DNA from: Gammaproteobacteria bacterium | Lineage (GTDB): Bacteria > Pseudomonadota > Gammaproteobacteria > Eutrophobiales > Eutrophobiaceae | Length of the DNA: 64,000 nt | Assembly (NCBI GenBank): GCA_003250975.1 | Contig: QKIY01000016.1 | Location: 84 to 64,083 of the forward strand | Direction of reading: 5' to 3' | Shown: in pieces, positions 1 to 64,000 of the stretch | Position numbering within the stretch: the first letter of the stretch is position 1 | Layout: every line of letters starts with the position of its first letter | Position numbers and translations under genes: made by a program | Notes under the pieces: generated by a model | Told to the model about the DNA's origin: nothing | The model's input: only the letters and a program-made list of their open reading frames with translations | The model's database searches: none

Positions 1-2336
1 CAAAATTTCTGCCACATCTGGCGATATTCTGTCTCTATTGAGCTTGCGATGCGCTTGGCATCGGTCAGGGGTGAAGCTTTCATACACTTACGCAATGACT
101 TCCGCAACTCTATCAGTCGCTCCTCGTTTGCAGCTAACTCAATAGCCTTTTGAATATACTCTTCAGGACTTTCTGCAATCAATTCTGATAATTTTGCAGA
201 ATGAAGCAGGCTTGTACCCACCCGAGAGAGATGAAGAGGACCTGCTAGCGTGATCACCGGTACACCCATCCAGAGTGCTTCGCAGGTTGTTGCAGTACCA
301 TTATAGGGAAAGGTATCTAGCGCTACGTCGAGTTCTTTATATAAGGAGAGGTGATCAAGTGTACTTGGTAACTTGTTATACAACTTGATTCTTTTTGGAT
401 CAATGCCATGAGTTTCAAATTCTTTAATTATGCGTTTGTCTCCATCTTCTAATCCCCTTGATTTTAACAGTAGTTTACTATTAGAAACTTTTTTTAGGAT
501 TGAGATCCAGTGGCGAATAATAGTCGGACTTACTTTGGCAAAATTGTTGAAAGAACCAAATGTGACATAGTCATTTTTCCTCATAGGCGAAGGACTGATT
601 TCAGGACAAATCGATGGCGGTTGGTAGCAAAGGAAGCCATTGGGTAGTCTAATCAGTTGTTCAGTATAATACTGATCAGTCTGTCCGGGTGGATCAGCCC
701 ACTCATCGGTGAAGCGATAGTCCATTTCATCAATACCTGTAGTATCTGGATAGCCAAGGTAGGTGATTTGGATTGGTGCCGGTTTGCGAGCAAACAGTGG
801 TATGCGATTATGTCCGGTATGACCTGATAGGTCGACCAGTATGTCTATCGCATTTGACTGAATCAACGTAGTCGCTTGTTCATCGTCTAAACCCCGGATA
901 TCATACCAGCCATCAGTATGATGCCGAATTCTCATAGTAGTATCGTCATTGTTTGGATTGTTGCTAAAACAAATCACTTCTAACATGTTAGAATCATGTG
1001 CGGCGAGCAAAGGTTCAAAGAAATAAGACACAGAATGAGTTCTGAGATCTCCTGACACATAGCCTATACGTAGACGCCTATTGGCATCAGTACTGCTTAT
1101 TTTAAAGGACCTGGTGTTTACTGCGGTTGAAGTATGGTATTGTGCCCAATGAATATGCTCTTGAAAAATTACTTTTGCATTTAAGGGTTCAGTATAGTGT
1201 AGGGAGAATAGCACATTACTGTGAATATCAGCTCTGGATGGGTCTAAATCCAATGCCCGTCGAAAAGACACAATAGCATCTTCAATGCGCCCTATATCTT
1301 TGAGTGCACATCCTAATATGTTATGGCTATCTGCTTTGCAATTGTCAATTTGGATTGATCGCTGACATGTATCAATTGCTTCATTAATTTGACCTAATGC
1401 CCGTAATACTCGGGCCAGTGTATTTAGGGCAAGAGCATTATTTGGAGCTAACTTTACAGCATGCCTAGCAATTTTAAGTGCCTCATCCAGTTTGCTGTTT
1501 TTCAGCAACGCAGATGCAAGTACTATGTATGCCTTGACATTGGTTGGATCAAGCTCAATGATTTTCCTCGCTGAATCAATTGCTTCTTTCAATTTACCGA
1601 GTGTAGTAAGAGCAGTAACCAAATGTATGTGGGCATTCAAAAAGTCAGATTTAAGTCTTATCGCACGCTTAAAGCACTCTGAAGCATATTCGTGTCTACC
1701 TTGGTTACCAAAAATAGTACCGAGACTATCGTAATAACGTGGATCTTCTGGAGATATCGTTAAAGCGCGATATATATGTTTGATAGCAGCAAGATGATCA
1801 CCAAGTTCCCCGGCGACCATTCCTAGTAAGTGCCATGCCTCAGCAAAACCTGGACGTATATCTAGGATTTCTAGACACGCCAATTCAGCCTTATCAAGTT
1901 CAGCAGCGTGAAAGTGTTCTATAGCCTTATTGTAAAGTTTGTCGCACGCACTGGTGAGTTTGTTTAAGACATCAATATCACCGGGTCGTAAATTAAGAGT
2001 TTCATTAAATGACTTAATTGCATCTATTATCTGACCTTCATCTAGTAAAGCATTACCTAAATTGAAATGAAATAATGCCTCGTGAGGATTAATCGCAATC
2101 GCTTGCTTAATTAGAGTTCTGGCGTCTTTGAAATTCTTTCGATTAGCCGCTACTACACCACTCAAGTGCAAAGCATCGACATTTTCTGGATCATGCTCCA
2201 GTATTTGATTAAAACATTTCATTGCTTCATCGAAACGGCCTGCCTTACTGTGCTCAATACCTTCATCAAGAAGCTTACGAGTCATACTAGCGTCATTGCT
2301 ATGATCGTTTAAATTAGGGTCATATTTTCGATTCAT
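1..2336 (-). CDS. TPR-containing O-linked glycosyltransferase, GT41 / SPINDLY-OGT family (3' end runs off the window, close to its C-terminus)
   Basis: Missing from the ORF track because it is open at the edge. Hand translation from ATG 2336 gives MNRKYDPNL..., a run of TPRs, then RLRIGYVSGDLRTHSVSYF, DILVDLSGHTGHNR, PAPIQITYLGYPDTTG, TFGSFNNFAK, LDTFPYNGTATTCEALWMGVPVITLAG and EYRQMWQKF at the edge; all are SPINDLY-family motifs. Confidence 0.93.
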   Translation of the reverse strand, partial: MNRKYDPNLNDHSNDASMTRKLLDEGIEHSKAGRFDEAMKCFNQILEHDPENVDALHLSGVVAANRKNFKDARTLIKQAIAINPHEALFHFNLGNALLDEGQIIDAIKSFNETLNLRPGDIDVLNKLTSACDKLYNKAIEHFHAAELDKAELACLEILDIRPGFAEAWHLLGMVAGELGDHLAAIKHIYRALTISPEDPRYYDSLGTIFGNQGRHEYASECFKRAIRLKSDFLNAHIHLVTALTTLGKLKEAIDSARKIIELDPTNVKAYIVLASALLKNSKLDEALKIARHAVKLAPNNALALNTLARVLRALGQINEAIDTCQRSIQIDNCKADSHNILGCALKDIGRIEDAIVSFRRALDLDPSRADIHSNVLFSLHYTEPLNAKVIFQEHIHWAQYHTSTAVNTRSFKISSTDANRRLRIGYVSGDLRTHSVSYFFEPLLAAHDSNMLEVICFSNNPNNDDTTMRIRHHTDGWYDIRGLDDEQATTLIQSNAIDILVDLSGHTGHNRIPLFARKPAPIQITYLGYPDTTGIDEMDYRFTDEWADPPGQTDQYYTEQLIRLPNGFLCYQPPSICPEISPSPMRKNDYVTFGSFNNFAKVSPTIIRHWISILKKVSNSKLLLKSRGLEDGDKRIIKEFETHGIDPKRIKLYNKLPSTLDHLSLYKELDVALDTFPYNGTATTCEALWMGVPVITLAGPLHLSRVGTSLLHSAKLSELIAESPEEYIQKAIELAANEERLIELRKSLRKCMKASPLTDAKRIASSIETEYRQMWQKF

Positions 2337-2454
2337 ATTCGTATAATCTAAATAAATAATTCTTATGTAAAAAATAAATTAAAATCACTTAACTAATAAT
2401 GAAAGGCCCCTCTTCATAAAATAATATAAGACTAATTCAGGATCGCTACTAAAT

Positions 2455-3096
2455 TTACGAATATCCTGCTTTACGCAAGATTTCACCGTTTATTTTCTCA
2501 AATATCTCAAATAGAGTATCTGTAAACTTAGATTTCCAGTCACTCTTTTTTCTAACCCACCGTCCATCACTTTTAACAATAGTCTCCCTGTCTGGAATAT
2601 TGTGGTTTATTGCTTTTAAGGATAGAAAATTACCAATACTATTTAGAGCACTATCAAGATCAACTATAATATCTTCGTATTTAAGTAAAAGAGTGTTATC
2701 CCGTCTCCAAGGATCCCAAGATTTAACATGATCCGCCCATGTTCCAAAGCGGTGTTGACCTTTGATGACTGCCTCTAAAGTTATCTTTCTGTGATAAAAT
2801 TCCCAAATACTAACGCAAGCAGCTCTGCCATCCCTAATCACATATATAGCAGAATTGTTATCTTTTGAGTGCTCGTGTGTTTTTAATAATGGGATACTGT
2901 TAGCATCGAATCTGATTTTATGATCTGGACCATGCTCTATATGTCCAACATACTCTTCTAATTCTATATTCCCGCCAAGGTCTTTTGGATAGATGCTTGC
3001 AGATCTAAGCCGAAAACATTGCCATAAAATCGTCCTAAGAAATGTATTACCGCTTCTTGGATAAGATGCAAGCCATATAATATCTGAGTTTCTCAT
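2455..3096 (-). CDS. PAPS-dependent sulfotransferase (Sulfotransfer_1 family)
   Basis: 5'-PSB motif WLASYPRSGNTFLR, 3'-PB motif YVIRDGRAACVS, and LLLKYEDI. Confidence 0.88.
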   Translation of the reverse strand: MRNSDIIWLASYPRSGNTFLRTILWQCFRLRSASIYPKDLGGNIELEEYVGHIEHGPDHKIRFDANSIPLLKTHEHSKDNNSAIYVIRDGRAACVSIWEFYHRKITLEAVIKGQHRFGTWADHVKSWDPWRRDNTLLLKYEDIIVDLDSALNSIGNFLSLKAINHNIPDRETIVKSDGRWVRKKSDWKSKFTDTLFEIFEKINGEILRKAGYS

Positions 3097-3552
3097 TTAC
3101 TGATTTTATAATTGAGCAATTTTTAGTTCATGTATGAACCATGGTGTTCTGAAATTATTTGATAAAATTTTAGAGTATTGAATTATCCTTGAGAAAATGA
3201 ACTGGTTCACATTTGATTTAATGATATCAGATAGTTAGAAAAATGACGTGTTTCACATTTGTAACAATTAATTTTGGTTAAAAATCTGAATATGTAATAA
3301 ACCTAAAATTTATGCATTTAAATCAGTAAGTTATATATACCTTCTTTGTGGGTATTGTATTATCTATTAAACACTTCTTGTGAGTGATTCAATGTAACTC
3401 ATTGATTAACTACTCTCTCCCCAGACGTTGATTTTCTAAACGGTAATAAAAGAATTTAGCTTCAATCAAATTTAATCGGGTAATGACATGGAATGTCAGG
3501 TTGCAGGGATAAGTAACCAGCCCGAATAATGTTCGAGAGAGAGGGCATTAAA

Positions 3553-5379
3553 ATGATAAACATGAACAGGGCTCGTGATGAGAGACGTGAGCTGTTATTC
3601 AGATTTTGGATTTCCACGGCAAGTATTCTGATTGCAATTGTTTCATTGGTACTGTTTGCTCCGGATACAGCCCTTGCTGCTGGTCAAAGTTCATTTCATA
3701 TCCCGGAAAAATTTGTCAAGAACCGAGTGCTTATCCAGCCTCGTGCAGGTATTACTGAAGAAAAATTCAAAGCGATTATTGAGCAGCATGGTGGTAACGA
3801 GACCTTCGTTATAGATGAATTGGACCTGCATATCATCGAACTCTCCGAGAATGCCAATACGGCGGCTATTGCTGAAGCCTTAAACCGGAATCCCAATATC
3901 AAGTTTGCCGAACTCGATGGCCAAGTGTCCCCCGAGCTTATTCCCGATGACCCGCAGTATCCGTATGGTTGGCACCTTCCACAAATTGGAGCGACGAGTG
4001 CATGGGATTCAGCACAGGGAGATGGTGTGATCATAGCCGTGCTGGATACAGGTGTGGATACCTCTCATCCGGATCTGCAAGGACAGACAGTGCCGGGATG
4101 GAATTTTTATGATGGCAATGATGATGTCACAGACGTACATGGGCATGGAACCGCCGTAGCAGGCACAGTCGCAGCCGCTACCAATAACAGCATTGGTGTT
4201 TCATCAGTGAGTTTCAATTCCAGGATCATGCCGATGCGTATTACTGATACGCAAGGTTATGGTTATTACAGTTTGATGGCGCAGGCGATTACGTCTGCTG
4301 CTGATAATAATGCAAAAGTTGCCAATATTAGTTTTTTAAATGTATCTAAAAGTTCTTCCGTCGATGCTGCTGCCCAGTATATGCGTGATAAAGGAGGCAT
4401 AGTTGTTATCTCTGCAGGTAATACTGGCAGCGAACTTACTGATAACCCACCACGCGATTCACTCGTAGTTGTCGCAGCAACAGATGGAAACGATCTTACG
4501 ACAAGCTTTTCCAGTTATGGTGATTTTGTTGATATCGCTGCACCAGGTGTCGGCCTTCGGACTACCTTATCAGGGGGCGGATATGGCGGCTTCAGTGGGA
4601 CATCTGCATCCAGTCCTGTCGTCGCAGGCGTTTATGCACTGGTAATGAGTGCTAATTCATCTCTACAGCCAGCCCAACTTGATAGCATAGTATTTGAGAA
4701 CGCATTGGATCTTGGCAATACAGGCTGGGATCCTCATTATGGCGCTGGGCGTGTCCAGGCGGATATGGCAGTGATTGCTGCAATCGATACCCCTGATACC
4801 GATTTTCTTTCACCAAGTGTATCTATTACTTCACCCATTGGTGGCGTCCTGAAAGGAGAGGTCCCTGTTTATACTTCGTCATCTGATAATATTGCCGTTA
4901 CGGAGGTAGAGCTTTACGTCAACGGCGAATTATACGCCTCTGAAACCTTCGACCCCTTTGAGTTCATTCTGGATACTTCGCAGTACACGGATGGCCAGAT
5001 GCAACTGGAGGCGCGCGCCTATGATGCCTCGGGTAATACAGGTTACTCAGAAATTGTTGATGTAACCGTTGCCAACAACAAAAATCCGCCCGAGGTCACT
5101 ATCCTCGACCCCACTGATGGCAGCGAAGTGAGTGGAACAGTGAATGTCAATGTCAGTGCAAATGACGATGTGGGTGTCACCAGGATCAGCCTGTATATTG
5201 ACGGCAAGGAAGTTATGGCGGTCAATGACAGCACGACGCTTTCCTATAGCTGGAGACCGAAACCTCTACGTGGCAAGGGAAAAAATTCGATACCAAACAG
5301 TACGATGATCTCGGCAACCGCAGAGGATATTGCCGGTAATTCATCAACTGCAGTTGTGAATGTGACCGTCACAAGGTAA
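3553..5379 (+). CDS. Secreted S8 subtilisin-like serine protease with two C-terminal Ig-like (Big) domains
   Basis: Catalytic triad motifs VLDTG, HGHGT and GTSAS; oxyanion SAGN; hydrophobic N-terminal signal ending ALA-A; two Ig-like repeats (SPSVSITSP...YDASGN, PPEVTILDP...EDIAGN). ATG 3553 chosen over the track start at 3529 because a purine-rich SD precedes it. Confidence 0.92.
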   Translation: MINMNRARDERRELLFRFWISTASILIAIVSLVLFAPDTALAAGQSSFHIPEKFVKNRVLIQPRAGITEEKFKAIIEQHGGNETFVIDELDLHIIELSENANTAAIAEALNRNPNIKFAELDGQVSPELIPDDPQYPYGWHLPQIGATSAWDSAQGDGVIIAVLDTGVDTSHPDLQGQTVPGWNFYDGNDDVTDVHGHGTAVAGTVAAATNNSIGVSSVSFNSRIMPMRITDTQGYGYYSLMAQAITSAADNNAKVANISFLNVSKSSSVDAAAQYMRDKGGIVVISAGNTGSELTDNPPRDSLVVVAATDGNDLTTSFSSYGDFVDIAAPGVGLRTTLSGGGYGGFSGTSASSPVVAGVYALVMSANSSLQPAQLDSIVFENALDLGNTGWDPHYGAGRVQADMAVIAAIDTPDTDFLSPSVSITSPIGGVLKGEVPVYTSSSDNIAVTEVELYVNGELYASETFDPFEFILDTSQYTDGQMQLEARAYDASGNTGYSEIVDVTVANNKNPPEVTILDPTDGSEVSGTVNVNVSANDDVGVTRISLYIDGKEVMAVNDSTTLSYSWRPKPLRGKGKNSIPNSTMISATAEDIAGNSSTAVVNVTVTR

Positions 5380-5429
5380 CCGCGATATCATTAGGGTCTA
5401 TATAATCTGGCCCGCCCCGTTTCTCTCTT

Positions 5430-5468
5430 CCTGCCCCGGACTGTATTCATCAGCCGGGGCAGGGTTTA
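5430..5468 (+). terminator. Intrinsic terminator after the subtilase gene
   Basis: Inverted repeat CCTGCCCCGG...CCGGGGCAGG followed by GTTTA. Confidence 0.6.
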
Positions 5469-5641
5469 TCAAATAAACACCTTATCAGCGATGCATTGTG
5501 TATCAAAATCTTTACACTTTTGTGGTAAAACCGCCAATATTTCCGATACTTAGTGTGGAACTTTTCACTATCCTATATACTATCTAGTCAAGAATAACCA
5601 CTGATAAATAGTCACGGTAAACGGTGGTGTAGAGAATATCG

Positions 5642-7378
5642 ATGGCACACAATATCCCGGTTTCTCGGCCCTCTTTGCGCGAGTTTACTTCACGCTTCCG
5701 GCCTTATTTTGTTTCAGCGGCTGTCTTCAGTCTGCTGGTCAATCTACTGATGCTGGTGCCGGCGCTTTTCATGATCCAGGTGTTTGACCGGGTGGTGACC
5801 AGCCGGAGTACCGAGACACTGATCATGTTGCTGGTAATAGCTATTGGTGCGCTGCTGTTTATGGCTTTCCTTGATGTGATCCGTGCGCGGCTTCTGACTG
5901 CTGCTGCGGTCTCACTGGAGAGGCATCTTGGCCCCCGGGTGCTAGCCGATATGATCCGCAATAACGCCGGTCCTGAGGGTGGAAAGAACCTGAATGGACT
6001 CCGTGATGTGAACTCGCTCCGGGGGTTTCTGACAGGCCCGGGAATTATCGCGTTGTTCGATTCCCCGTGGGTGCCGATCTATGTCCTGATTATCTACCTG
6101 TTCCATCCGATACTGGGTTGGGTAGCAATTGGCGGTGCATTTATCATGCTGACATTAGCGATTCTGAATGAAAAACTCTCGCGTCAGCCGCTGGAGGCCA
6201 TGCAGCTTGAATCTCGCAAAGCTGGACGCTTTGCTGATCAAAGTATTGCCAATGCCGAGGTCGCACGGACACTCGGTATGGTCGACAATTTGGCGCGTGG
6301 CTGGCAAGGGTTCAGTCGCAGCGGTCTGGAGAAGCAGCTGCAGGCAAGCCGCATCGGTAGCGTACTTACCAGTACTACGCGCCTCACGCGACAGTCCTTG
6401 CAGGTGATCATGCTGGCAACTGGGGCGTGGCTGGTTATCCATCAGGAGGCTACCACGGGTGTGATGATTGCCGCGACAATTTTACTAGGACGTGCGCTTG
6501 CGCCGGTGGAGATGGCGATCGCCGGTTGGAAGGCAATGGTGGAAGCACGCAGCGCTTACGGCCGGCTTGACGAGATGCTGTCTGAGGAGCCCCAGGATGA
6601 AGTGGTTACAGAGTTGCCCACCCCCAGAGGAGATCTGTCGGTAGAGCGGGTTGTGTTCGGATTCGCAGGGCAGGAACGCCCGGTCATAAAACAGGTGTCG
6701 TTTATTCTTCCCGCGGGTGAGTCACTTGCAATTGTAGGCCCTAGTGCAGCGGGCAAATCAACGCTTGCACGCCTGATTGTGGGATTGTGGAAACCCGTGA
6801 TGGGGACGGTACGCCTGGATGGCGCCGACATCGCTGCCTGGCCACGTGCACGCCTGGGCCCCTACATTGGTTATCTGCCGCAAAACGTGGAACTCTTTGC
6901 AGGTACGGTAAGCCAGAACATCGCGCGTATGGGTGAAGTCGATTCAGCAGCGGTGATCGATGCAGCCAAACGGGCCGATGCACATGAGATGATCCTGCGT
7001 CTGCCCCAGGGTTATGATACCTTCATCGGTGAAGGCGGTTCCTTCCTCTCTGCTGGCCAACGCCAGCGAGTAGCCCTTGCACGCGCCCTCTACGGCAAAC
7101 CCTGCCTGGTTGTGCTGGATGAGCCCAATTCTAATCTGGATGGCCAGGGAGAGGCAGCCCTTATCGAGGCAATCCGTCGTATGAAGGCCGCCGGGGTAAC
7201 CCTGATTGTTATTACACACCGCAGCACACTGCTCACTAACATGGACAAGATCCTGCTGTTGCGTGAAGGCGTTATTGAGAAAATCGGACCCGTATCCGAG
7301 CTGATGGCGGGTGCGAATACGCAGCCTGCGGAGACCCGGCCAAACAGAACGGGGCAGGCCAATAAGCTATATTATTAA
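5642..7378 (+). CDS. Type I secretion system ABC permease/ATPase, PrtD/AprD family
   Basis: N-terminal LVNLLMLVPALFMIQVFDRV, FDSPW motif, Walker A GPSAAGKST, signature LSAGQRQR, Walker B LVVLDEPNSNLD. No C39-like domain. Confidence 0.95.
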   Translation: MAHNIPVSRPSLREFTSRFRPYFVSAAVFSLLVNLLMLVPALFMIQVFDRVVTSRSTETLIMLLVIAIGALLFMAFLDVIRARLLTAAAVSLERHLGPRVLADMIRNNAGPEGGKNLNGLRDVNSLRGFLTGPGIIALFDSPWVPIYVLIIYLFHPILGWVAIGGAFIMLTLAILNEKLSRQPLEAMQLESRKAGRFADQSIANAEVARTLGMVDNLARGWQGFSRSGLEKQLQASRIGSVLTSTTRLTRQSLQVIMLATGAWLVIHQEATTGVMIAATILLGRALAPVEMAIAGWKAMVEARSAYGRLDEMLSEEPQDEVVTELPTPRGDLSVERVVFGFAGQERPVIKQVSFILPAGESLAIVGPSAAGKSTLARLIVGLWKPVMGTVRLDGADIAAWPRARLGPYIGYLPQNVELFAGTVSQNIARMGEVDSAAVIDAAKRADAHEMILRLPQGYDTFIGEGGSFLSAGQRQRVALARALYGKPCLVVLDEPNSNLDGQGEAALIEAIRRMKAAGVTLIVITHRSTLLTNMDKILLLREGVIEKIGPVSELMAGANTQPAETRPNRTGQANKLYY

Positions 7379-7404
7379 CGGATATTTAAACTAATCATAT
7401 AATT

Positions 7405-8871
7405 ATGTACGAGTCATTCTACAGATTCCGGGAAAAACCTTTTTCCCTGCTCCCTGACCCCGCGTTCCTTTACCTGGGGAGGCAACACAGTGCGGCGTAT
7501 ACCATGCTGGAGTACGGGATCATGCACCAGCTGGGAATCACTGTTATTACCGGTGAGATTGGATCAGGGAAGACGAGCCTCGTACGTCATCTGCTGAATC
7601 AACTTGATTCCAACTTAACGGTTGGTCTAATCAGTAATACGCACCGCTCACTGGGCGAACTCATGCCCTGGGTTGCTCTCGCATTTGAACTTCCCCACCG
7701 TAACAGGTCCAGGGTTGAATTATATGAAGACTTTGTTCAGTTCTTGATTAAGGAGTATGCCAAGGGAAACAGGACGGTGCTGATCATAGATGAGGCCCAG
7801 AATATGGATACCGAGATGCTGGAAGAATTACGCATGCTGTCCAATATCAATACAGACAAGGACCAGGTCCTGCAATTAATCCTTCTGGGTCAGCCTGAAT
7901 TGCGAGAGAAGCTGCGACAACGAGAACTTGTACAATTTGCGCAACGCGTTGCAGCCAATTATCATCTGGAACCGTTAACTACAGAAGAAACGTGCAATTA
8001 TATTGGTCACCGTATCAGTGTTGCGGGTGGTGACCCTTCCCTGTTTGATGCCCCTGCCTGTGAATTGATCCATGAGCACACTCGCGGCATACCGAGACTC
8101 ATTAATACACTATGCGATATGGCGCTGGTTTATGCTTTTTCGGAACAGAAAGAAAAGATTGATGCAAAGATCCTGGCAGAGGTAGTGAGTGATAAGGTGA
8201 ATGGAGGAGTCTTCCCGTCCGAAGAAAGTGACCAACAAGAGGTGAATGAATTCTGGCCACGAGATCCTCAATTGGCCAAGAGCCTGAATAATATTGCCAA
8301 TGTATATCGCTCACAGGGAAAATTTGATGAGGCCGAAGAAAATTATAAGCGCGCTGTGGGAATTCTGGAAAACAGTGTAGGAGCACAACACCCCAATCTG
8401 GCCACCGTATTAAATAACCTGGCTGTGCTTTATCGCAAGCAACGCAAATTCGATGAAGCGGAATCACTCTATCGCCGTGTTTTGAACATTGTCGAAAAGG
8501 CCCTGGGACCGGAACATAGGGCTGTCGCCATGGGGCTCAATAATCTGGCAGTGCTTTATCAGAAGCAGGGCAAGTATAGCGAGGCCGAACCCCTGCAAAA
8601 GCGTGCGTTGGCGATTTTGGAAAAAGTTTTTGGCCCCGACCATCAAGATATCGTTATTCATCTTAAGAACCTTGCAAAACTGCAACGCTATATGGGCAGG
8701 GCTGATGAGGCTGCAGATTACGAGGCGCGGGCTGTCGAGATTGAGAACAGCAAAATCAGGCATAGCCTGAATCCGACAGCAACGCTTTCACAGTCAAATG
8801 AAGCCCCCTCATCAGAAGCGGCCGCTGCACATAAGGGTCTTCACCCTGTGGCGTCTCCAGATAAAAAGTAA
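7405..8871 (+). CDS. ExeA-like AAA_22 ATPase fused to C-terminal TPR repeats
   Basis: MYESFYRFREKPFSLLPDPAFLY start, Walker A GEIGSGKT, Walker B LIIDEAQN, LILLGQPEL, TRGIPRLINTLCD; then four 42-aa TPRs. Confidence 0.9.
   Translation: MYESFYRFREKPFSLLPDPAFLYLGRQHSAAYTMLEYGIMHQLGITVITGEIGSGKTSLVRHLLNQLDSNLTVGLISNTHRSLGELMPWVALAFELPHRNRSRVELYEDFVQFLIKEYAKGNRTVLIIDEAQNMDTEMLEELRMLSNINTDKDQVLQLILLGQPELREKLRQRELVQFAQRVAANYHLEPLTTEETCNYIGHRISVAGGDPSLFDAPACELIHEHTRGIPRLINTLCDMALVYAFSEQKEKIDAKILAEVVSDKVNGGVFPSEESDQQEVNEFWPRDPQLAKSLNNIANVYRSQGKFDEAEENYKRAVGILENSVGAQHPNLATVLNNLAVLYRKQRKFDEAESLYRRVLNIVEKALGPEHRAVAMGLNNLAVLYQKQGKYSEAEPLQKRALAILEKVFGPDHQDIVIHLKNLAKLQRYMGRADEAADYEARAVEIENSKIRHSLNPTATLSQSNEAPSSEAAAAHKGLHPVASPDKK
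8263..8766 (+). repeat. Four tandem 42-aa kinesin-light-chain-type TPR repeats (protein level)
   Basis: DPQLAKSLNNIANVYRSQGKFDEAE, HPNLATVLNNLAVLYRKQRKFDEAE, HRAVAMGLNNLAVLYQKQGKYSEAE, HQDIVIHLKNLAKLQRYMGRADEAA at 42-aa spacing. Confidence 0.9.
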
Positions 8872-8935
8872 CCTCACATATGACATTACCCGACAGTGTT
8901 ATCGCGGCGCATCCATTGACTGGTAAATTGAACAA

Positions 8936-10471
8936 GTGGAACGGATAAAAAAAGCATTGGAATTGGCCCGGCAGGAAAGGCAGGCAAAAGAGGATGATAT
9001 TTCGGCGCCGCAATCGCCGGAAGTAAAAGATGTTGCTGAAACAATGGAGGCGAACGAAACTTCCAGGGATTTTATTCTTGAGGAGCCGGATGATGATTCC
9101 GTGACAGGGGAGATGGGATCAGTACAGCAAAATGCTGCTGCCACCCCACCCGAAGATATATACAGTCCATCGTCTGATATAGAACGTGCCGAAAGCCCCT
9201 GGAAGTTAATCGTCACCGGCTTGCTGGGTGTCATATTACTTATCCTTGTTATCAGTGCCTGGGTTGTCATCGCACCCATTTCAGGCGCTGTCATTGCGCC
9301 GGGCTATGTCAAAGTGGATATGGATCGTAAGACACTACAACATCAGGAAGGGGGTATCGTCGGAGAAATCCTTATCCGGGATGGTAGCAAGGTCACGCCC
9401 GGACAAACGCTCATACTGCTTAAAGATGTGCGTGTTGATGCCAGTAATGAACTGGTACGTACCCAACTAGATGCCGCACTCGCCCAGGCTGCGCGCCTGT
9501 CTGCAGAGCAATCCGGCGAAGACAAAATAACATTTCCAGCAGAACTCACTGAACGCAGTGAGGACCCGCGGGTCGAAGAACTGCTCAAGCGTGAAACAAC
9601 AGTTTTCGGAGTGCGGCGCGAGGCGCTCTCGAACCAGCTTGCATTGATAAAACGCCAGGTGCGTGATACGGAGAAGGAAGTACAGGCACGGTTGGCCCAA
9701 CTCAAGGCCGACGAGGAGACACTCAAGCACCACCGTGAGGAGCTTGAAACCAACAAGGCACTAATCGGCGAGGGATATGTTTCCAAGACGCGTCTTATTG
9801 AGCTGGAGCGTGCCGGTGCGGAATATGAGTCCAGAAATGCAGAAAATCGCGCGGAACTGGCCAGCGCGCAACAGAAAATATCGGATCTGGAGTTGCGTGC
9901 CGAGACCTTGAGGAGTGAATTCCAGCAAGAGGCAACCAATGCACTACGCGAGACCACCGCAACGATCTTCGATCTTAGGGAACGGTTACGACCGGCACAG
10001 GATGCCGAGCAGCGGCAGCGCATCACGGCGCCGATTGCTGGCGAAATTGTGAATCTCAAAATTACCAGTGTAGGCGCGGTGATTGCGCCGCGCGAACCCA
10101 TCCTGGATATCGTACCCGAGAACCCCGATCTGCTGGTAGAGGCGCAAGTGCGCCCCGAGGATATTAGCAATGTCTATACCGATTCCCTTGCAGATGTTCG
10201 GCTTACAGCATTCAAGCGGCGCTGGACACCGATCGTTGAGGGGAAAGTCATTTATATATCGGCCGACCGGCTGATTGACCCGAAAAATGACACGCCTTAT
10301 TACACGGTGCATGTGCGTGTACCGCCCGAAGAGCTGAAGGAGGCGGGTGATCTCAAGTTGCAGGCAGGCATGCCCGCGGAGGTCTTTATCAAGACCGCGC
10401 CACGCAATGCCCTGCAATACCTGCTTGATCCGATCCTGGGCTTCCTGAATCGCTCGTTAAGGGAGCAATAA
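8936..10471 (+). CDS. HlyD/PrtE-family type I secretion membrane fusion protein with an ~85-aa N-terminal extension
   Basis: TM helix, APISGAVIAPG, KTLQHQEGGIV, long coiled coil, ITAPIAGEIV, LQAGMPAEVFI, RNALQYLLDPI. GTG start. Confidence 0.93.
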   Translation: MERIKKALELARQERQAKEDDISAPQSPEVKDVAETMEANETSRDFILEEPDDDSVTGEMGSVQQNAAATPPEDIYSPSSDIERAESPWKLIVTGLLGVILLILVISAWVVIAPISGAVIAPGYVKVDMDRKTLQHQEGGIVGEILIRDGSKVTPGQTLILLKDVRVDASNELVRTQLDAALAQAARLSAEQSGEDKITFPAELTERSEDPRVEELLKRETTVFGVRREALSNQLALIKRQVRDTEKEVQARLAQLKADEETLKHHREELETNKALIGEGYVSKTRLIELERAGAEYESRNAENRAELASAQQKISDLELRAETLRSEFQQEATNALRETTATIFDLRERLRPAQDAEQRQRITAPIAGEIVNLKITSVGAVIAPREPILDIVPENPDLLVEAQVRPEDISNVYTDSLADVRLTAFKRRWTPIVEGKVIYISADRLIDPKNDTPYYTVHVRVPPEELKEAGDLKLQAGMPAEVFIKTAPRNALQYLLDPILGFLNRSLREQ

Positions 10472-10548
10472 TCGTTAACGATTTTTCCTCTTTATCTAGC
10501 GCCAGGAATTCACCCACATAGGTGGGCTTGTGTGCAGTTTACAGATGC

Positions 10549-11274
10549 TCAACGGAGTTTCTGTACCAAGCGTTCAATGTTATCCAGGGAACTCAGGTGG
10601 GCGTAAATCAATTCCATATGGTTTGATTTAACCAGTTCGGATAGCGTGTCGGGTTCAATGGTTTTCAGGCGTTCGCGATTAACGCCCATAAACCCCCTCA
10701 GGGCCAGTTTCTTGCCGTCCTTAAATTCCGCCTTGGCTTGCATGGGCTCGAGAAGGCCTAATTCGTTGATTTTATTACAAAAAGAACTGGTAAACTGAAT
10801 ATGCCCCTGGTACTCCTGGAGGAATTTAATGGCCTGCTGCAGGAGTTCCGATTCCTTGCCGTCATCATCAAACAGTTTTTTGCCCTTGTTTTTGGAATTG
10901 AAACCTTCGTAACCTTCATCGATGCAGACAGCAAATTGGGAGCCGCCTTGAGTTGGGCCAGATGCTAGGATAAACGGGTATCTTCGGATGTAGGCCGGAA
11001 TATAATTTGCCAGCCATTCCCCTTTTTTCCCGACAAAAAGGTTCTCATGGTCTTTAAGGCCCAGTAACGCCACCGGGAAGATCTCGTCGCCCGGCGTTTT
11101 TGCAAATACTATGGGATATTCCTTGGATGCCTTGAGAAACTCAACGGCTGCAATATATACGCTATTGGTTTCTTTGGTGTGTTTGAAATTATCTATCGCC
11201 GAGAGCGACAGATTGCCGTGTTTTTCCTTATTGAGCGGCACGACATTTTTATAAAATAATGGCTGTGTTGTCAT
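10549..11274 (-). CDS. sapC: SapC family protein
   Basis: EFLKASKEYPIVF, FPVALLGL, W..NYIPAYIRRYPFIL, LFDDDGKESELL, MELIYAHLSSL match the SapC family pattern as I recall it. Confidence 0.85.
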   Translation of the reverse strand: MTTQPLFYKNVVPLNKEKHGNLSLSAIDNFKHTKETNSVYIAAVEFLKASKEYPIVFAKTPGDEIFPVALLGLKDHENLFVGKKGEWLANYIPAYIRRYPFILASGPTQGGSQFAVCIDEGYEGFNSKNKGKKLFDDDGKESELLQQAIKFLQEYQGHIQFTSSFCNKINELGLLEPMQAKAEFKDGKKLALRGFMGVNRERLKTIEPDTLSELVKSNHMELIYAHLSSLDNIERLVQKLR

Positions 11275-11556
11275 AAATTTATGCCCAATGACTGATGATT
11301 AAGATCTCGAATAACAATAAACCTATTTTATCAGGTTTGCTTTATTATTTTTAGCGCCCTGGTCAATTCATGTCTTGATTAGTGCAATTTCATTCTTTGA
11401 TAGCGGCCGCCGTCTCTGGATATAAAGCATGGGGGATTTATGCTGGTTTGACAATAGCATTTCCGTGTGCAAGCGGATAAATTTTATTCAAAATGGATGA
11501 AATATGCGATCAAGTGGATTACTATTAGCGGGTCGATGTAAAGGATTAGCGAGGCG

Positions 11557-12642
11557 ATGAAAATGAAGTGCATAAGTTCGCGGTTGTCTAAATCCCTTCT
11601 CTTGCTGCTATTACTTCAGGCCAGCGGTACCACGTCAGCATTTACGCTAATCGAGTTATTTCCTGGCGATGAACCCAGCAACACGGTAACCGATAATGAA
11701 AGCCTGGAAACCCAGACTCAGGCTGTAACCTCTACCATAGGCGGACATGTACAGGATATCCTGCGCGGGCGGTTGACCCGATCCCGTGTTGCTTCAAATG
11801 AACTTATGGACATGTCAGGTATCAATGCAGGTGATAGTACGATCAATATCGGTGTCTGGACCAGTGGCACCTATACTAATTATGAAGATGATTTCGTCTC
11901 GACTGCATTTGAAGGTGATACCCTGCTAGGCTTGGTGGGGTTCGATATCTCGCCAACCAGAAATTTAATCATCGGTGTGGCGTTAGGATATGAAGATACG
12001 GATATTACGACAACATTCAACTCTGGTACCCAGGAGTCAGAGGGTTATACGGTGGCCCCTTATTTTGGATTAGTATTGAATAACTACTTCAGCATCGATG
12101 GCTCCTTCGGGTATACGGACATTGATACGGACCAGTCCAGATTGACACAGGTTTTTGTGCCCGGAGTAAATGCTGTATTAACAAGTTCCCCTTCGTCCGA
12201 GCGCTGGTTTGCAACCTTGAACCTGAACGCTGTTACCTATCTCGGTAACTGGGTCTTGGGTGGCCGCGGCGGTGCCCTCTATGCCAAAAATGAACGGGAA
12301 GCCTTTACCGAAACAAGCAGTACTCCATTGGTAGTGCCAACACCGGTCGCTGAAAGTGAATCCAAATTAAAGCTGTGGTACCTTGGCGCCGATGTCGCCT
12401 ATGGTATGGGTTCGTTCGAACCCTTTGCCAATGCCGCCTATGAACGCGAGTTTGATTCTACGGAACTCACCTTTACCGGCGGATCGCAACCATCGAATGA
12501 TGAAGACAGCTACTTGGTTGGCGCAGGAATTCGTTATTTCGGGACCGATGGAATCAGCGCGACCGTGGAATGGAACAAGCGACTCGGCAGGGACGATTTT
12601 GACGAAGACAGATTTTCCCTGGTGCTCCGGGCCGATTTCTAA
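11557..12642 (+). CDS. Autotransporter beta-barrel protein with a very short passenger
   Basis: Signal peptide, ~60-aa linker ending GINAGD, then alternating beta-strands (GVWTSGTYT, LIIGVALGYE, GYTVAPYFG, FSIDGSFGY, FEPFANAAY) and C-terminal Phe (LRADF). Confidence 0.8.
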   Translation: MKMKCISSRLSKSLLLLLLLQASGTTSAFTLIELFPGDEPSNTVTDNESLETQTQAVTSTIGGHVQDILRGRLTRSRVASNELMDMSGINAGDSTINIGVWTSGTYTNYEDDFVSTAFEGDTLLGLVGFDISPTRNLIIGVALGYEDTDITTTFNSGTQESEGYTVAPYFGLVLNNYFSIDGSFGYTDIDTDQSRLTQVFVPGVNAVLTSSPSSERWFATLNLNAVTYLGNWVLGGRGGALYAKNEREAFTETSSTPLVVPTPVAESESKLKLWYLGADVAYGMGSFEPFANAAYEREFDSTELTFTGGSQPSNDEDSYLVGAGIRYFGTDGISATVEWNKRLGRDDFDEDRFSLVLRADF

Positions 12643-12671
12643 TCAGTTATTGTAATTCTGATTATATCTGG

Positions 12672-14222
12672 TTACTTTTCCTTCATTAATTTCTCGTACT
12701 GGCGGATGACATTCGCTGCCAGGTATTCTACCGGTGCGTAATCATCGGTGAAAACCGGCACATCCGCCACCAATCCAGGGTCAAGCTGAAGCTCATGTTC
12801 CGCGACGTTCTTGAGTAGAGGATAGGCAAATCCGGTTTCCGCGATCTGATCTTCCGTGATTCGGATCTCTTTTCCAAGTCCGACAAAGATGAAATTCTGT
12901 AGTGAATCACTTTCCGGGTTGATGGTTGCGAACAGGAAAACCTGTGGAAACACGGATTGCATGGTTTTATATACGGAAAAGATCACGGATCGTGTTTTTG
13001 CGGAAAGGCTGCCAAAATAGTTGGCAATAAAGACACCATCGGTATTCAGCCTGTTAAGTACTAGGTCGAAAAATTCATGGGTCGTAAATTGCATGGGAAC
13101 AGCGGCAAAAGACCGGTAAACGTCCATGAAGATGAGGTCATAGGTTTCATTTGTCTCAAATAAAAACCGCCGTCCGTCCATTACATAATTATTCAACCGG
13201 GGGTCATTAGGCAGACCAAAATATACTCTGGAAAGATACAGCAAGCTCGGTTCTATCTCGGCTACATCGACATGGGCTGCAGGATGGTCCCTGAGAATCG
13301 CCTTTGGTACGGAATATGCGCCGCCACCGATGGCCAGGGCGCGATTCAGTTCGGGGACAAACAGGCGGAAGAGGTCAAAGTATTTCGTATAATCAAAGGC
13401 CATACGGCCATCATCCAGGTACATCCCGCTGTTGAGGTTCTTGTCTTGGAACAATAACCTTACCGGCCTGTTATTGTAGTTGCTATCCCGGACTGTAATT
13501 TGCTCATACAGTCCTTCAGCCTGATAAATAATCGTCTCGTCCCTTGTTGGTGAAAGCAAATTTATTATCAGAGACAGGCAGGCAATGATAGCAAGCAATG
13601 TAATAGCGACGGTTTTTTTACGACTGGTGTTCAGGAGCAGTCCGATGCCGCCAAGGAGAAGCAGGCAATATCCCACGCCTATAACAATATAGCTTACCCC
13701 CCAACGTGGGATCAGGAAAAAACCGGCACTAAGGCTTCCGGCAATACTCCCCAGGGTAGACCAGAAAAAAACCAGGCCGGAGACACGCCCAATGCCAAGC
13801 CCAGGTTCGTTTACATGAAGCAGTTTGATGGCATATGGCGAAAGGGTGCCGAGCAAGAGAGCTGGAACTAGAAAAAGTAGTACTGATGTGAGTAATGGTC
13901 CATGGATCATGGAAAGCCTGTAGGCCAGAAATGGCAACAGGGTTTCGTTGAGTAGTTGTAAAATGAGCACGGCAACGCCACCCACGCTGATTAGTCCGAA
14001 AAAGAAGCTGGTATAGGGTTTCCGGTCAGCAAGCCTTCCTCCCAGATAATAGCCAAGGCTCAGGGCGGTCAGGATAATCCCTATTACGCTTGAGAAGGTG
14101 AAAATGGAATTACCGAAATAGGGAGCGAGGATCCGTGTAGCAACGATTTCGATAATCAGGATAGCCATGCCCGTGAGGAAGACAGAAACCAGGATACAAG
14201 CAGAGCGGCAAGGATAGGACAT
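12672..14222 (-). CDS. Fused membrane domain / spermidine synthase-like SAM-binding protein
   Basis: About 7 TM helices (GMAILIIEIVATRILAPYFGNSIF), then ALAIGGGAY, DVAEIEP, DGRRF, DLIFMDVY, FTDDYAPVE. Confidence 0.85.
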   Translation of the reverse strand: MSYPCRSACILVSVFLTGMAILIIEIVATRILAPYFGNSIFTFSSVIGIILTALSLGYYLGGRLADRKPYTSFFFGLISVGGVAVLILQLLNETLLPFLAYRLSMIHGPLLTSVLLFLVPALLLGTLSPYAIKLLHVNEPGLGIGRVSGLVFFWSTLGSIAGSLSAGFFLIPRWGVSYIVIGVGYCLLLLGGIGLLLNTSRKKTVAITLLAIIACLSLIINLLSPTRDETIIYQAEGLYEQITVRDSNYNNRPVRLLFQDKNLNSGMYLDDGRMAFDYTKYFDLFRLFVPELNRALAIGGGAYSVPKAILRDHPAAHVDVAEIEPSLLYLSRVYFGLPNDPRLNNYVMDGRRFLFETNETYDLIFMDVYRSFAAVPMQFTTHEFFDLVLNRLNTDGVFIANYFGSLSAKTRSVIFSVYKTMQSVFPQVFLFATINPESDSLQNFIFVGLGKEIRITEDQIAETGFAYPLLKNVAEHELQLDPGLVADVPVFTDDYAPVEYLAANVIRQYEKLMKEK

Positions 14223-14257
14223 AGGTCTTATTGCAGGTGTGCAGTTTCCGGTTTCAA

Positions 14258-15040
14258 TTAAAAATTATCTTTCATCTGCCTGATTCTGGCGAAGACATCT
14301 GTAAGAGGAGCATTCTGCATATGCAGACTGGCCTGTATGTCCCCGCTCATTGGGCGCAGAAACGGGTTTGTCTTTTTTTCCATTCCTAGGGTTGTAGGTA
14401 TCGTTGGCACACCTTTTTTTCTCAGCCTGTCTACCTCGGACATCCTGCTGATCAAATCACGGTTATGGGGTTCGACCGTCAGTGCAAAACGGCCATTTTC
14501 CTGGGTATACTCATGCGCACAATACAGCTTGGTGTCGTCCGGCCATTGCATAATCTTTTGCAGGGAATTCCACATCTGTTCCGCAGTCCCTTCGAACAAT
14601 CGCCCACACCCCATGGCAAACAGGGTATCGCCGACAAAGGCAAGGTTTTCTGATTCGAAATAATAAACAATATGGCCGGCCGTATGCCCCGGAGTGTCAT
14701 AGATGCGTGCAGTGTAGTTTCCGAACTGAAACGTATCCCCGTCACCCACTTCGATATCAATACCCGGGATCCTGCCAGACTCAGCTCGGGGTCCAATAAT
14801 GAGGCAGCCGGTCTTTTTCTTCAATTCCAGGTTGCCGCCAGCATGGTCCCAGTGATGGTGCGTATTCAGGATGTGGGTAAGCTGCCATTTTTTTTCGGCC
14901 AAGGCATTTTCGATGGCTGAAACTTCTGGTGTGTCAACCACGGCAGTGAGTTTATTTTCCGAATCATGCAGCAGAAAGCCATAATTATCTGACAAGCATG
15001 GAAACATATGAATTTTCAGCCGGGGTGATGTTGTTCCCAT
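14258..15040 (-). CDS. gloB: Hydroxyacylglutathione hydrolase (glyoxalase II)
   Basis: LSDNYGFL, THHHWDHAGG, TPGHTAGH, GDTLFAMGCGR, CAHEYT, EKKTNPFLR. Start uncertain (TTG 15061 or ATG 15040). Confidence 0.93.
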   Translation of the reverse strand: MGTTSPRLKIHMFPCLSDNYGFLLHDSENKLTAVVDTPEVSAIENALAEKKWQLTHILNTHHHWDHAGGNLELKKKTGCLIIGPRAESGRIPGIDIEVGDGDTFQFGNYTARIYDTPGHTAGHIVYYFESENLAFVGDTLFAMGCGRLFEGTAEQMWNSLQKIMQWPDDTKLYCAHEYTQENGRFALTVEPHNRDLISRMSEVDRLRKKGVPTIPTTLGMEKKTNPFLRPMSGDIQASLHMQNAPLTDVFARIRQMKDNF

Positions 15041-15140
15041 ATTAATTTCCGGGTTGGTCAATCTGAAAATACAATTACATTATATCCTGATATCAAGGAA
15101 TATTCAGAATAAGGGAAAAATATTTGTTAATATCAGCTCT

Positions 15141-16175
15141 ATGTCAAGATACGGAGAAAACAGATACTTTTGGCAGTCTTACAATGACGAGGATTTACTC
15201 GATCTCCGCTTTTGTGATTTGAAACTGAAGATTGCAAATGCGCCTTTACAGGAGCGAATTGAACAACTTTATGATGAATTGAAAGGGCGGGATATTCGAT
15301 TCCGGCCGCATTGTTGGTTGTCGGAGGAATGGTTTTCACCCGATGGTGTGCCCGGTATCGCGATACCTTTCTATATGGCCCACTCGCGGCTTGCAAAGCT
15401 GGAATACCGTCAGATGTTCGAGATTGAAGGCGGTAACACCCGCTGGTGCATGCAGCTGCTCAGGCATGAGGCAGGTCACGCAATTAATACCGCCTATTGT
15501 CTTCACCGAAGGAAGCGCTGGAGACAATTATTTGGTGCGTTTAACAAACCCTATCCGACACATTACACCCCGAACCCAAAAAGCAGGAATTATGTTATTC
15601 ATCTGGACTGGTGGTATGCACAAAGTCATCCCGCTGAGGATTTCGCTGAGACCTTCTCGGTGTGGTTAAGGAACAGGAATAAATGGCAAAAGCAGTATAA
15701 AGGATGGCCCGCCATGAAAAAGCTGGAATACATGGATGAATTAATGGCATCAATCAGTAAAAAGCCTGCACTTAGAAGATCAAGGGAGCGTGTTGAACCT
15801 CTATCTACCAACAGAAAAACATTAAGGGAACATTATGAATCAAAACGTGCTTTTTATGGCGTAAATGTTCCTGACGTATATGATAGTGAGTTAAGAAGAT
15901 TGTTCAGAGACCAACCGGACAACAACGGCAAGAGGCGAACTGCTTCTGCGTTTTTGCAAAAATACAGAAGAGAGTTATCCCAATTGTGCGCCCGTGGTAT
16001 AGGTGAACCACCTTATATAATCGCCCAGGTAATACACGATATGATTATAAGATGCCGTGAACTGAAGCTTTATGTCAATCTCCCTGATGATGAAATGAAA
16101 ATTGAGGTTGCCATCTTTGTCAGCATGCAAACACTGAATTACTTTAACAAAGTCCGGCACAGGGTGCCCGTATGA
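15141..16175 (+). CDS. Putative zinc-binding metallopeptidase (Peptidase_Mx-like zincin)
   Basis: HExxH motif LRHEAGHA, plus WYAQSHPAEDFAETF and CWLSEEWFSPDGVPGIAIPFY. ATG 15141 preferred over the track start at 15054. Confidence 0.8.
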   Translation: MSRYGENRYFWQSYNDEDLLDLRFCDLKLKIANAPLQERIEQLYDELKGRDIRFRPHCWLSEEWFSPDGVPGIAIPFYMAHSRLAKLEYRQMFEIEGGNTRWCMQLLRHEAGHAINTAYCLHRRKRWRQLFGAFNKPYPTHYTPNPKSRNYVIHLDWWYAQSHPAEDFAETFSVWLRNRNKWQKQYKGWPAMKKLEYMDELMASISKKPALRRSRERVEPLSTNRKTLREHYESKRAFYGVNVPDVYDSELRRLFRDQPDNNGKRRTASAFLQKYRRELSQLCARGIGEPPYIIAQVIHDMIIRCRELKLYVNLPDDEMKIEVAIFVSMQTLNYFNKVRHRVPV

Positions 16176-17200
16176 AAAAATATCGTATTCTTGTTTTGAT
16201 GCATGAGGATCTGATACCCCCTGATTCTCTCAAGGGTTATTCTGACAAGGAAATAGTTGAATGGAAAACTGAATATGATGTTGTATCCGAACTAAGAGAC
16301 ATGGGGCATGAAGTTGAAACACTCGGTGTGTCTGATGATGTCGGTGTGATAAGGGATGCAATTGAAAATTTCAAACCCCAGATCGCTTTTAACCTGCTGG
16401 AAGAGTTTCATGGTAATTCCTTGTTCGATTATCATGTTGTCAGTTATCTGGAGCTAAGGAAACAACATTATACCGGTTGTAATCCACGTGGGCTGATGCT
16501 TGCCCACGATAAGGCATTAAGCAAGAAATTGTTGTATTTCCACCGTATCAATGTACCGAGGTTCCTGGTTATACCTATTGGCAAAAAGACTTCTATTCCA
16601 AAAAGGCTGAAATTCCCCCTGATTGTAAAGTCGCTGGTGGAAGAAGGTTCGTACGGGATCGCCCAGGCCTCTGTCGTCTATACCGATGACAAGTTCAGGG
16701 AAAGGGTGAATTATCTCCATGAACAGCTTGGCACACCTGTCATTGCTGAAGAATATATAGAGGGGCGTGAGTTCTATGTTTCAGTAATCGGTAATACGCG
16801 CCTGGAAACCTTTCCCATTATTGAACTTAAATTTGGCGATGTATCAGATGACGTCCTTAAAATTGCGACATCCAGGGTCAAGTGGGACTGGGCGTACCAG
16901 AAGAAACACGATATAGACACCGTTGTTGCAAAAAACCTGAAGCCGGAAACAAGAAAAAAAATATCTACATTGTCAAAACGTATTTACAGAATTCTTGGCA
17001 TGACCGGATATGCCCGGATAGACCTGCGACTCACCAAAGAGGGAGGTATCTACGTGCTCGAAGCCAATGCCAATCCTGATATTGCCTATGGTGAGGAACT
17101 TTCCTGTGCCACTGAAGCTGCAGGAATAAGTTACGAGGCACTGTTGATGAAAATAATTAATCATGGGTTACGGTATGATCCCCTGACCCGGCTGAGTTAA
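16172..17200 (+). CDS. D-Ala-D-Ala ligase-like ATP-grasp enzyme
   Basis: YTGC...AHDKALSK, FPLIVKS..EEGSYGI, EEYIEGREF, GYARIDLR, LEANANP. Lacks the Ddl N-terminal GGxSxEH. ATGA overlap with the upstream peptidase. Confidence 0.85.
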   Translation: MKKYRILVLMHEDLIPPDSLKGYSDKEIVEWKTEYDVVSELRDMGHEVETLGVSDDVGVIRDAIENFKPQIAFNLLEEFHGNSLFDYHVVSYLELRKQHYTGCNPRGLMLAHDKALSKKLLYFHRINVPRFLVIPIGKKTSIPKRLKFPLIVKSLVEEGSYGIAQASVVYTDDKFRERVNYLHEQLGTPVIAEEYIEGREFYVSVIGNTRLETFPIIELKFGDVSDDVLKIATSRVKWDWAYQKKHDIDTVVAKNLKPETRKKISTLSKRIYRILGMTGYARIDLRLTKEGGIYVLEANANPDIAYGEELSCATEAAGISYEALLMKIINHGLRYDPLTRLS

Positions 17201-17300
17201 AGGGGGAAGTCTGAGATGGAATTCCGCAGATTTTATCGCCAGATGTGCTATTTTAATAGCATAAAGGAGCAACTGATTTTTAACCATTGGGTTCTATATC

Positions 17301-17639
17301 ATGCCTTTCTATGACTATTACTGTGAGGCCAATGGCCGCACCGTAGAGGTAAACCATACGGCCCAGGCCACTCTAAAGACCTGGGGAGAGGTTTGCTATG
17401 TGGCGCAAATCCCCCTTGGTGAGACTGACCCGATGACACCGGTTAGAAAAGTCATATCAGCCCCGGCTATCGCAATACCAGTTGCCAATTCCAAGCTTAA
17501 GGAACTTGGTTTTACAAAACTCATCAGGCGTGATGAAGGGGTGTTCGAGAATGTGACTGCACTGGATCATGAGAAACGCTATTTCAGGTCTGATGATCCC
17601 ACATCAATTCCAGATATCAGGAGTAAGGTAGAAGATTAA
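17301..17639 (+). CDS. FmdB-like zinc-ribbon domain protein
   Basis: MPFYDYYC start typical of the FmdB family, and VRKVISAP. Confidence 0.7.
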   Translation: MPFYDYYCEANGRTVEVNHTAQATLKTWGEVCYVAQIPLGETDPMTPVRKVISAPAIAIPVANSKLKELGFTKLIRRDEGVFENVTALDHEKRYFRSDDPTSIPDIRSKVED

Positions 17640-17721
17640 TATTGGTGTTCAGAGTTTTGTGCTTCAGGTTTTGAGTTAATAGCAGAAATAATGCTTACCC
17701 CTATAAACCACGAACTTTTTT

Positions 17722-18672
17722 CTATTCCCACTCCAATTCCACGAAGGCCCTTGAAACATTAGTTCTGTGATGTTCCTCGAAAAGAAGCCAGTCCCTCTTT
17801 GCCTCAGACCCGATATAGTCGATTGCCTCTTCCATAAACAGGCCTTCGGCAATCGCCTTACGGGTATCGGTCAGGAGCATATTAAGATATTTACTCTGGG
17901 CCTCCATGACTTTTTCCATGTTGTTTCCGGGCGGACCGTGGCCGGGAATAATTGTCTTCGCTTCAACGCTTTTCATTATCTCTATTGCATCAAGCCAGCC
18001 CTTTAAGCTGCCATCCAGTACGGGGATATGTTCTCGGAATAGCAGATCGCCTGTCCAGAGTGTTCTTGTCTTCGGATCATAAACAGTCAAATCAGTATAG
18101 GTATGTGCAACTTTAAAGGCCCGAATCTTCAAGGGCCGGTTTCCGAGGTCAATAATTAATTCATCAGTAACAGTAGTATCAGGCGCAATGATTGATTTTT
18201 CTGATGGCGACAGTCCCAGTTCCTGCCCAAATTCCTTTAGAAAAAAAGGTCGGTTTGATTCAATCGCATCTGGCAGGTTTACATGACCAATGAATTTGGT
18301 TTTCTGCCCGGCAAACGCCAGATTCCCCAAGATGTGGTCGAAATGAATGTGGGTATTGATTACATAGCATACAGGCTTGTCAGTAATACTTTTGAGTTTT
18401 TTATGCAATTCTGTGCCTGTATTAACTGAACCCCCTGTATCAATCACTGCAACGCATTGTTCACCGACTATAAAACCAATATTGGCAATATCATCACGTC
18501 CGGCATCAGTCAGGGCCACATGTTTTCCCTGATGCAGGTATATACCTGATGAAATTTCTATAAGATTAAATCCTTCTTCTGAGGCAAAACCTGGCTGTAC
18601 TGCCAGTACAAGGAAAAAGACCGGCATTAATAATAAATTCCAGATTGATAATTGCACAGAAACGTGGGCCAT
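17722..18672 (-). CDS. Exported MBL-fold metallohydrolase, SoxH / quinoprotein relay system zinc metallohydrolase-like
   Basis: DIANIGFIVG..CVAVIDTGG, YVINTHIHFDHILGN, AHTYTDL, WTGDL, IPGHG; signal peptide. Start uncertain (18672 versus the track's 18759). Confidence 0.8.
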   Translation of the reverse strand: MAHVSVQLSIWNLLLMPVFFLVLAVQPGFASEEGFNLIEISSGIYLHQGKHVALTDAGRDDIANIGFIVGEQCVAVIDTGGSVNTGTELHKKLKSITDKPVCYVINTHIHFDHILGNLAFAGQKTKFIGHVNLPDAIESNRPFFLKEFGQELGLSPSEKSIIAPDTTVTDELIIDLGNRPLKIRAFKVAHTYTDLTVYDPKTRTLWTGDLLFREHIPVLDGSLKGWLDAIEIMKSVEAKTIIPGHGPPGNNMEKVMEAQSKYLNMLLTDTRKAIAEGLFMEEAIDYIGSEAKRDWLLFEEHHRTNVSRAFVELEWE

Positions 18673-19014
18673 CAAGATGCAATATCTCCCAATTTTTCTA
18701 TATCTAATAAGAAGTTGGCTTCCAATATTCTGATACCTGTGGCGAGGGAAAAATTCCATAAATTTAAGTCTTTATTTATATCTTATTGATTATAAATGAT
18801 TTATTAAGAATAAATCCATATTTTACAACTTGCCGATTGAGCAATTCTGATCTAACGTTGTAAATAGGGATGAAAATTAAAACAAATACTTCTAAAACCT
18901 ATTCGTCGGGGAGGAAAGGTATTATTACCTGCACCTGTCACCAGAATAAATCTATTTTCTACCTCTGCAAAACCCTGTTCCTGTGTATTGCTAACTCTTG
19001 AAATAGGAGGGCTT

Positions 19015-19239
19015 ATGTTTGAATTTGATCGGCAAATTGTGGAATCCCTGTTATCTGAAAGTTTTGATTTCAAACGCCTGTATGAGAAACACGATATGTT
19101 AAATCAACAGGTGGATGAAATAACTGCTGGTATTCTTCCTGCCGATGATCTCACCCTGGAAAGAATGAAAAAGGAAAAGCTTTTGTTGAAAGACAGGATG
19201 TCTATGATGATCGAAAAATACAAGCGGCAGCATGCCTGA
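19015..19239 (+). CDS. YdcH / DUF465 family small coiled-coil protein
   Basis: Strong SD AGGAGG before ATG 19015; DFKRLYEKH..L...V and LERMKKEKLLLKDRM. Confidence 0.85.
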   Translation: MFEFDRQIVESLLSESFDFKRLYEKHDMLNQQVDEITAGILPADDLTLERMKKEKLLLKDRMSMMIEKYKRQHA

Positions 19240-19258
19240 CTTGAAATTATTAACCAAT

Positions 19259-19285
19259 AAAAACCCGTCTTGTGCGGGTTTTTTT
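19259..19285. terminator. Bidirectional intrinsic terminator
   Basis: AAAAACCCG-tcttgtg-CGGGTTTTTTT between convergent genes. Confidence 0.75.
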
Positions 19286-20066
19286 ATATGGCCATTCTCA
19301 GGCCAATCATGAATAACATACTGGCAAGAACAGGACGCATTATTTTTTCAGGAAGATAGCTGCCCAGGTGGCTGCCTATATAGATGCCGGGCAAGGAGCC
19401 CAATATCAGACTGCCCAGCAGGAACAAGTCAACTGTCCCCAGGTGCAGATGGCCCAGGCCAGCAATCGCGGTGATAGGTACAGCATGTGCCAGGTCCGTG
19501 CCGACGATTGAGATTGAGCGAACGCGGGGGTAGAGGAAAAACAGAATGGCCGCTCCCAGGGCGCCAGCACCAACGGACGAAAAGGTAACCAAAATGCCAA
19601 TTAATGCACCCGCAAGCACAGTCATGTGCCGTTGGTAATGAAAGTGTATTTCCCGGATGGTAGAAAACCGATCATTCTGTCCCAGGGCGAGCAGTTGTTT
19701 TTTGAAGATCAGTACCAATGAAGTCAGGATGAGGGCGACGCTCAGCGATGAGGTAATCAGCCGGTCATAGTTCATGCCGATGTCTCCCAAGTATTTAAGC
19801 ACGGCGATCGCGATAAAGGTCGCAGGGATGCTGCCCATGCAGAGAAGGCCCACGATAGGCCATTCGATGGTTCTGCGGCTATGGTGAACAAATATCCCGC
19901 CGGACTTGGTGATCGCCGCATAGAGCAGGTCGGTGCCGACCGCGAGGGCAGGAGGTATATGGAAAAACAGTACCAGGATAGGCGTCATTAAGGACCCGCC
20001 ACCGACCCCCGTAAGACCGATGATGAATCCGACGATAAACCCTGCGATAGTAAAGGCGAAATCCAT
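19284..20066 (-). CDS. Sulfite exporter TauE/SafE family membrane protein
   Basis: GLTGVGGGSLMTP, AVGTDLLYA, SSVGAGALG, VGTDLAHAVP. Confidence 0.9.
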   Translation of the reverse strand: MDFAFTIAGFIVGFIIGLTGVGGGSLMTPILVLFFHIPPALAVGTDLLYAAITKSGGIFVHHSRRTIEWPIVGLLCMGSIPATFIAIAVLKYLGDIGMNYDRLITSSLSVALILTSLVLIFKKQLLALGQNDRFSTIREIHFHYQRHMTVLAGALIGILVTFSSVGAGALGAAILFFLYPRVRSISIVGTDLAHAVPITAIAGLGHLHLGTVDLFLLGSLILGSLPGIYIGSHLGSYLPEKIMRPVLASMLFMIGLRMAI

Positions 20067-20177
20067 AACTGATTGAAATTTTTGGTAACTCTGACCGTAT
20101 GGAGAAAGAACTTGTAATGTAGCGGCGCTTTTCTATACTGAAAAGTAATTATTATGAATATTTTTATATTAATTTAG

Positions 20178-21170
<993 letters not shown>

Positions 21171-21176
21171 TGGACT

Positions 21177-21236
21177 ACAAGTGATAAGTTACAAGGATAA
21201 TTTAATTTTTGCTTGTCTCTTGTAACTTGTACTTGT
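21177..21236. repeat. Heptamer-periodic inverted repeat between convergent genes (possible terminator)
   Basis: AAG at 7-bp period (21179, 21186, 21193) faces CTTG at 21212, 21219, 21226 and 21232; core AAGTTACAAG / CTTGTAACTT. Confidence 0.6.
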
Positions 21237-21237
21237 C

Positions 21238-21573
21238 TTATATGTAGTCAATGTCCGGGGCGGCATCGAGGATGTCCCTGAGCTGCTCCTCCTCGGAGAC
21301 CTCGGTATTCAGTACTTCCTTAAGGAAACGCATATAGATTGTATATATGCGTGGTGCTTTGCCTTCTTCTTCCACAATAAAAAAGGGCGCGCGATCGACC
21401 TTGTGCAGAGCGGCCAGGTTCATGCCCTCACTCTCCGGATCCCGTTCATCCGCAATAATCACCTTGTCGATCCGATCGGTCAGACCGGCCGCCTTCAGGC
21501 GATCTTCGACTTCTTGGCACTTCCGGCAGGGCGAGCCATCGGCCTTGATCTTTTTGACCATGGAAATCTGCAT
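21238..21573 (-). CDS. Conserved hypothetical thioredoxin/glutaredoxin-like CxxC protein
   Basis: SPCRKCQEV near the N-terminus and VDRAPFF (cis-Pro-like position); lies 6 bp after the cysH stop. Confidence 0.7.
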   Translation of the reverse strand: MQISMVKKIKADGSPCRKCQEVEDRLKAAGLTDRIDKVIIADERDPESEGMNLAALHKVDRAPFFIVEEEGKAPRIYTIYMRFLKEVLNTEVSEEEQLRDILDAAPDIDYI

Positions 21574-21579
21574 ATCTTG

Positions 21580-22303
21580 CTATCCGGCCTTTTGTTGCAG
21601 GTTCCCGGCGTGCAGTCCGCATTCCTTCATAGTGGCCTCTTCCCACCACCACCGGCCCTCGCGCTCGTGCTGGTTTGGTAACACCGGACGGGTGCAGGGT
21701 TCACAGCCTATGCTGATAAAGCCACGGTTATGCAGCTCATTGAACGGGACATCGTTTTCACGTATGTATTGCCAGACCTGTGCCGATGACCAATATGACA
21801 GGGGGTTGAACTTGATCAGAACATGATCCGCCGTGGAAAAGGCCATGTCTTTTTCCACAACAGGCACATCAGCGCGGGTACCGGGGCTCTGGTCCTTGCG
21901 CTGGCCGGTTATCCAGGCATCGAGGGTCGCAAGCTTATTGCGCAGGGGCACCACTTTGCGAATTCCGCAGCATTCCTTGTGGCCGTCCTGGTAAAAGCTG
22001 TACAGGCCCTTTTCCCTGACGAATTTCTCCAGCGCGTCCTTGTCCGGGGAGAGGACATCGATACTGATCTTATAATGGTTCCTGACCTGCTCTATAAAGC
22101 GATAGGTCTCGGCATGCAAGCGGCCAGTATCCAGGGAAAACACCTTTACGTCCGGCCGGATCTTCGTGGCTATATCGATCAGGACGACATCCTCGGCCCC
22201 GCTGAAGGAGATCGCAATATTGTCGAAATTCTCCAGGGCCAGGCCCAGGATCTCCTGGGGGGATTTGTCCGTTAAATTCTTTGGTAGTCATTATCGTCGC
22301 CAT
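21580..22303 (-). CDS. cysH: Adenylylsulfate (APS) reductase, 4Fe-4S type; apparent +1 frameshift near the N-terminus
   Basis: [44 protein letters not shown]. Homology ([18 protein letters not shown]) continues in frame upstream of the track's GTG 22143 to a TGA at 22290-22288; the ATGs at 22303 and 22291 are one base out of frame. Confidence 0.85.
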
Positions 22304-22445
22304 AGTTATAACGGGGTTAATCCTAAAGGGTGCGTATCCTATCAGAGATCGCATATTCCAATAAATAATAAGAAATTATACTTATATTGTTTTTTTATAT
22401 ATCTCCATGGTTGCCGCCAGGCCCAGGCATCAGACTGGCAGCTTA

Positions 22446-23324
22446 TCAGATCGTATGCTGTTCCAATAACCTCGGGTTCAAAAAGGTCCCGTGTGATGAC
22501 ATATCGGTCAGCTGAAACTTGTTGTTTTCCAAGTATTCGATCAGCAGGTGAAGTCGAGAAATATCACGCAATGAGGGATCGATCTTGACCGTACTGTTGG
22601 TATCCCTGCCGATAAAGTTTTTGCCAACCTTCAGGGGATGACGGTGGTTCTCCTGATCGATAAACCCGACCCCGTTCTTGCAGGAGAGTTTACAGAGGTG
22701 CTTGGATAAGCGGACTTCGATCTCCTTTCCCTCTGGCAGTTGTATGGAGATCACCTCACCCTTCGGCATGCGCTCCATCTCGTCGCTTTTGCCATTTTCA
22801 TCCGGCTCAAACAGGGTGCTTTCCAGAATCAGGGTTCCGCTGAGTTTTTCATTGCCTGTCTCCTCGGCGCCCCCGGCGGTGCCGTTGAGCTGGGACTGCT
22901 TCTCAGAATAGATATATTTAATAATGTCCTGCCGGGCGGACAGGTACTGCATGTATTTCACTAGGGCCACCCGGCGAAATGGGTTGAGTTCATCACTGGC
23001 GTCGTTCAGGGCAGCGATGATACTGCGCCAGCCGTGGTCCTGGGAGAAGATAGTAGGGTCCAGCTCCCGCATGGCCTGGTTGATACTGCCAGGTTCTTCG
23101 ATGGACCGGGACAAGATCGAGACGAAGCGTTTTTCGATGTCCTTGATAGTAATGGCCTCGTTCTTGAGCTTTTTAGTGGACAGCTTGACCAGCTCCCGGA
23201 TTTTTTTCGTGGGCACAGAGGTCCGACCGCTCAGACTGAATTCAAAATCAGGTATGGAGCAGAATCTCAGGGTTTGTTCCCCGATCACCAGTTCAACCGG
23301 CTTGGCAAAAAACTTTGTCAGCAT
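22446..23324 (-). CDS. FHA domain-containing protein with an uncharacterised N-terminal domain
   Basis: C-terminal IGRD...DISRLHL...TDMSSHGTF. Confidence 0.82.
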   Translation of the reverse strand: MLTKFFAKPVELVIGEQTLRFCSIPDFEFSLSGRTSVPTKKIRELVKLSTKKLKNEAITIKDIEKRFVSILSRSIEEPGSINQAMRELDPTIFSQDHGWRSIIAALNDASDELNPFRRVALVKYMQYLSARQDIIKYIYSEKQSQLNGTAGGAEETGNEKLSGTLILESTLFEPDENGKSDEMERMPKGEVISIQLPEGKEIEVRLSKHLCKLSCKNGVGFIDQENHRHPLKVGKNFIGRDTNSTVKIDPSLRDISRLHLLIEYLENNKFQLTDMSSHGTFLNPRLLEQHTI

Positions 23325-23517
23325 ATGTCAGATCCCGGACAGTCGCTCAGTGCAGGAATGATAAACCAAATCTATGAAAAGTATAACAATTTTGATGGAA
23401 TATTTGATGAATGTCCGGGATCCGCAGCCAATGATGTTGGTTGCAGAGAAATTTCTCGCACCTGCTTTGGTAACAGGTCATTGAATTCTCCATTATTTTT
23501 CGGGGCAAACTAACCGT

Positions 23518-24597
23518 TTAAGCCGGGCAAGTGAAATCGGTTACTTGGTCCAGCAGGATACGCTTGCGTTTATCAACGTCGCAACGGGAAAGCTCACTAA
23601 CGCGTCGATAAAACTCGGGCAAACTGGCATTTACAGCTTGCATCACTGCCTCAAAGCCCGGCAGGTATTGCCTGTAGGTGGCAATTGCCGAGACCTTGGC
23701 GTTGTTGACCCCACGGGCAAACCATTCGTCATAGCGTGTTGTATCTGTCCAGTGAACCCGCTGTTCCCGGTATTCCTCAGTCATTTCCCGTAAGAGTCTT
23801 TCCTTCTCGCGCTGTTTCACCTGCACTGTCGTGTTTGACACATAGACTGCTGCCAGGCTGGCTCGGTATCTCATGACCAGTGATACAAATTCGGCCTCCT
23901 GTCTTTTCCGGGCTTCATAGGCCAACAGTTCATCTGTGCTGCCATGCTGGTGTAACCAGCGCCTGACGCCAGTCTGGGCAACCGCTTCGGCAAAGGCCTC
24001 GTTGAATTCGGTGTCGTTTTGAACGAATAGTTGCTGATGGGCCAGCTCGTGAAATATGACTTCGGCCAGCGCAGCACGGTCTCCGTTCATCATGGTGTTC
24101 AGCAGGGGATCATCGAACCAACCCAGTGTGGAGTAGGCACGGACACCGCCAACAAAAACATCATATCCTTCATGCTCAAGTTCAATGGCCAGTTGCCTGG
24201 CGCCCTCATATGAAAAATAACCTCGGTAATTCAGACATCCCGCCACCAGAAAACACCATTGTCTGTTCTCCAGTGAGAGTGCGGGCGTTGCAAAGACATT
24301 CCAGACCACATATTCACGCCCTAGGTCGGCATAGTATCGATAACTGTTATTGTCAGGCAGGCCCAGTGAATCACTGGCAAACGTCCTGAGTCGCAGTGCG
24401 TACTGCAGTTGTTCGTCGAGCAGGGCATTCGTTTGTCCGGAGGCCACCAGGGTTTTAATAGGCTCGCGGTTTTGCAGGATTTCCAGTTGGCCTGTTACTG
24501 CCTGGCTGTAGTAGGTAATAGAGCTGCAACCAAAAAGCAGGGTGCTGATTATCGCCGTTAAACAGAGCCGGATGAATTTCACAAACAAATTAATCAT
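23518..24597 (-). CDS. Lipoprotein zinc aminopeptidase (Aminopep / DUF2265 family)
   Basis: Lipobox-like LLFGC, WCFLVAGCLNYRGYF, AYSTLGWFDDP, IFHELAHQ, DTEFNEAFA. Confidence 0.87.
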   Translation of the reverse strand: MINLFVKFIRLCLTAIISTLLFGCSSITYYSQAVTGQLEILQNREPIKTLVASGQTNALLDEQLQYALRLRTFASDSLGLPDNNSYRYYADLGREYVVWNVFATPALSLENRQWCFLVAGCLNYRGYFSYEGARQLAIELEHEGYDVFVGGVRAYSTLGWFDDPLLNTMMNGDRAALAEVIFHELAHQQLFVQNDTEFNEAFAEAVAQTGVRRWLHQHGSTDELLAYEARKRQEAEFVSLVMRYRASLAAVYVSNTTVQVKQREKERLLREMTEEYREQRVHWTDTTRYDEWFARGVNNAKVSAIATYRQYLPGFEAVMQAVNASLPEFYRRVSELSRCDVDKRKRILLDQVTDFTCPA

Positions 24598-24684
24598 TGT
24601 ATCCTTTATGACTTATCTGGTGACAGATTAGGTCCATCAGCTGTCCTTGTTCAATAGTCACGTCCAGTAAAGGATTTATATGGC

Positions 24685-25533
24685 ATGTATACAACACTTA
24701 TAAATGCTGAAGAACTGCATAATAATCTGGATAGTCCAGAATGGGTTATTGTCGATTGCCGTTATGATCTGGCTGACAAAGACAAGGGCAGGGCATCCTA
24801 CCTGCAGTCCCATATCCCAGGCGCAGTCTTTGCTGATGTACATGATGATTTGAGTGGTCCGCCACTCACGGATCAGGGTCGTCATCCCATGCCCTCCACG
24901 GATCATTTAAATGCCTTGTTCTGCCGGTTGGGAATCAATTCATCATCCCAGGTCATTGCTTATGATGCGACCCAGGGTGCGTTCGCCGGCAGACTCTGGT
25001 GGTTATTAAGGTACATGGGGCATACAAGGGTCGCGGTACTGGATGGTGGTTGGCAAGCCTGGCAGGAGGCAGGACTGCCGGAACGTTCCGGAGATGAGAC
25101 CAATGCGTCGGGCAGGTTTACGGGTATACCGCAATCCGAATGGCTGGTGACGGTGGATGCCGTCCCGGATTGCAAACTTCTCGTTGACTCGCGGGATCCC
25201 GCTCGTTATCAGGGACAGGTTGAACCCATCGACAAGACCGCTGGCCATATACCAGGCGCAATTAATCATTTCTGGCAGCAAAATCTGCAGGATAACGGCC
25301 GCTTTAAGGATGCCCGGGAATTACAACAGCAATTTAGCCGGTTGTTTGCAGAAACGGCGCCCGAAGATGTGGTGTTTTATTGCGGTTCGGGTGTCACGGC
25401 TTGTCACAATTTATTGGCATTGGCACACGCTGGAATGATGCCTGCAAAACTTTATGCAGGCTCATGGAGTGACTGGTGTTCTGATTCTTCCAGGCCCGTG
25501 ACCACCGGTCCATCGCCGGGCCATATGGAATAA
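24685..25533 (+). CDS. sseA: Two-domain rhodanese / 3-mercaptopyruvate sulfurtransferase
   Basis: HIPGA (twice), GRHPMP, RLWWLL, LDGG, active-site YCGSGVTAC, LYAGSWSDW. Confidence 0.92.
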   Translation: MYTTLINAEELHNNLDSPEWVIVDCRYDLADKDKGRASYLQSHIPGAVFADVHDDLSGPPLTDQGRHPMPSTDHLNALFCRLGINSSSQVIAYDATQGAFAGRLWWLLRYMGHTRVAVLDGGWQAWQEAGLPERSGDETNASGRFTGIPQSEWLVTVDAVPDCKLLVDSRDPARYQGQVEPIDKTAGHIPGAINHFWQQNLQDNGRFKDARELQQQFSRLFAETAPEDVVFYCGSGVTACHNLLALAHAGMMPAKLYAGSWSDWCSDSSRPVTTGPSPGHME

Positions 25534-25620
25534 TGTTATACCGTATTACACATAACCCGGCTATTACGTGTTATCTTATGTAAATAATGCCTGGATTATT
25601 TCGTGCTTCCCTGAAATCTA

Positions 25621-27255
25621 ATGAAACAGTATAAGCTTTATATCTACGGTCTGTTTGCACTAATTTTCGGTATCTCGACGGCCTATGCGGGTAATACGAC
25701 ATTGCCTGCGGACCCTGCGGAAGAGGCTCTTGAGGTACTGGATTCAGGCATGCCTGATTATACCTCTGATAAGGACATTGCTGAATCTGCAGATTCAGCA
25801 GATGAAATCCATGACCCGCTGCCGCCCATACAGAATCTCAGCAAGGACGTTATTCTGGTGCTGGATAATTCAGGCAGTATGAAAAAAAATGATCCCGATT
25901 TTCTGACCAACCAGGCGGTCATAGAGTTTATCAATGGACTGGACGAAATGACGCGTGTTGCCATTATCATTTTTGACCAGGACGTTCGTCTTTCTGTCCC
26001 GCTTACCGTCGCAGACGAGAGCAGCAGGGCAACAATCCTTAACAGCCTTGATCAGGTTAATTACAAGGGGCAATTTACCAATAGTCCGGCTGCAATTGAG
26101 CGGGCGATCTATGAATTAAAAAACAATGCCAGACCGGAAGCGAAAAAGCTGATTGTGTTCATGACGGACGGTATTGTGGATACCGGTGACGGGCAGCGTG
26201 ATCTGGAAAAGGCAAAATGGATGAAAACAGATCTTGCAGAAGATGCGGGAGAATCCGGAATAGCGATTTACGGTATAGCCTTTACAGAAGATGCCGATTT
26301 CGAGCTTATACAATCACTCGCACAAAAGACCAGGGGGGAATATTACCGCGTATTGCAGGCGGAAGACCTGAAAAAGGTCTTTTCCCAGATAAATACTCTG
26401 GTTAACAAGGTGCAGGAACCGGAAGTTATTACCCCGGGAATTGATCAGCAAGCAATAGTTACCAAGGCACAACAACCCGTGATCATTGAAGTTCCGGTTG
26501 ATTCAAGCGAGGCTCTTGATGAGGAGCGCTTTCGATCACTAATGATCCTGACGGCACTATCTGTACTAATCGTTGCCGTTATTATCTTGGTGCTCATTAT
26601 GATAAAGGGGAGCAGAAAAAAACCTGACAGTGTTGCGCAGGAGGCTTTTATCAACGATATCAGCGGAAGCACTTCAAAATCCACTTATAAACTGGGTACC
26701 AAACCTGTGATGTTCGGGCGGGTGGAAGGTACAGCCACCGATCATCTGGAATACATTGTTATCCCGGAGTCAACTATTGGCCGTCGTCATGCATTGATAA
26801 GTTATAAGGATTATTCATATTGGATCTCTGACCAGGGGAGTATCAATGGGACATTCGTGAATGATGAGATGATAACCGGCGAAGTGCGCCTGAAACATGG
26901 TGACAGGATACGGCTTTACAAGTCCGAATTTGAATTCATCATGCCCGAGATGGTTGAAACGGATATGACGGTGATGTCCAATACTGTCATTGCCGCAAAC
27001 CCCGCAAAGGCAGGACTGGATACCAGTGTTCCGGATTTTGATATTACAGGTGAGGCTTCTGACCCTGATCGAGTGGATACAATCATGAAAAAGCGCACGG
27101 ATGATGACAGCGACAAGGATGAGACACTGATGATCGGTGAAGGTGATGAAACAATAAGCTCAGATGATGACATCACCTTGAGGCCCGATCTGGATGACGA
27201 AGACCTGACACTGGATAATTTTATTGATCTTGATAAAAAGAAGGACAATAAATAA
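25621..27255 (+). CDS. Membrane-anchored VWA (periplasmic) plus FHA (cytoplasmic) protein with an acidic tail
   Basis: Signal peptide, MIDAS DNSGS..T..MTDG, TM helix, FHA MFGR...TIGRRHA...GSINGTFVN, Asp/Thr-rich C-terminus. Confidence 0.87.
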   Translation: MKQYKLYIYGLFALIFGISTAYAGNTTLPADPAEEALEVLDSGMPDYTSDKDIAESADSADEIHDPLPPIQNLSKDVILVLDNSGSMKKNDPDFLTNQAVIEFINGLDEMTRVAIIIFDQDVRLSVPLTVADESSRATILNSLDQVNYKGQFTNSPAAIERAIYELKNNARPEAKKLIVFMTDGIVDTGDGQRDLEKAKWMKTDLAEDAGESGIAIYGIAFTEDADFELIQSLAQKTRGEYYRVLQAEDLKKVFSQINTLVNKVQEPEVITPGIDQQAIVTKAQQPVIIEVPVDSSEALDEERFRSLMILTALSVLIVAVIILVLIMIKGSRKKPDSVAQEAFINDISGSTSKSTYKLGTKPVMFGRVEGTATDHLEYIVIPESTIGRRHALISYKDYSYWISDQGSINGTFVNDEMITGEVRLKHGDRIRLYKSEFEFIMPEMVETDMTVMSNTVIAANPAKAGLDTSVPDFDITGEASDPDRVDTIMKKRTDDDSDKDETLMIGEGDETISSDDDITLRPDLDDEDLTLDNFIDLDKKKDNK

Positions 27256-27341
27256 TTCAAGTTCGAACCTGACAGTCCTGATTGCTTATATAACGCTCCT
27301 CTAAAAGTACCCGGAGTGCTTGCATTTTTGCGCAGGTCCAA

Positions 27342-28319
27342 ATGAACAAATCACATCACGAACTTCTCAGATTACTGGCTGATGGCAGGTTTCATTCCGG
27401 TACGGAACTTGGTGAAAGCCTGTCTGTTTCACGCACGGCAATATGGCAAAAGATCAGGCAGCTTGAAAAATATGGCCTTGTAATTGACTCAGTAAAAGGC
27501 AAGGGTCATCGTCTGTCTTCTTCTCTTGAGTTGCTGGATCAGGACCGGATTTGTGCGGGGCTCCCGGATTCAGTCCGCAGCGAACTAGCAGAGATTAATG
27601 TCTATTCCGAGCTGGATTCGACCAACAGGTATCTACTTGAATTACTGGGCAGTGAAGAGATTCACTCGCATCTTGTTTTTGCAGAGTACCAGACTGCGGG
27701 ACGGGGTCGCCGCGGGAATCCCTGGATATCACCATTCGCCTCGGGCATTTGCTTTTCGCTCGGTTGGCATTTCCCCGTTTCTCCTGAACCCCTGACGGTC
27801 ATTGCACTGGGTACCGGAGTTGCCATTGTCAGGGCCCTGAATAAACTGGGGATTACCGGGGTCGGCCTGAAATGGCCCAATGATATCTTTATTAATGACC
27901 GCAAGCTTGGCGGCATACTGGTTGAGATGCGGGCCGAATCCACCGGTCCCTGTAATGTGGTAATCGGTGTCGGACTGAATTATGAAATGCGTAATTCAGG
28001 AACTGATCTCATCGATCAGCCCTGGGTGGATATCAATACTATTACAACGACAAGGCTTTCTAGGAATGATTGTGTTTCCGGTGTTATTAATGAATTAATC
28101 AATATGCTGAATGAGATTAGCAGGTCAGACCCGGGCTATATTATAAATGAGTGGCGAAAATATGATTGCCTGAAAGGGAGGTTCGCCAGCTTGATCTTAC
28201 CGGGTGATACTGTCAACGGGAGAATTCTTGGTATCGATGATCATGGTGCCCTTGTTATGGAAATTGATCATCAGGTAAAGAAATACAATGTTGGCGAAAT
28301 CAGTGTGAGAGCACAGTGA
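27342..28319 (+). CDS. birA: Bifunctional biotin operon repressor / biotin-protein ligase
   Basis: HTH (FHSGTELG..L.VSRTAIW), DSTN, QTAGRGRRG, KWPND, KLGGIL. Confidence 0.96.
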   Translation: MNKSHHELLRLLADGRFHSGTELGESLSVSRTAIWQKIRQLEKYGLVIDSVKGKGHRLSSSLELLDQDRICAGLPDSVRSELAEINVYSELDSTNRYLLELLGSEEIHSHLVFAEYQTAGRGRRGNPWISPFASGICFSLGWHFPVSPEPLTVIALGTGVAIVRALNKLGITGVGLKWPNDIFINDRKLGGILVEMRAESTGPCNVVIGVGLNYEMRNSGTDLIDQPWVDINTITTTRLSRNDCVSGVINELINMLNEISRSDPGYIINEWRKYDCLKGRFASLILPGDTVNGRILGIDDHGALVMEIDHQVKKYNVGEISVRAQ

Positions 28320-29059
28320 TGGACCTGCTGGTTGACATCGGTAATTCGTGCATTAAGTGGGCTCTCCGTACTGATCAACTTACCGGGCATCAGAATTGTA
28401 ATTACGAGAAGGAAAAACTGGCTGAAGCCCTCGATGAACACTGGTCCGATTTGCCAGAGCCATCTCGGATAGTGGTATCGAATGTTGGTGGTAATTTGAT
28501 CAGGGAACAGCTAGATGGATGGGTGCTCCATACCTGGAACCTGCATCCCGAATATGCCAGGGTTTCAAAAACCGCATTCGGTGTGCGCAATGCATATGAT
28601 GACGTTACAGAATACGGAATTGACCGCTGGATGGCCGTGATCGCCGCGTGGAATAAACATCATTCTCCTGCGTGCATAGTTGATTGTGGATCGGCTGTAA
28701 CAATAGACAGTCTGGGTCGGGGCGGATTGCACAAAGGCGGTTTGATATTCCCCGGTATAAGAATGATGCAGCAGTCTTTATTCAGTCGCACTGCGGATAT
28801 TCCTGCGTCACAATGTGAAGCGAGCGCGGAGCTGGCGACGAGTACCCGCCAGGCGGTAGCCAATGGTTGTACAATGGCGGTAGTTGCACTGATAGATCGG
28901 ATAATGGCTGAAATGCAGGAGATTGAAGGCACTGATACCTTGTGTCTACTGACGGGTGGTGATGCCGCTCATATCGGCCGCTTCCTGAATGCAACATATT
29001 CTCATGAGCCCTCACTGGTACTCGAGGGCCTGGCGCTTTATGCGGATGAACGCCAATGA
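28316..29059 (+). CDS. coaX: Type III pantothenate kinase
   Basis: LLVDIGNSCIKW, GIDRW, IVDCGSAVTID, GGLIFPG, LTGGDA, LVLEGL. Confidence 0.94.
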   Translation: MMDLLVDIGNSCIKWALRTDQLTGHQNCNYEKEKLAEALDEHWSDLPEPSRIVVSNVGGNLIREQLDGWVLHTWNLHPEYARVSKTAFGVRNAYDDVTEYGIDRWMAVIAAWNKHHSPACIVDCGSAVTIDSLGRGGLHKGGLIFPGIRMMQQSLFSRTADIPASQCEASAELATSTRQAVANGCTMAVVALIDRIMAEMQEIEGTDTLCLLTGGDAAHIGRFLNATYSHEPSLVLEGLALYADERQ

Positions 29060-29892
29060 AATGGTTTTTAGTTCTGTTGCTGTTCACAAATCTGGCCTAT
29101 CTGGGCTGGGAGATTGATCGCCAGACCCGGATTGATATGAATAATAGAAAAGATGCCTTGCCTGTCCCTGAAGGCACCAGAAAACTTGTTCTTGTAAGAG
29201 AACTCCCGGCACCGCCTTCTGAAAACCAGACATCGGAGAAAGGTTCTGATTCCAAAGATCACCCGGCTGGTAGTGAAGCCGTTTCCGATAATGAGCCCGC
29301 AGGCACAATGAATCAGTTTGTGGATGATGTCCAGATTGAGGCGGAAATAGTCAGTATGCTGGTTTCCAAACTGCCGGATATCAGTACACGGAGCATCACC
29401 AATAAACTGTCTGAAATGGAAGAGACCTGTTTCTCCTATGGCCCGTTTCCGGATGATCAGCAATCCAAGGATCTTATTGCCTGGTTTGAGGAACACAAAG
29501 TTGCTGTGCAACAGCGACTGGAAGGAGATAAGGAAAATCGGCTGTTCTGGATTTATCTGGCACAACAGGATTCCAGGGGAAGCGCCATCAAGGCCATCGA
29601 GGATCTGAAGAGCAAGGGTATCCAGGATTACCAGTTAATCGATACGGGTGACTTGAAGAACGCCATTTCACTTGGTCTGTTTTCCACTCAGGCCGCCGTC
29701 AACAGACGTCTGAATGAATTAAAAGCACGGGGCTACCAACCTGTGGTTGTGCCGTACCGGGACACCAAGGCGGTATACTGGGTTGATATCAAACTGACAG
29801 GCCAGCCGGAAGTCATGAGCGAAATGTTTACAGGGTTTCCAGCACACTATAATTCGATCCCGGTTAGATGCAGTAAAATTGCGTTAAAATAG
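29056..29892 (+). CDS. SPOR domain-containing membrane-anchored protein
   Basis: MKWFLVLLLFTNL anchor, CFSYGPF, NAISLGLFS; conserved position after coaX. Confidence 0.82.
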   Translation: MKWFLVLLLFTNLAYLGWEIDRQTRIDMNNRKDALPVPEGTRKLVLVRELPAPPSENQTSEKGSDSKDHPAGSEAVSDNEPAGTMNQFVDDVQIEAEIVSMLVSKLPDISTRSITNKLSEMEETCFSYGPFPDDQQSKDLIAWFEEHKVAVQQRLEGDKENRLFWIYLAQQDSRGSAIKAIEDLKSKGIQDYQLIDTGDLKNAISLGLFSTQAAVNRRLNELKARGYQPVVVPYRDTKAVYWVDIKLTGQPEVMSEMFTGFPAHYNSIPVRCSKIALK

Positions 29893-29915
29893 CTTAACCC
29901 CTAAAATACTGCGCC
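29879..29915 (+). promoter_or_regulatory. Sigma70 stable-RNA-type promoter for the tRNA
   Basis: TTGCGT-17 bp-TAAAAT followed by the GC-rich discriminator ACTGCGCC. Confidence 0.7.
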
Positions 29916-29945
29916 GGCCAAAACACTGTGGTTTCCAGACTCATG

Positions 29946-30019
29946 GCCCCGATAGTTAAATGGTATAACCGTTGATTTGTAATCATCAGTTGGGGGTTCG
30001 ATTCCCTCTCGGGGCTCCA
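29946..30019 (+). tRNA. tRNA-Thr (anticodon UGU)
   Basis: Cloverleaf: acceptor GCCCCGA/TCGGGGC, D-arm GTTA/TAAC, anticodon loop TT-TGT-AA, T-loop TTCGATT, encoded CCA; 74 nt. Confidence 0.93.
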
Positions 30020-30066
30020 TTTTAAGGATACACATAGGCGCGTCAGATTAAACATAAATATAAAGA

Positions 30067-31089
30067 ATGTCAGATCATATGAGATACCCACACAGGCTGG
30101 TTTTTTTATTAACAGTTTTTCTGATTATTGCTCTGCCGGTAAGTGCCGCAACTAGTCTCAAGCAGGTCCAGAGCCTGATAAGCGATGGTAAATTGAAGAA
30201 GGCGCTTACTGGCGTTGATAATATCCTTTCGGAGGATCCGGCAGATATACAGGCAAGATTCACAAGAGGAATCATCCTTACCCGCATGAACAGGCTGAAT
30301 GAGGCAGAGGCCATTTTCAGTGATCTTATAAAAGATCACCCCGAGTTGCCGGAGCCCTATAATAATCTTGCAGTCATCTATGCTTCACAGGGTAAATTTG
30401 AAAAAGCCAGTGAAGCATTGCAAAAAGCCATCAATACCCACCCGAGTTATGCCATTGCACATGAGAATATGGGCGATATCTACGCCAAGATGGCAAGTCA
30501 GGCCTACAACCAGGCACTGGAACTGGACAATACAAACGAAATAGCCCGTGAGAAGCTGTCACTGGTAAACGAGTTGTTTTCAATTCAGGCTGCTGCTGCG
30601 CAATCCAGAAAAGAAATTCAGCCCGAAAAAACAGAACCGGAAAATCCGCAAATTGCTGACGTAACAAACCCGGACCAGTCAGCGGAAATGGAAAAAGCTT
30701 CAGCAATTAAAAAGGCAACGGAAGGTTCAACGTTTGTCATGACTGATCAGACACGCAGTGAGGTATTGAATACCATTACTCAGTGGGCAAAGGCGTGGTC
30801 GGATCAGGATGTTGATGCTTATATTTCCTATTATGCGCCGGATTACAGTCCCAATGGTGATATTTCCCGGCAGGACTGGATTAGTTATAGAAAGGACCGT
30901 ATTACATCACCCGGATATATCAAGATCAGCCTCTCAAGCATCAGGGTGGCCATGCAGGGAGATGGCTCGGTGCGTGCTAATTTCTTGCAAAAATATGAAT
31001 CAGATACCTATAGTGATATTGTGAAAAAAATATTAACGCTGAATCAGATTGACAAGCAGTGGCGAATTATCTGGGAAGACAATGAATAA
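30067..31089 (+). CDS. Exported TPR protein with a C-terminal NTF2-like domain
   Basis: Signal peptide, TPRs (HPELPEPYNNLAVIYA, HPSYAIAHENMGDIY), linker, QWAKAWSDQDVDAYISYY...QKYESD...WRIIWE. Confidence 0.82.
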   Translation: MSDHMRYPHRLVFLLTVFLIIALPVSAATSLKQVQSLISDGKLKKALTGVDNILSEDPADIQARFTRGIILTRMNRLNEAEAIFSDLIKDHPELPEPYNNLAVIYASQGKFEKASEALQKAINTHPSYAIAHENMGDIYAKMASQAYNQALELDNTNEIAREKLSLVNELFSIQAAAAQSRKEIQPEKTEPENPQIADVTNPDQSAEMEKASAIKKATEGSTFVMTDQTRSEVLNTITQWAKAWSDQDVDAYISYYAPDYSPNGDISRQDWISYRKDRITSPGYIKISLSSIRVAMQGDGSVRANFLQKYESDTYSDIVKKILTLNQIDKQWRIIWEDNE

Positions 31090-32326
31090 GACCGTGCAAA
31101 TGACAGGTAAAATGATCAAGCAACGGGTTGCCGTGCCTGGTATTCTGCTCGCTTTCCTTTTGCCTTTTCAGGCCACCGGCCAGGACTTGGTCTCGCAAGC
31201 CACTCCGGCGCATTTTATCAATAACCAGTATGAAAAATTGCTGATCAGTGCATTGGAAAATATCAGCAAGAACGATATGGATCAGGCGATTGCAGAGTTG
31301 GAACACCTGGTCAGAGTGGAACCAAATTTCAAGCTCGCCCAGTTAATCTATGGTGATCTCTTGTTGTCGCGCAGCCGGCCCATTACTGACTTCGGGAATT
31401 TCCCGGCATTACCCTATGAATATATAGCCTCATTGAAAGAGGAAGCCAGGGTCCGCTGGCAACATCATAAGAGTCCACCTGACAGCGACAAGATTCCAGA
31501 GGCTCTGATCCAGTTAAGTGATGATCAGAAATATGTGATTGCTATCGATCTTGAGGCTTCCCGCCTCTATCTATTTCAGAATCGCAAAGGTGTCCCCTAT
31601 CTCATTAATGATTTTTATGTCTCAATCGGGAAGCAAGGTATTGGCAAATACCAGGAAGGCGATCAGAAGACGCCAACGGGCGTTTATTTTATAAGGAGTT
31701 TTATCAGCCCTGATGAATTGCCGGATTTCTATGGCGACGGAGCCTTTCCGATCGATTATCCGAATCCCCTCGACAAACGTCATAACCGGGACGGTTATGG
31801 TATCTGGTTGCACGGTACGCCGATAGGGACTTACAGCCGCCCGCCACGTGACAGTAATGGCTGTGTGGTTCTGACAAACCAAGACTTGCGTGACCTGCAA
31901 CCCTACATATCAGTCGGCAAGACACCGGTCATACTTGCAAGACAGCTCAATTGGATTGCAAGGGATAGTTGGCAACAGCGTCAAAAGCAATATGTATCCT
32001 TCATTGAATCCTGGCGACGTGACTGGGAAAGCATGGACGTGGATCTCTACCTGCGCCATTATGCAAAGGATTATTCTGGTCTGGGCAAGGACTACGATGG
32101 CTGGGTCGAATACAAGCGCCGTGTGACGTCCAACAAGCGATATATCAAGGTCAATCTTTCGGATACCAGTATGTTTTTATACCCGGGAGAGGGAGACCTG
32201 CTCGTAGTAACCTTTGTTCAGGACTATGAAAGTGATAATTTTCGCAAGCGTTTTATCAAGCGCCAGTACTGGCGACTGGACAGTAACGGCGACTGGAAGA
32301 TTATCTACGAAGGATCAGTGTCATAA
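31082..32326 (+). CDS. L,D-transpeptidase/carboxypeptidase (YkuD family) with a C-terminal NTF2-like domain, Csd6-like
   Basis: GDQKTPTGVY, DYPN..D, catalytic GIWLHG...SNGCV, C-terminal WESMDVDLYL...WKIIYE. ATG 31082 overlaps the upstream stop. Confidence 0.87.
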   Translation: MNKTVQMTGKMIKQRVAVPGILLAFLLPFQATGQDLVSQATPAHFINNQYEKLLISALENISKNDMDQAIAELEHLVRVEPNFKLAQLIYGDLLLSRSRPITDFGNFPALPYEYIASLKEEARVRWQHHKSPPDSDKIPEALIQLSDDQKYVIAIDLEASRLYLFQNRKGVPYLINDFYVSIGKQGIGKYQEGDQKTPTGVYFIRSFISPDELPDFYGDGAFPIDYPNPLDKRHNRDGYGIWLHGTPIGTYSRPPRDSNGCVVLTNQDLRDLQPYISVGKTPVILARQLNWIARDSWQQRQKQYVSFIESWRRDWESMDVDLYLRHYAKDYSGLGKDYDGWVEYKRRVTSNKRYIKVNLSDTSMFLYPGEGDLLVVTFVQDYESDNFRKRFIKRQYWRLDSNGDWKIIYEGSVS

Positions 32327-33186
32327 AGATTGTCATCAGCGAGCCTGGCTGACGGCAAGTTGTTGCTCAACCACTTTACAAGATCCCTCCATATATCATT
32401 AGTCTCGGCAGGCGTCGGCATGATCCCGGCAAATGGCAGTTCGATCGTGACCACAGGGATCTGCTCTTGAACACCCGCGTAGCGTCCCAGTGAACCAGGA
32501 TAAGTACCCAGCAGGTTAAGATAGAGCCGTCCCAGTTTATAAGGGCCATCCTCCGGTCCGTCGTAATCCACGATGCCGTGTGGGGCATGCACCGAAACAA
32601 TAACATCCGGTTTAAAGCCGTTGATCTCCCTGACCAGCAATCTCGATTCCGGTTCACTGAGCGGACTGGGGCCTGGATAGCGTCTCGGATTGCGGCCAGT
32701 TTTATTTATCCAGTAATCCTGCGCCTCATTTTCCCAGTCCGGTGTGGGAAAGTTGCGATTCAGGTCTACGCCATTGGCATTATTACGGCTTGATTTTTTC
32801 TGCAGCAGGCCATCGGGATTTAAAAGTGGGATAACACGCCAGTGAAACAGTCCGGAATGATATTCATCAAGGGTACGCATCCATTTAAAAACGATACTCA
32901 CTGAGGAATACTCATCACCATGGATGCCGCCAATTAACAATACTCTGCCCTTGGGTTGGCGACGTTCCGGCAGAGGCGGGTATTCCTTGATCAGCAGTGG
33001 CGCATCTTTTACAGAATAACCATCGCTGATTTGCAGATCCCTATCGATGCATTCTTCGTATAACACGCTTGCCAGTTTGTCGGAGATACGTACGCATTCC
33101 TGTTCAACCGGCAAAAGGGGTTCTGAAGATAGTTTGCCATAGAACAGCAGGAAGGGTAGAAGCAGAATGAAAGGTCTGGTATTCAT
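32305..33186 (-). CDS. M14 zinc carboxypeptidase, MpaA-like (murein peptide amidase), with signal peptide
   Basis: GGIHGDE, NPDG, NANGVDLNRNFP, SEPE, SVHAP, TIELP. Confidence 0.85.
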   Translation of the reverse strand: MNTRPFILLLPFLLFYGKLSSEPLLPVEQECVRISDKLASVLYEECIDRDLQISDGYSVKDAPLLIKEYPPLPERRQPKGRVLLIGGIHGDEYSSVSIVFKWMRTLDEYHSGLFHWRVIPLLNPDGLLQKKSSRNNANGVDLNRNFPTPDWENEAQDYWINKTGRNPRRYPGPSPLSEPESRLLVREINGFKPDVIVSVHAPHGIVDYDGPEDGPYKLGRLYLNLLGTYPGSLGRYAGVQEQIPVVTIELPFAGIMPTPAETNDIWRDLVKWLSNNLPSARLADDNLYDTDPS

Positions 33187-33196
33187 TTGTATTGTT

Positions 33197-34219
33197 TTAT
33201 ACCTGCAAGTAGTAATCCAGAACTATTCCGGCAAAGACCGTTAATCCGAACCAATGATTATTTAAAAATGCCCTGAAGCATTTTTCCGGTATTCTATCCC
33301 TGATTAGAAATTGTTGGTAGATAAAGAAAATCGTCGCGACTCCCAGGCAGGCATAAAATGCAGTCCCAAGCATGATCCTCTGCCCCACGAAAATCAGGGC
33401 TATTAAAACCAGCAATTGCAGTACTGCGATAATGGGCCTATCCGCCTCCTCGAACAGGATAGCGGTTGATTTAACACCCGTACGAATATCGTCTTCTCGG
33501 TCGACCATGGCATACATGGTGTCATATACCAGTGCCCAGAGCACAGTCGCCAGGAACAGGATCCACGCCACAACAGGGATATCGCCGGTCTGTGCTGCGA
33601 AGGCCATGGGTACGGCCCAGCCAAATGCCGCCCCAAGAAAAAACTGCGGTAGATAGGTAAATCGCTTGCTGAAGGGATAGATAATGGCGAGTACGATTGC
33701 AACGAAAGACAGTTTGATGGTGAAGGGGTTGAGCAACAGCACCAGCAGGAAGGCGCAAAGGACGAGGACCGTGGCGAGAATAATCCCTTCACTGACACTG
33801 ACCCGTCCGGTAGTTAGCGGCCTGTCTCGGGTGCGTTCAATATGCCGATCAAGATTGCGGTCCGCCAGATCGTTAATGATGCAGCCGGCTGAACGCATCA
33901 GCACCACACCGCAGATAAAGATCATCAGTATCCCTGGCGGGGGTACACCCTCGGCTGCAATCCACAGGGCCCACAGCGTTGGCCAGAGTAACAGAAAGAT
34001 CCCTATGGGTTTGTCCACCCGTGCAAGCAGGAAATATTCGTGGCCGCGTTCCCTGACAATAGGCCAGTAGCTACGAATCAACTGATCTATTCTCTGTAAA
34101 AATAATACATACCGGTTTTTTACCGCGATCTTCATGCGGCAAGCCAGCTGCCACAAACGACAGACAACCAATTGTGTTTTTTTCCGTAGCTTATCGAGGA
34201 TGGGTATCAGGTTAGGCAT
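33197..34219 (-). CDS. ubiA: 4-hydroxybenzoate polyprenyltransferase
   Basis: [56 protein letters not shown]. Start may be further downstream. Confidence 0.95.
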
Positions 34220-34749
34220 TGGTAGATATCAGGTAAAAGGATTTCAATCACCAACAGGGGTTTCCCCTTGATATAAAAGATCGATCGCCTTCCCCATAAT
34301 GGACCCTGTTTCACCGAATTGCATCCGCATAATTTATAAAGCCGGCTATGAGACGGGATACGCGCGATTTCTATCTCCCCCCTGAAGCTGTTACGTGACT
34401 TGAAAAGGTAATCCCCCAGTGATTTACTGCCCCACCTGAGTAGCCGCCGTTCGCTTCCGGATACTGTGGTTGCAGGCAGGATACTGCGTCCGTATATCCA
34501 TGGGCTGTCTTCACAAGTCAGAAAGATCTCCCTGACAAATGCACGGGCACCACCAGCCAGTTTCAGGCTGTGAATTTCATCCGGGAGTGGCCGTTGCCAG
34601 GACTGTCTCTTGATTTCAAGACCCGGGCCAGCCGGGCAATAGCGTTGCAAATGGCTCGTCAACGAACCGGGATCGGTAAGCAAATCACATAGTCTCCGGG
34701 GAAGGCTGGCATGATTCAGCCTTCTAACGGGTTGCCAAAGAATCTTCAA
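34207..34749 (-). CDS. ubiC: Chorismate pyruvate-lyase
   Basis: [32 protein letters not shown]; adjacent to ubiA. Confidence 0.88.
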
Positions 34750-34754
34750 TGATC

Positions 34755-36887
34755 TTATACCTTGCTGTAGCGCGTGGCAGGACCCAGCCAGCGGTCAATC
34801 AACGCCTGGACCCTGTCCGGATATTCTTTCAGCAGCATGTGTGCTGCGGCATGGACCCGCGGCAGGAGTTTCGCGTCGCGGATTAGATCGGCAATCCGCA
34901 GTTCGGGCAAACCGGTTTGCCGCGTGCCCAGCATTTCACCGGGCCCGCGTAATTCCAGGTCCTTCCGGGCGATCTCAAAACCATTGTTTGTATTACGCAT
35001 CGTATCAAGCCTGATCCTGGCGGTTTCACTTAGTGGTGGTAGATACAACAGGACGCAATCACTCCTGTTGTCTCCGCGGCCAATCCTGCCACGTAACTGA
35101 TGTAGCTGAAACAGCCCCAGCCGTTCAGCATTTTCAATAATCATGAGACTGGCATGGGGGACGTCCACGCCGACTTCTATAACGGTCGTAGCCACCAGTA
35201 ACTGGATCTCCCCACCCCTGAATGCCGCCATGGCCCGTTCTTTCTCACGCGCCTTCATGCGTCCGTGGACCAGGCCGACTTTTACGCCCGGCAGTTTACG
35301 GGCCAGGTATTCGCTGGTGTCCACCGCTGCCTCGCATTGTAAGGCTTCAGATTCTTCTATCAAGGTGCACACCCAGTACACCTGTCGGTGTTCCTTGCAG
35401 GCACGCTGGATACGTTCAATAACTTCCTCGCGCCGGGTTGTTGGAATGGCAACGGTATTGATCGGCTGTCTGCCGGGAGGCAGTTCATCAATTACTGATA
35501 TATCCAGGTCGGCGTACAGCGTCATGGCCAGTGTCCGGGGGATGGGCGTGGCCGTCATGATTAACTGGTGTGGGATAATATCGCCCTGCTTGCCTTTTTC
35601 CAGCAGTGACAGGCGCTGATGCACACCAAAACGGTGTTGTTCATCAATAATAACCAGTCGCAAGGCCTCAAAGGTAATGCTTTCCTGAAATAGTGCGTGT
35701 GTACCAACCGCCAGACACCGCCTGTTTGTTGACAGTGTTTCCAGAAGTTGTTTTCTTTCCCTGTTGCCGAGCTTGCCCGTGAACAGCAGGACTTCAACGC
35801 CAATAGCATCAAACCATCCTTGTAAGGTTCTGTAATGTTGTTCGGCAAGGAGTTCCGTGGGGACCATGAAAGCCGCCTGATAGCCGGCCTCGATCGCCTG
35901 CAATGCGGCGAGTGCGGCCACTACTGTCTTGCCGGAGCCGACATCCCCCTGCAACAGGCGCAACATGGGAATTTCTTTACCTAGGTCGCCGGTAATCTCC
36001 GCCAGAGCTTTTCGCTGGGCCCGCGTTAGTGTGAATGGCAGTGACCGGGTGAATTGATCAACCACGTCCGTGTTGGCCTGCAAGGGCATTGCAGGTCGGG
36101 ACTGGGTTGCTCGTCGCAGGCGTTGCAGACTGAGGTACTGTGCAAGTAATTCTTCAAAAGCTAAACGTTGCTGGGCGGGATGAGTGCCCTCGATCAATTC
36201 ATTTATTTGGGCATCAGGCGGTGGTTTATGTACATAGGTTATCGCCGTTTTCAGATCGGGAAGGGTGAATTCCTCCAGCAGAGCATCGGGCAGCAACTCA
36301 GTCAGACCGTTCTCTGCCCGTTCCAGTATACTGAGTGACTGTGCTGCGAGTTTTCGCAGGCTGGACTGTTGCAGTCCCTCTGTTGCAGGGTAAACCGGTG
36401 TCAGCGTCTCTTCCACTGCGGGGCTCTCATTAGCTTCGAATAATTGATATTCCGGGTGGATCATCTCGATTGTCTGTGCGCCGAAACGCGCCTGGCCAAA
36501 GCAGCGGATCCTCATCCCGCGCTGTAGGCGGTTCTGCTGTGACTTTGAAAAATGAAAAAATCGGACTGTGAGTGCACCTGTGCCGTCACTAATCCGGCAC
36601 AGCAGCGAGCGACGTTTGCCATATTTAACCTGTGTGAGTTCAATTGTGCCTTCAACCTGCGCACTGGTGCCGGGCCTCAGGCTTCCTATGGGATAAAGGC
36701 GGGTGCGGTCGATATAACGTCTCGGCATATAAAACAGGAGATCACTCACATGCCTCAGACCGAGGTGGTTTAGCTTCTCCTGTATGCGCGGCCCAACGCC
36801 ACGGAGAGCGGTGACTGGGCTGTCAAGAGTCAAGGGCCCGGTCACATGGGAGGTCTTGGCTGGGGACACCTTCAGTCTGTCAATCAA
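34755..36887 (-). CDS. recG: ATP-dependent DNA helicase RecG
   Basis: [59 protein letters not shown]. Confidence 0.97.
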
Positions 36888-37263
36888 GCACCATTATGGC
36901 ATCCATCTCCACCTGGGCGCCCTTGGGTAAAGAGGCCACACCCACGGCGGCGCGGGCTGGGTAGGGTTCCTGGAAATACTCCGCCATGATCTCGTTCACC
37001 AGCGGGAAATGTGAGAGGTCTGTCAGATAGATATTGAGCTTCGCTACATCTGCCAGCGAACCGCTGGCGGCGCGGGCCACGGCCGAGAGATTATCAAATA
37101 CCTGAGTGATCTGGGCGCGCATATCGCCTTCAGCTAGTGTCATGCTCGAAGGTACCAGCGGAATCTGTCCTGAAAGGTAAACTGTCTGTCCTGTCTTCAC
37201 TGCCTGGGAATACGTCCCGATTGCCTGTGGCGCCTGGTCGGTATTAATAATGGTTCTACTCAT
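36880..37263 (-). CDS. ridA: RidA / YjgF family reactive enamine deaminase
   Basis: [36 protein letters not shown]. Confidence 0.93.
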
Positions 37264-37431
37264 GGTTAACCTCTTAAGTGTGGAGTCTGAACGTAAGTAA
37301 ATGTCGACTGGCTAATGATAATCTGCCGGGTTTGTTATGTTATAGTTGCGCTGCCAGTCATCTTATACCAATACGGCAACCGGATGTAGCCTCACAATCC
37401 GGCGCGAGGCAGTCGTTTTGAATAAGTGATC

Positions 37432-37474
37432 TGTGATCAATATCAAGCACGTGTCCGGAATTGCATGGTATACA
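37432..37474 (+). promoter_or_regulatory. FNR/CRP-family box with an extended -10 upstream of the Rieske gene
   Basis: TGTGAT-CAAT-ATCAA centred at 37439.5; TGgTATACA at 37466-37474 places the box at -41.5 (class II geometry). Confidence 0.5.
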
Positions 37475-37517
37475 GCATGTATTTAATGATAGCCATCGAC
37501 AGTAGGGGAAAAAGACA

Positions 37518-38612
37518 ATGACATCGGTTACATCGATCAAGCAGGGCCAGGGCAATCAGACACAGGAAAGAATACCCGATCTGCGCAAGACAGGTGCCAA
37601 CCCTGATTACTGGTATCCATTGGCCCGTTCAGGTGATGTCAAGGCGGGCAAGGTTATTGGCCGCCGGTTTGCTGGTGACCCGATTGCCCTGGTGCGGACC
37701 AAATCGGGTAAATTGTTTGCGTTGGAAGACCGCTGTGCGCACCGTCAGGTGCCGCTGCATGTTGGTGTGGTAGACGGTGAAGAAATCCAGTGTGGATACC
37801 ATGGCTGGCGCTTCGATTGTTCGGGCAGTTGTGTCAATATCCCCTATGTCGGCAAGAGCAAATCGGTCCCACGTGGCGTACGCAGCTATCCGTGCCGTGA
37901 GGCCTATGGCCTGATCTTTGTCTTTCCCGGTGATGCGGCAAAGGCAGATACGGTACCTTTCCCCGAGATAAATACCTGGGACGACCCAAAATACAAGACC
38001 CGGTTCCTGGATGATCAAGTGACATGCCATTATTCCTTCCTGCACGAGAACTTGATGGACATGAATCACCAGTTCCTGCATCGACGCATCATGTCGAAGA
38101 TTAAGACCACTTATCTGGGTTTGCGTGAAGGGGATGGCTGGGTCGAGGTTGACTATACCTTCGCGCGTGAAGGCAAGACCCCGATGGGCGAAAAGTTCAT
38201 TCTGGGTAAACGCACCGGCCGTGAGGAAGACCGGGTCAAGGACAAGATGACCATTCGTACACAGTATCCCTACCAGATCCTTAAGTTTTGGACGGAGGGC
38301 GCTGAACACCCCGCTCTGGATTTATGGATTACCTATGTGCCGGTCGACAGCAAGCAGCGTATCAATCATACCTTCGGGTTGATCAATGTGCGCAAGCCTT
38401 CCATTCCCGGCATTATTCACTTGTTCTGGCCAATTATTGTTTATTTCACCAATGGGATATTCGGTGAGGACCGCTGGATAGTGGAACTGGAACAGGCCGC
38501 CTTTGATGAACAAGGCGCTGACTGGAACCAGGAGATCTTCCACGTGGTTAAAAAAGTCAGGGAACTCATGCTCGAGAAAGGCGTGCCGATCCCGGCCTAC
38601 TATACGGAATGA
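37518..38612 (+). CDS. Rieske non-heme iron oxygenase alpha subunit
   Basis: Rieske ligands CAHRQ...CGYHGW; mononuclear Fe site ENLMDMNHQFLH and a late ED. Confidence 0.9.
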   Translation: MTSVTSIKQGQGNQTQERIPDLRKTGANPDYWYPLARSGDVKAGKVIGRRFAGDPIALVRTKSGKLFALEDRCAHRQVPLHVGVVDGEEIQCGYHGWRFDCSGSCVNIPYVGKSKSVPRGVRSYPCREAYGLIFVFPGDAAKADTVPFPEINTWDDPKYKTRFLDDQVTCHYSFLHENLMDMNHQFLHRRIMSKIKTTYLGLREGDGWVEVDYTFAREGKTPMGEKFILGKRTGREEDRVKDKMTIRTQYPYQILKFWTEGAEHPALDLWITYVPVDSKQRINHTFGLINVRKPSIPGIIHLFWPIIVYFTNGIFGEDRWIVELEQAAFDEQGADWNQEIFHVVKKVRELMLEKGVPIPAYYTE

Positions 38613-38618
38613 CCAGCC

Positions 38619-40739
38619 TTAACGCCGGGAAATGTTCGAGACGTTCTTGATCCCGCGGACACGGCGCATCACATCGGCCAGGTGTTTCCTGTTCCTGACT
38701 TCGATGACAAATTCCAGCTTGGTATAGCGATCATCCTTGTCCTTGATGTCGACATTGATGATATTCGCTTCCTGATCTGAGATTGCCGAGGCTACGGTCG
38801 CCAGCACGCCGCGCTGGTTGGTGGCGATCATGCGGATAAACGTCGGAAAGATCCGGTTGATATGTTCTTCCCATTCAACATTAATCCATTTTTCAGGATG
38901 ATTACGAAATTCTGCAATGTTTTTGCAGGACTGGTTATGGATCACAATACCGCGTCCGGCACTGGCGAAGCCGATGATTGGATCGCCGGGAATGGGGTAA
39001 CAACATTTCGGAAAGTTGACCACCATGCCCTCTGTCCCCTTGATTTGCAGCGGGGTTAAGGAATCTTTCTGGCCTTGCTCGGGTTCAGCGGTATTCTCTT
39101 TCTTCAGGGTCAGCTTGCGTGCAATCAGGGGAGCCATACGGTTGCCCAGCCCGATATCACGCATCAGTTGTTCCTCTTTTTCCATCTTGTATTCAGCCAG
39201 GACGTTTTTAATCTGTACCGGCTCGAGCTTGCCATACTGGGTATTCAACAGTTCAAGTTGCCGGTTGAGCAGGCGCTTGCCCAGCGCAACCGCCTCGTTC
39301 TCCTGCATGTTTTTCAGATAGTGGCGAATGTTGGAGCGTGCCCGTGCCGTCACCACGAAATTCAACCACGCCGGATTTGGCTGGGCACCGGGAGATTTTA
39401 TGATCTCCACGGTTTGCCCGGATGAGATCTGCGTACTGAGTGGCGCAAGGCGGCGGTTGATCCTTACCCCTGTGCAGGAATTCCCCAGGTTGGTATGGAT
39501 GGCGTAGGCAAAATCCACCGCGGTTGCGCCGCGCGGCAGCTCAATGATCCTGCCCTTGGGAGTAAAAGCATAAACGGCGTCAGGAAACAGATCGACCTTG
39601 ACGTTTTCCAGAAATTCTTCCGGATTACCGGCGGTCTGTTGCATTTCAATAATGCTCTGCAGCCATTCGCGGGACCGTTTATGTGCGCCGCTACGGTCGC
39701 CGCCACTGCCCGACTTGTATAACCAGTGGGCAGCAATCCCGTCCTCGGCGACGTCGTTCATTTCATGGGTGCGGATCTGGATCTCAATTGGCACGCCAAA
39801 CGGCCCGAATAATACTGTGTGCAAAGATTGATAACCGTTGGCCTTGGGTATTGCAATATAGTCCTTGAACTTGCCAGGCACCGGCCGGTACAGGTTATGG
39901 ACGGTACCAACCACCTGATAACAGGTGTTCACGGAATCGACGATGATGCGAAAGGCATAGACATCATAGACCTCATTGAAGGAGAGGCGGTTGTCACGCA
40001 TCTTCTTGTAAATGCCATAGAGGTGCTTTTCCCTGCCGTAGATCTGCGCGGGGATCTTTTCCTGGCGCAGTCGCCGTCTCAGCGCGTTGCGGATCTTGTC
40101 AATTATCTCTTTGCGGTGTCCGCGCGCCTTGTTGACCTGCTCAAGCAGGATACGGTGCCGCATCGGGTAGAGGGAGGTAAACCCAAGTTCCTCGAGTTCC
40201 AGGCGGATCGTGTTGAGGCCGAGGCGCTGTGCGATCGGCACGTAGATCTCCAGTGTTTCGCGCGCGATTCGCCGCCGCTTGTCGGGCCGCAGTACGCACA
40301 GAGTCCGCATGTTGTGCAGGCGGTCTGCCAACTTGACCAAGATGACGCGGATATCGCTACTCATCGCCATCAGCATCTTTCGGAAGTTATGCGCCTGAGC
40401 CTCCTCGACACTGTCGAAGGTCACCTGTGTCAGCTTGCTGACACCATCCACCAGTTCAGCCACGCTTTTGCCGAAGCGCTTGCTGATTTCTTTTTTGGCT
40501 GTATCCGTGTCCTCAATCACATCGTGTAACAGGGCGGCAATCAGGGTCTGATTATCCATATGCATGTCGGCCAGAATATTGGCCACTTCCAGTGGATGGT
40601 AAATATAAGGCTCACCACTCACACGTTGCTGGCCTTTGTGGGCCTCTGCGCCAAAGTCGTAGGCATTACGAATCTGCTCCACCTGCTCATCCGGCAGGTA
40701 GGTGTGCACCTTCTTCAGTAGTTCATTTAACTCATGCAT
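38619..40739 (-). CDS. spoT: Bifunctional (p)ppGpp synthetase/hydrolase
   Basis: HKGQQRVSGEPYIYHP, LLHDVIED, VKLADRLHNMRT, KDYIAIPKANGYQSLHT, TGS domain, CC motif, ACT domain. Confidence 0.96.
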   Translation of the reverse strand: MHELNELLKKVHTYLPDEQVEQIRNAYDFGAEAHKGQQRVSGEPYIYHPLEVANILADMHMDNQTLIAALLHDVIEDTDTAKKEISKRFGKSVAELVDGVSKLTQVTFDSVEEAQAHNFRKMLMAMSSDIRVILVKLADRLHNMRTLCVLRPDKRRRIARETLEIYVPIAQRLGLNTIRLELEELGFTSLYPMRHRILLEQVNKARGHRKEIIDKIRNALRRRLRQEKIPAQIYGREKHLYGIYKKMRDNRLSFNEVYDVYAFRIIVDSVNTCYQVVGTVHNLYRPVPGKFKDYIAIPKANGYQSLHTVLFGPFGVPIEIQIRTHEMNDVAEDGIAAHWLYKSGSGGDRSGAHKRSREWLQSIIEMQQTAGNPEEFLENVKVDLFPDAVYAFTPKGRIIELPRGATAVDFAYAIHTNLGNSCTGVRINRRLAPLSTQISSGQTVEIIKSPGAQPNPAWLNFVVTARARSNIRHYLKNMQENEAVALGKRLLNRQLELLNTQYGKLEPVQIKNVLAEYKMEKEEQLMRDIGLGNRMAPLIARKLTLKKENTAEPEQGQKDSLTPLQIKGTEGMVVNFPKCCYPIPGDPIIGFASAGRGIVIHNQSCKNIAEFRNHPEKWINVEWEEHINRIFPTFIRMIATNQRGVLATVASAISDQEANIINVDIKDKDDRYTKLEFVIEVRNRKHLADVMRRVRGIKNVSNISRR

Positions 40740-40862
40740 GTCACAAGTCTGAATTTACGGCAATGCTTGCAATATAGCATCGATAGGCAAGTCTGTTATC
40801 GACAATAGTATCATTGTCGGAAAGGATGGTTATCCCGCCAGATGTGACGGGATGGTTATTGC

Positions 40863-41126
40863 TTATTTGAACGGGGGGAGATTAATATCTTCTTCGTCTT
40901 CCAGTTCTTCCAGTGGATCCGGCTTGTCGATCTTGTTGATGTTTTCCGTGGTAACAAGGCCGTCGGCGATTTCCCGCAGAGCGAGGACAGTAGGCTTGTC
41001 ATTTTCTTCCTCGACCAGGGGTTCTGAACCAAAGACAATTTGCCGGGCGCGTTTCGCCGCCATAATGACCAGGTCATACCGGTTGTCCACACATTCCAGG
41101 CAGTCTTCAACGGTCAATCGTGCCAT
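40863..41126 (-). CDS. rpoZ: RNA polymerase omega subunit
   Basis: [37 protein letters not shown]. Confidence 0.96.
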
Positions 41127-41170
41127 TTTTAAACCTCATCGTTTCTATATATTCCTGAAGGGCGGCTATT

Positions 41171-41800
41171 CTACTGAATTTGACCGCCCTCTGTCATCAA
41201 CTGCCGTGCAAATTCCTGGTGATCCGGTCCCTTATAGGGCAGATTTTTCCGCTTGCTGATGACGAGGTCCGTCAACTCGGCGAGGGCCGTCTCCAGGCTA
41301 TCATTGACGACCAAGCGGTCATAGCCGGGATAGTGGGAGATCTCTTCCATAGCCTCGCTGAAACGGCGCCGGATGGTGGCCTCATCATCCATGCCTCTGT
41401 TACGCAGGCGCTTTTCCAGAGTAGCCAGGTCTGGTGGCAGGATAAAAATGGTCACGCAATCGGGAAACAGGGCCCGGATATCGCGCGCGCCCTGCCAGTC
41501 GATGACCAGGATGACGTCTTTTTTTTGCCGTAGCATATCCTCGACCCACCGGCGGGGGGTACCGTAGTGGTAACCGAATACTGTCTCATACTCGAGGAAT
41601 TCACCATCCTCTACCATCTGGCTAAAGCGGTCTTCATCAACATAGAAGTAATCCACACCTTCCACCTCATCCGGCCGCCGGGGGCGAGTTGTATAGGAGA
41701 TAGAGACCATCAGGTCAGGCACCCTCTTGCAGAGTTCCTGAACCAGTGTCGTCTTACCGGTGCCGGAGGCGGCGGAAATAATGAATAATGTTCCTGACAT
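41171..41800 (-). CDS. gmk: Guanylate kinase
   Basis: SAASGTGKTT, SISYTTR.RR.EVEGVDY, YGT, IDWQGA. Confidence 0.95.
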   Translation of the reverse strand: MSGTLFIISAASGTGKTTLVQELCKRVPDLMVSISYTTRPRRPDEVEGVDYFYVDEDRFSQMVEDGEFLEYETVFGYHYGTPRRWVEDMLRQKKDVILVIDWQGARDIRALFPDCVTIFILPPDLATLEKRLRNRGMDDEATIRRRFSEAMEEISHYPGYDRLVVNDSLETALAELTDLVISKRKNLPYKGPDHQEFARQLMTEGGQIQ

Positions 41801-41804
41801 AGGC

Positions 41805-42671
41805 CTATTCGATATTCTGGATCTGTTCCCGCATCTGTTCTATCAGCACCTTGAGTTCGATCGAGGCATTGCTACAGTCGTAATGAGCAGCCTTTGAGCC
41901 GAGTGTATTGGCCTCACGGTTCAATTCCTGCATCAGAAAATCAAGCCGGCGGCCCACCGGTTCATCCTTGTCCAATACACGCCGAACTTCCACAATATGG
42001 GTCTCCAGGCGATCCATCTCTTCGGCCACGTCATATTTCTGTGTCAGTAGCACCACCTCCTGTTCGAGGCGATCGGGGTCCAGTTCAATGGCAAGGTCTC
42101 TGGCGCGCTCCAGCAGCCGTTCGCGCATGGCGGCCATGATCTCCGGCAGCCGAGTTTTGATGCGGGCTACGATAGCCTCCGCCGCGGTACAGCGCTCAAG
42201 GATAATCTGTTTCAGTTTTTTCCCCTCCTGTCGGCGGGTCTCGAGCACGTGCTCCAGGGTCATATCCAGCTGGGTCAGCAGGGGGCCGGCTATTCGCTCG
42301 GGATCCGGTACTTCGCGTTCGATGACACCCGGCCAGCGGAGTATTTCCAGCGGGTTTACCGGCTCACTCTGGGGAAAACGAGCTGCCACCTCGTCGGTTG
42401 CTGCCAGCAGCGCACTGATCAGATCATTGTTAATCGGCAGGCTGTGTCCGGCAGTCAGTACCGGTTCAAAGCGCAGGCTGCAATCCACCTTGCCCCGGCT
42501 GATCCGTTTGCTGATGGCGTCGCGCACGGCTGCCTCCAGCATCCTCAGCTCCTCGGGCAGACGCAGGTTGATTTCGAGGTAACGGTGATTAACCGTCTTG
42601 ATTTCCCAGACCACATGTCCCGCCTCACCGCTTTCATCCGTATGCCCGAAGGCGGTCATGCTGGAAATCAT
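41805..42671 (-). CDS. yicC: YicC/RapZ-adjacent YicC-family endoribonuclease
   Basis: MISSMTAFG, EIKTVNHRYLE, RGKVDC, DVAEEMDRL, GRRLDFLMQELNREANTLGSK. Confidence 0.93.
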   Translation of the reverse strand: MISSMTAFGHTDESGEAGHVVWEIKTVNHRYLEINLRLPEELRMLEAAVRDAISKRISRGKVDCSLRFEPVLTAGHSLPINNDLISALLAATDEVAARFPQSEPVNPLEILRWPGVIEREVPDPERIAGPLLTQLDMTLEHVLETRRQEGKKLKQIILERCTAAEAIVARIKTRLPEIMAAMRERLLERARDLAIELDPDRLEQEVVLLTQKYDVAEEMDRLETHIVEVRRVLDKDEPVGRRLDFLMQELNREANTLGSKAAHYDCSNASIELKVLIEQMREQIQNIE

Positions 42672-42814
42672 GGTTAATCCTCTTGTGTAGTTGTTTTTGT
42701 TTTATGATATATCACGGACGGGGGCGTAATACTAACGCGTCTCTCCAGTGAGGCAAATACATCAGGCGTGCTAATGGGCTATAATCCGCCCTTTTTTATA
42801 CATGGAGAAGCAGA

Positions 42815-43531
42815 ATGCGCCCCAGCGGCAGAGCACCGGATCAGTTAAGGGATATCAGGATCATCCGCCATTACACCTGTCACGCAGAAGGCTCGGTATT
42901 GATCGAGTTCGGCAGGACACGTGTTATCTGCACCGCCAGTGTCGAGGACCGGGTCCCCGGTTTCCTGAAAGGCAAGGAGCAGGGCTGGTTAACCGCGGAA
43001 TACGGCATGTTGCCGCGGTCAACAAACCAGCGAATGCGCCGCGAGGCATCGCAGAACCGCCAGGGCGGACGAACCATGGAGATCCAGCGGCTCATTGGCC
43101 GTGCGTTGCGGGCCGTGGTCGATTTGAAGACCCTGGGTGAACGTACGATTACTCTTGATTGCGATGTTATCCAGGCCGATGGCGGCACCCGTACCGCCTC
43201 TATCACCGGCGCTTACGTGGCCTTAGCGGACGCCATCCAGACCCTAAGGGACCAGGGTCAGCTTGAACAAACTCCCGTACTGGGTGCGGTCGCTTCTATT
43301 TCGGTCGGTATCTATGAGGGGATCCCTGTGCTGGACCTTGATTATGAAGAGGATTCCAACGCGGAAACGGACATGAATATCGTTATGAATGACAACGGTG
43401 AATTTATTGAGGTCCAGGGCACGGCAGAAGGTCATCCTTTCAGCATGGATGAACTCAACAGCATGCTGGGCCTCGCGCGGCAAGGCATCAACCAGTTGTT
43501 CAATATGCAGCACAAGGCCTTGGGGAGCTGA
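42815..43531 (+). CDS. rph: Ribonuclease PH
   Basis: [50 protein letters not shown]. Confidence 0.97.
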
Positions 43532-43532
43532 C

Positions 43533-44144
43533 TTGCCAGGCTTCCGGCGGATCGTTCTCGCCAGCAACAACCCCGGCAAGGTCAGGGAGATCAACGCGAT
43601 GCTGCAAGGCCACCCGTCAGAAATCATTTCCCAGGGCGAGTTCAATGTGCCGGAGGTAGAAGAGACCGGCCTGACCTTCATTGAGAACGCCATCCTCAAG
43701 GCGCGCAACGCCACAAGGTATACCGGCCTGCCGGCCATAGCCGATGATTCCGGTATTGAACTCCCTGCACTGAATGGCCGGCCCGGGATCTATTCGGCCC
43801 GCTATGCCGGCGCCGGGGCCTCCGACGAGGACAACCTTTACAAGCTCATCGATGAGGTCAAGACATTGCCGGAAGGGTCACGGCAGGCACAGTTCGTATG
43901 CGTCATGGTCTTACTGCGGAACGCGGAGGACCCCGTACCACTAATCGCCGAAGGGATCTGGAAGGGGATCGCAATTACAGAACCGCGGGGCACAAACGGT
44001 TTCGGTTACGACCCCATGTTCTATCTGCCGCAGCGACAGCGCACATCAGCGGAACTGAGCCCGGGGGTAAAGAACCGCATCAGTCATCGGGGACAGGCGC
44101 TGCGCAAATTGGTCAAGCAAATAAATACACTGCTGAGTGATTAG
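43533..44144 (+). CDS. rdgB: dITP/XTP pyrophosphatase
   Basis: IVLASNNPGK, EETGLTFIENA, ADDSG, PGIYSARY, GFGYDP, SHRGQA. TTG 43533 right after the rph stop chosen over the track start at 43389. Confidence 0.94.
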   Translation: MPGFRRIVLASNNPGKVREINAMLQGHPSEIISQGEFNVPEVEETGLTFIENAILKARNATRYTGLPAIADDSGIELPALNGRPGIYSARYAGAGASDEDNLYKLIDEVKTLPEGSRQAQFVCVMVLLRNAEDPVPLIAEGIWKGIAITEPRGTNGFGYDPMFYLPQRQRTSAELSPGVKNRISHRGQALRKLVKQINTLLSD

Positions 44145-44186
44145 ATTTTGTTGACCGGCGCCTGAAGCGTACGAGGTGTGGTCAAT

Positions 44187-44924
44187 TCATGCGGCATACC
44201 CGCCATCCACCTTGTATTGCGCGCCGGTGATATAACTCGCTGCATCCGAGGCCAGGAACGCCACCAGCCGGGCCACCTCGGAGGGAGTGCCGTAACGCCC
44301 CATCGGCACGCTATCGGTTATGGATTCCGCCATTTGTGCCTTCTGCTGCTCGTCCAATCCCATCTTGTCGAACAGTGGGGTCTCAATCGGACCGGGGCTG
44401 ACGGCATTGACACGTATTCCATGCTCCGCCAGTGACTTGGCCATGCTCCTCGTGATAGAAATCACCGCGGCCTTGCTGGCGGAATAAACCAGGAAGGCGG
44501 GAATGGGTTGATCACCGACCACCGAGGCGATGTTGATGACACTTCCCCGGTTTTGCTTTAACAATGGCAGGGCCTTTTGGGTCATGAACAGGAGGCCGCG
44601 CACGTTGATGTTGAATGTATCGTCAAAATGCGTCTCCGTGACTGCGTCAAGCGGCACCGGAACGGCGACCCCGGCATTGTTTACCAAAATATCTAGGCGC
44701 CCGTATTCCGTGTGAATGAGTTCAACCACTGAATCGATGGCCTCCATCTTGGAGACATCTGACACAACATAGCGGATATTCTCATGCTTGCCGGCCGTCA
44801 CCTTCAGCGTATCTTCATTACGGCCGGTGATAATCACCAGGTAACCATCGTCGGCAAGCTGGATGGCACTGGCGGCGCCGATTCCGGTGCTGCCGCCGGT
44901 CACTAGAGCAATCTTCTGACTCAT
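44187..44924 (-). CDS. Short-chain dehydrogenase/reductase (classical SDR)
   Basis: TGGSTGIG, NNAG, catalytic YSASK, RVNAVSPGPIET. Confidence 0.92.
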   Translation of the reverse strand: MSQKIALVTGGSTGIGAASAIQLADDGYLVIITGRNEDTLKVTAGKHENIRYVVSDVSKMEAIDSVVELIHTEYGRLDILVNNAGVAVPVPLDAVTETHFDDTFNINVRGLLFMTQKALPLLKQNRGSVINIASVVGDQPIPAFLVYSASKAAVISITRSMAKSLAEHGIRVNAVSPGPIETPLFDKMGLDEQQKAQMAESITDSVPMGRYGTPSEVARLVAFLASDAASYITGAQYKVDGGYAA

Positions 44925-45107
44925 CTGTCCTCTCCTTATTTAATAATTCGGCATGACGTCCTTGTTTGACCCGGATAGTGGTTGGAGTTTCATGCGGGTA
45001 ATTAAAAGCTCTCGAATCCCCTCCCTGGGATAAGGGAGTATAAAAGATATTACTGCACCTTACGGGAATGCCTGGTCTGGCCGGCGGGGTTATACTCTCT
45101 TGCCAGA

Positions 45108-46292
45108 ATGACAGACTTATTAACATTCCATGACAATTTGCCGCTCTCGCTGTACATCCACCTGCCGTGGTGTGTGCGCAAGTGTCCCTATTGTGATTTC
45201 AATTCGCACGAAGCCGTACAAAACCCGGAAAAGCAACTCGCCTACGTTGATGCCCTGCTAAGTGACCTGGAATACGAGCTACCCCGAATTTGGGGCAGGC
45301 GGATCAACACGGTATTTATCGGCGGCGGCACCCCCAGCCTGTTCACCGAAGAGGCCATGGCGCGTTTACTGGCCGGTCTACGCGCCCGGCTGAATCTTCG
45401 TCCGGAGATCGAGATCTCCCTAGAGGCTAATCCTGGTACTGCAGAGGCTCATAAATTCTACGGCTTCCGTGAACTCGGCATCAACCGCATATCCATCGGA
45501 GTGCAGAGCTTTAATAATGACAGCTTGAAGGCCTTGGGTCGGATCCATGATGCCGGGGAGGCAGCGAAAGCAATCAACATGGCTCAGGCTGCGGAATTTG
45601 ACCATATCAATATTGATCTTATGTTCGGCTTGCCCGGGCAAACAGCAGCCGGGGCGCTGGAAGACCTGCAAGAGGCGGTGGACTATGGTACAGGGCATAT
45701 CAGCTGGTACCAGTTGACCATTGAACCGAACACGGTGTTTTATTCAAAGCCACCGCAACTGCCGGAAGAAGACCTCATTTGGAAGATGCAGCAGGCGGGC
45801 GCGGCCTTGCTGGCAGAACACGCTTATGACAACTACGAAATCTCAGCCTGGTCCAGACCCGGAGAACAGTGCCTGCATAATCTCAATTACTGGCAATTCG
45901 GGGATTATCTGGGCATCGGTGCCGGGGCCCACAGCAAACTGACCCAGGTTGGGGAAGGCAGCGTCAGCCGTTATGCCCGCCACCGCCTGCCGGAACGTTA
46001 CATGCAACTGGCCGGTACGGCGGGGGCGATTGTCGAAAGCCGGAAACTGAACCCGTCAGAGTTGGGGCTTGAGTTCATGATGAACATCTTGCGCCTCAAA
46101 GCCGGCGTGCCGTCGGCCCTGTTCCTGCAGCGGACCGGCCTGCCTATCAATACCATCCAGTCAGAATTGCAGAACGCAGAAGAACAGGGACTGCTGGAGT
46201 GGGATATCAGCACCCTGAGGCCAACAGAGAAGGGCCAACGTTACCTGAATGACCTCTTGCAGTATTTCATGCCCGATACCGAAATGGCATGA
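45108..46292 (+). CDS. hemW: Radical SAM heme chaperone HemW (YggW)
   Basis: LYIHLPWCVRKCPYCDFNSH, GGGTPS, EANP, HISWYQLTIEPNT, HNLNYW. Confidence 0.93.
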   Translation: MTDLLTFHDNLPLSLYIHLPWCVRKCPYCDFNSHEAVQNPEKQLAYVDALLSDLEYELPRIWGRRINTVFIGGGTPSLFTEEAMARLLAGLRARLNLRPEIEISLEANPGTAEAHKFYGFRELGINRISIGVQSFNNDSLKALGRIHDAGEAAKAINMAQAAEFDHINIDLMFGLPGQTAAGALEDLQEAVDYGTGHISWYQLTIEPNTVFYSKPPQLPEEDLIWKMQQAGAALLAEHAYDNYEISAWSRPGEQCLHNLNYWQFGDYLGIGAGAHSKLTQVGEGSVSRYARHRLPERYMQLAGTAGAIVESRKLNPSELGLEFMMNILRLKAGVPSALFLQRTGLPINTIQSELQNAEEQGLLEWDISTLRPTEKGQRYLNDLLQYFMPDTEMA

Positions 46293-46306
46293 AATCCCTG
46301 CTTTTT

Positions 46307-47488
46307 TTAACCGGGTTTCCCGTCCACCCGCGGTGATATCAGGATAGGGGTGTAGACAATCAGAAACAGCATAAATGCGCCTAGCCACAGCACTCCGGAG
46401 GCCGCAATGCTGTACAGGTAGTTCCCGGGGAATACAGGCCCAGCCACGCGCACAACCGCTGCCAGGGTGATAAGCAGATAGGAAACCACGATCAGCGGTG
46501 GCGCGATTAGGGAACGGCCGGTATGGCCAAGCGAGACGCGCGTCATTATGGCTAGGATCATGGTGGCGAATAATCCCGTAGTTAAGGCATGCAGCCACGC
46601 CGCGCTGAATGGCATGCCGGTTAGTATAAACAGGCTTTTCAGGGCTAGCCCGATGATCAGCCAGGCATAGCCAGCATGCAGGATCCAGACGATAGCCTCC
46701 TGCCTGCCGCGCCAGGTCTTCCAGCGCGCAAATCGACCGGCGTGAAGTAATGTTGCCACAATCGCCAGCCACCCCGCAGCCGCAGTATAGGGCCAGGCCA
46801 GGTCGGCAATCAGTACCAGCACAATGCTGTAAAGCGCCGCACGATCCAGCGCCGGTAAAGGCTTTATCGCAAAGGTTTCATCCCTGCGGCGCACGGCACT
46901 GAGGGTAAAAGCAGGGACTATGCGCCCGCCGATGATGGTGATAATTAACAGGACCGTATTAATACCCAGCAACAGTCCGCTACTGGCCAGGGCAAAGTCG
47001 CCACGCGCGGTTGCCAGATGGAAGATCAAGTTTGAAACAAACAATAAAAACAGAAACAACAGAAACACCAGATTGCGTGACTTCCCCCGCAGTAGAGACG
47101 GCGCCAGCATGAGACCCAGCGTGGGGAAAAAAGCCAGATCAACGGCTATCGTTAAAACCGGCGGGAACCAGGCCTGAAAAATAGTAATCAGGCGACCTGC
47201 AAGCCATACACCTGCAAGGATGATCAATGGCAATCCGGAAAAACCGCGTTGCCCTGTCCAGCTGGGAACCGCAGTCAGCAGAAACCCCGCAATAGCCGCG
47301 CTAATAAAACCAAACAGCATTTCGTGGCCATGCCATAAATAAGTGGGCAGCCCAACGGGCGGACGGATCCCTACCAGGAGCGCCAGCAGCCAGATCACCA
47401 TCACTATGACGGCATACACTCCGGCTAGAAGGAAAAAGGGGCGAAAGCCGTAATTGAATAATGCGAACTTTAAAGAAGATTCATTCAA
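46307..47488 (-). CDS. nnrS: NnrS family heme-copper membrane protein (nitrosative stress)
   Basis: GFRPFFL, WHGHEMLFGF, GFLLTAVPSWTG, GGRIVPAFT, ILHAGY, HALTTG, TRVSLGHTGR. Confidence 0.93.
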   Translation of the reverse strand: MNESSLKFALFNYGFRPFFLLAGVYAVIVMVIWLLALLVGIRPPVGLPTYLWHGHEMLFGFISAAIAGFLLTAVPSWTGQRGFSGLPLIILAGVWLAGRLITIFQAWFPPVLTIAVDLAFFPTLGLMLAPSLLRGKSRNLVFLLFLFLLFVSNLIFHLATARGDFALASSGLLLGINTVLLIITIIGGRIVPAFTLSAVRRRDETFAIKPLPALDRAALYSIVLVLIADLAWPYTAAAGWLAIVATLLHAGRFARWKTWRGRQEAIVWILHAGYAWLIIGLALKSLFILTGMPFSAAWLHALTTGLFATMILAIMTRVSLGHTGRSLIAPPLIVVSYLLITLAAVVRVAGPVFPGNYLYSIAASGVLWLGAFMLFLIVYTPILISPRVDGKPG

Positions 47489-47580
47489 GAGTGATCAGTC
47501 TCTTTTGAATGGCTGAATCAATGACGGAATTTTAACAGGAGAAATGTTCTTTCTTTAAATACTTTCTGATTGGCGGGAAT

Positions 47581-47623
47581 AAAAAAACGGCGAACCGGGA
47601 TCTCAAATCCACGATCCGCCGTT
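47581..47623 (-). terminator. Intrinsic terminator after the Prx5-Grx gene
   Basis: Minus strand AACGGCGGATC...GATCC..CGCCGTT followed by a T-run. Confidence 0.65.
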
Positions 47624-47648
47624 ATTGGCATTTCAGCTCGCTGTTAAA

Positions 47649-48389
47649 TCAAGCTGCTTTCTTTTCCTCCAGCCATTTCTCCAGGTCTTCGGCGCCACCG
47701 ATGTGTTTCCCGTCGATGAAGATCTGGGGATAGGTCGTGGCACCGGCGACTGCGCGCAGGCTGTGGTCGGTGTAGTCCTTGTTCAGGGTGAGTTCTTCAA
47801 ACTCGATCCCGGCGTCGTGCAGCAGGCCCTTGGCCCTGGCGCAGTAGACACAGCCCTTGCGTGCAAACACGGTTACATCCAGCGGCTTGACAGCATTGGG
47901 TGCAATGTACTCCAGCATGGTATCCGCGTCCGAATTCTGGAACGGATCGCCCGGGACTTCCGGTTCAACGAACATTTTTTCGACCACACCGTCTTTCACC
48001 AGCATGGAATAACGCCAAGAACGCTTGCCGAAGCCAAGGTCATTTTTGTCGACCAGCATGCCCATGCCCCCGGTGAACTCACCGTTACCATCGGGGATGA
48101 AGGTGATACGGTTCGCCTTCTGGGCTTCCTTCCATTCATTCATCACAAAGGCATCATTGACAGAGATGCAGACGATCTCATCGACGCCGTGCTGTTTGAA
48201 GATCGGCCCCAGCTGGTTGTAGCGCGGCACATGTGATGACGAACAGGTCGGCGTAAATGCGCCAGGCAGTGAAAACACGACAACCGTCTTACCAGCGAAC
48301 AACTCCTTACTTGAGACATTCACCCACTCGTGGTCCACACGGGTGCGGAAAGTCGCGTCAGGTACTCTTTTTCCTTCCATATTACTCAT
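47649..48389 (-). CDS. Hybrid peroxiredoxin 5 / glutaredoxin (glutathione-dependent peroxidase)
   Basis: [33 protein letters not shown]; C-terminal Grx CVYC...[12 protein letters not shown]. Confidence 0.93.
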
Positions 48390-48470
48390 GAATATTTACT
48401 CCTATAGTTGATTGTTAAAAAGTTAAATGTAAAAAAGCATTCGTTACCAGTTACTTGCAGCTTGTGACTT

Positions 48471-48944
48471 TTAACTGTCGTTAAGCATGCTGCGTAACAT
48501 CCATGCGTTCTTCTCATGGATCTGCATGCGTTGCGTCAGCAAGTCGGCCGTCGGTTCGTCATTGGCCTGTTCGGCTATCCTGAACACATCACGCGCGGTC
48601 CTTACGACCGTCTCCTGCCCAATCACCAGTTGCCTGATCATCTCCTCGGCGGAAGGCACCTCGGTCTCTTCCTCGATCTCGGTCAAGCCTGAAAAGGCCT
48701 TGTAGGAACCGGGGGCGTGTACGCCCAGTGCACGGATCCGTTCGGCAATCTCATCCACGGCTGTTGCGAGTTCGGTGTACTGTTCTTCGAACATCAAGTG
48801 CAGTGTGTTGAACATCGGACCGGTCACGTTCCAGTGATAGTTATGCGTCTTGAGATAGAGCGTATAACTATCGGCCAGTACCTTGGACAAGCCCCCGGCA
48901 ATGGCCTTGCGGTCTTTTTCCTCGATACCTATATTGATACTCAT
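48471..48944 (-). CDS. dps: Dps family ferritin-like DNA protection protein
   Basis: [39 protein letters not shown]. Confidence 0.95.
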
Positions 48945-49012
48945 CGTTGTTTTCCTCGCTTTTCGTTAAGGTTCATCAATCTTGTTGGGTGCAGTATAGG
49001 TATGGGAAGATA

Positions 49013-49058
49013 ATAATTAAAATGTATTATTTTTATTTCTGTAATAGAATATAGTTAT
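49013..49058. promoter_or_regulatory. Probable OxyR operator in the dps/oxyR divergent region
   Basis: ATAA-N7-GTAT (49013-49027) and ATAG-N7-TTAT (49044-49058) resemble ATAG-N7-CTAT half sites in an AT-rich divergent promoter. Confidence 0.45.
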
Positions 49059-49080
49059 CATACTTAACCGGAGTCAAACC

Positions 49081-49980
49081 ATGCGAATGAACCTGCCGAC
49101 GACCAGGCAGTTGCAGTATTTCATCGCCCTGGAAAAACACCGTCACTTCGGCAAGGCGGCGGAGGCGAGTTTTGTCTCGCAGCCCGCCTTCAGCGTAGCC
49201 ATTCGCGAACTGGAATCCCTACTTAATGTGCAGCTGGTGGACCGCACCAAAAAGCACGTAACCATTACCGGGATAGGCAAGCAGGTGGCCATCCAGGCCC
49301 GGCTGGCCCTGCGTGATATGGAGGGTATCGTCGATATCGCCCGCGAGAGCCAGCAGCCTCTGTCCGGGCGCCTGAGCCTTGGCGTTATTCCTACGATAGC
49401 CCCTTTCATCCTGCCGGACCTGCTGCCGCGCTTGCGCAAGACTTATCCGGAGCTGGAACTGTATCTCCACGAGGACCAGACCGAACGCGTTTATGAAATG
49501 CTGATGGAGGGAGAGCTGGATATTATTCTTATCGCGCTGCCTTACGACATGCGTGGTGTGGAGTCGTTGACCTTGTTTAGGGACAATTTTTACCTGGCCT
49601 GCAAGAGGGGGTCGGAACTGGTGGACCCGGATAACTATTCAATAGAAACGCTGCCACAAGAAAGCGTGCTGTTGCTGGAAGACGGCCATTGCCTGCGTGA
49701 CCATGCTTTGTCGGCCTGCAAGATTCGCAACCTCGACAAGGTCAGCAAGGTCTCGGCCAGCAGCTTGCTGACTTTGATCCAGATGGTCGATGCCGACCTG
49801 GGTATCACGTTTCTTCCCGAGATGGCATTGCATTCCAGCCTTTTGAAACATACCCGGATCATGACCAAGGCGGTGGCGAAGAACAGTTACCGCGAGATCG
49901 GCCTGGTCTGGCGCAAGGGCAGCATGCGTAAAAAGGAATTCAGATTACTGGCTGATTTTATCAAGTCAACCCGGCAATAA
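49081..49980 (+). CDS. oxyR: Hydrogen peroxide-sensing LysR regulator OxyR
   Basis: HFGKAAE.SFVSQP, GVIPTIAPF, LLLEDGHCLRDHALSAC (both redox Cys), SLLTLIQMV. Confidence 0.92.
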   Translation: MRMNLPTTRQLQYFIALEKHRHFGKAAEASFVSQPAFSVAIRELESLLNVQLVDRTKKHVTITGIGKQVAIQARLALRDMEGIVDIARESQQPLSGRLSLGVIPTIAPFILPDLLPRLRKTYPELELYLHEDQTERVYEMLMEGELDIILIALPYDMRGVESLTLFRDNFYLACKRGSELVDPDNYSIETLPQESVLLLEDGHCLRDHALSACKIRNLDKVSKVSASSLLTLIQMVDADLGITFLPEMALHSSLLKHTRIMTKAVAKNSYREIGLVWRKGSMRKKEFRLLADFIKSTRQ

Positions 49981-50052
49981 GTACAGTGATTTGCATAACA
50001 AGCCGTCAAAATAGGTTATCATCATTGTAAAACGGGACGAGGGTACCGGCTA

Positions 50053-52770
50053 ATGAAAGCCATCTTCAGTATCATCGGGATTATTATCGGCGCATGGATT
50101 GGTGAATGGGAAAATGACCCGCTGACCGGCGCCGCGTTCGGTTTCTTTATCGGCTTACTTTCAGGGACGCTGGTCAATTTCAACCGGCGCTTGTTTGTCC
50201 TCGAAGAGCAACTCAAACTAGTCCGCGACAATCTCATCGGCAGCAGTACAACAATAAAAAAAGAACAGGCTGATGTAACCTCCAGACCTGTTGTTGACAC
50301 CGAGGCCATCACCGAGATCCCCGAGACGGAAGAGGTGACCACGGAAATCTCCGAGACCACCACAGAGGAGGTTGCCTCAACTGCCACGGACACATCCTGG
50401 GATTCGGCACCGGCCGCAACACTCCCTCCCTTGTCCGATAATCCGGTATTCCGTTTTATAAAGCGTTTCTTTACCAGCGGTAACGTGGTCGTCAAGGTGG
50501 CTGTTATCCTGTTGTTCTTCGGCGTCTCTTTCCTGGTCAAGTACGCCGCCGAGCGCAATATACTACCGATCGAATTCCGCCTTGCAGCGATAGCAGCAGG
50601 TGCCATCGTCATGCTGATCTTTGGCTGGCGGCTGCGCCTCAAAAACGCCAACTATGCTCTGGTCCTGCAGGGTGGTGCGGTAGGTGTTCTCTACCTGACG
50701 GTGTTTGCCGCTGCCAAGCTCTACCATGTGCTGCCGTTCACCCTGGCCTTTTTTATCATGCTGGGCCTGGTGGTCTTCTCCTGTATCCTGGCCGTCATGC
50801 AGGATGCGATATCATTGGCGATCTTTGCTACCGCCGGTGGTTTTCTGGCACCGGTGCTGGTCTCCACCGGCTCGGGCAATCATGTTGCTCTGTTTTCCTA
50901 TTATGCCCTCCTGAATCTCGGCATCTTCGGCATCGCCTGGTATAAATCGTGGCGGGCGCTTAACTGGCTCGGTTTTGTTTTTACCTTCGTTATCGCCTCG
51001 CTCTGGGGACTCAATTATTACCAACCGGAACACTTCCGGACTACCGAACCATTTTTGATTCTGTTCTTTTTCTTTTATGTCGCCATTGCCATCCTCTTTG
51101 CCCACCGTCAGCCACCGCAGTTAAAGGGTCTGGTGGATGGTTCACTGGTATTCGGCACGCCCCTGATAGGTTTCACCCTGCAAAGTGCCCTGGTGCATGA
51201 CTTTCCCTTCGGCCAGGCTTATTCAGCGCTCGGCCTGGGTACGATCTATTGTCTGCTGGCCACTGCGTTATGGCGCAGGCAGGTTGTAGGCATGCGCATG
51301 CTGACGGAGGCCTTCCTGGCCCTGGGCGTAATCTTCCTTAGCCTGGCAATCCCCTTTGCACTGGATGGGCGCTGGACCGCGGCAGCCTGGGCGCTGGAAG
51401 GCGCCGGCATTACTTGGGTGGGCATCCACCAACGACGCCTGTTGCCGCGGTTGTTTGGCCTGTTGTTGCAACTGGGTGCAGGGATAGCTTTCTTTACCAC
51501 GGTCGGCCATCCTCATGGCAACTGGCCGGTATTCAATAGCGACTATATAGGTTCCGTAATGATCGCCGTCGCGGGCCTGGTTATAGGCTGGCAGTATTTC
51601 AAGCACAGGCTAAATGTAACGGCACCGGAAAAGGACCTGCATTATCTCTTGCTGGTATGGGGCCTGCTTTGGTGGTTCGGCGCTGGCTTTATGGAGATCG
51701 ATTACCATGTGGCGTCACGTTATGAACTGAATGCCAGTCTGTTCTTTACCGCCGCCAGTTTCTTCGCCCTGACCCTGCTGGCTGGCTGGCTCGACTGGCC
51801 TGCGGCGAAGTATCCCGCTGTGCTGCTACTGCCAGCCATGGTGCTTACCGGTCTTATCCAATTTGATGAAGGTGTCAATCCGTTCGCAAGGCTTGGTTAT
51901 ATCTCCTGGATCAGCGCCTTTGCCATCCAGTATGTCATCCTCCACCGCGTGGAGGCGATTTGGAAACGGGGCCTGAAAGCGGCCTGGCATGCGGGCAGCA
52001 TGTATATCTTTATCTTCATCCTGGCCTGGATCATCGCCCATGCTGTCAGCCGCCACATCACCGGCATGCACAACTGGGGGCCCATCTTCTGGGGTCTGAT
52101 CCCGGCATTGGTTGTCTTCAGCCTGGTTTACCTCAAGCAAGCTTTTCCCTGGCCGTTCAGGGAATACGCCCCAAGCTACATGGGTAGCGGCCTGGTGCCG
52201 GTGATCCTGTATCTCGGTATCTGGGTATTGGCGGTCTGTTTCCGCAAGGGTGATCCGTCCCCCCTGCCGTATATCCCCGTGATAAACCCGCAGGACGTCG
52301 TCCAGCTCTTTGCCTTATTGGCCGTCATTGAATGGGTCGCTAATTGGAAAAAACACCGCATGCCAGAACCAGCATTTATCCAGCCACACCATGTCCTGGT
52401 AGGTGTGGCGGCGGTCTTTTTTGTCTGGCTTAATGCACTGGTCGCCCATGGCGTGCATTTTTATGCCGGGGTGCGTTATGCTATCGACCCGATGTTTCAT
52501 TCGGATCTCTTCCAGATGAGCATCTCCATTGTCTGGACGTTGACCGCCTTTATTCTCATGGGACTTGCCACCCGCATGGCGGTCAGAAAACCCTGGTTCA
52601 CCGGCGCCGCATTGCTGGCCGCCGTGGTTCTGAAATTATTTATTATTGATATTGACGATAGCGGTACTGTTACTCGTATCATTTCTTTCTTGACGGTTAG
52701 CGGCTTGATGTTATTGATTGGTTATTTCACACCCTTGCCCCCCAAACCTGAAACACAGGCAGCCGAATAA
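50053..52770 (+). CDS. DUF2339 family large polytopic membrane protein
   Basis: GNVVVKVAVILLFFGVSFLVKY, LQGGAVGVLYLT, GGFLAP, WTAAAWALEG, RIISFLTVSGLM; about 25 TM segments. Confidence 0.85.
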   Translation: MKAIFSIIGIIIGAWIGEWENDPLTGAAFGFFIGLLSGTLVNFNRRLFVLEEQLKLVRDNLIGSSTTIKKEQADVTSRPVVDTEAITEIPETEEVTTEISETTTEEVASTATDTSWDSAPAATLPPLSDNPVFRFIKRFFTSGNVVVKVAVILLFFGVSFLVKYAAERNILPIEFRLAAIAAGAIVMLIFGWRLRLKNANYALVLQGGAVGVLYLTVFAAAKLYHVLPFTLAFFIMLGLVVFSCILAVMQDAISLAIFATAGGFLAPVLVSTGSGNHVALFSYYALLNLGIFGIAWYKSWRALNWLGFVFTFVIASLWGLNYYQPEHFRTTEPFLILFFFFYVAIAILFAHRQPPQLKGLVDGSLVFGTPLIGFTLQSALVHDFPFGQAYSALGLGTIYCLLATALWRRQVVGMRMLTEAFLALGVIFLSLAIPFALDGRWTAAAWALEGAGITWVGIHQRRLLPRLFGLLLQLGAGIAFFTTVGHPHGNWPVFNSDYIGSVMIAVAGLVIGWQYFKHRLNVTAPEKDLHYLLLVWGLLWWFGAGFMEIDYHVASRYELNASLFFTAASFFALTLLAGWLDWPAAKYPAVLLLPAMVLTGLIQFDEGVNPFARLGYISWISAFAIQYVILHRVEAIWKRGLKAAWHAGSMYIFIFILAWIIAHAVSRHITGMHNWGPIFWGLIPALVVFSLVYLKQAFPWPFREYAPSYMGSGLVPVILYLGIWVLAVCFRKGDPSPLPYIPVINPQDVVQLFALLAVIEWVANWKKHRMPEPAFIQPHHVLVGVAAVFFVWLNALVAHGVHFYAGVRYAIDPMFHSDLFQMSISIVWTLTAFILMGLATRMAVRKPWFTGAALLAAVVLKLFIIDIDDSGTVTRIISFLTVSGLMLLIGYFTPLPPKPETQAAE

Positions 52771-52772
52771 TT

Positions 52773-54137
52773 ATGCGTTTGCTGACAACGGCATTCCTGT
52801 TGTTCTCTTCCCTTGCGCTTGCGGCCGGCGAACCGGCCATGCAGGATTTCGCCCGGGGCCATGAAATCCACACTGATGGCAGCAGTGCCATCTATCGCCT
52901 GTTGCTTCCGGAAGAGATCTACCAGACAGTCGTCCGCCATGACCTGGGTGACGTGCGGGTCTTTAACCAGGACAGGGAACGCGTCCCGTTCGCGATCCAG
53001 CGCCCGCATGAAAAAAAGGTCCTGCGCACCGCCTGGTTTGATCTGCCCGTCTTTCCTCTCAGGAAAGAAAGCAGGATGCTTGCCAGCGACCAGGCGATCG
53101 ATATCAGTATCGGGGAGGACGGCAGCATCCTCAGGCTCCGTTACAAAAACGATCCTGAACAGATCGGCGATGACGGTATTAACAGTTACCTCCTCGACCT
53201 CAGTGGCATTAGCCAGCCGGTCGATGCCCTGGAGGTGATCGTCAAGGACGCAAACGAAGAAGGTTATTTAAAAAAGGTCAGGTTGGAATCCAGCGATGAC
53301 CTCAATCACTGGACCATACTGGTTGACGATGCCACGCTGACTGAACTGAGTTATGGCACGCATTCGCTGAAGAAGAACCAGATCAACCTGCCGGGCCGCA
53401 AGCTGAAATATATCCGCTTCAGCTGGAAGGATGATAACGAGGGGCTGCGTATTTCCAATATCCGCGCCCTGTTGAAGACCGCTCATAATGAGCAGCATCA
53501 GCAATGGTCTTCAGTGAAGGCAACGCGGTCGCCTGACAACGAGAATATCTACTTGTTCGATCTCGGAGGGGTGTACCCGGTGGAACATATCAATGTCACC
53601 CTGCCCGATGACAACACCCTGATCGAGGCGGTGGTCCGATCCCGTCATGATAATGAGGACAAGTGGCGCACCCAGTATGCCGGCCTGTTTTACCGCCTGA
53701 ACATGAAGGGCACGCAACTGGAGGGAGAACCCATTGATGTGCGCCTGAGCACGGACCGGTACTGGGAAATGGAGGTTCGCTCGTCGGACAGTGTTGGCTC
53801 GGCCATGCCGGAGCTGCATTTTGCCTGGCAGCCAAACGAGCTGTATTTCCTGGCCCGCGGCAAGGGCCCCTATATCCTGGCCTATGGCAACGCGGAGGCG
53901 GAACCACCTGAGAAACCCATCAGTACACTTATGAAGGTCCTCGGCAGCGACAAGGAACAGGAGCTCGTACAGCTTGCGACATTGGGGGCGCAACTCACAC
54001 TCAGGGGCGAGAGCGCGCTGGTGCCGGAGAAACATATCCCGTGGCGTGAGATCCTGTTGTGGGTCATCCTGGTGTCGGGCGTATTCGTGGTGGGCCTGTT
54101 GTCCTGGAAACTCATGCGGCAGATGGGCCAGTCATAA
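52773..54137 (+). CDS. DUF3999 family exported protein with a C-terminal membrane anchor
   Basis: Signal peptide, DLGDVRVFN, SDDLNHW, LYFLARGKGPYILAYG, C-terminal LWVILVSGVFVVGLL; usual partner of DUF2339. Confidence 0.8.
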   Translation: MRLLTTAFLLFSSLALAAGEPAMQDFARGHEIHTDGSSAIYRLLLPEEIYQTVVRHDLGDVRVFNQDRERVPFAIQRPHEKKVLRTAWFDLPVFPLRKESRMLASDQAIDISIGEDGSILRLRYKNDPEQIGDDGINSYLLDLSGISQPVDALEVIVKDANEEGYLKKVRLESSDDLNHWTILVDDATLTELSYGTHSLKKNQINLPGRKLKYIRFSWKDDNEGLRISNIRALLKTAHNEQHQQWSSVKATRSPDNENIYLFDLGGVYPVEHINVTLPDDNTLIEAVVRSRHDNEDKWRTQYAGLFYRLNMKGTQLEGEPIDVRLSTDRYWEMEVRSSDSVGSAMPELHFAWQPNELYFLARGKGPYILAYGNAEAEPPEKPISTLMKVLGSDKEQELVQLATLGAQLTLRGESALVPEKHIPWREILLWVILVSGVFVVGLLSWKLMRQMGQS

Positions 54138-54243
54138 ACCGGTTTTGTGACGTGTAGCAACACAAATGTCACGGTAAATAGTTATATAATGAATATATGT
54201 TCCTGGCATGGTTTGCAAAATACACAGAGGAGAGGAGTTCAAG

Positions 54244-54588
54244 ATGAAGACATTTTTGAGTGCATTATTCACGCTGGCATTCAGCCAGCTGGCCCTCGCG
54301 GATACCACCTATGTCTGTAGCCACGGGGACTCCGAACGAGTTATCGAAGTGGTTTATCTCAGCAGCAGCGGCACGGCGCCCTGTGAGGTGCGTTACACCA
54401 AGAATGGTGTGACTGAGGTGCTCTGGAGCGCGCAAGCGGAAGAAGGCTATTGTGATGTTAAAGGCGAGGCCTTCGTCGAAAAGCAGCGTGGCTGGGGCTG
54501 GGACTGCGGTGAAGGAGGCGGAATGGGAATGGGAATGGATGATTCCTCTTCTTCCGATGAAATGCCGGATTGGCAGCGGCTCGAATAA
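54244..54588 (+). CDS. Small secreted four-cysteine hypothetical protein
   Basis: SD GAGGAG, signal peptide ending ALA-D, Cys pattern YVC..PCEV..GYC..WDC, low-complexity GMGMGM/SSSS tail. Confidence 0.75.
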   Translation: MKTFLSALFTLAFSQLALADTTYVCSHGDSERVIEVVYLSSSGTAPCEVRYTKNGVTEVLWSAQAEEGYCDVKGEAFVEKQRGWGWDCGEGGGMGMGMDDSSSSDEMPDWQRLE

Positions 54589-54622
54589 CCGGTATACGCG
54601 AAAAGCACATCGTAATCACATC

Positions 54623-54665
54623 AACCAGGCCTGGGAATAATTAAGTCACCCGGCCTGGTTTTTTT
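54623..54665 (+). terminator. Intrinsic terminator
   Basis: AACCAGGCCTGGG...CCCGGCCTGGTT followed by a T-run. Confidence 0.72.
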
Positions 54666-54738
54666 ATACACGTTGAACTTGCCCGCATGGAGCGGGACAA
54701 ACCTCAAGGTGTAACAATCACAGGAACGGGGCCGCCTT

Positions 54739-56364
54739 TTGTTTAACTCCATTTATCACTGGATCGATATTAATATCCTTTCCCTCAGAAGGGAGATGCG
54801 CTGGTCATACCTGCCGCCGCTCATGGTCTACATGGCGGCCGGGATCTCCGGACTCACCGCGATCGTCGGCATCTTCTTTATCAAGGAATATCTCGATCTC
54901 TCGGCGGAGTTTCTGGCTGCCCTCGGTTTCTGGGCCACTATCCCCTGGTCGCTGAAGATGCCAATCGGGCACATGGTGGATCTTATCTGGCGCTGGAAGA
55001 GTCTGCTGGTTTACCTCGGTGCCGGACTGATTACCGTAAGCCTCCTGATCATGATCGGTTTGTTGATGGATCGGGAGGCTATGGAGGCCATTATGTCGGC
55101 CAGTGCTTGGTTTGTAATCAGCACCCTGCTGGCGCCCATCGGCTATGTCATCCAGGATGCCGTGGCCGATGCCATGACGGTCGAGGCTGTACCACGGCTG
55201 GACAAGGAAGGCAAACCGTTTGACGAGGCCACGCAGAAGCTTATGCATACAACCATGCAGACACTGGGGCGGGTAGCCATCATCAGCGGGACGGTCCTGG
55301 TAGGGTTTATCAACCTTTATGTCTTTGCAGGCACGGGTGACCTACCCGCTTCGGAAAAGCAGATGCTCTACCGTGATGTCTATCTCATTGCGCTGGTCAT
55401 TCCATTGATCTCGGTGGCCGGCGTTGTCCTTGCCAGCATAATCAAGTACCGGAACAAAAGGCGGTTGCTGGCACTTGGCAAGTCACCCGCTGAGGTGGCG
55501 GCGATCCAGCAGGAATTCGTTGAAGAGACGCAGCCCAACTGGTGGATCCTCGGTGGCAGCCTGGCCTTTGTCATCTTTACCGTGGGCATGGGCTTCAGTG
55601 ATTATCAATATAACCAGGAGATTATCTTCGCCGGGTCCATGGGCATTGTCTGCTTCCTGATCGTGAAACTCACTCGCGAACTTACCCCCGAAGCGCGCAG
55701 CACGCTCATCGGCACGGCGATCATCATCTTCGTGTTCCGCGCCATCCCGGCACAGGGCGCGGGGATGACTTGGTGGATGATGGATGATTTGCAGTTCGAT
55801 CAGGAATTCTTTTCCGTGCTGGCAATCATCGGCAGTATCCTCACACTGTTCGGCATGTTTATCTTTCGCCGCTTCATGGCGGACCACTCCATTGCCTATG
55901 TCGTGGGTGCGCTGACGATTGCAGGGGCCATTCTCACATTACCCTACCTCGGCATGTACTACGGCCTGCATCTGTGGACGGCAGCGCATACCAACGGGGT
56001 GGTGGATGCAAGATTTATCGCGGTCGTGAACACAGCCTTGGAATCGCCGCTGGGACAGATCGCCATGATCCCCATGCTGGCATGGATCGCCCATTCCGCC
56101 CCGTCCAATCTCAAGGCGACCTTTTTTGCGGTCATGGCCTCGTTTACCAACCTGGCCCTGGCCTTATCGCAATTGGGCACCAAGTACCTGAACCAGGTCT
56201 ATACAGTCACGCGCGAAGTCACCGACCCCGTGAGCGGGGCAATGCTGGTCCCGGAAGATTACAGCCAGCTGGGCGAGCTGATCGGGGTCTCCATAATCCT
56301 CGGTCTGGCATTGCCTTTCGCTGCTATTCTGTTAGTCAGGATGTGCCGCATGAAATGGGCCTGA
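54739..56364 (+). CDS. MFS transporter, folate/biopterin (BT1)-like
   Basis: IPWSLKMPIGHMVD, QDAVADAMTVE, APSNLKATFFAVMASFTN; about 12 TM segments. Confidence 0.72.
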   Translation: MFNSIYHWIDINILSLRREMRWSYLPPLMVYMAAGISGLTAIVGIFFIKEYLDLSAEFLAALGFWATIPWSLKMPIGHMVDLIWRWKSLLVYLGAGLITVSLLIMIGLLMDREAMEAIMSASAWFVISTLLAPIGYVIQDAVADAMTVEAVPRLDKEGKPFDEATQKLMHTTMQTLGRVAIISGTVLVGFINLYVFAGTGDLPASEKQMLYRDVYLIALVIPLISVAGVVLASIIKYRNKRRLLALGKSPAEVAAIQQEFVEETQPNWWILGGSLAFVIFTVGMGFSDYQYNQEIIFAGSMGIVCFLIVKLTRELTPEARSTLIGTAIIIFVFRAIPAQGAGMTWWMMDDLQFDQEFFSVLAIIGSILTLFGMFIFRRFMADHSIAYVVGALTIAGAILTLPYLGMYYGLHLWTAAHTNGVVDARFIAVVNTALESPLGQIAMIPMLAWIAHSAPSNLKATFFAVMASFTNLALALSQLGTKYLNQVYTVTREVTDPVSGAMLVPEDYSQLGELIGVSIILGLALPFAAILLVRMCRMKWA

Positions 56365-56386
56365 AGAAAAAATAAGGAGAAACAAC

Positions 56387-57238
56387 ATGAAGGCGATAGT
56401 CTGTTTGTTTGCCACCCTGTTTTGCATGGCCACGCAGGCCGGACCCGTCGCCTACAAAGTCGAGCGGGTGGTCTATCCCCGTAGCGACAGTTATGGAGAT
56501 GATCTAAACGGTCTCGGCCAACCGCTGGCACAGGTCGGGATCAGCGCCACCGTCCTGCAGGAGAAATCAGTCCCGTTGCCATCACGCGAGGAATTTTCGC
56601 CCCTTATTTTGATCGGCACGGAGGGTGTAACGAGTCAGGCCAGCCTGTATGAATTCGAGAAACGTTGCGAGTTCCTCTGCGGTGATGAAGCTGAAGAATG
56701 TCACCATACGGCGCTGATCAATTATAACGGCCAGGCGATCGGCACACCCTTGCTGGCCTTGGTGGGTCTGGCAGGGGAAATCAGCGGCTTTCAGAAGGTC
56801 GAGCCAGGAGATGCAGATCCAACGACCGAATTCAGTATTCCCGAAACGACCCTGGTCTGGCCGCCGGATAATTTTCTTGCACTGGACTTTGGGGGCGGGA
56901 AGGTAAACTTTTCTGCGGGTAAGACAGGCAAGGGCGCCTACAGTTATGATGCCGGCGCGCCGGATTGCAAACTGATCTCGTACACGAATACCGGCTTCTC
57001 TCGCCTGTCGTGTAATGGCGTGGAATTCCTGTTACACGAACAACAGCCGTTATTAATGAGTTATGCGGACTACAATATCTCCAGCGTGCAGGTATTGAAC
57101 ACATTCCAGGTCAACGGCCAGGCCTATTACACTGTGTTGCTGGCGCTGAAGGCCTACACGGCCTATGGCATATTGACGCTTGACGAGACCGGCTGGCGTT
57201 TCATTGTCAAGCCCGCCGACTGGGCCCAGTTGTGCTAG
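56387..57238 (+). CDS. Secreted hypothetical protein
   Basis: SD AAGGAG, signal peptide ending TQA-G, several Cys; no family recognised. Confidence 0.7.
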   Translation: MKAIVCLFATLFCMATQAGPVAYKVERVVYPRSDSYGDDLNGLGQPLAQVGISATVLQEKSVPLPSREEFSPLILIGTEGVTSQASLYEFEKRCEFLCGDEAEECHHTALINYNGQAIGTPLLALVGLAGEISGFQKVEPGDADPTTEFSIPETTLVWPPDNFLALDFGGGKVNFSAGKTGKGAYSYDAGAPDCKLISYTNTGFSRLSCNGVEFLLHEQQPLLMSYADYNISSVQVLNTFQVNGQAYYTVLLALKAYTAYGILTLDETGWRFIVKPADWAQLC

Positions 57239-57264
57239 GCTTTTTATAAAAAAAAGTGCGTATT

Positions 57265-58368
57265 ATGAAGATCGGCGTCATAAAAGAGATCAAGGACAGG
57301 GAAAATAGGGTAGCTCTCACTCCAGAGGGCGCCGGGCGACTGATTTCAGAAGGACACGAAATACTCCTCGAGACAAATGCCGGTGTCGGTTCCGGTTTTC
57401 CCGACGAGGTCTATGCCAGGCAGGGTGTAAAGATTGTCGATACGAAGACTGCCTGGTCCGCCGACCTGGTTATCAAGATCAAGGAACCGTTGGAACAGGA
57501 ATACAAATTTTTTAAAGATAATTTCCTGTTTACCTATTTTCATCTCGCCGGTGTTGCACCCGAATTGACCCATGCCCTGATGAAAGCCGGGACCACTGCC
57601 ATCGCCTATGAGACCGTTGAGGATGCATGGGGCAGGCTGCCGCTGCTCGCGCCCATGAGTGCGATAGCAGGCAACATGGCGGCCAGTGTCGGCGGTTACT
57701 ACCTGGCGAAATTCAAAAAAGGCAAGGGCGTGCAGCTTGGCCGGGTGCTGGGCGAACGTCACGGCAAGGTCATGGTTATCGGCAGCGGGACAGTTGGCCG
57801 TCACGCCATCTTTACGGCCGATGGCATCGGTGCCAAAGTCTTTGTCTTTACCCGATCTCAGGACAAACCTGAATCCTTCATGGACATGATCTCCGATCAT
57901 GTGCAGTTTGTGCCCTCCACGCCGGAGAATATCGGTGCACATATCCGCGATACCGACCTCCTTATTGGCGCAGTCTTACTAGTTGGTGCACGAGCCCCGC
58001 ATGTAGTGAGCGAGGCACAGGTGAAGACCATGGAACCCGGCTCAGTAATCGTTGATGTAAGCATCGACCAGGGGGGCTGTATCGAGACTTCACGCCCGAC
58101 ATCACATTCCGATCCAGTCTATATAAAACACGGTGTCACGCATTACTGTGTCACCAACATGCCGGGTGCCTTCCCGCGTACGGCGACGCTCGCGCTTACC
58201 GGCGTCACCTTGCCATATATTAGCCAATTGGCAAGCGAAGGCCTGCAAGCACTTAAGGAGGACCCGGGTTTTGCAAAGGGGGTGAACATTTATCAGGGCA
58301 GAGTCACACTCAGGGAGGTTGCTGAGGCCCTGGGCCTCATGGATGCCTACCAGTCCTTTGCCTCCTAA
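57265..58368 (+). CDS. ald: Alanine dehydrogenase
   Basis: IGVIKEIKDRENRV, KIKEP, TYFHLA, PLLAPMSAIAG, DVSIDQGGC.ETS, HYCVTNMPGA. Confidence 0.94.
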   Translation: MKIGVIKEIKDRENRVALTPEGAGRLISEGHEILLETNAGVGSGFPDEVYARQGVKIVDTKTAWSADLVIKIKEPLEQEYKFFKDNFLFTYFHLAGVAPELTHALMKAGTTAIAYETVEDAWGRLPLLAPMSAIAGNMAASVGGYYLAKFKKGKGVQLGRVLGERHGKVMVIGSGTVGRHAIFTADGIGAKVFVFTRSQDKPESFMDMISDHVQFVPSTPENIGAHIRDTDLLIGAVLLVGARAPHVVSEAQVKTMEPGSVIVDVSIDQGGCIETSRPTSHSDPVYIKHGVTHYCVTNMPGAFPRTATLALTGVTLPYISQLASEGLQALKEDPGFAKGVNIYQGRVTLREVAEALGLMDAYQSFAS

Positions 58369-58431
58369 TCATAAATATCGACTGTTTCCCCGCTTTTTCA
58401 AATGCTTTTTCCCCGGTTATAAGATATTTGC

Positions 58432-58962
58432 ATGGTTGATGCGGCAATAAAATTCAGAAAGAAAAAACCTGCATGGGTTTCTGTAATCATTAGTGTGTTG
58501 ATTACAGCGGCGTTTGTTATCGCGATCCTTGAATACAGTGTTATTCAAAATCATGTCTATGCTGAAACATTTGTAGCTAACGTTGTGAAAGTCAGGGACG
58601 GTGACACGATCGATGTGTGGCTCGAGGGTGAGACATTAATCATCAGGTTATATGGCATAGATGCCCCGGAGTGGCGGCAACCATACAGCCGTGCGGCGAC
58701 CCGGTACCTTAAACAAATTCTTTGTAACCCGGTCACCATAGAGGCAAAAACAACAGATCAATATGGCCGGATGGTGGCGGTATTGAGTTGTAATGGCATT
58801 GATATCAATGCGCAGATGGTCGAGGGAGGTTACGCCTGGGCTTACAAGCATTATTCGAATGACTATGTGCCCGAGGAAAATGCGGCCAGGCAGGCCGGCA
58901 AAGGCTTATGGCAGGAAACCGACCCCGAGGCGCCCTGGCATTACAGGCATAAAAGAGATTAA
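58432..58962 (+). CDS. Membrane-anchored thermonuclease (SNase family)
   Basis: N-terminal TM, VRDGDTI, IRLYGIDAPE..QPY, DQYGRMV, GYAWAY, KGLW. Confidence 0.9.
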   Translation: MVDAAIKFRKKKPAWVSVIISVLITAAFVIAILEYSVIQNHVYAETFVANVVKVRDGDTIDVWLEGETLIIRLYGIDAPEWRQPYSRAATRYLKQILCNPVTIEAKTTDQYGRMVAVLSCNGIDINAQMVEGGYAWAYKHYSNDYVPEENAARQAGKGLWQETDPEAPWHYRHKRD

Positions 58963-59031
58963 GAGAAAAAGTAAGACTGCTTTAATGAGAATAATGAGGA
59001 GAATAATCAGCGATATAAGGCCAGCCGCGCG

Positions 59032-59068
59032 AAAAAACACCCGGCCGGGGCATATTTCAGGCCCGGGT
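59032..59068 (-). terminator. Probable intrinsic terminator overlapping the stop of the 58-aa ORF
   Basis: Minus strand ACCCGGGCC...GGCCGGGT followed by GTTTTTT. Confidence 0.5.
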
Positions 59069-59233
59069 CCTGATGAATTCCATTAACTCGATGGGTTCAC
59101 CCGGGCAATCATAATCACGGCTAACGATCAGGCCGTCTTCGTTTCTGATATGATAAACAGGCTTGTCTCCTTCTCCGACAGTTTCGGTAATCACATAGCC
59201 CATAACCCGGCATAATTCAGTGTAAGGTTCCAT
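59057..59233 (-). CDS. Unannotated 58-aa small protein
   Basis: GGAGG SD 6 nt before ATG 59233; MEPYTELCRVMGYVITETVGEGDKPVYHIRNEDGLIVSRDYDCPGEPIELMEFIRTRA; hairpin plus T-run at the stop. Below the track's length cut-off. Confidence 0.68.
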   Translation of the reverse strand: MEPYTELCRVMGYVITETVGEGDKPVYHIRNEDGLIVSRDYDCPGEPIELMEFIRTRA

Positions 59234-59478
59234 CTATTTCCTCCCTTGGTTTCGCTTAATTTACATCAAAACCCGTGTCCGTTTCGTCCACCATTCAGGG
59301 GAAAATAATAATTAATTTGCATCCCAACGAGGTAATACCGAGGTATTAATAATGGTAAAAAAAAGTGCAGTTGTTATAAGTAATTGAATTTATTTCGCAG
59401 GGATAATATTGGCATGCACAGTAACAGCGCAGTGGGAAAAACTCCTGTTATTTAATTTCAGTAATGTTAAATACAGTT

Positions 59479-60366
59479 TTAATCAGGTGAATGCGATTTG
59501 ATAAAACTGGCCAATATATCAGCGGTTTCTTCGGGGAAGACATCCACAAAAAAGTGCCCGCCGGGGAGAGTGGCGACTTCCATGTTGGCTAGACGCGATT
59601 GCCACGTGGTAGGTATGTCATAGCATTGTGCCATGATGCCCTTGCTGCCATAGAGAACCAGAGCTGGACAATCTATTTTCTGCTGCAGGCTGGCCTTGTC
59701 ATGTTCAAGATCAATCGTTGCCGCAGCACGATAGTCGGCACAGGAACCGTGGATCATCTCTGGATTGCGCCAGCAGCGCCGGTAATCAGCGAGTTGTTCC
59801 CTGTCAAAATCATCGATGCTTGTTGCGCCCCAGCCAAACAGGCAGGTCTCGTAAAAGAAATCCGGATCCAGTGCAATCATGTGTTCGGGAAACGGCTCGG
59901 GCTGGGATAGAAAATACCAATGCCAGTAGGCCCCTGCGACATATCGGTTTGTTTCGGTGAACACGGTATACGTCGGGACTATATCCATTACCGTCAGCGA
60001 TTTAAGGCTCGCGGGGAAATCCATCCCTAGCCGATGCGCAGCACGTCCGCCGCGGTCATGACCCGCCAGGTGGAATGATTCAAAGCCCAGGGTATTCATA
60101 AGCTGCACGTAGTCATTGGCCATCGTTCGGAACGAATAATTGGAATTGTCGGGCAGACAGCGTGGTTTGCTGCTGTCGCCGTAACCGCGCAGGTCGGCAC
60201 AGACTACGGTAAAATTTTCAGTTAACCGGGGTGCCACCCGCGACCACATGGCGAGGTTCTGGGGGAAACCATGCAGCAACAGGAGCGGTGGGCCATTGCC
60301 TGCCACCACGCAATGGATAGATACATCATCAATTTTGATGTGATGCCGTACGAAGCCTTCAAACAT
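59479..60366 (-). CDS. Fluoroacetate/haloacetate dehalogenase (alpha/beta hydrolase)
   Basis: D104-R105-G-G-R108, D128, Y147-W-H149-W150, Y212, H271, counted from the translation; this matches the catalytic set of the Burkholderia FA1 / DehH1-type enzymes. Confidence 0.88.
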
Positions 60367-60465
60367 AATGATGTGTCCCCCGGTGGCGTGCAGAACTGTT
60401 TCGCCGCATAATTCAGTCCATGATTTGCCGCATCGAGATATGGTAACAGGAAAGGCAAAAGTAAT

Positions 60466-61113
60466 ATGAAACAGATCCTCGTTTACGCCGACAGCCTGAG
60501 TTGGGGCATTATCCCGGATACCCGCAATCGCCTTGAGTTTAAAAAGCGATGGCCGGGCGTACTGGAAACCCGCCTGAATGAAAACGGTAATACCGCGCGT
60601 GTGATCGAAAACTGCCTCAACGGCCGCAGGACAGTCTGGGAAGATCCGTTCAAGCCTGGACGTGACGGTTCACAGGGCCTGGCCCAGGTGATCGAAATGC
60701 ACTCACCGCTCGCACTGGTGATCCTGATGCTGGGCGTCAACGATTTCCAACGCGTGCATGATTACAATGCCTGGGCCTCGGCGCAGGGGATGGCAAAGCT
60801 GATCGATATTATCCGCAAGGCACCGATTGAACCCGGCATGCCGGTGCCGGATATACTTGTGGTTTCACCACCGAAAATCACGCAGCCTAAGAGCAGCATG
60901 ACGGAAAAATTTGATGGCGCCGAAAAACGCAGCATTGGCTTGGCTGATGAATTAAAAAAAGTGGCGAAAGAAAACGAGGTGTATTTCTTCGATGCGGCGA
61001 CTGTCATCGAAGCAAGTGCAATAGATGGTATTCACCTCGATGAGGAACAACATGCTGAGTTGGGTCAGGCCATAAGCCGAAAGGTAATGGATATCTGGCG
61101 TAATCTTAAATAA
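60466..61113 (+). CDS. SGNH/GDSL hydrolase (arylesterase-like)
   Basis: [26 protein letters not shown]. Confidence 0.88.
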
Positions 61114-61308
61114 ACAAATCCCCCCAAGAATTAGCTATTTTGCTTTTCAACCTCTGAATAAAACAATATCTTCCATTGGTTTGATTTGCATCAGTATTAT
61201 TTTGTTTATTTGTCTGCTTACACCTGTGGTGGTGTCTATATTTAATGTGCGTAATCTGTTCTTTTTTATTCAAAAGGAGAATGTTTAGTAATTAAAAGGA
61301 GGTGCAAA

Positions 61309-61956
61309 ATGAAAAGACAGCTTTCATTGATAGTATTCTCCTTCATCCTGCTCTGTGCGCAAGTCCACGCCCGTGATACGCGCTTTGAATTACAAGCCGG
61401 TGCCTCTTTCGGTGATACGGAGATCGACGCTATAGGTTTCTCGCAAGACCTGGATACAGATACCGGACTGATCTTTGGTGCCGGCTTCTGGTGGGATGCT
61501 AAACCAGCTATCTCACTGGGTCTGCAGTATAACTACATCACAGGTGTAGATTTCGAAGAATCCGGTAATTTCCTTGGTACAAGTGCCAGTGTCAGCCTTG
61601 AAAACGATATACACTTGTTCATGGTCAATGCCGTAATCCGCGATAATACCGGCAGAGCCATGGGACCTTTTCGGTTTCATCCCTATGTCGGCGGAGGAAT
61701 AGGCGGAGCATATGTTGATTCCGAAATCACCGCCTCCGTTGTAATCAGTGGTACCACGATTTCAGGCTCCGATCAGGACGATGACTTCGTAGTCGCTGGG
61801 CAAGCGATGGGTGGTTTTGATATGGATATTACAGACAGGGCCTACATCGGTTTTAATGGCTCCTATCTAGTTAACATTAACGATGCTGACCTGTTCGGCG
61901 CGAGAGTGAGCTTTGATGGTTTCCGCGCCATGGGCATCTTCGGCTACAAGTTCTAG
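61309..61956 (+). CDS. Small outer-membrane beta-barrel protein (OmpA/Opa/OmpW-like)
   Basis: Signal peptide, HPYVGGGIG, alternating strands, C-terminal GYKF. Confidence 0.82.
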   Translation: MKRQLSLIVFSFILLCAQVHARDTRFELQAGASFGDTEIDAIGFSQDLDTDTGLIFGAGFWWDAKPAISLGLQYNYITGVDFEESGNFLGTSASVSLENDIHLFMVNAVIRDNTGRAMGPFRFHPYVGGGIGGAYVDSEITASVVISGTTISGSDQDDDFVVAGQAMGGFDMDITDRAYIGFNGSYLVNINDADLFGARVSFDGFRAMGIFGYKF

Positions 61957-61976
61957 GTAATCCTGTCTGTTACATC

Positions 61977-62004
61977 AAAAAGCGATGTTTATCATCGCTT
62001 TTTT
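61977..62004. terminator. Bidirectional intrinsic terminator
   Basis: AAAAAGCGATG-tttat-CATCGCTTTTT between convergent genes. Confidence 0.8.
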
Positions 62005-62022
62005 ATTAACTTAAGGGATTGA

Positions 62023-63165
62023 TCAGCCCGTATATGTAATGCGATAGATCACGCCCAGGTAATCATCAGATACCAGCAGGGATCCGTCCGGCAGTTGCAG
62101 GATATCGACCGGCCGGCCCCACCAGGTCTCTTCGTTCTGCAGCCAGCCCTCGGCAAAGACTGTGTGGCCACTCACCTCACCCTTATCGTCGAAATTAACA
62201 TGTACCAGGCGGTAACCTACCGGCGTACTGCGGTTCCAGGAACCATGCTGGGCGACGAAGGCCGTGTTCTTATAGGAATCGGGAAACATGTTGCCGGTGT
62301 AAAACTCGACACCAAGTGCCGCGACATGGGCCTGGAATTCAATAACAGGAAAGGTCACTTCCTGCGGTAGTTTCTTGGACATCCAGCGCCGGTGCTGGAC
62401 GTGACCGCCGGCGTAATACGGGAAACCGAAATGCATCCCGGCCTTGGGTGCCGCGTTCAGTTCACCCGGCGGGATGTCATCGCCCATCAAGTCGGTGTTG
62501 TTGTCGGTAAAGTACAGCGCACCGGTGACGGGGTGGAACGCCAGCCCGACAGAATTCCGGTGGCCCCGTGCAAAAATTTTCACCTCACTGCCATTCGGGT
62601 TCATCTGCAGGATAGTGCCCTCTGGTTCGGGGAAGTCACAGATATTACAGGCCACGCCTACAGCTACGTACAACTTGCCGTCAGGGCCGAACTCGATATA
62701 ACGCCAGCCGTGGTGGGCCTTGTCCGGCAGGCGGTTATGGATTACCTCGCCCAGCTTTGCCAGCGGCAGGCCCGGTTTGCTGTGCGTGGGATAACGCACG
62801 ATGCGGTGCTGTTCGGCTACGTACAGCTTTCCCTGGTGCAGGGCGATGCCATTGGGTGAGTTCAGGCCATCAAGGATCGTTTCCACCTTGTCGGCCTTGT
62901 AGTCCTTGTCATCGTCAATCACGGCATAGACTTGCCGCTCGCGGGTGCTGACATACAGCGTGCTGCTGGTTGGGTCGTAGGCCATGGAGCGGGCACCGCG
63001 GACATTGTCTGCATAGATATCGATGGAAAAACCCTGGGGCAGGGTAAGCAACCTCAGATTATTGCCAATATCCCGGGCATGGGTAGCGGGGGCCACCGTC
63101 AGCAGCAGCGCCGTCAGGATAGTGCAGGGATGAGTAATCAGGGATTTTCTGGTAACTGCTTTCAT
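62023..63165 (-). CDS. PQQ-dependent sugar/sorbosone dehydrogenase family beta-propeller
   Basis: HHGWRYIEFGPDGKLYV, GHRNSVG, FTDN, QHGSWNR, GRPVDI..LPDGSLLVSDD. Confidence 0.9.
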   Translation of the reverse strand: MKAVTRKSLITHPCTILTALLLTVAPATHARDIGNNLRLLTLPQGFSIDIYADNVRGARSMAYDPTSSTLYVSTRERQVYAVIDDDKDYKADKVETILDGLNSPNGIALHQGKLYVAEQHRIVRYPTHSKPGLPLAKLGEVIHNRLPDKAHHGWRYIEFGPDGKLYVAVGVACNICDFPEPEGTILQMNPNGSEVKIFARGHRNSVGLAFHPVTGALYFTDNNTDLMGDDIPPGELNAAPKAGMHFGFPYYAGGHVQHRRWMSKKLPQEVTFPVIEFQAHVAALGVEFYTGNMFPDSYKNTAFVAQHGSWNRSTPVGYRLVHVNFDDKGEVSGHTVFAEGWLQNEETWWGRPVDILQLPDGSLLVSDDYLGVIYRITYTG

Positions 63166-63338
63166 CGAGTGCTCCTTGGTCTTCTAATTAATGTTATTAA
63201 TGACTGACCGCTCATAGGGCCGCTTCGTTCCACCGGCATTATCTCTCCCGTCGCATTAAAGCTGTTATACCCCTTTTTTTTCAGTAAGATGCTGTGAGTA
63301 AGACTGAAAACAGACGGCGGTACAGGGAAACAACGCGA

Positions 63339-64000
63339 GTGAAACCCCTCATCTCTTTTATCCTGGGCAGCGTAGTTGGCACCATCATACTGGCCACCCT
63401 GCTGCACCTCAATTACCAGCTCCCGCAACCCGTGGCGAGCCTGCCCGACGGCGCGATCTACGATGGCGATATGGCCGACGGCATCCTGCATGGGACAGGC
63501 CGCATGCGCTGGCCCAATGGCGATACCTATTACGGCGAATTTCGCAACGGCCAGTTCCATGGCATGGGCCGCTTCGAACGGGCCAACGGTTTTGTCTACG
63601 AGGGCGAGTTTACCAAGGGCGATTTTACCGGCACCGGCACCATGCACTGGTCCGGGGACCGATACTACACCGGCGAGATCAAGGCGGGCCGCCTGCACGG
63701 CAAAGGTGTGCTGGTCAACGAGGATACACATTACGAGGGTGAATTTGCCGACGACAAGTACCATGGCACCGGCACGCTCTCCCTGCCCAATGGCGATGAA
63801 TACAGTGGCGAATTCGTAAGGGGCCTGTTCCAGGGTGAGGGGGTGTACATCACAGCGGACAAGCGCCGGTACGAGGGGGAATTCTCTGAGAACACCTTTA
63901 CCGGCCAGGGTAAATTCTCGGACGAAGGCGGCAGGCATTACGAAGGCGGCTTCAAGGACTGGTTATTCCACGGCGAGGGCAGGCTGACCGAGGAAGACGG
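63339..64000 (+). CDS. MORN-repeat membrane-anchored protein (3' truncated by the window edge)
   Basis: Missing from the track. GTG 63339 after AGGGAAA; N-terminal TM, then LPDGAIYDGDMADGILHGTG, WPNGDTYYGEFRNGQFHGMG, NGFVYEGEF..GDFTGTG and further YxGxF..G..HGxG repeats to the edge. Confidence 0.88.
   Translation, partial: MKPLISFILGSVVGTIILATLLHLNYQLPQPVASLPDGAIYDGDMADGILHGTGRMRWPNGDTYYGEFRNGQFHGMGRFERANGFVYEGEFTKGDFTGTGTMHWSGDRYYTGEIKAGRLHGKGVLVNEDTHYEGEFADDKYHGTGTLSLPNGDEYSGEFVRGLFQGEGVYITADKRRYEGEFSENTFTGQGKFSDEGGRHYEGGFKDWLFHGEGRLTEED

Follow-up and report, generated by a model that had tools for sequence, protein, structure and literature searches.

A type I secretion locus of uncultured Gammaproteobacteria with an ExeA/GspA-type ATPase gene between its ABC exporter and MFP genes

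Type I secretion systems (T1SS) have previously been found with more than their usual components. The Vibrio MARTX system RtxBDE is an "atypical" T1SS with two ATPases, the second of which is another ABC transporter subunit, and the S-layer secretion locus sapCDEF of Campylobacter fetus carries a SapC-family gene beside its T1SS ABC/MFP pair. The MFP itself can contribute on the cytoplasmic side: in Escherichia coli HlyD, an N-terminal amphipathic helix serves substrate-triggered TolC recruitment. Outside type I secretion, ATPases of the ExeA/GspA family are partnered by a membrane protein. ExeB scaffolds the outer-membrane secretin, and the ATPase domain of the GspA-GspB (ExeA-ExeB) pair is required for complex formation (PMC4098917). 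Moreover, gspB is mostly a neighbor of gspA, and the periplasmic part is missing from some GspA proteins (PMC9239104). Related ATPases accompany BY-kinase-like proteins in XrtA/PEP-CTERM-type exopolysaccharide loci (TIGR03015 and TIGR03018, respectively); in the literature, our search turned up no published role of these ATPases.

Here, we analyzed a 64,000-nucleotide stretch of a gammaproteobacterial contig (QKIY01000016.1; "the window") in which an ATPase of this family lies inside a T1SS operon. As in RtxBDE, the operon has a second ATPase gene, but this one encodes a soluble AAA+ protein from a different superfamily branch. Open reading frames and domain searches bore out every gene identity, the order, the strands, and the gaps given in an initial annotation of the locus (26 bp from ABC to ATPase and 64 bp from ATPase to MFP). 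The features are as follows.

2336 to beyond base 1 (cut at the window edge), minus strand: GT41 glycosyltransferase with TPR (Glyco_transf_41, E = 2e-58)
2455-3096, minus strand: sulfotransferase (Sulfotransfer_1, E = 1.5e-19)
3529-5379, plus strand: S8 subtilase with two Big_7 domains (Pfam matches)
5430..5463, plus strand: terminator- or attenuator-like RNA hairpin between the subtilase and ABC genes (fold energy)
5642-7378, plus strand: PrtD-type T1SS ABC permease/ATPase, 578 aa (TIGR01842, 669 bits; cutoff, 510)
7405-8871, plus strand: AAA_22 ATPase with kinesin-light-chain (KLC)-type TPR (TIGR03015, 298 bits; cutoff, 324.5)
7405..8214, plus strand: AAA+ domain of the ATPase, residues 1-270 (AAA_22, E = 2e-27)
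8266..8766, plus strand: KLC-type TPR domain of the ATPase, residues 288-454 (TPR_12, E = 8e-57)
8936-10471, plus strand: HlyD/AprE-type MFP (TIGR01843, 347 bits, with the alignment beginning only at residue 97)
8936..8983, plus strand: MFP N-terminal helix, where the ATPase is proposed to dock (conservation in the clade)
8984..9199, plus strand: MFP residues 17-88, a variable cytoplasmic linker rich in acidic residues and proline (clade alignment)
9200..10471, plus strand: canonical HlyD/AprE-type body of the MFP, with transmembrane helix and periplasmic domains (TIGR01843)
9200-9274, plus strand: transmembrane helix of the MFP, residues 89-113
10549-11274, minus strand: SapC-family protein (PF07277, 248 bits)
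11557-12642, plus strand: autotransporter beta-domain protein, 361 aa (domain searches)

The hairpin is strong, with a predicted energy of -29.3 kcal/mol (z = -6.7 versus shuffles); the U-tract after it is weak, so that a consensus terminator scan did not report it.

The exporter resembles the PrtDEF, AprDEF, and LipBCD systems. Both the ABC protein, which lacks a C39 peptidase domain, and the MFP score above the curated TIGR01842 and TIGR01843 cutoffs, and the nearest solved structure to the MFP is LipC (5nen, E = 8e-61). The ABC protein shares 79 to 85% identity with those of related loci and 74 to 75% with that of a canonical locus, L014, in which the ABC gene is followed directly, as had been expected of canonical relatives, by a gene for an MFP of the 444-aa type; an RTX cargo is present there and the ATPase is absent. 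Canonical MFPs of 444 aa, the nearest outside our clade among the matches listed, are 65 to 71% identical to the window's MFP, and their sole difference from it is the lack of ~88 N-terminal residues. The extended, chimeric MFP of the initial annotation is real. Among the 120 MFP matches listed, the extension was missing from 113 of 114 proteins, all canonical relatives included, and the remaining protein (P0127) belongs to our clade, its start having been truncated in gene calling. The extra ATPase and the MFP extension are exactly what the canonical relatives lack. Unlike the PrtDEF-type systems, then, this one has a non-ABC ATPase gene between its ABC and MFP genes, an 88-residue cytoplasmic extension on its MFP, and a Sec-dependent subtilase as a conserved neighbor; its locus has no gene for an outer-membrane factor, and no TolC gene was found anywhere in the window.

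The core order (S8 subtilase, PrtD-type ABC, ATPase-TPR, extended HlyD) is kept in seven independent lineages, in independent assemblies from JGI, ENA, NCBI, and Logan. Across these loci the ATPase always lies between ABC and MFP, with similarly short gaps of ~26 to 29 bp and 53 to 64 bp. The core genes are under purifying selection, with dN/dS values of 0.08 to 0.12 for the ATPase, 0.08 to 0.09 for the ABC gene, and 0.11 to 0.12 for the MFP. The carriers form a small group, all uncultured Gammaproteobacteria of marine type, known from metagenomes alone. This might raise the suspicion of an assembly artefact or of a decaying insertion without function. Given the same order in seven or more lineages, drawn from four data sources, with every frame intact and dN/dS near 0.1, we regard the chance of this as negligible, and an order peculiar to this assembly is ruled out. 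The locus represents a genuine and conserved T1SS variant, in which the ABC and MFP genes flank a gene for a second cytoplasmic ATPase that is not of the ABC type.

The AAA+ domain of this ATPase belongs to the ExeA/GspA and TIGR03015 type; its best NCBIfam match is TIGR03015. It has Walker A (GEIGSGKTS, residues 50-58) and Walker B (LIIDEAQ, residues 126-132) motifs, and the P-loop and DEAQ residues are identical in nine of nine sequences. In an AF2 model of the domain (pLDDT mostly 80 to 97; lowest 10-residue block, 77), Foldseek matched ORC/Cdc6, MuB, and TnsC, and the modeled fold resembles these ATP-dependent oligomerising switches. The TPR domain, eight helices set between a disordered linker (residues 271-285) and a disordered tail (residues 458-488), matches KLC1 in the PDB with E = 2e-53 and KLC1/2 by Foldseek at 47 to 49% identity.

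The nearest relatives of the ATPase, 57 to 67% identical across the AAA+ domain, are located in PolyExp-OMP-Wzz-BYK-ATPase loci (~65 of 77 genome loci), whose proteins best match the XrtA/PEP-CTERM families TIGR03027, 03016, 03007, and 03018. One such Wzz-BYK-ATPase locus, L177, encodes an ATPase that already bears the full TPR and is 67% identical over its full length; another polysaccharide-export locus, L018, has an ATPase with one TPR unit. In an NJ tree, L018 branches first, then L177, then the T1SS clade, which has a low bootstrap of 40/100 when L177 is left out of it. In these comparisons the T1SS ATPase nests among ATPases of PEP-CTERM-like polysaccharide loci, which marks such loci as its evolutionary origin. 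The core differs from them in having no Wzz, Poly_export, outer-membrane protein, or kinase-like gene, in the position of its ATPase between a T1SS ABC protein and MFP, and in a TIGR03015 score just below the curated cutoff.

The MFP appears to carry a trace of the same origin. Its extension begins MERIKKALELAR, almost the same sequence as at the N-termini of the BY-kinase-like proteins; the start of the kinase-like protein in L177, MERIKKAIELARLERGATRES, can be compared with that of the clade MFP P0122, MERIKKAIELARLQRQAARES. The shared segment is a helix of ~16 residues, (V/M)ERIKKALELARQERQ, kept in 10 of 10 clade MFPs, and the linker behind it is variable (<20% of columns conserved over residues 17-88). 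The helix is likewise near-identical to the N-termini of BY-kinase-like proteins adjoining related ATPases, and its pattern (I4, A7, L8, A/S11, E14, R15) also opens the GspB/ExeB-like proteins whose genes follow those of more distant ExeA-like ATPases. A 12-residue version of the pattern, drafted after the sequences had been seen and hence only a partly independent test of specificity, gave 91 matches in 10,039 open reading frames from 160 loci: 72 were N-termini of BY-kinase-like proteins, 15 were GspB-like proteins (Pfam T2SSB, E = 1e-16 to 1e-19) encoded immediately 3' of ExeA-like ATPases, 3 were MFPs, and 1 was something else. In polysaccharide loci the helix-bearing gene precedes the ATPase gene, and in T1SS and gspAB loci it follows it, a variation in order that weighs against a common docking role. 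By sequence, these helices are homologous, and the comparison with ExeA made in the initial annotation turned out more apt than first thought. As with gspA and gspB, a gene for an AAA_22-type cytoplasmic ATPase lies immediately 5' of one for a single-pass inner-membrane protein whose periplasmic part reaches an outer-membrane channel. In contrast to GspA, the window's ATPase has a KLC-type TPR in place of a transmembrane segment and peptidoglycan-binding domain; its partner is a HlyD-type MFP rather than a T2SSB-domain protein, and the outer-membrane component would be TolC rather than a secretin.

The membrane protein known to partner ExeA/GspA is GspB/ExeB, and because it starts with the same pattern, we infer that the MFP helix is a docking site for the AAA+ domain. 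The helix could instead bind the membrane or, like that of HlyD, take part in substrate-triggered TolC recruitment. Alternatively, the ATPase might be a hitch-hiking, STAND-like signaling or regulatory protein that acts elsewhere, and the helix would serve the T1SS alone. Its AAA_22-plus-TPR architecture does recall STAND NTPases (a weak nSTAND1 match), its relatives in polysaccharide loci have varied C-terminal modules, one of them receiver-like, and HlyD offers a precedent for a functional N-terminal helix. We nevertheless consider a hitch-hiking regulator unlikely: helix and ATPase occur together in three machine contexts, canonical MFPs lack the helix, the best matches of both fall in one donor-type locus, and the slot of the ATPase between ABC and MFP is kept.

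The cargo bears on what the TPR may do. In related loci an acidic or RTX cargo gene lies 5' of the subtilase. These cargo proteins lack signal peptides and end in D-x-hydrophobic (DFIL, DVVL, DINIV), features in keeping with PrtDEF-type substrates, and the C-terminus of the L002 cargo matches the serralysin C-terminal region. No cargo gene was found in the window. The initial annotation had offered a cargo-chaperone role for the ATPase. The TPR might then bind the acidic C-terminal signal or unfolded repeats of the cargo, and the AAA+ domain might deliver it to the MFP/ABC complex. According to PDB titles, short acidic peptides are ligands of KLC TPR domains, the cargo C-termini are acidic and two have an Asp-flanked Trp (…PDAFWDVVL), and the TPR is 67 to 79% conserved inside the clade. 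However, the ATPase-TPR fusions of L177 and L018 occur in Wzz/BY-kinase loci without a T1SS, which argues that the TPR was not gained for T1SS cargo. The cargo is also completely unlike between lineages (RTX, DUF11/CLIPPER, or of no known type), and ORC/MuB-type AAA+ domains are not unfoldases. Together these points weaken the chaperone role, and we think it rather improbable.

The subtilase has a Sec signal peptide (its N-terminus, ...SLVLFAPDTALAAGQ, is readable as one), a fervidolysin-like pro-domain, a catalytic domain, and the two Big_7 domains. Wherever the contig of a related locus extends far enough, it is present 5' of the ABC gene; it is missing from L014.

The remaining neighbors are less constant. 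SapC, proposed as a partner, is convergent and 3' of the MFP in four of seven lineages (L002/L015, L007, L016, and the window) and absent from the other three (L004-6, L012-13, and L017). It has no signal peptide in the window, and it is probably ancestral to the clade yet dispensable as a neighbor. As in C. fetus, it adjoins a T1SS ABC/MFP pair, but there the gene is co-oriented, and no S-layer protein gene was seen here. Out to 10 kb, neither the loci of the other six T1SS-type lineages nor ~150 ATPase loci had a homologue of the GT41, sulfotransferase, or autotransporter gene. The first two lie on the strand opposite to the core, inside a 36% GC block. The sulfotransferase resembles cytosolic small-molecule SULTs rather than tyrosyl-protein sulfotransferases, and its family also occurs among housekeeping genes (L176). 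The autotransporter consists of a signal peptide, ~70 further residues, and a barrel at residues 100-339. Sequence comparison thus places all three outside the system. A single system in which these genes act with the subtilase, T1SS, ATPase, and SapC to export one glycosylated or sulfated surface protein would account for their adjacency and for the recurrence of SapC. It might also draw on one unrelated MAG (L175), where an ATPase-containing polysaccharide locus has a TPR-GT41 and a homologue of the sulfotransferase a few kilobases away, and on a TTL-like putative modifying enzyme between cargo and subtilase in L002. Given the flanking genes' absence elsewhere, their strand and base composition, the cytosolic SULT type, and the lack of a cargo gene in the window, we find it very improbable, and the proposed T1SS for a glycosylated or sulfated protein is without support.

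The best reading, to which we give somewhat better than an even chance, is a type I system that bears a docked AAA+ switch of the GspA/GspB kind. A PrtD/AprE-type system (ABC exporter and MFP, with TolC encoded elsewhere) would have gained an accessory ExeA/GspA-family ATPase, already fused to its KLC-type TPR, from a PEP-CTERM-like polysaccharide-export locus where it stood beside a BY-kinase-like protein. The N-terminal helix of that partner would have traveled with it and would now cap the MFP on its cytoplasmic side, joined to it by a long disordered linker. Docked there by its AAA+ domain, the ATPase may be an ATP-dependent oligomerising switch that controls how the MFP/ABC/TolC complex assembles or works, in a manner similar to the scaffolding of the type II secretin by GspA-GspB. 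In the relatives, the gene upstream would encode the cargo, a large surface protein of acidic or RTX type, which the Sec-exported subtilase probably processes outside the cytoplasm. The gene content, the conserved order, purifying selection, the source of the ATPase, and the homology of the helices are observed; docking and the parts given here to ATP, the TPR, and the subtilase are putative. The finding suggests that one ATPase family may plug into several different envelope machines.

The gene list that the initial annotation had given for the window was borne out by open reading frames (ORFs) and domain searches, and is as follows.

2336 to past base 1 (truncated at the window edge), minus strand: TPR-GT41 gene (ORF and domain search)
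2455-3096, minus strand: Sulfotransfer_1 gene, 213 aa (ORF and domain search)
3529-5379, plus strand: S8 subtilase with two Big_7 domains (domain search)
5642-7378, plus strand: PrtD-type ABC exporter (TIGR01842, 669.3 bits)
7405-8871, plus strand: AAA_22 ATPase fused to TPR_12/TPR_10 repeats (best NCBIfam match TIGR03015)
8936-10471, plus strand: HlyD/AprE-type adaptor, or membrane-fusion protein (MFP; TIGR01843, aligned only from residue 97)
10549-11274, minus strand: SapC gene, convergent (PF07277, 247.6 bits)
11557-12642, plus strand: signal peptide and autotransporter beta-barrel, 361 aa

The ORF coordinates also reproduced the reported gaps of 26 bp between the ABC and ATPase genes and 64 bp between the ATPase and MFP genes. 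The subtilase stop codon is followed by a strong hairpin at 5430-5463 (-29.3 kcal/mol, z = -6.7), which suggests that ABC, ATPase, and MFP form a transcription unit of their own. A consensus scan of the plus strand found no intrinsic terminators between these three genes beyond chance-level intragenic matches, a negative result that speaks weakly in favor of co-transcription. A promoter-like match at 7375-7403 (TTAACG, 17 nt, TATAAT; 10/12), ending one base before the ATPase start codon, may be a coincidence of AT-rich spacer sequence, or else an internal promoter.

The remaining window carries ordinary chromosomal housekeeping genes (RecG, SpoT, BirA, CoaX, UbiA/UbiC, tRNA-Thr). The stretches 12672-14222 and 15054-17200 hold a fused MFS/spermidine-synthase gene (NF037959, 249 bits) and, near it, two overlapping genes, one for a Peptidase_Mx-like protein and the other for an ATP-grasp protein of the D-Ala-D-Ala-ligase-like kind. 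Genes for FHA-domain and VWA+FHA proteins (22446-23324 and 25621-27255) flank an aminopeptidase gene and a rhodanese gene, and at 50053-54137 a DUF2339 membrane protein (905 aa) adjoins a DUF3999 protein (454 aa) at a distance of 2 bp, a pair with no assigned function.

Relatives were sought by exact-protein look-ups and by scanning a single genome for each GTDB species. The order subtilase, ABC, ATPase-TPR, MFP proved not to be unique to the window's assembly: it is kept in seven lineages (the window, from a JGI metagenome contig, with a second contig, L001; L002/L015; L004-6; L007/8; L012/13; L016; and L017), in assemblies from four data sources (JGI, ENA, NCBI, and Logan). All named sources are uncultured Gammaproteobacteria. 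L016 and L017 are two ABC-ATPaseTPR-MFP copies on different contigs of one MAG (Gammaproteobacteria bacterium CS3-C001), one with SapC and the other without. Compared with the window, the ABC is 79-85% identical, the MFP body 78-83%, the AAA+ domain 70-79%, and the full-length ATPase about 67-75%, and the intergenic gaps stay short (about 26-29 bp between ABC and ATPase, about 53-64 bp between ATPase and MFP). In pairwise comparisons the ATPase has a dN/dS of 0.08-0.12, in line with the range for the ABC and MFP, with dS saturated. Because the order recurs in seven independent lineages and the ATPase shows this low dN/dS, both a misassembly and a decaying passenger gene are excluded. The arrangement is sparsely distributed: only 8 full-length ATPase-TPR relatives of at least 67% identity occurred among 5.8 billion protein clusters, one of them in a polysaccharide locus, and the T1SS form was present in only two MAG species among 185,579 species genomes. 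Among the matches listed by a metagenome contig scan with the ATPase alignment, there were ATPase-only relatives and no further T1SS-type loci. We conclude that the system represents a known machine in a rare, lineage-specific form.

Both transport components fit established type I secretion system (T1SS) families. The ABC scores 669.3 bits against a TIGR01842 cutoff of 510.15, placing it in the PrtD subfamily, and the MFP scores 346.6 bits against a TIGR01843 cutoff of 208.65 and matches LipC (5nen) at E = 8e-61. No Pfam match to TolC/OEP was found in 50 of the 53 window ORFs of at least 120 aa, the other three being short ORFs (126-209 aa) outside the scan; since a TolC-type outer-membrane factor is commonly encoded elsewhere, this absence is compatible with T1SS membership. 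A search of the window for RTX repeats, acidic proteins, and D-x-hydrophobic C-termini yielded no cargo gene. In L002, L004/6, L007, and L012, the gene immediately 5' of the subtilase encodes a cargo-like protein. In L002, the closest MAG, the protein has RTX GGxGxD repeats, ends in ...DFIL, and matches the serralysin C-terminal region; in L004-7 it is a 1160-aa acidic DUF11/CLIPPER protein with no signal peptide, ending in ...DAFWDVVL; and in L012 it is an acidic repeat protein ending in ...DALDINIV. Judged by sequence, these large proteins have classical features of PrtD-type substrates. In L002, the RTX cargo and subtilase genes are separated by a gene at 4134-5315 for a tubulin-tyrosine-ligase-like ATP-grasp protein (PF03133, 393 aa), which could modify the cargo.

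The subtilase was found wherever a relative's contig extends far enough; L014, the closest canonical T1SS, lacks it. The best NCBIfam match of the subtilase is the T7SS mycosin model, below cutoff. We considered the subtilase as type I cargo and rejected this, because it carries a Sec signal peptide; it also lacks an acidic hydrophobic C-terminus. It may instead process or release the cargo. A second ATPase-subtilase adjacency occurs in a Chromatiales MAG (L085, 9968-13724), where the gene for an 836-aa S8 subtilase comes immediately after an ATPase-only relative and no gene for a BY-kinase-like (BYK) protein lies close by.

The neighbors of this core fared differently. A convergent SapC gene 3' of the MFP is found in four of the seven lineages and is absent from the other three. 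As in SapCDEF-type S-layer loci, the window's SapC gene lies beside a T1SS ABC/MFP pair, here convergently; unlike those loci, the window has no S-layer-like or other cargo gene. The GT41, sulfotransferase, and autotransporter genes, which the initial annotation had included in the system, have no homologue in any related locus. Nor does GT41 fit an HMW1C-type glycosyltransferase that acts on a secreted adhesin: the protein is an OGT-like TPR fusion scoring 49.6 bits against an NGTferase cutoff of 1000, and none of the related T1SS loci carries a GT41 gene. The block at 2001-4000, which spans the sulfotransferase and the 5' part of GT41, has 36% GC compared to 48-54% in neighboring sequence, and we judge the two genes to be unrelated to the T1SS and probably acquired horizontally as a block. 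The block has an insert-like appearance and occupies the place where relatives have the cargo gene. The sulfotransferase is a member of a 214-aa family that is widespread and similar to cytosolic SULTs; in the L176 genome, one such protein is encoded among housekeeping genes. In another MAG (L175, 10001-18141), a sulfotransferase homologue, a TPR-sulfotransferase fusion, and a TPR-GT41 gene lie within 8 kb, adjoining an ATPase-containing polysaccharide locus and an IS1595 transposase. In the RaxST-RaxAB system a sulfotransferase reportedly sits next to a T1SS. We rejected a RaxST-like role here, given that the window's enzyme is Sulfotransfer_1/SULT-like, is encoded on the opposite strand, and is not conserved with the T1SS, and that the ABC has no C39 peptidase domain.

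The component that sets this T1SS apart is the ATPase. Its AAA_22 domain (E = 2.3e-27) has P-loop and DEAQ motifs that are invariant in the clade alignment, as in the cytoplasmic part of ExeA/GspA ATPases. It differs from these in lacking a C-terminal transmembrane segment and the peptidoglycan-binding domain PF01471, its C-terminal half consisting instead of kinesin light chain (KLC)-type TPRs and a disordered tail; some described GspA proteins also have no periplasmic part (PMC9239104). Nor is it followed by a GspB partner with a T2SSB domain: the downstream gene encodes the HlyD-type MFP, which gave no T2SSB match at E up to 10 and has only an N-terminal helix pattern in common with GspB. 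The best NCBIfam match, TIGR03015 ("XrtA/PEP-CTERM system-associated ATPase"), scores 298.4 bits, just under its cutoff of 324.5, and the Wzz, BYK, and Poly_export genes that surround relatives of the ATPase in such loci are all missing from the window. In the AF2 model (mean pLDDT 85.8), residues 1-270 form the AAA+ domain and residues 288-454 the eight TPR helices, with a disordered linker between the two (271-285) and disorder again in the C-terminal tail. By Foldseek and sequence searches, the TPRs are 47-49% identical to those of kinesin light chains, and the AAA+ domain groups with ORC/Cdc6, MuB, and TnsC, which are ATP-dependent oligomerizing switches. MSHA pilus loci, with an ExeA-like ATPase and a TPR protein as MshM and MshN, may offer a parallel to the fusion.

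The nearest AAA+ domains outside the T1SS clade are 57-67% identical and have no TPR. The ATPases that carry them end a fixed gene string (Poly_export, outer-membrane protein, Wzz-like, ParA/MinD-type BYK, ATPase), which is present in about 65 of 77 genome loci and whose proteins best match TIGR03027, 03016, 03007, and 03018 (XrtA/PEP-CTERM), all somewhat below the equivalog cutoffs. Two such polysaccharide loci already have a TPR: L018 has one KLC-type unit, and L177 has the full TPR, its ATPase being 67% identical to the window protein over the whole length. Neighbor joining placed L018 first, then L177, then a single T1SS clade, with bootstrap values of 72/100 for the grouping of L177 with the T1SS clade and 40/100 for the T1SS clade by itself. 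From this tree order and the TPRs of L018 and L177, the fused ATPase-TPR predates its capture by the T1SS. Many polysaccharide-locus ATPases (P0119, P0033, P0046, P0057, and others) carry a different conserved C-terminal module, in their last 150 residues (LRIAIAAESELLRIYLSRLL...VDVLLVELD...PVLFNDSL), which looks receiver-like in sequence; the family would thus swap C-terminal modules, whether receiver-like, TPR, or transmembrane segment plus periplasmic domain.

The MFP is chimeric. Among the matches listed, its closest relatives outside the clade are MFPs of 444 aa that are 65-71% identical and begin with a short cytoplasmic stub (MANALRDLVLPALDVERA..PWPLI); in L014 an MFP of this type directly follows the ABC gene, with RTX cargo downstream. 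Clade MFPs have about 75-90 additional residues before the stub, comprising a conserved helix, (M/V)-[ED]-R-I-K-K-A-[IL]-[ED]-L-A-R-x-E-R, and then a variable acidic, proline-rich linker. Gene callers started the MFP 3' of this helix at L001 2112 (502 aa) and L012 10001 (467 aa); a conserved GTG, three to four codons past an in-frame stop, is likely the true start, and automated annotation would miss the helix. The helix is near-identical to the N-termini of BYK proteins adjoining related ATPases, such as MERIKKALELARQSR in L021 and MERIKKAIELARLERGATRES in L177, compared to MERIKKAIELARLQRQAARES in MFP P0122, and in BYK proteins too it is followed by a variable linker and then the kinase-like domain. 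Next to more distant ExeA-like ATPases (about 40% identical), drawn from the ATPase-only relatives of the metagenome contig scan, the following gene encodes a single-pass protein starting MS[FYI]IL[DE]AL[KR]K[SA]E..ER. A C-terminal Pfam T2SSB domain (E = 1e-16 to 1e-19) identifies this protein as a homologue of GspB/ExeB. The three kinds of N-terminus share I4, A7, L8, A/S11, E14, and R15. A single 12-residue pattern covering all three gave 91 matches in 10,039 ORFs from 160 loci, a count that measures specificity and is not an independent test, the pattern having been written after the sequences were seen. All but one of the matches (90 of 91) were N-termini of ATPase-adjacent genes: 72 BYK-like, 15 GspB-like, and 3 MFP. 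A Pfam search with the first 100 MFP residues and with 72 residues from one BYK found no model over the helix, and Pfam T2SSB spans only the C-terminal periplasmic domain of GspB.

In type II secretion, the cytoplasmic ATPase domain of ExeA is required for its complex with ExeB, and ExeB/GspB, from the inner membrane, scaffolds the outer-membrane secretin (PMC4098917, PMC9239104). By analogy with ExeA/ExeB, and from the co-transfer of ATPase and helix, we infer that the MFP helix would be a docking peptide for the AAA+ domain. The ATPase would then be a nucleotide-dependent switch or clustering factor for the assembly or activity of the MFP/ABC/TolC complex, and the gene pair of an ATPase followed by a helix-TM protein would mirror exeA followed by exeB. 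The cargo-chaperone role first proposed for the ATPase may apply to the TPR, but is weakened by the existence of the ATPase-TPR fusion in polysaccharide loci. More broadly, and tentatively, it is possible that the helix (M-x-x-I-x-x-A-L-x-x-A/S-x-x-E-R) is a portable tag that docks ExeA/GspA-family AAA+ ATPases onto at least three unrelated trans-envelope machines, via the GspB scaffold of type II/pilus secretins, the BYK subunit of Wzz-type exporters, and the HlyD adaptor of this clade's T1SS.

A literature search returned no paper on an ExeA-like ATPase in a T1SS operon, on the helix, or on the function of a TIGR03015 protein, and no published role for the PEP-CTERM-locus ATPase or for the short cytoplasmic end of GspB; the main text of Haft 2006 does not mention the ATPase. 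Docking via the helix would offer a testable function for both. Practical value is modest, as the organisms are uncultured and heterologous reconstitution is needed. The usual view of type I secretion is of a minimal machine of three parts, with the ABC transporter as its sole power source, and a conserved T1SS with a second, soluble AAA+ ATPase tethered to its adaptor would add a layer of control or assembly. The system would also amount to a natural experiment, in that a stretch of about 16 residues appears to move an ATPase between envelope machines, raising the general idea that a family of ATPases of envelope machines uses a portable docking tag. If that idea is true, the ExeA/GspA family would serve envelope-spanning complexes in general, assembling or activating them in an ATP-dependent way, and the window would record a recent retargeting of such an ATPase by tag transplant.

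What the first reader, a model, noticed from the sequence alone, without database searches (positions are those of the whole stretch)
8936..9199. HlyD protein begins with a tyrosine-kinase-like leader helix and an acidic spacer
Seen: before the TM helix are ~85 extra residues: an amphipathic helix MERIKKALELARQERQ, then a very acidic, probably disordered stretch (EDD, EEPDDD). Typical PrtE/HlyD proteins have only a short cytoplasmic tail. From memory, MERIKxALExAR is how stand-alone CpsD/CapB (BY) kinases begin in EPS loci, where they often lie just downstream of an ExeA-like ATPase gene. Inference: ATPase plus leader helix is a docking module moved from polysaccharide export onto a protein secretion machine.
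Basis: partly seen in the sequence, partly recalled or inferred. Interest (0 to 1): 0.68.

Follow-up and report, generated by a model that had tools for sequence, protein, structure and literature searches.

The report
Secretion adaptor with borrowed ATPase-docking helix
A type I protein-secretion adaptor (HlyD family) has gained, together with a neighbouring AAA+ ATPase gene, the same short N-terminal helix that starts polysaccharide-export kinases and type II secretion GspB proteins. That helix looks like a portable tag for recruiting this ATPase family to different export machines.

Summary
The HlyD-family gene at 8936-10471 starts at a GTG that is invariant in five related loci. It encodes a 17-residue helix (MERIKKALELARQERQA), then a ~70-residue acidic, poorly conserved linker, then the transmembrane helix.

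In eight orthologues the helix is as conserved as the periplasmic core (79% vs 81% pairwise identity); the linker is only 32% identical.

All five distinct leader-bearing lineages have an AAA_22 + TPR ATPase gene inserted between the ABC transporter and HlyD genes. Five sister loci (~70% identical HlyD, 444-445 aa) have neither leader nor ATPase.

A back-translated motif scan of 185,579 species genomes gave at least 120 hits. Of these, 105 are N-termini of ~265-aa tyrosine-autokinase-like proteins in Wzz/polysaccharide-export loci, and 76 of them sit directly upstream of the closest relatives of this ATPase (62-67% identity).

More distant ATPase relatives (true GspA) are followed by GspB proteins that begin with the related MSFILDALKKSE.

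One detail is wrong: the kinase gene lies upstream of the ATPase gene, not downstream.

Physical docking of the helix on the ATPase is inferred, not shown. I class this as a new variant of a known kind.

The parts
8936..8986 (+). Leader helix, HlyD residues 1-17 (MERIKKALELARQERQA), GTG start
   Evidence: 79% mean pairwise identity among 8 orthologues. R3 I4 K5 K6 A7 L10 A11 R12 R15 are invariant in 6 of them. AF2 predicts a helix; pLDDT rises to 91 once the ATPase is folded. The same motif starts 105 kinase-like proteins.
8987..9196 (+). Acidic, probably disordered linker, residues 18-87; the last ~20 residues are the native HlyD tail
   Evidence: The linker proper (residues 18-86) is 69 residues, 20 D/E and 4 K/R. 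In orthologues it is 69-77 residues with net charge -6 to -18 and only 32% identity. pLDDT 33-47.
9206..9274 (+). Transmembrane helix of the HlyD protein (about residues 91-113), preceded by the invariant P88-W89
   Evidence: The hydrophobic stretch LIVTGLLGVILLILVISAWVVIA is seen directly in the translation. P88 and W89 are invariant in 16 homologues.
8936..10471 (+). HlyD/PrtE-family type I secretion periplasmic adaptor, 511 aa
   Evidence: TIGR01843 scores 346.6 bits against a cutoff of 208.65, over residues 97-511. Pfam HlyD_3 also matches.
8922..8927 (+). Weak Shine-Dalgarno-like GGTAAA, 8 nt before the GTG
   Evidence: It aligns with GGTGAT in L003 and L055 and GGTCAT in L045. This is a consensus resemblance only.
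7405..8217 (+). AAA+ (AAA_22, ExeA/GspA-family) ATPase domain, residues 1-271; Walker A GEIGSGKTS, Walker B LIIDEAQN
   Evidence: AAA_22 E = 2.3e-27. TIGR03015 pepcterm_ATPase scores 298.4 bits, below its cutoff of 324.5. It is 62-67% identical to EPS-locus ATPases. The fold resembles MuB, TnsC and ORC/Cdc6.
8257..8760 (+). Kinesin-light-chain-like TPR domain fused to the ATPase (about residues 285-452)
   Evidence: TPR_12 E = 8e-57. KLC1/KLC2 TPR chains match at E = 2e-53. pLDDT 88-94.
5642..7378 (+). PrtD-type type I secretion ABC transporter
   Evidence: TIGR01842 scores 669.3 bits against a cutoff of 510.15. It lies 27 nt before the ATPase gene.
3529..5379 (+). S8 subtilase with Big_7 domains and a Sec-like N-terminal signal; syntenic with the module in all relatives inspected
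   Evidence: Pfam Peptidase_S8 and Big_7. The same gene order is found in L001-L005. Its role (substrate or processing enzyme) is not resolved.

Best explanation
What it is. This is a type I secretion system (PrtD-type ABC transporter plus HlyD/PrtE-type adaptor) that has acquired a two-part accessory module from a Wzz/tyrosine-kinase-type polysaccharide-export locus.
- Part (a) is a soluble ExeA/GspA-family AAA+ ATPase, here fused to a kinesin-light-chain-like TPR domain. Its gene is inserted between the ABC and adaptor genes.
- Part (b) is the 17-residue N-terminal helix that marks the partner proteins of that ATPase family. It is grafted onto the cytoplasmic end of the adaptor through a ~70-residue acidic flexible tether.

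Proposed mechanism (inferred). The helix is a short docking peptide that binds the AAA+ domain. The adaptor oligomer (six copies in the E. coli Hly system, from my own knowledge) would therefore display several tethered tags that recruit and concentrate the ATPase-TPR protein under the transporter. The ATPase has the fold of ATP-dependent switch or oligomerising AAA+ proteins (MuB, TnsC, ORC/Cdc6). It probably acts as a nucleotide-gated assembly, gating or cargo-recruitment factor rather than as the translocation motor. The TPR domain is a likely receptor for an acidic peptide, either cargo or the acidic linker itself.

Shown: the anatomy, the conservation, the homology of the helix and the ATPase to the EPS-locus pair, and their joint gain.
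Inferred: physical binding, the binding site, and the functional consequence.
For: 1. The helix is under selection but the tether is not: leader 79%, linker 32%, core 81% identity. Changes after an invariant GTG are mostly synonymous.
2. Joint gain. The window, L001/L002, L003-5, L045 and L055 all have ABC-ATPase/TPR-HlyD with a leader. Five sister loci (L006, L007, L212-L214) have ABC followed directly by HlyD, with no leader and no ATPase.
3. The leader scan gave at least 120 hits: 105 kinase-like, 76 of them with the ATPase gene directly downstream on the same strand, and 3 HlyD with the ATPase upstream. An exhaustive profile search finds only HlyD and kinase-type N-termini.
4. ATPase-centred loci, chosen without reference to the leader, show:
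   - kinases with a graded series of the motif (MSRIEKALEKAA, MDFIQKAIDKAR and others);
   - true GspA followed by true GspB beginning MSFILDALKKSE;
   - the motif in 27 of 123 ATPase-adjacent ORFs against 1 of 713 others, Fisher P = 6e-23.
5. In 46 fused ATPase-domain/partner-leader pairs, M1 and A7 are invariant and I4 is at least 90% conserved.
6. Leader similarity tracks ATPase similarity (Spearman 0.73). The closest kinase-linked ATPases (L010, L085) have the closest leaders (MERIKKALELAR). The T1SS ATPases are monophyletic within the kinase-linked clade.
7. [quoted passage not shown]
8. AlphaFold2 on a fused ATPase + HlyD(1-87) chain:
   - no alignment: ATPase domain unfolded, central leader block (residues 491-500) pLDDT 77;
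   - 66 ATPase homologues and no leader homologues: ATPase pLDDT 93-97, same leader block pLDDT 91, tether 33-47.
Against: - No contact map, PAE or coordinates were available, so the pLDDT rise is only compatible with docking. There was no scrambled-peptide control.
- About 12 leader-bearing kinases with more than 2 kb of downstream sequence have no ATPase gene there.
- Four cNMP-binding/coiled-coil proteins carry the same leader with no ATPase within 8 kb. The helix may therefore have another or an additional partner, or act in trans.
- Every kinase is also adjacent to a Wzz-type gene, so in the EPS loci alone the partner cannot be assigned.
- The HlyD gain is a single evolutionary event, so the co-occurrence counts are not independent.
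- E. coli K-12 GspB has no clear motif.
Confidence: 0.62

Rival explanations
1. The helix is a general-purpose N-terminal element whose partner is not the ExeA-like ATPase. It could bind another conserved hub, bind the membrane, or self-associate as a coiled coil. Under this view it came along with the ATPase gene by shared ancestry of the donor locus, without a direct interaction.
For: The same leader is found on kinases with no adjacent ATPase gene. It is also found on cNMP-binding/coiled-coil proteins in unrelated neighbourhoods. In EPS loci the kinase is always next to a Wzz-type gene as well.
Against: - The T1SS locus has no Wzz gene, yet keeps the leader at 79% identity together with the ATPase.
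- Three unrelated partner architectures (kinase, GspB, HlyD) share only the helix and adjacency to the ATPase.
- Charged positions (R3, K5, K6, R12, R15) are invariant in the six aligned HlyD leaders, which fits a specific protein contact better than membrane binding.
- The ExeA ATPase domain is needed for the ExeA-ExeB complex (PMC4098917).
Confidence: 0.2
2. The extension is an enlarged version of the usual cytoplasmic tail of type I adaptors. It would act in substrate sensing and TolC recruitment on its own. The ATPase-TPR protein would work independently, for example as a regulator or a chaperone of the cargo or protease.
For: From my own knowledge (not retrieved in the papers I opened), the ~59-residue cytoplasmic N-terminus of E. 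coli HlyD contains an amphipathic helix and a charged cluster needed for substrate-induced TolC recruitment. The acidic linker is specific to the T1SS version: acidic fraction 0.24 against 0.09 in kinases.
Against: The helix is not HlyD-like but nearly identical to the kinase leaders. Sister-clade HlyDs, which have RTX-type (HemolysinCabind) protein genes nearby, work with a ~20-residue tail. The strict joint gain with the ATPase would be unexplained.
Confidence: 0.12
3. Annotation artefact: the real start lies near the TM helix and the upstream reading frame is open by chance.
For: The start is GTG, the SD in the window is weak, and one public gene call (P0007) starts downstream.
Against: The GTG is invariant. 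The substitution pattern is synonymous. Leader identity across orthologues is 79%. The full ORF is recovered in L003. The motif matches more than 100 independent protein N-termini.
Confidence: 0.02

Closest known systems
Wzz / tyrosine-autokinase-like / ExeA-like ATPase gene trio of XrtA (PEP-CTERM)-type exopolysaccharide loci (NCBIfam TIGR03007, TIGR03018, TIGR03015)
   Same: The ATPase domain is 62-67% identical. The kinase N-terminus (MERIK[QK]ALE.AR plus a variable linker) is the same helix, identical over up to 13-15 residues. The T1SS ATPases nest within this clade.
   Different: The carrier of the helix is a membrane-anchored type I secretion adaptor, not a soluble P-loop kinase. The gene order is reversed (ATPase first). 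The tether is three times longer and acidic. All T1SS copies of the ATPase carry a KLC-like TPR. No Wzz, export-protein or exosortase gene lies in the locus. All the EPS-locus matches, and the window ATPase, score below the NCBIfam trusted cutoffs.
GspA-GspB (ExeA-ExeB) assembly factors of type II secretion
   Same: An AAA_22 ATPase gene is followed directly by a gene for a protein built as N-terminal M-x-x-I-x-x-A-L-x-K helix, linker, single TM and periplasmic domain. A complex that depends on the ATPase domain has been shown experimentally (PMC4098917).
   Different: The window ATPase has no TM, C39-like or PG-binding domain. The downstream protein has a HlyD periplasmic part instead of the T2SSB homology region. 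The leader sequence is of the kinase type, not the MSFILDALKKSE type, and the ATPase is only 44-47% identical to GspA-type domains.
Cytoplasmic N-terminal domain of E. coli HlyD
   Same: A cytoplasmic extension of a type I adaptor containing a helix and charged residues, with a signalling role (my own knowledge).
   Different: I see no sequence similarity. The extension here has a foreign origin and is associated with an extra ATPase gene.
Kinesin light chain TPR domains that bind acidic cargo peptides
   Same: The TPR part of the ATPase matches KLC1/KLC2 TPR at E = 2e-53 (Foldseek). The adaptor tether is strongly acidic.
   Different: No conserved W-acidic or Y-acidic motif exists in the tether. 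The window's EDIY is not kept in orthologues. Binding is pure conjecture.
MuB / TnsC / ORC-Cdc6 switch-type AAA+ ATPases
   Same: The fold of the ATPase domain matches (TM-score normalised to the target 0.72-0.78). From my own knowledge, these proteins oligomerise with ATP and recruit partners through short terminal peptides.
   Different: The sequence relation is very weak (MuB, E = 1.5e-4), and no DNA-related context is present.

Membership tests
Type I secretion HlyD/PrtE-family adaptor (TIGR01843) | Full-length match to the family model above the curated cutoff | tested here: met
   346.6 bits against a cutoff of 208.65, residues 97-511.
Type I secretion HlyD/PrtE-family adaptor (TIGR01843) | Encoded with a type I secretion ABC transporter | tested here: met
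   TIGR01842 PrtD-type ABC scores 669.3 against a cutoff of 510.15 and lies in the same gene string.
Type I secretion HlyD/PrtE-family adaptor (TIGR01843) | TolC-type outer membrane partner and a C-terminal-signal substrate | not tested
   I recognised no TolC or RTX gene among the annotated neighbours. The rest of the window was not searched for them.
BY-kinase (CpsD/CapB; TIGR01007/TIGR03018) | P-loop kinase domain with Walker A/A'/B | tested here: not met
   The HlyD protein has no such domain. Only the 17-residue leader is shared.
BY-kinase (CpsD/CapB; TIGR01007/TIGR03018) | For the comparison proteins: C-terminal tyrosine cluster | tested here: inconclusive
   L010 ends with YSYQAY, but L008 and L009 end without tyrosines. 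TIGR03018 scores are below the cutoff, hence 'kinase-like'.
XrtA/PEP-CTERM system-associated ATPase (TIGR03015) | Score above the curated cutoff | tested here: not met
   298.4 bits against a cutoff of 324.5. This is a close relative, not a member by NCBI's rule.
XrtA/PEP-CTERM system-associated ATPase (TIGR03015) | Located in an exosortase/PEP-CTERM EPS locus | tested here: not met
   It lies between type I secretion genes.
GspA/GspB pair | GspA: AAA domain + TM + C39-like + PG-binding domains | tested here: not met
   The window ATPase has AAA_22 + TPR only. True GspA examples show the extra domains.
GspA/GspB pair | GspB: C-terminal T2SSB homology region (PF16537) | tested here: not met
   Absent from the HlyD protein, present in the GspB comparison set.
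GspA/GspB pair | N-terminal M-x-x-I-x-x-A-L-x-K-[AS] helix on the protein encoded next to the ATPase (a feature proposed here, not a curated one) | tested here: met

The most novel reading that the evidence does not exclude
The N-terminal M-x-x-I-x-x-A-L-x-K-A helix is a universal, portable docking tag for ExeA/GspA-family AAA+ ATPases. Evolution has pasted it onto at least three unrelated envelope machines: the T2SS assembly factor GspB, Wzy-type polysaccharide-export kinases, and a T1SS adaptor. It may also tag soluble cNMP-binding proteins. In the T1SS variant, the tag plus acidic tether would recruit an ATP-gated, KLC-like TPR receptor that selects or holds cargo, or gates assembly. That would make it a type I system with a fourth, cytoplasmic, nucleotide-dependent component.
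Probability: 0.35. Interest if true: 0.8.

Novelty: new variant of a known kind. Interest (0 to 1): 0.66.

Why it matters
Type I secretion is usually described as a three-protein machine (ABC transporter, adaptor, TolC). A conserved fourth cytoplasmic AAA+/TPR component, tethered through the adaptor, would be a new regulatory or cargo-handling layer.

The role of ExeA/GspA-like ATPases is poorly understood, both in type II secretion and in PEP-CTERM-type polysaccharide loci. A short shared partner motif gives a concrete, cheap handle: peptide binding, point mutants and co-structures. The same experiment could address what these ATPases recognise in three systems.

It also gives annotators a simple rule for finding partners of orphan AAA_22 ATPases, and for correcting mis-called starts, as with P0007.

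Tried and rejected
- A word-index search with residues 1-95 alone found nothing (3 candidates, none scored). NCBIfam on the same piece gave no family at E up to 10. The leader is too short and the linker too variable for those tools.
I used a fused window chain with unpaired ATPase homologues instead.
- Adding full-length HlyD homologues to that alignment misaligned their leaders to column 2, so they were dropped.
- The structure tool returns no coordinates or PAE, so the binding site could not be read.
- The PDB holds no close relative of the AAA domain by sequence.
- E. coli K-12 gspA-gspB was inspected as a reference pair. Its GspB starts MFEFYIAAREQKE, with no clear motif, so it is not a useful anchor.
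- Literature string searches for the motif gave only irrelevant hits. A PEP-CTERM/kinase/ATPase search gave nothing on this interaction.
- The window's EDIY, which resembles the JIP1 Y-acidic motif bound by KLC TPR, was rejected as a conserved motif because orthologues lack it.
- A kinase remnant in the linker ('IYS' versus the kinase 'ITYSQTR') was rejected for the same reason.
- Promoter and terminator scans showed nothing above shuffles. Rfam found only one tRNA.

Full report
**Observation**

- The ORF 8936-10471 (+) begins at GTG, four codons after an in-frame TAA. The next in-frame start would be Met37.
- It encodes a 511-aa HlyD/PrtE-family type I secretion adaptor. TIGR01843 scores 346.6 bits (cutoff 208.65) but covers residues 97-511 only.
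- Before the invariant P88-W89 and the TM helix lie two elements:
  - MERIKKALELARQERQA;
  - a 69-residue stretch with 20 D/E and 4 K/R.
- AlphaFold2 models the first element as a helix and the second as unstructured, pLDDT 33-47.
- The gene string is S8 protease (3529-5379), PrtD-type ABC transporter (5642-7378), AAA_22 + TPR_12 ATPase (7405-8871), then HlyD. Intergenic gaps are 27 and 64 nt.

**Is the extension real?**

- Among the best 120 of 2279 HlyD homologues, five (P0002-P0006, 513-519 aa, 70-75% identical) share M[ED]RIKKAI[ED]LAR[LE][EQ]R followed by a variable acidic/Pro-rich linker. Almost all the others are 437-445 aa and lack it.
- P0007 (467 aa) looked intermediate. On its contig the ORF opens at a GTG and reads MDHIKKAIDLARLERE (513 aa), so the public gene call had skipped the leader.
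- Across eight orthologues, mean pairwise identity is 79% for the leader, 32% for the linker and 81% for the core. Linker length (69-77 residues) and negative charge (-6 to -18) are kept.
- At the DNA level the GTG is invariant in five loci. Downstream differences fall mostly on third codon positions. A GGTGAT-like element sits 8-9 nt upstream.
- The start and the leader are therefore genuine.

**Linkage to the ATPase**

- Every leader-bearing HlyD inspected has the AAA_22/TPR gene between the ABC and HlyD genes, and the S8 protease upstream. These are the window, L001/L002, L003-L005, L045 and L055.
- Five loci of the sister clade (L006, L007, L212, L213, L214; HlyD ~70% identical) have ABC followed directly by HlyD. 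They have no ATPase and no leader, and they have RTX-type (HemolysinCabind) genes nearby.
- Leader and ATPase were thus gained together, probably once.

**Where else does the leader occur?**

- The ATPase domain (residues 1-271) is 62-67% identical to a very large set of 'ExeA / PEP-CTERM-associated' ATPases.
- In three of their contigs the order is Poly_export, outer-membrane protein, Wzz, a 263-273-aa CbiA/AAA_31 protein, then the ATPase.
- Those small proteins match TIGR03018 (XrtA-associated tyrosine autokinase) over residues ~65-257.
- They begin MERIKQALERARAERQ, VERIKQALERARAERQ and MERIKKALELARQSRLQEQE. The last is identical to the window HlyD over 13 residues.
- A degenerate back-translation of M[ED]RIK[KQ]A.[ED].AR was scanned over one genome from each of 185,579 species.
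  - My own estimate for uniform base composition is about 0.2 chance matches.
  - The window gave 0 matches in 100 shuffles.
- Of the 120 hits:
  - 105 are kinase-like proteins;
  - 3 are HlyD, all with GTG starts and the ATPase upstream;
  - 4 are cNMP-binding/coiled-coil proteins;
  - 1 is an apparent kinase-ATPase fusion (L022);
  - the remaining 7 are kinase-type N-terminal fragments cut by contig ends or chance matches.
- Of the kinases, 76 have the ATPase gene directly downstream on the same strand. About 12 with more than 2 kb of downstream sequence do not.
- An exhaustive profile search with residues 1-35 of six HlyDs against 1.84 billion representatives gave five hits at E ≤ 0.001. 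They are one HlyD fragment, three kinase-type N-termini (one reading MERIKKAIELARLQR...) and one spurious repeat protein.

**A wider pattern**

- Eighty metagenomic loci were retrieved through the ATPase alone (39-62% identity).
- They show kinases with a graded series of the motif: MERIKQALDKAR, MSRIEKALEKAA, MDFIQKAIDKAR, VEKILKALERSQ.
- Where the ATPase is a true GspA (AAA_22 + C39-like + PG_binding_1), the next gene is a true GspB (PF16537). It begins MSFILDALKKSE.ER, followed by a 30-45-residue linker and a TM helix.
- A regex for the shared core matched 27 of 123 ATPase-adjacent ORFs against 1 of 713 others, and that one is itself a kinase in an ATPase locus. Fisher P = 6e-23.
- In 46 fused ATPase-domain/partner-leader pairs, M1 and A7 are invariant and I4 is at least 90% conserved.
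- In topology and gene order the window's HlyD copies GspB (ATPase gene, then helix-linker-TM protein). In sequence it copies the kinase leaders.

**Origin**

- The T1SS-linked ATPases are monophyletic and nested among kinase-linked ones when rooted on a GspA-type domain.
- The most similar kinase-linked ATPases (L010/L089, L085; 65%) are those whose kinases start MERIKKALELAR.
- Leader similarity correlates with ATPase similarity: Spearman 0.73 over all pairs, 0.53 within kinases.
- This supports transfer of both parts from one EPS-type lineage. It does not say how the helix was moved from the gene upstream of the ATPase to the gene downstream of it.

**Structure**

- The TPR part matches kinesin-light-chain TPR at E = 2e-53.
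- The AAA domain model resembles MuB, TnsC and ORC/Cdc6.
- A fused chain of ATPase(1-488) + HlyD(1-87) was folded twice.
  - Without an alignment, the AAA domain was unfolded (pLDDT 21-43 over residues 1-190) and the central leader block (residues 491-500) scored 77.
  - With 66 ATPase homologues and no leader homologues, the AAA domain scored 93-97 and the same leader block 91.
- The TPR was already well folded in the first run. The gain therefore coincides with folding of the AAA domain. This is compatible with docking there but is not proof, because no PAE or coordinates are returned.

**Mechanism and rivals**

- Best reading (confidence 0.62): the helix is a docking peptide for the AAA+ domain. 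The acidic tether lets the adaptor oligomer display several copies under the transporter. The ATPase-TPR is a nucleotide-gated accessory for assembly, gating or cargo handling.
- Against this reading: leaders occur without a nearby ATPase gene, Wzz is a confounder in EPS loci, and the HlyD gain is a single event.
- Rivals:
  - a helix with another partner or function (0.20);
  - an enlarged native-type HlyD tail acting independently of the ATPase (0.12);
  - an annotation artefact (0.02).

**Comparison and novelty**

- The protein is a member of the type I HlyD family.
- It is not a BY-kinase and not a GspB. Its ATPase falls just below the TIGR03015 cutoff and lies outside a PEP-CTERM locus.
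- I found no paper describing the shared motif or a type I system with an ExeA-like accessory ATPase. The paper library is incomplete, so this is weak evidence of novelty.
- I rate it a new variant of a known kind.

Noticed in passing
L017, L019, L036, L103 (motif-bearing ORFs, e.g. L036:1906-3084 +, L019:3162-4301 +): Soluble proteins of about 360-400 aa start with the same leader (MERIKKALE[QED]AR). They continue with a cNMP_binding domain and a long C-terminal coiled coil. No ExeA-like ATPase lies within the 8-kb loci; the neighbours are unrelated (GGDEF protein, methyltransferase, PQQ dehydrogenase).
   Followed up: partly
L177, L178, L181, L183, L184, L186, L192, L193, L196, L198, L208, L209 (gene directly downstream of the ATPase): True GspB proteins (PF16537) start with a conserved MS[FIY]ILDALKKSE.ER helix. 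It is related to the kinase/HlyD leader, and I did not find it described in the papers I searched.
   Followed up: yes
L180:5018-5962 +: One kinase-like protein carries the leader twice in tandem: MSRIEKALEKAAQIRN...(13 residues)...MNKIEKAIEKAAQIRD. This is as expected for a modular short motif.
   Followed up: no
L134, L136, L139, L142, L146, L167, L174, L189 (ATPase ORFs): ExeA-family ATPase domains carry very different C-terminal fusions: none, TPR (also in one EPS locus, L167), FHA (L189), PG-binding (GspA type), a glycosyltransferase-2-like region (L142), or about 430 residues with no Pfam match.
   Followed up: partly
window 8257-8760 and 9140-9175: The ATPase's TPR is strikingly kinesin-light-chain-like (E = 2e-53). 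The window's tether contains PPEDIYS, which recalls the JIP1 Y-acidic motif bound by KLC1. Orthologues do not keep it.
   Followed up: partly
window 3529-5379; L001 4349-6172; L003 4342-6174: An S8 subtilase with a Fervidolysin-type prodomain, two Big_7 domains and a Sec-like signal peptide is syntenic with the ATPase-bearing T1SS in every relative. The leaderless sister clade has RTX/cadherin-repeat genes instead. Whether it is cargo or a processing enzyme is open.
   Followed up: no
window 8936; L003:9863; L045, L055, L098 motif starts: All HlyD leaders start with GTG, while most kinase leaders start with ATG. This may matter for the expression ratio. It also explains why a gene caller missed the leader (P0007).
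   Followed up: partly
L045 and L055 (contigs WVYN01000079.1 and WVYN01000025.1): The same MAG (isolate CS3-C001) holds two similar copies of the ATPase-HlyD locus. They could be paralogues or strain variants.
   Followed up: no
L022:3410-5527 +: This is an apparent kinase-ATPase fusion of 705 aa. The middle part reads like an out-of-frame translation (Arg/Pro-rich), so a frameshift or assembly error is likely. Its ATPase has a receiver-like C-terminal extension.
   Followed up: no
window 10549-11274 (-) and L001 11786-12511 (-): A SapC-family gene lies convergent just after HlyD in the window and in L001/L002, but not in L003-L005.
   Followed up: no
window 2458-3096 (-) and 3-2378 (-): Upstream of the protease lie a 213-aa ORF that I read by eye as sulfotransferase-like (no family search run) and a large TPR-like protein that runs off the window start. 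Relatives instead have giant repeat proteins there (more than 1271 and more than 1636 aa; SdrD_B).
   Followed up: no
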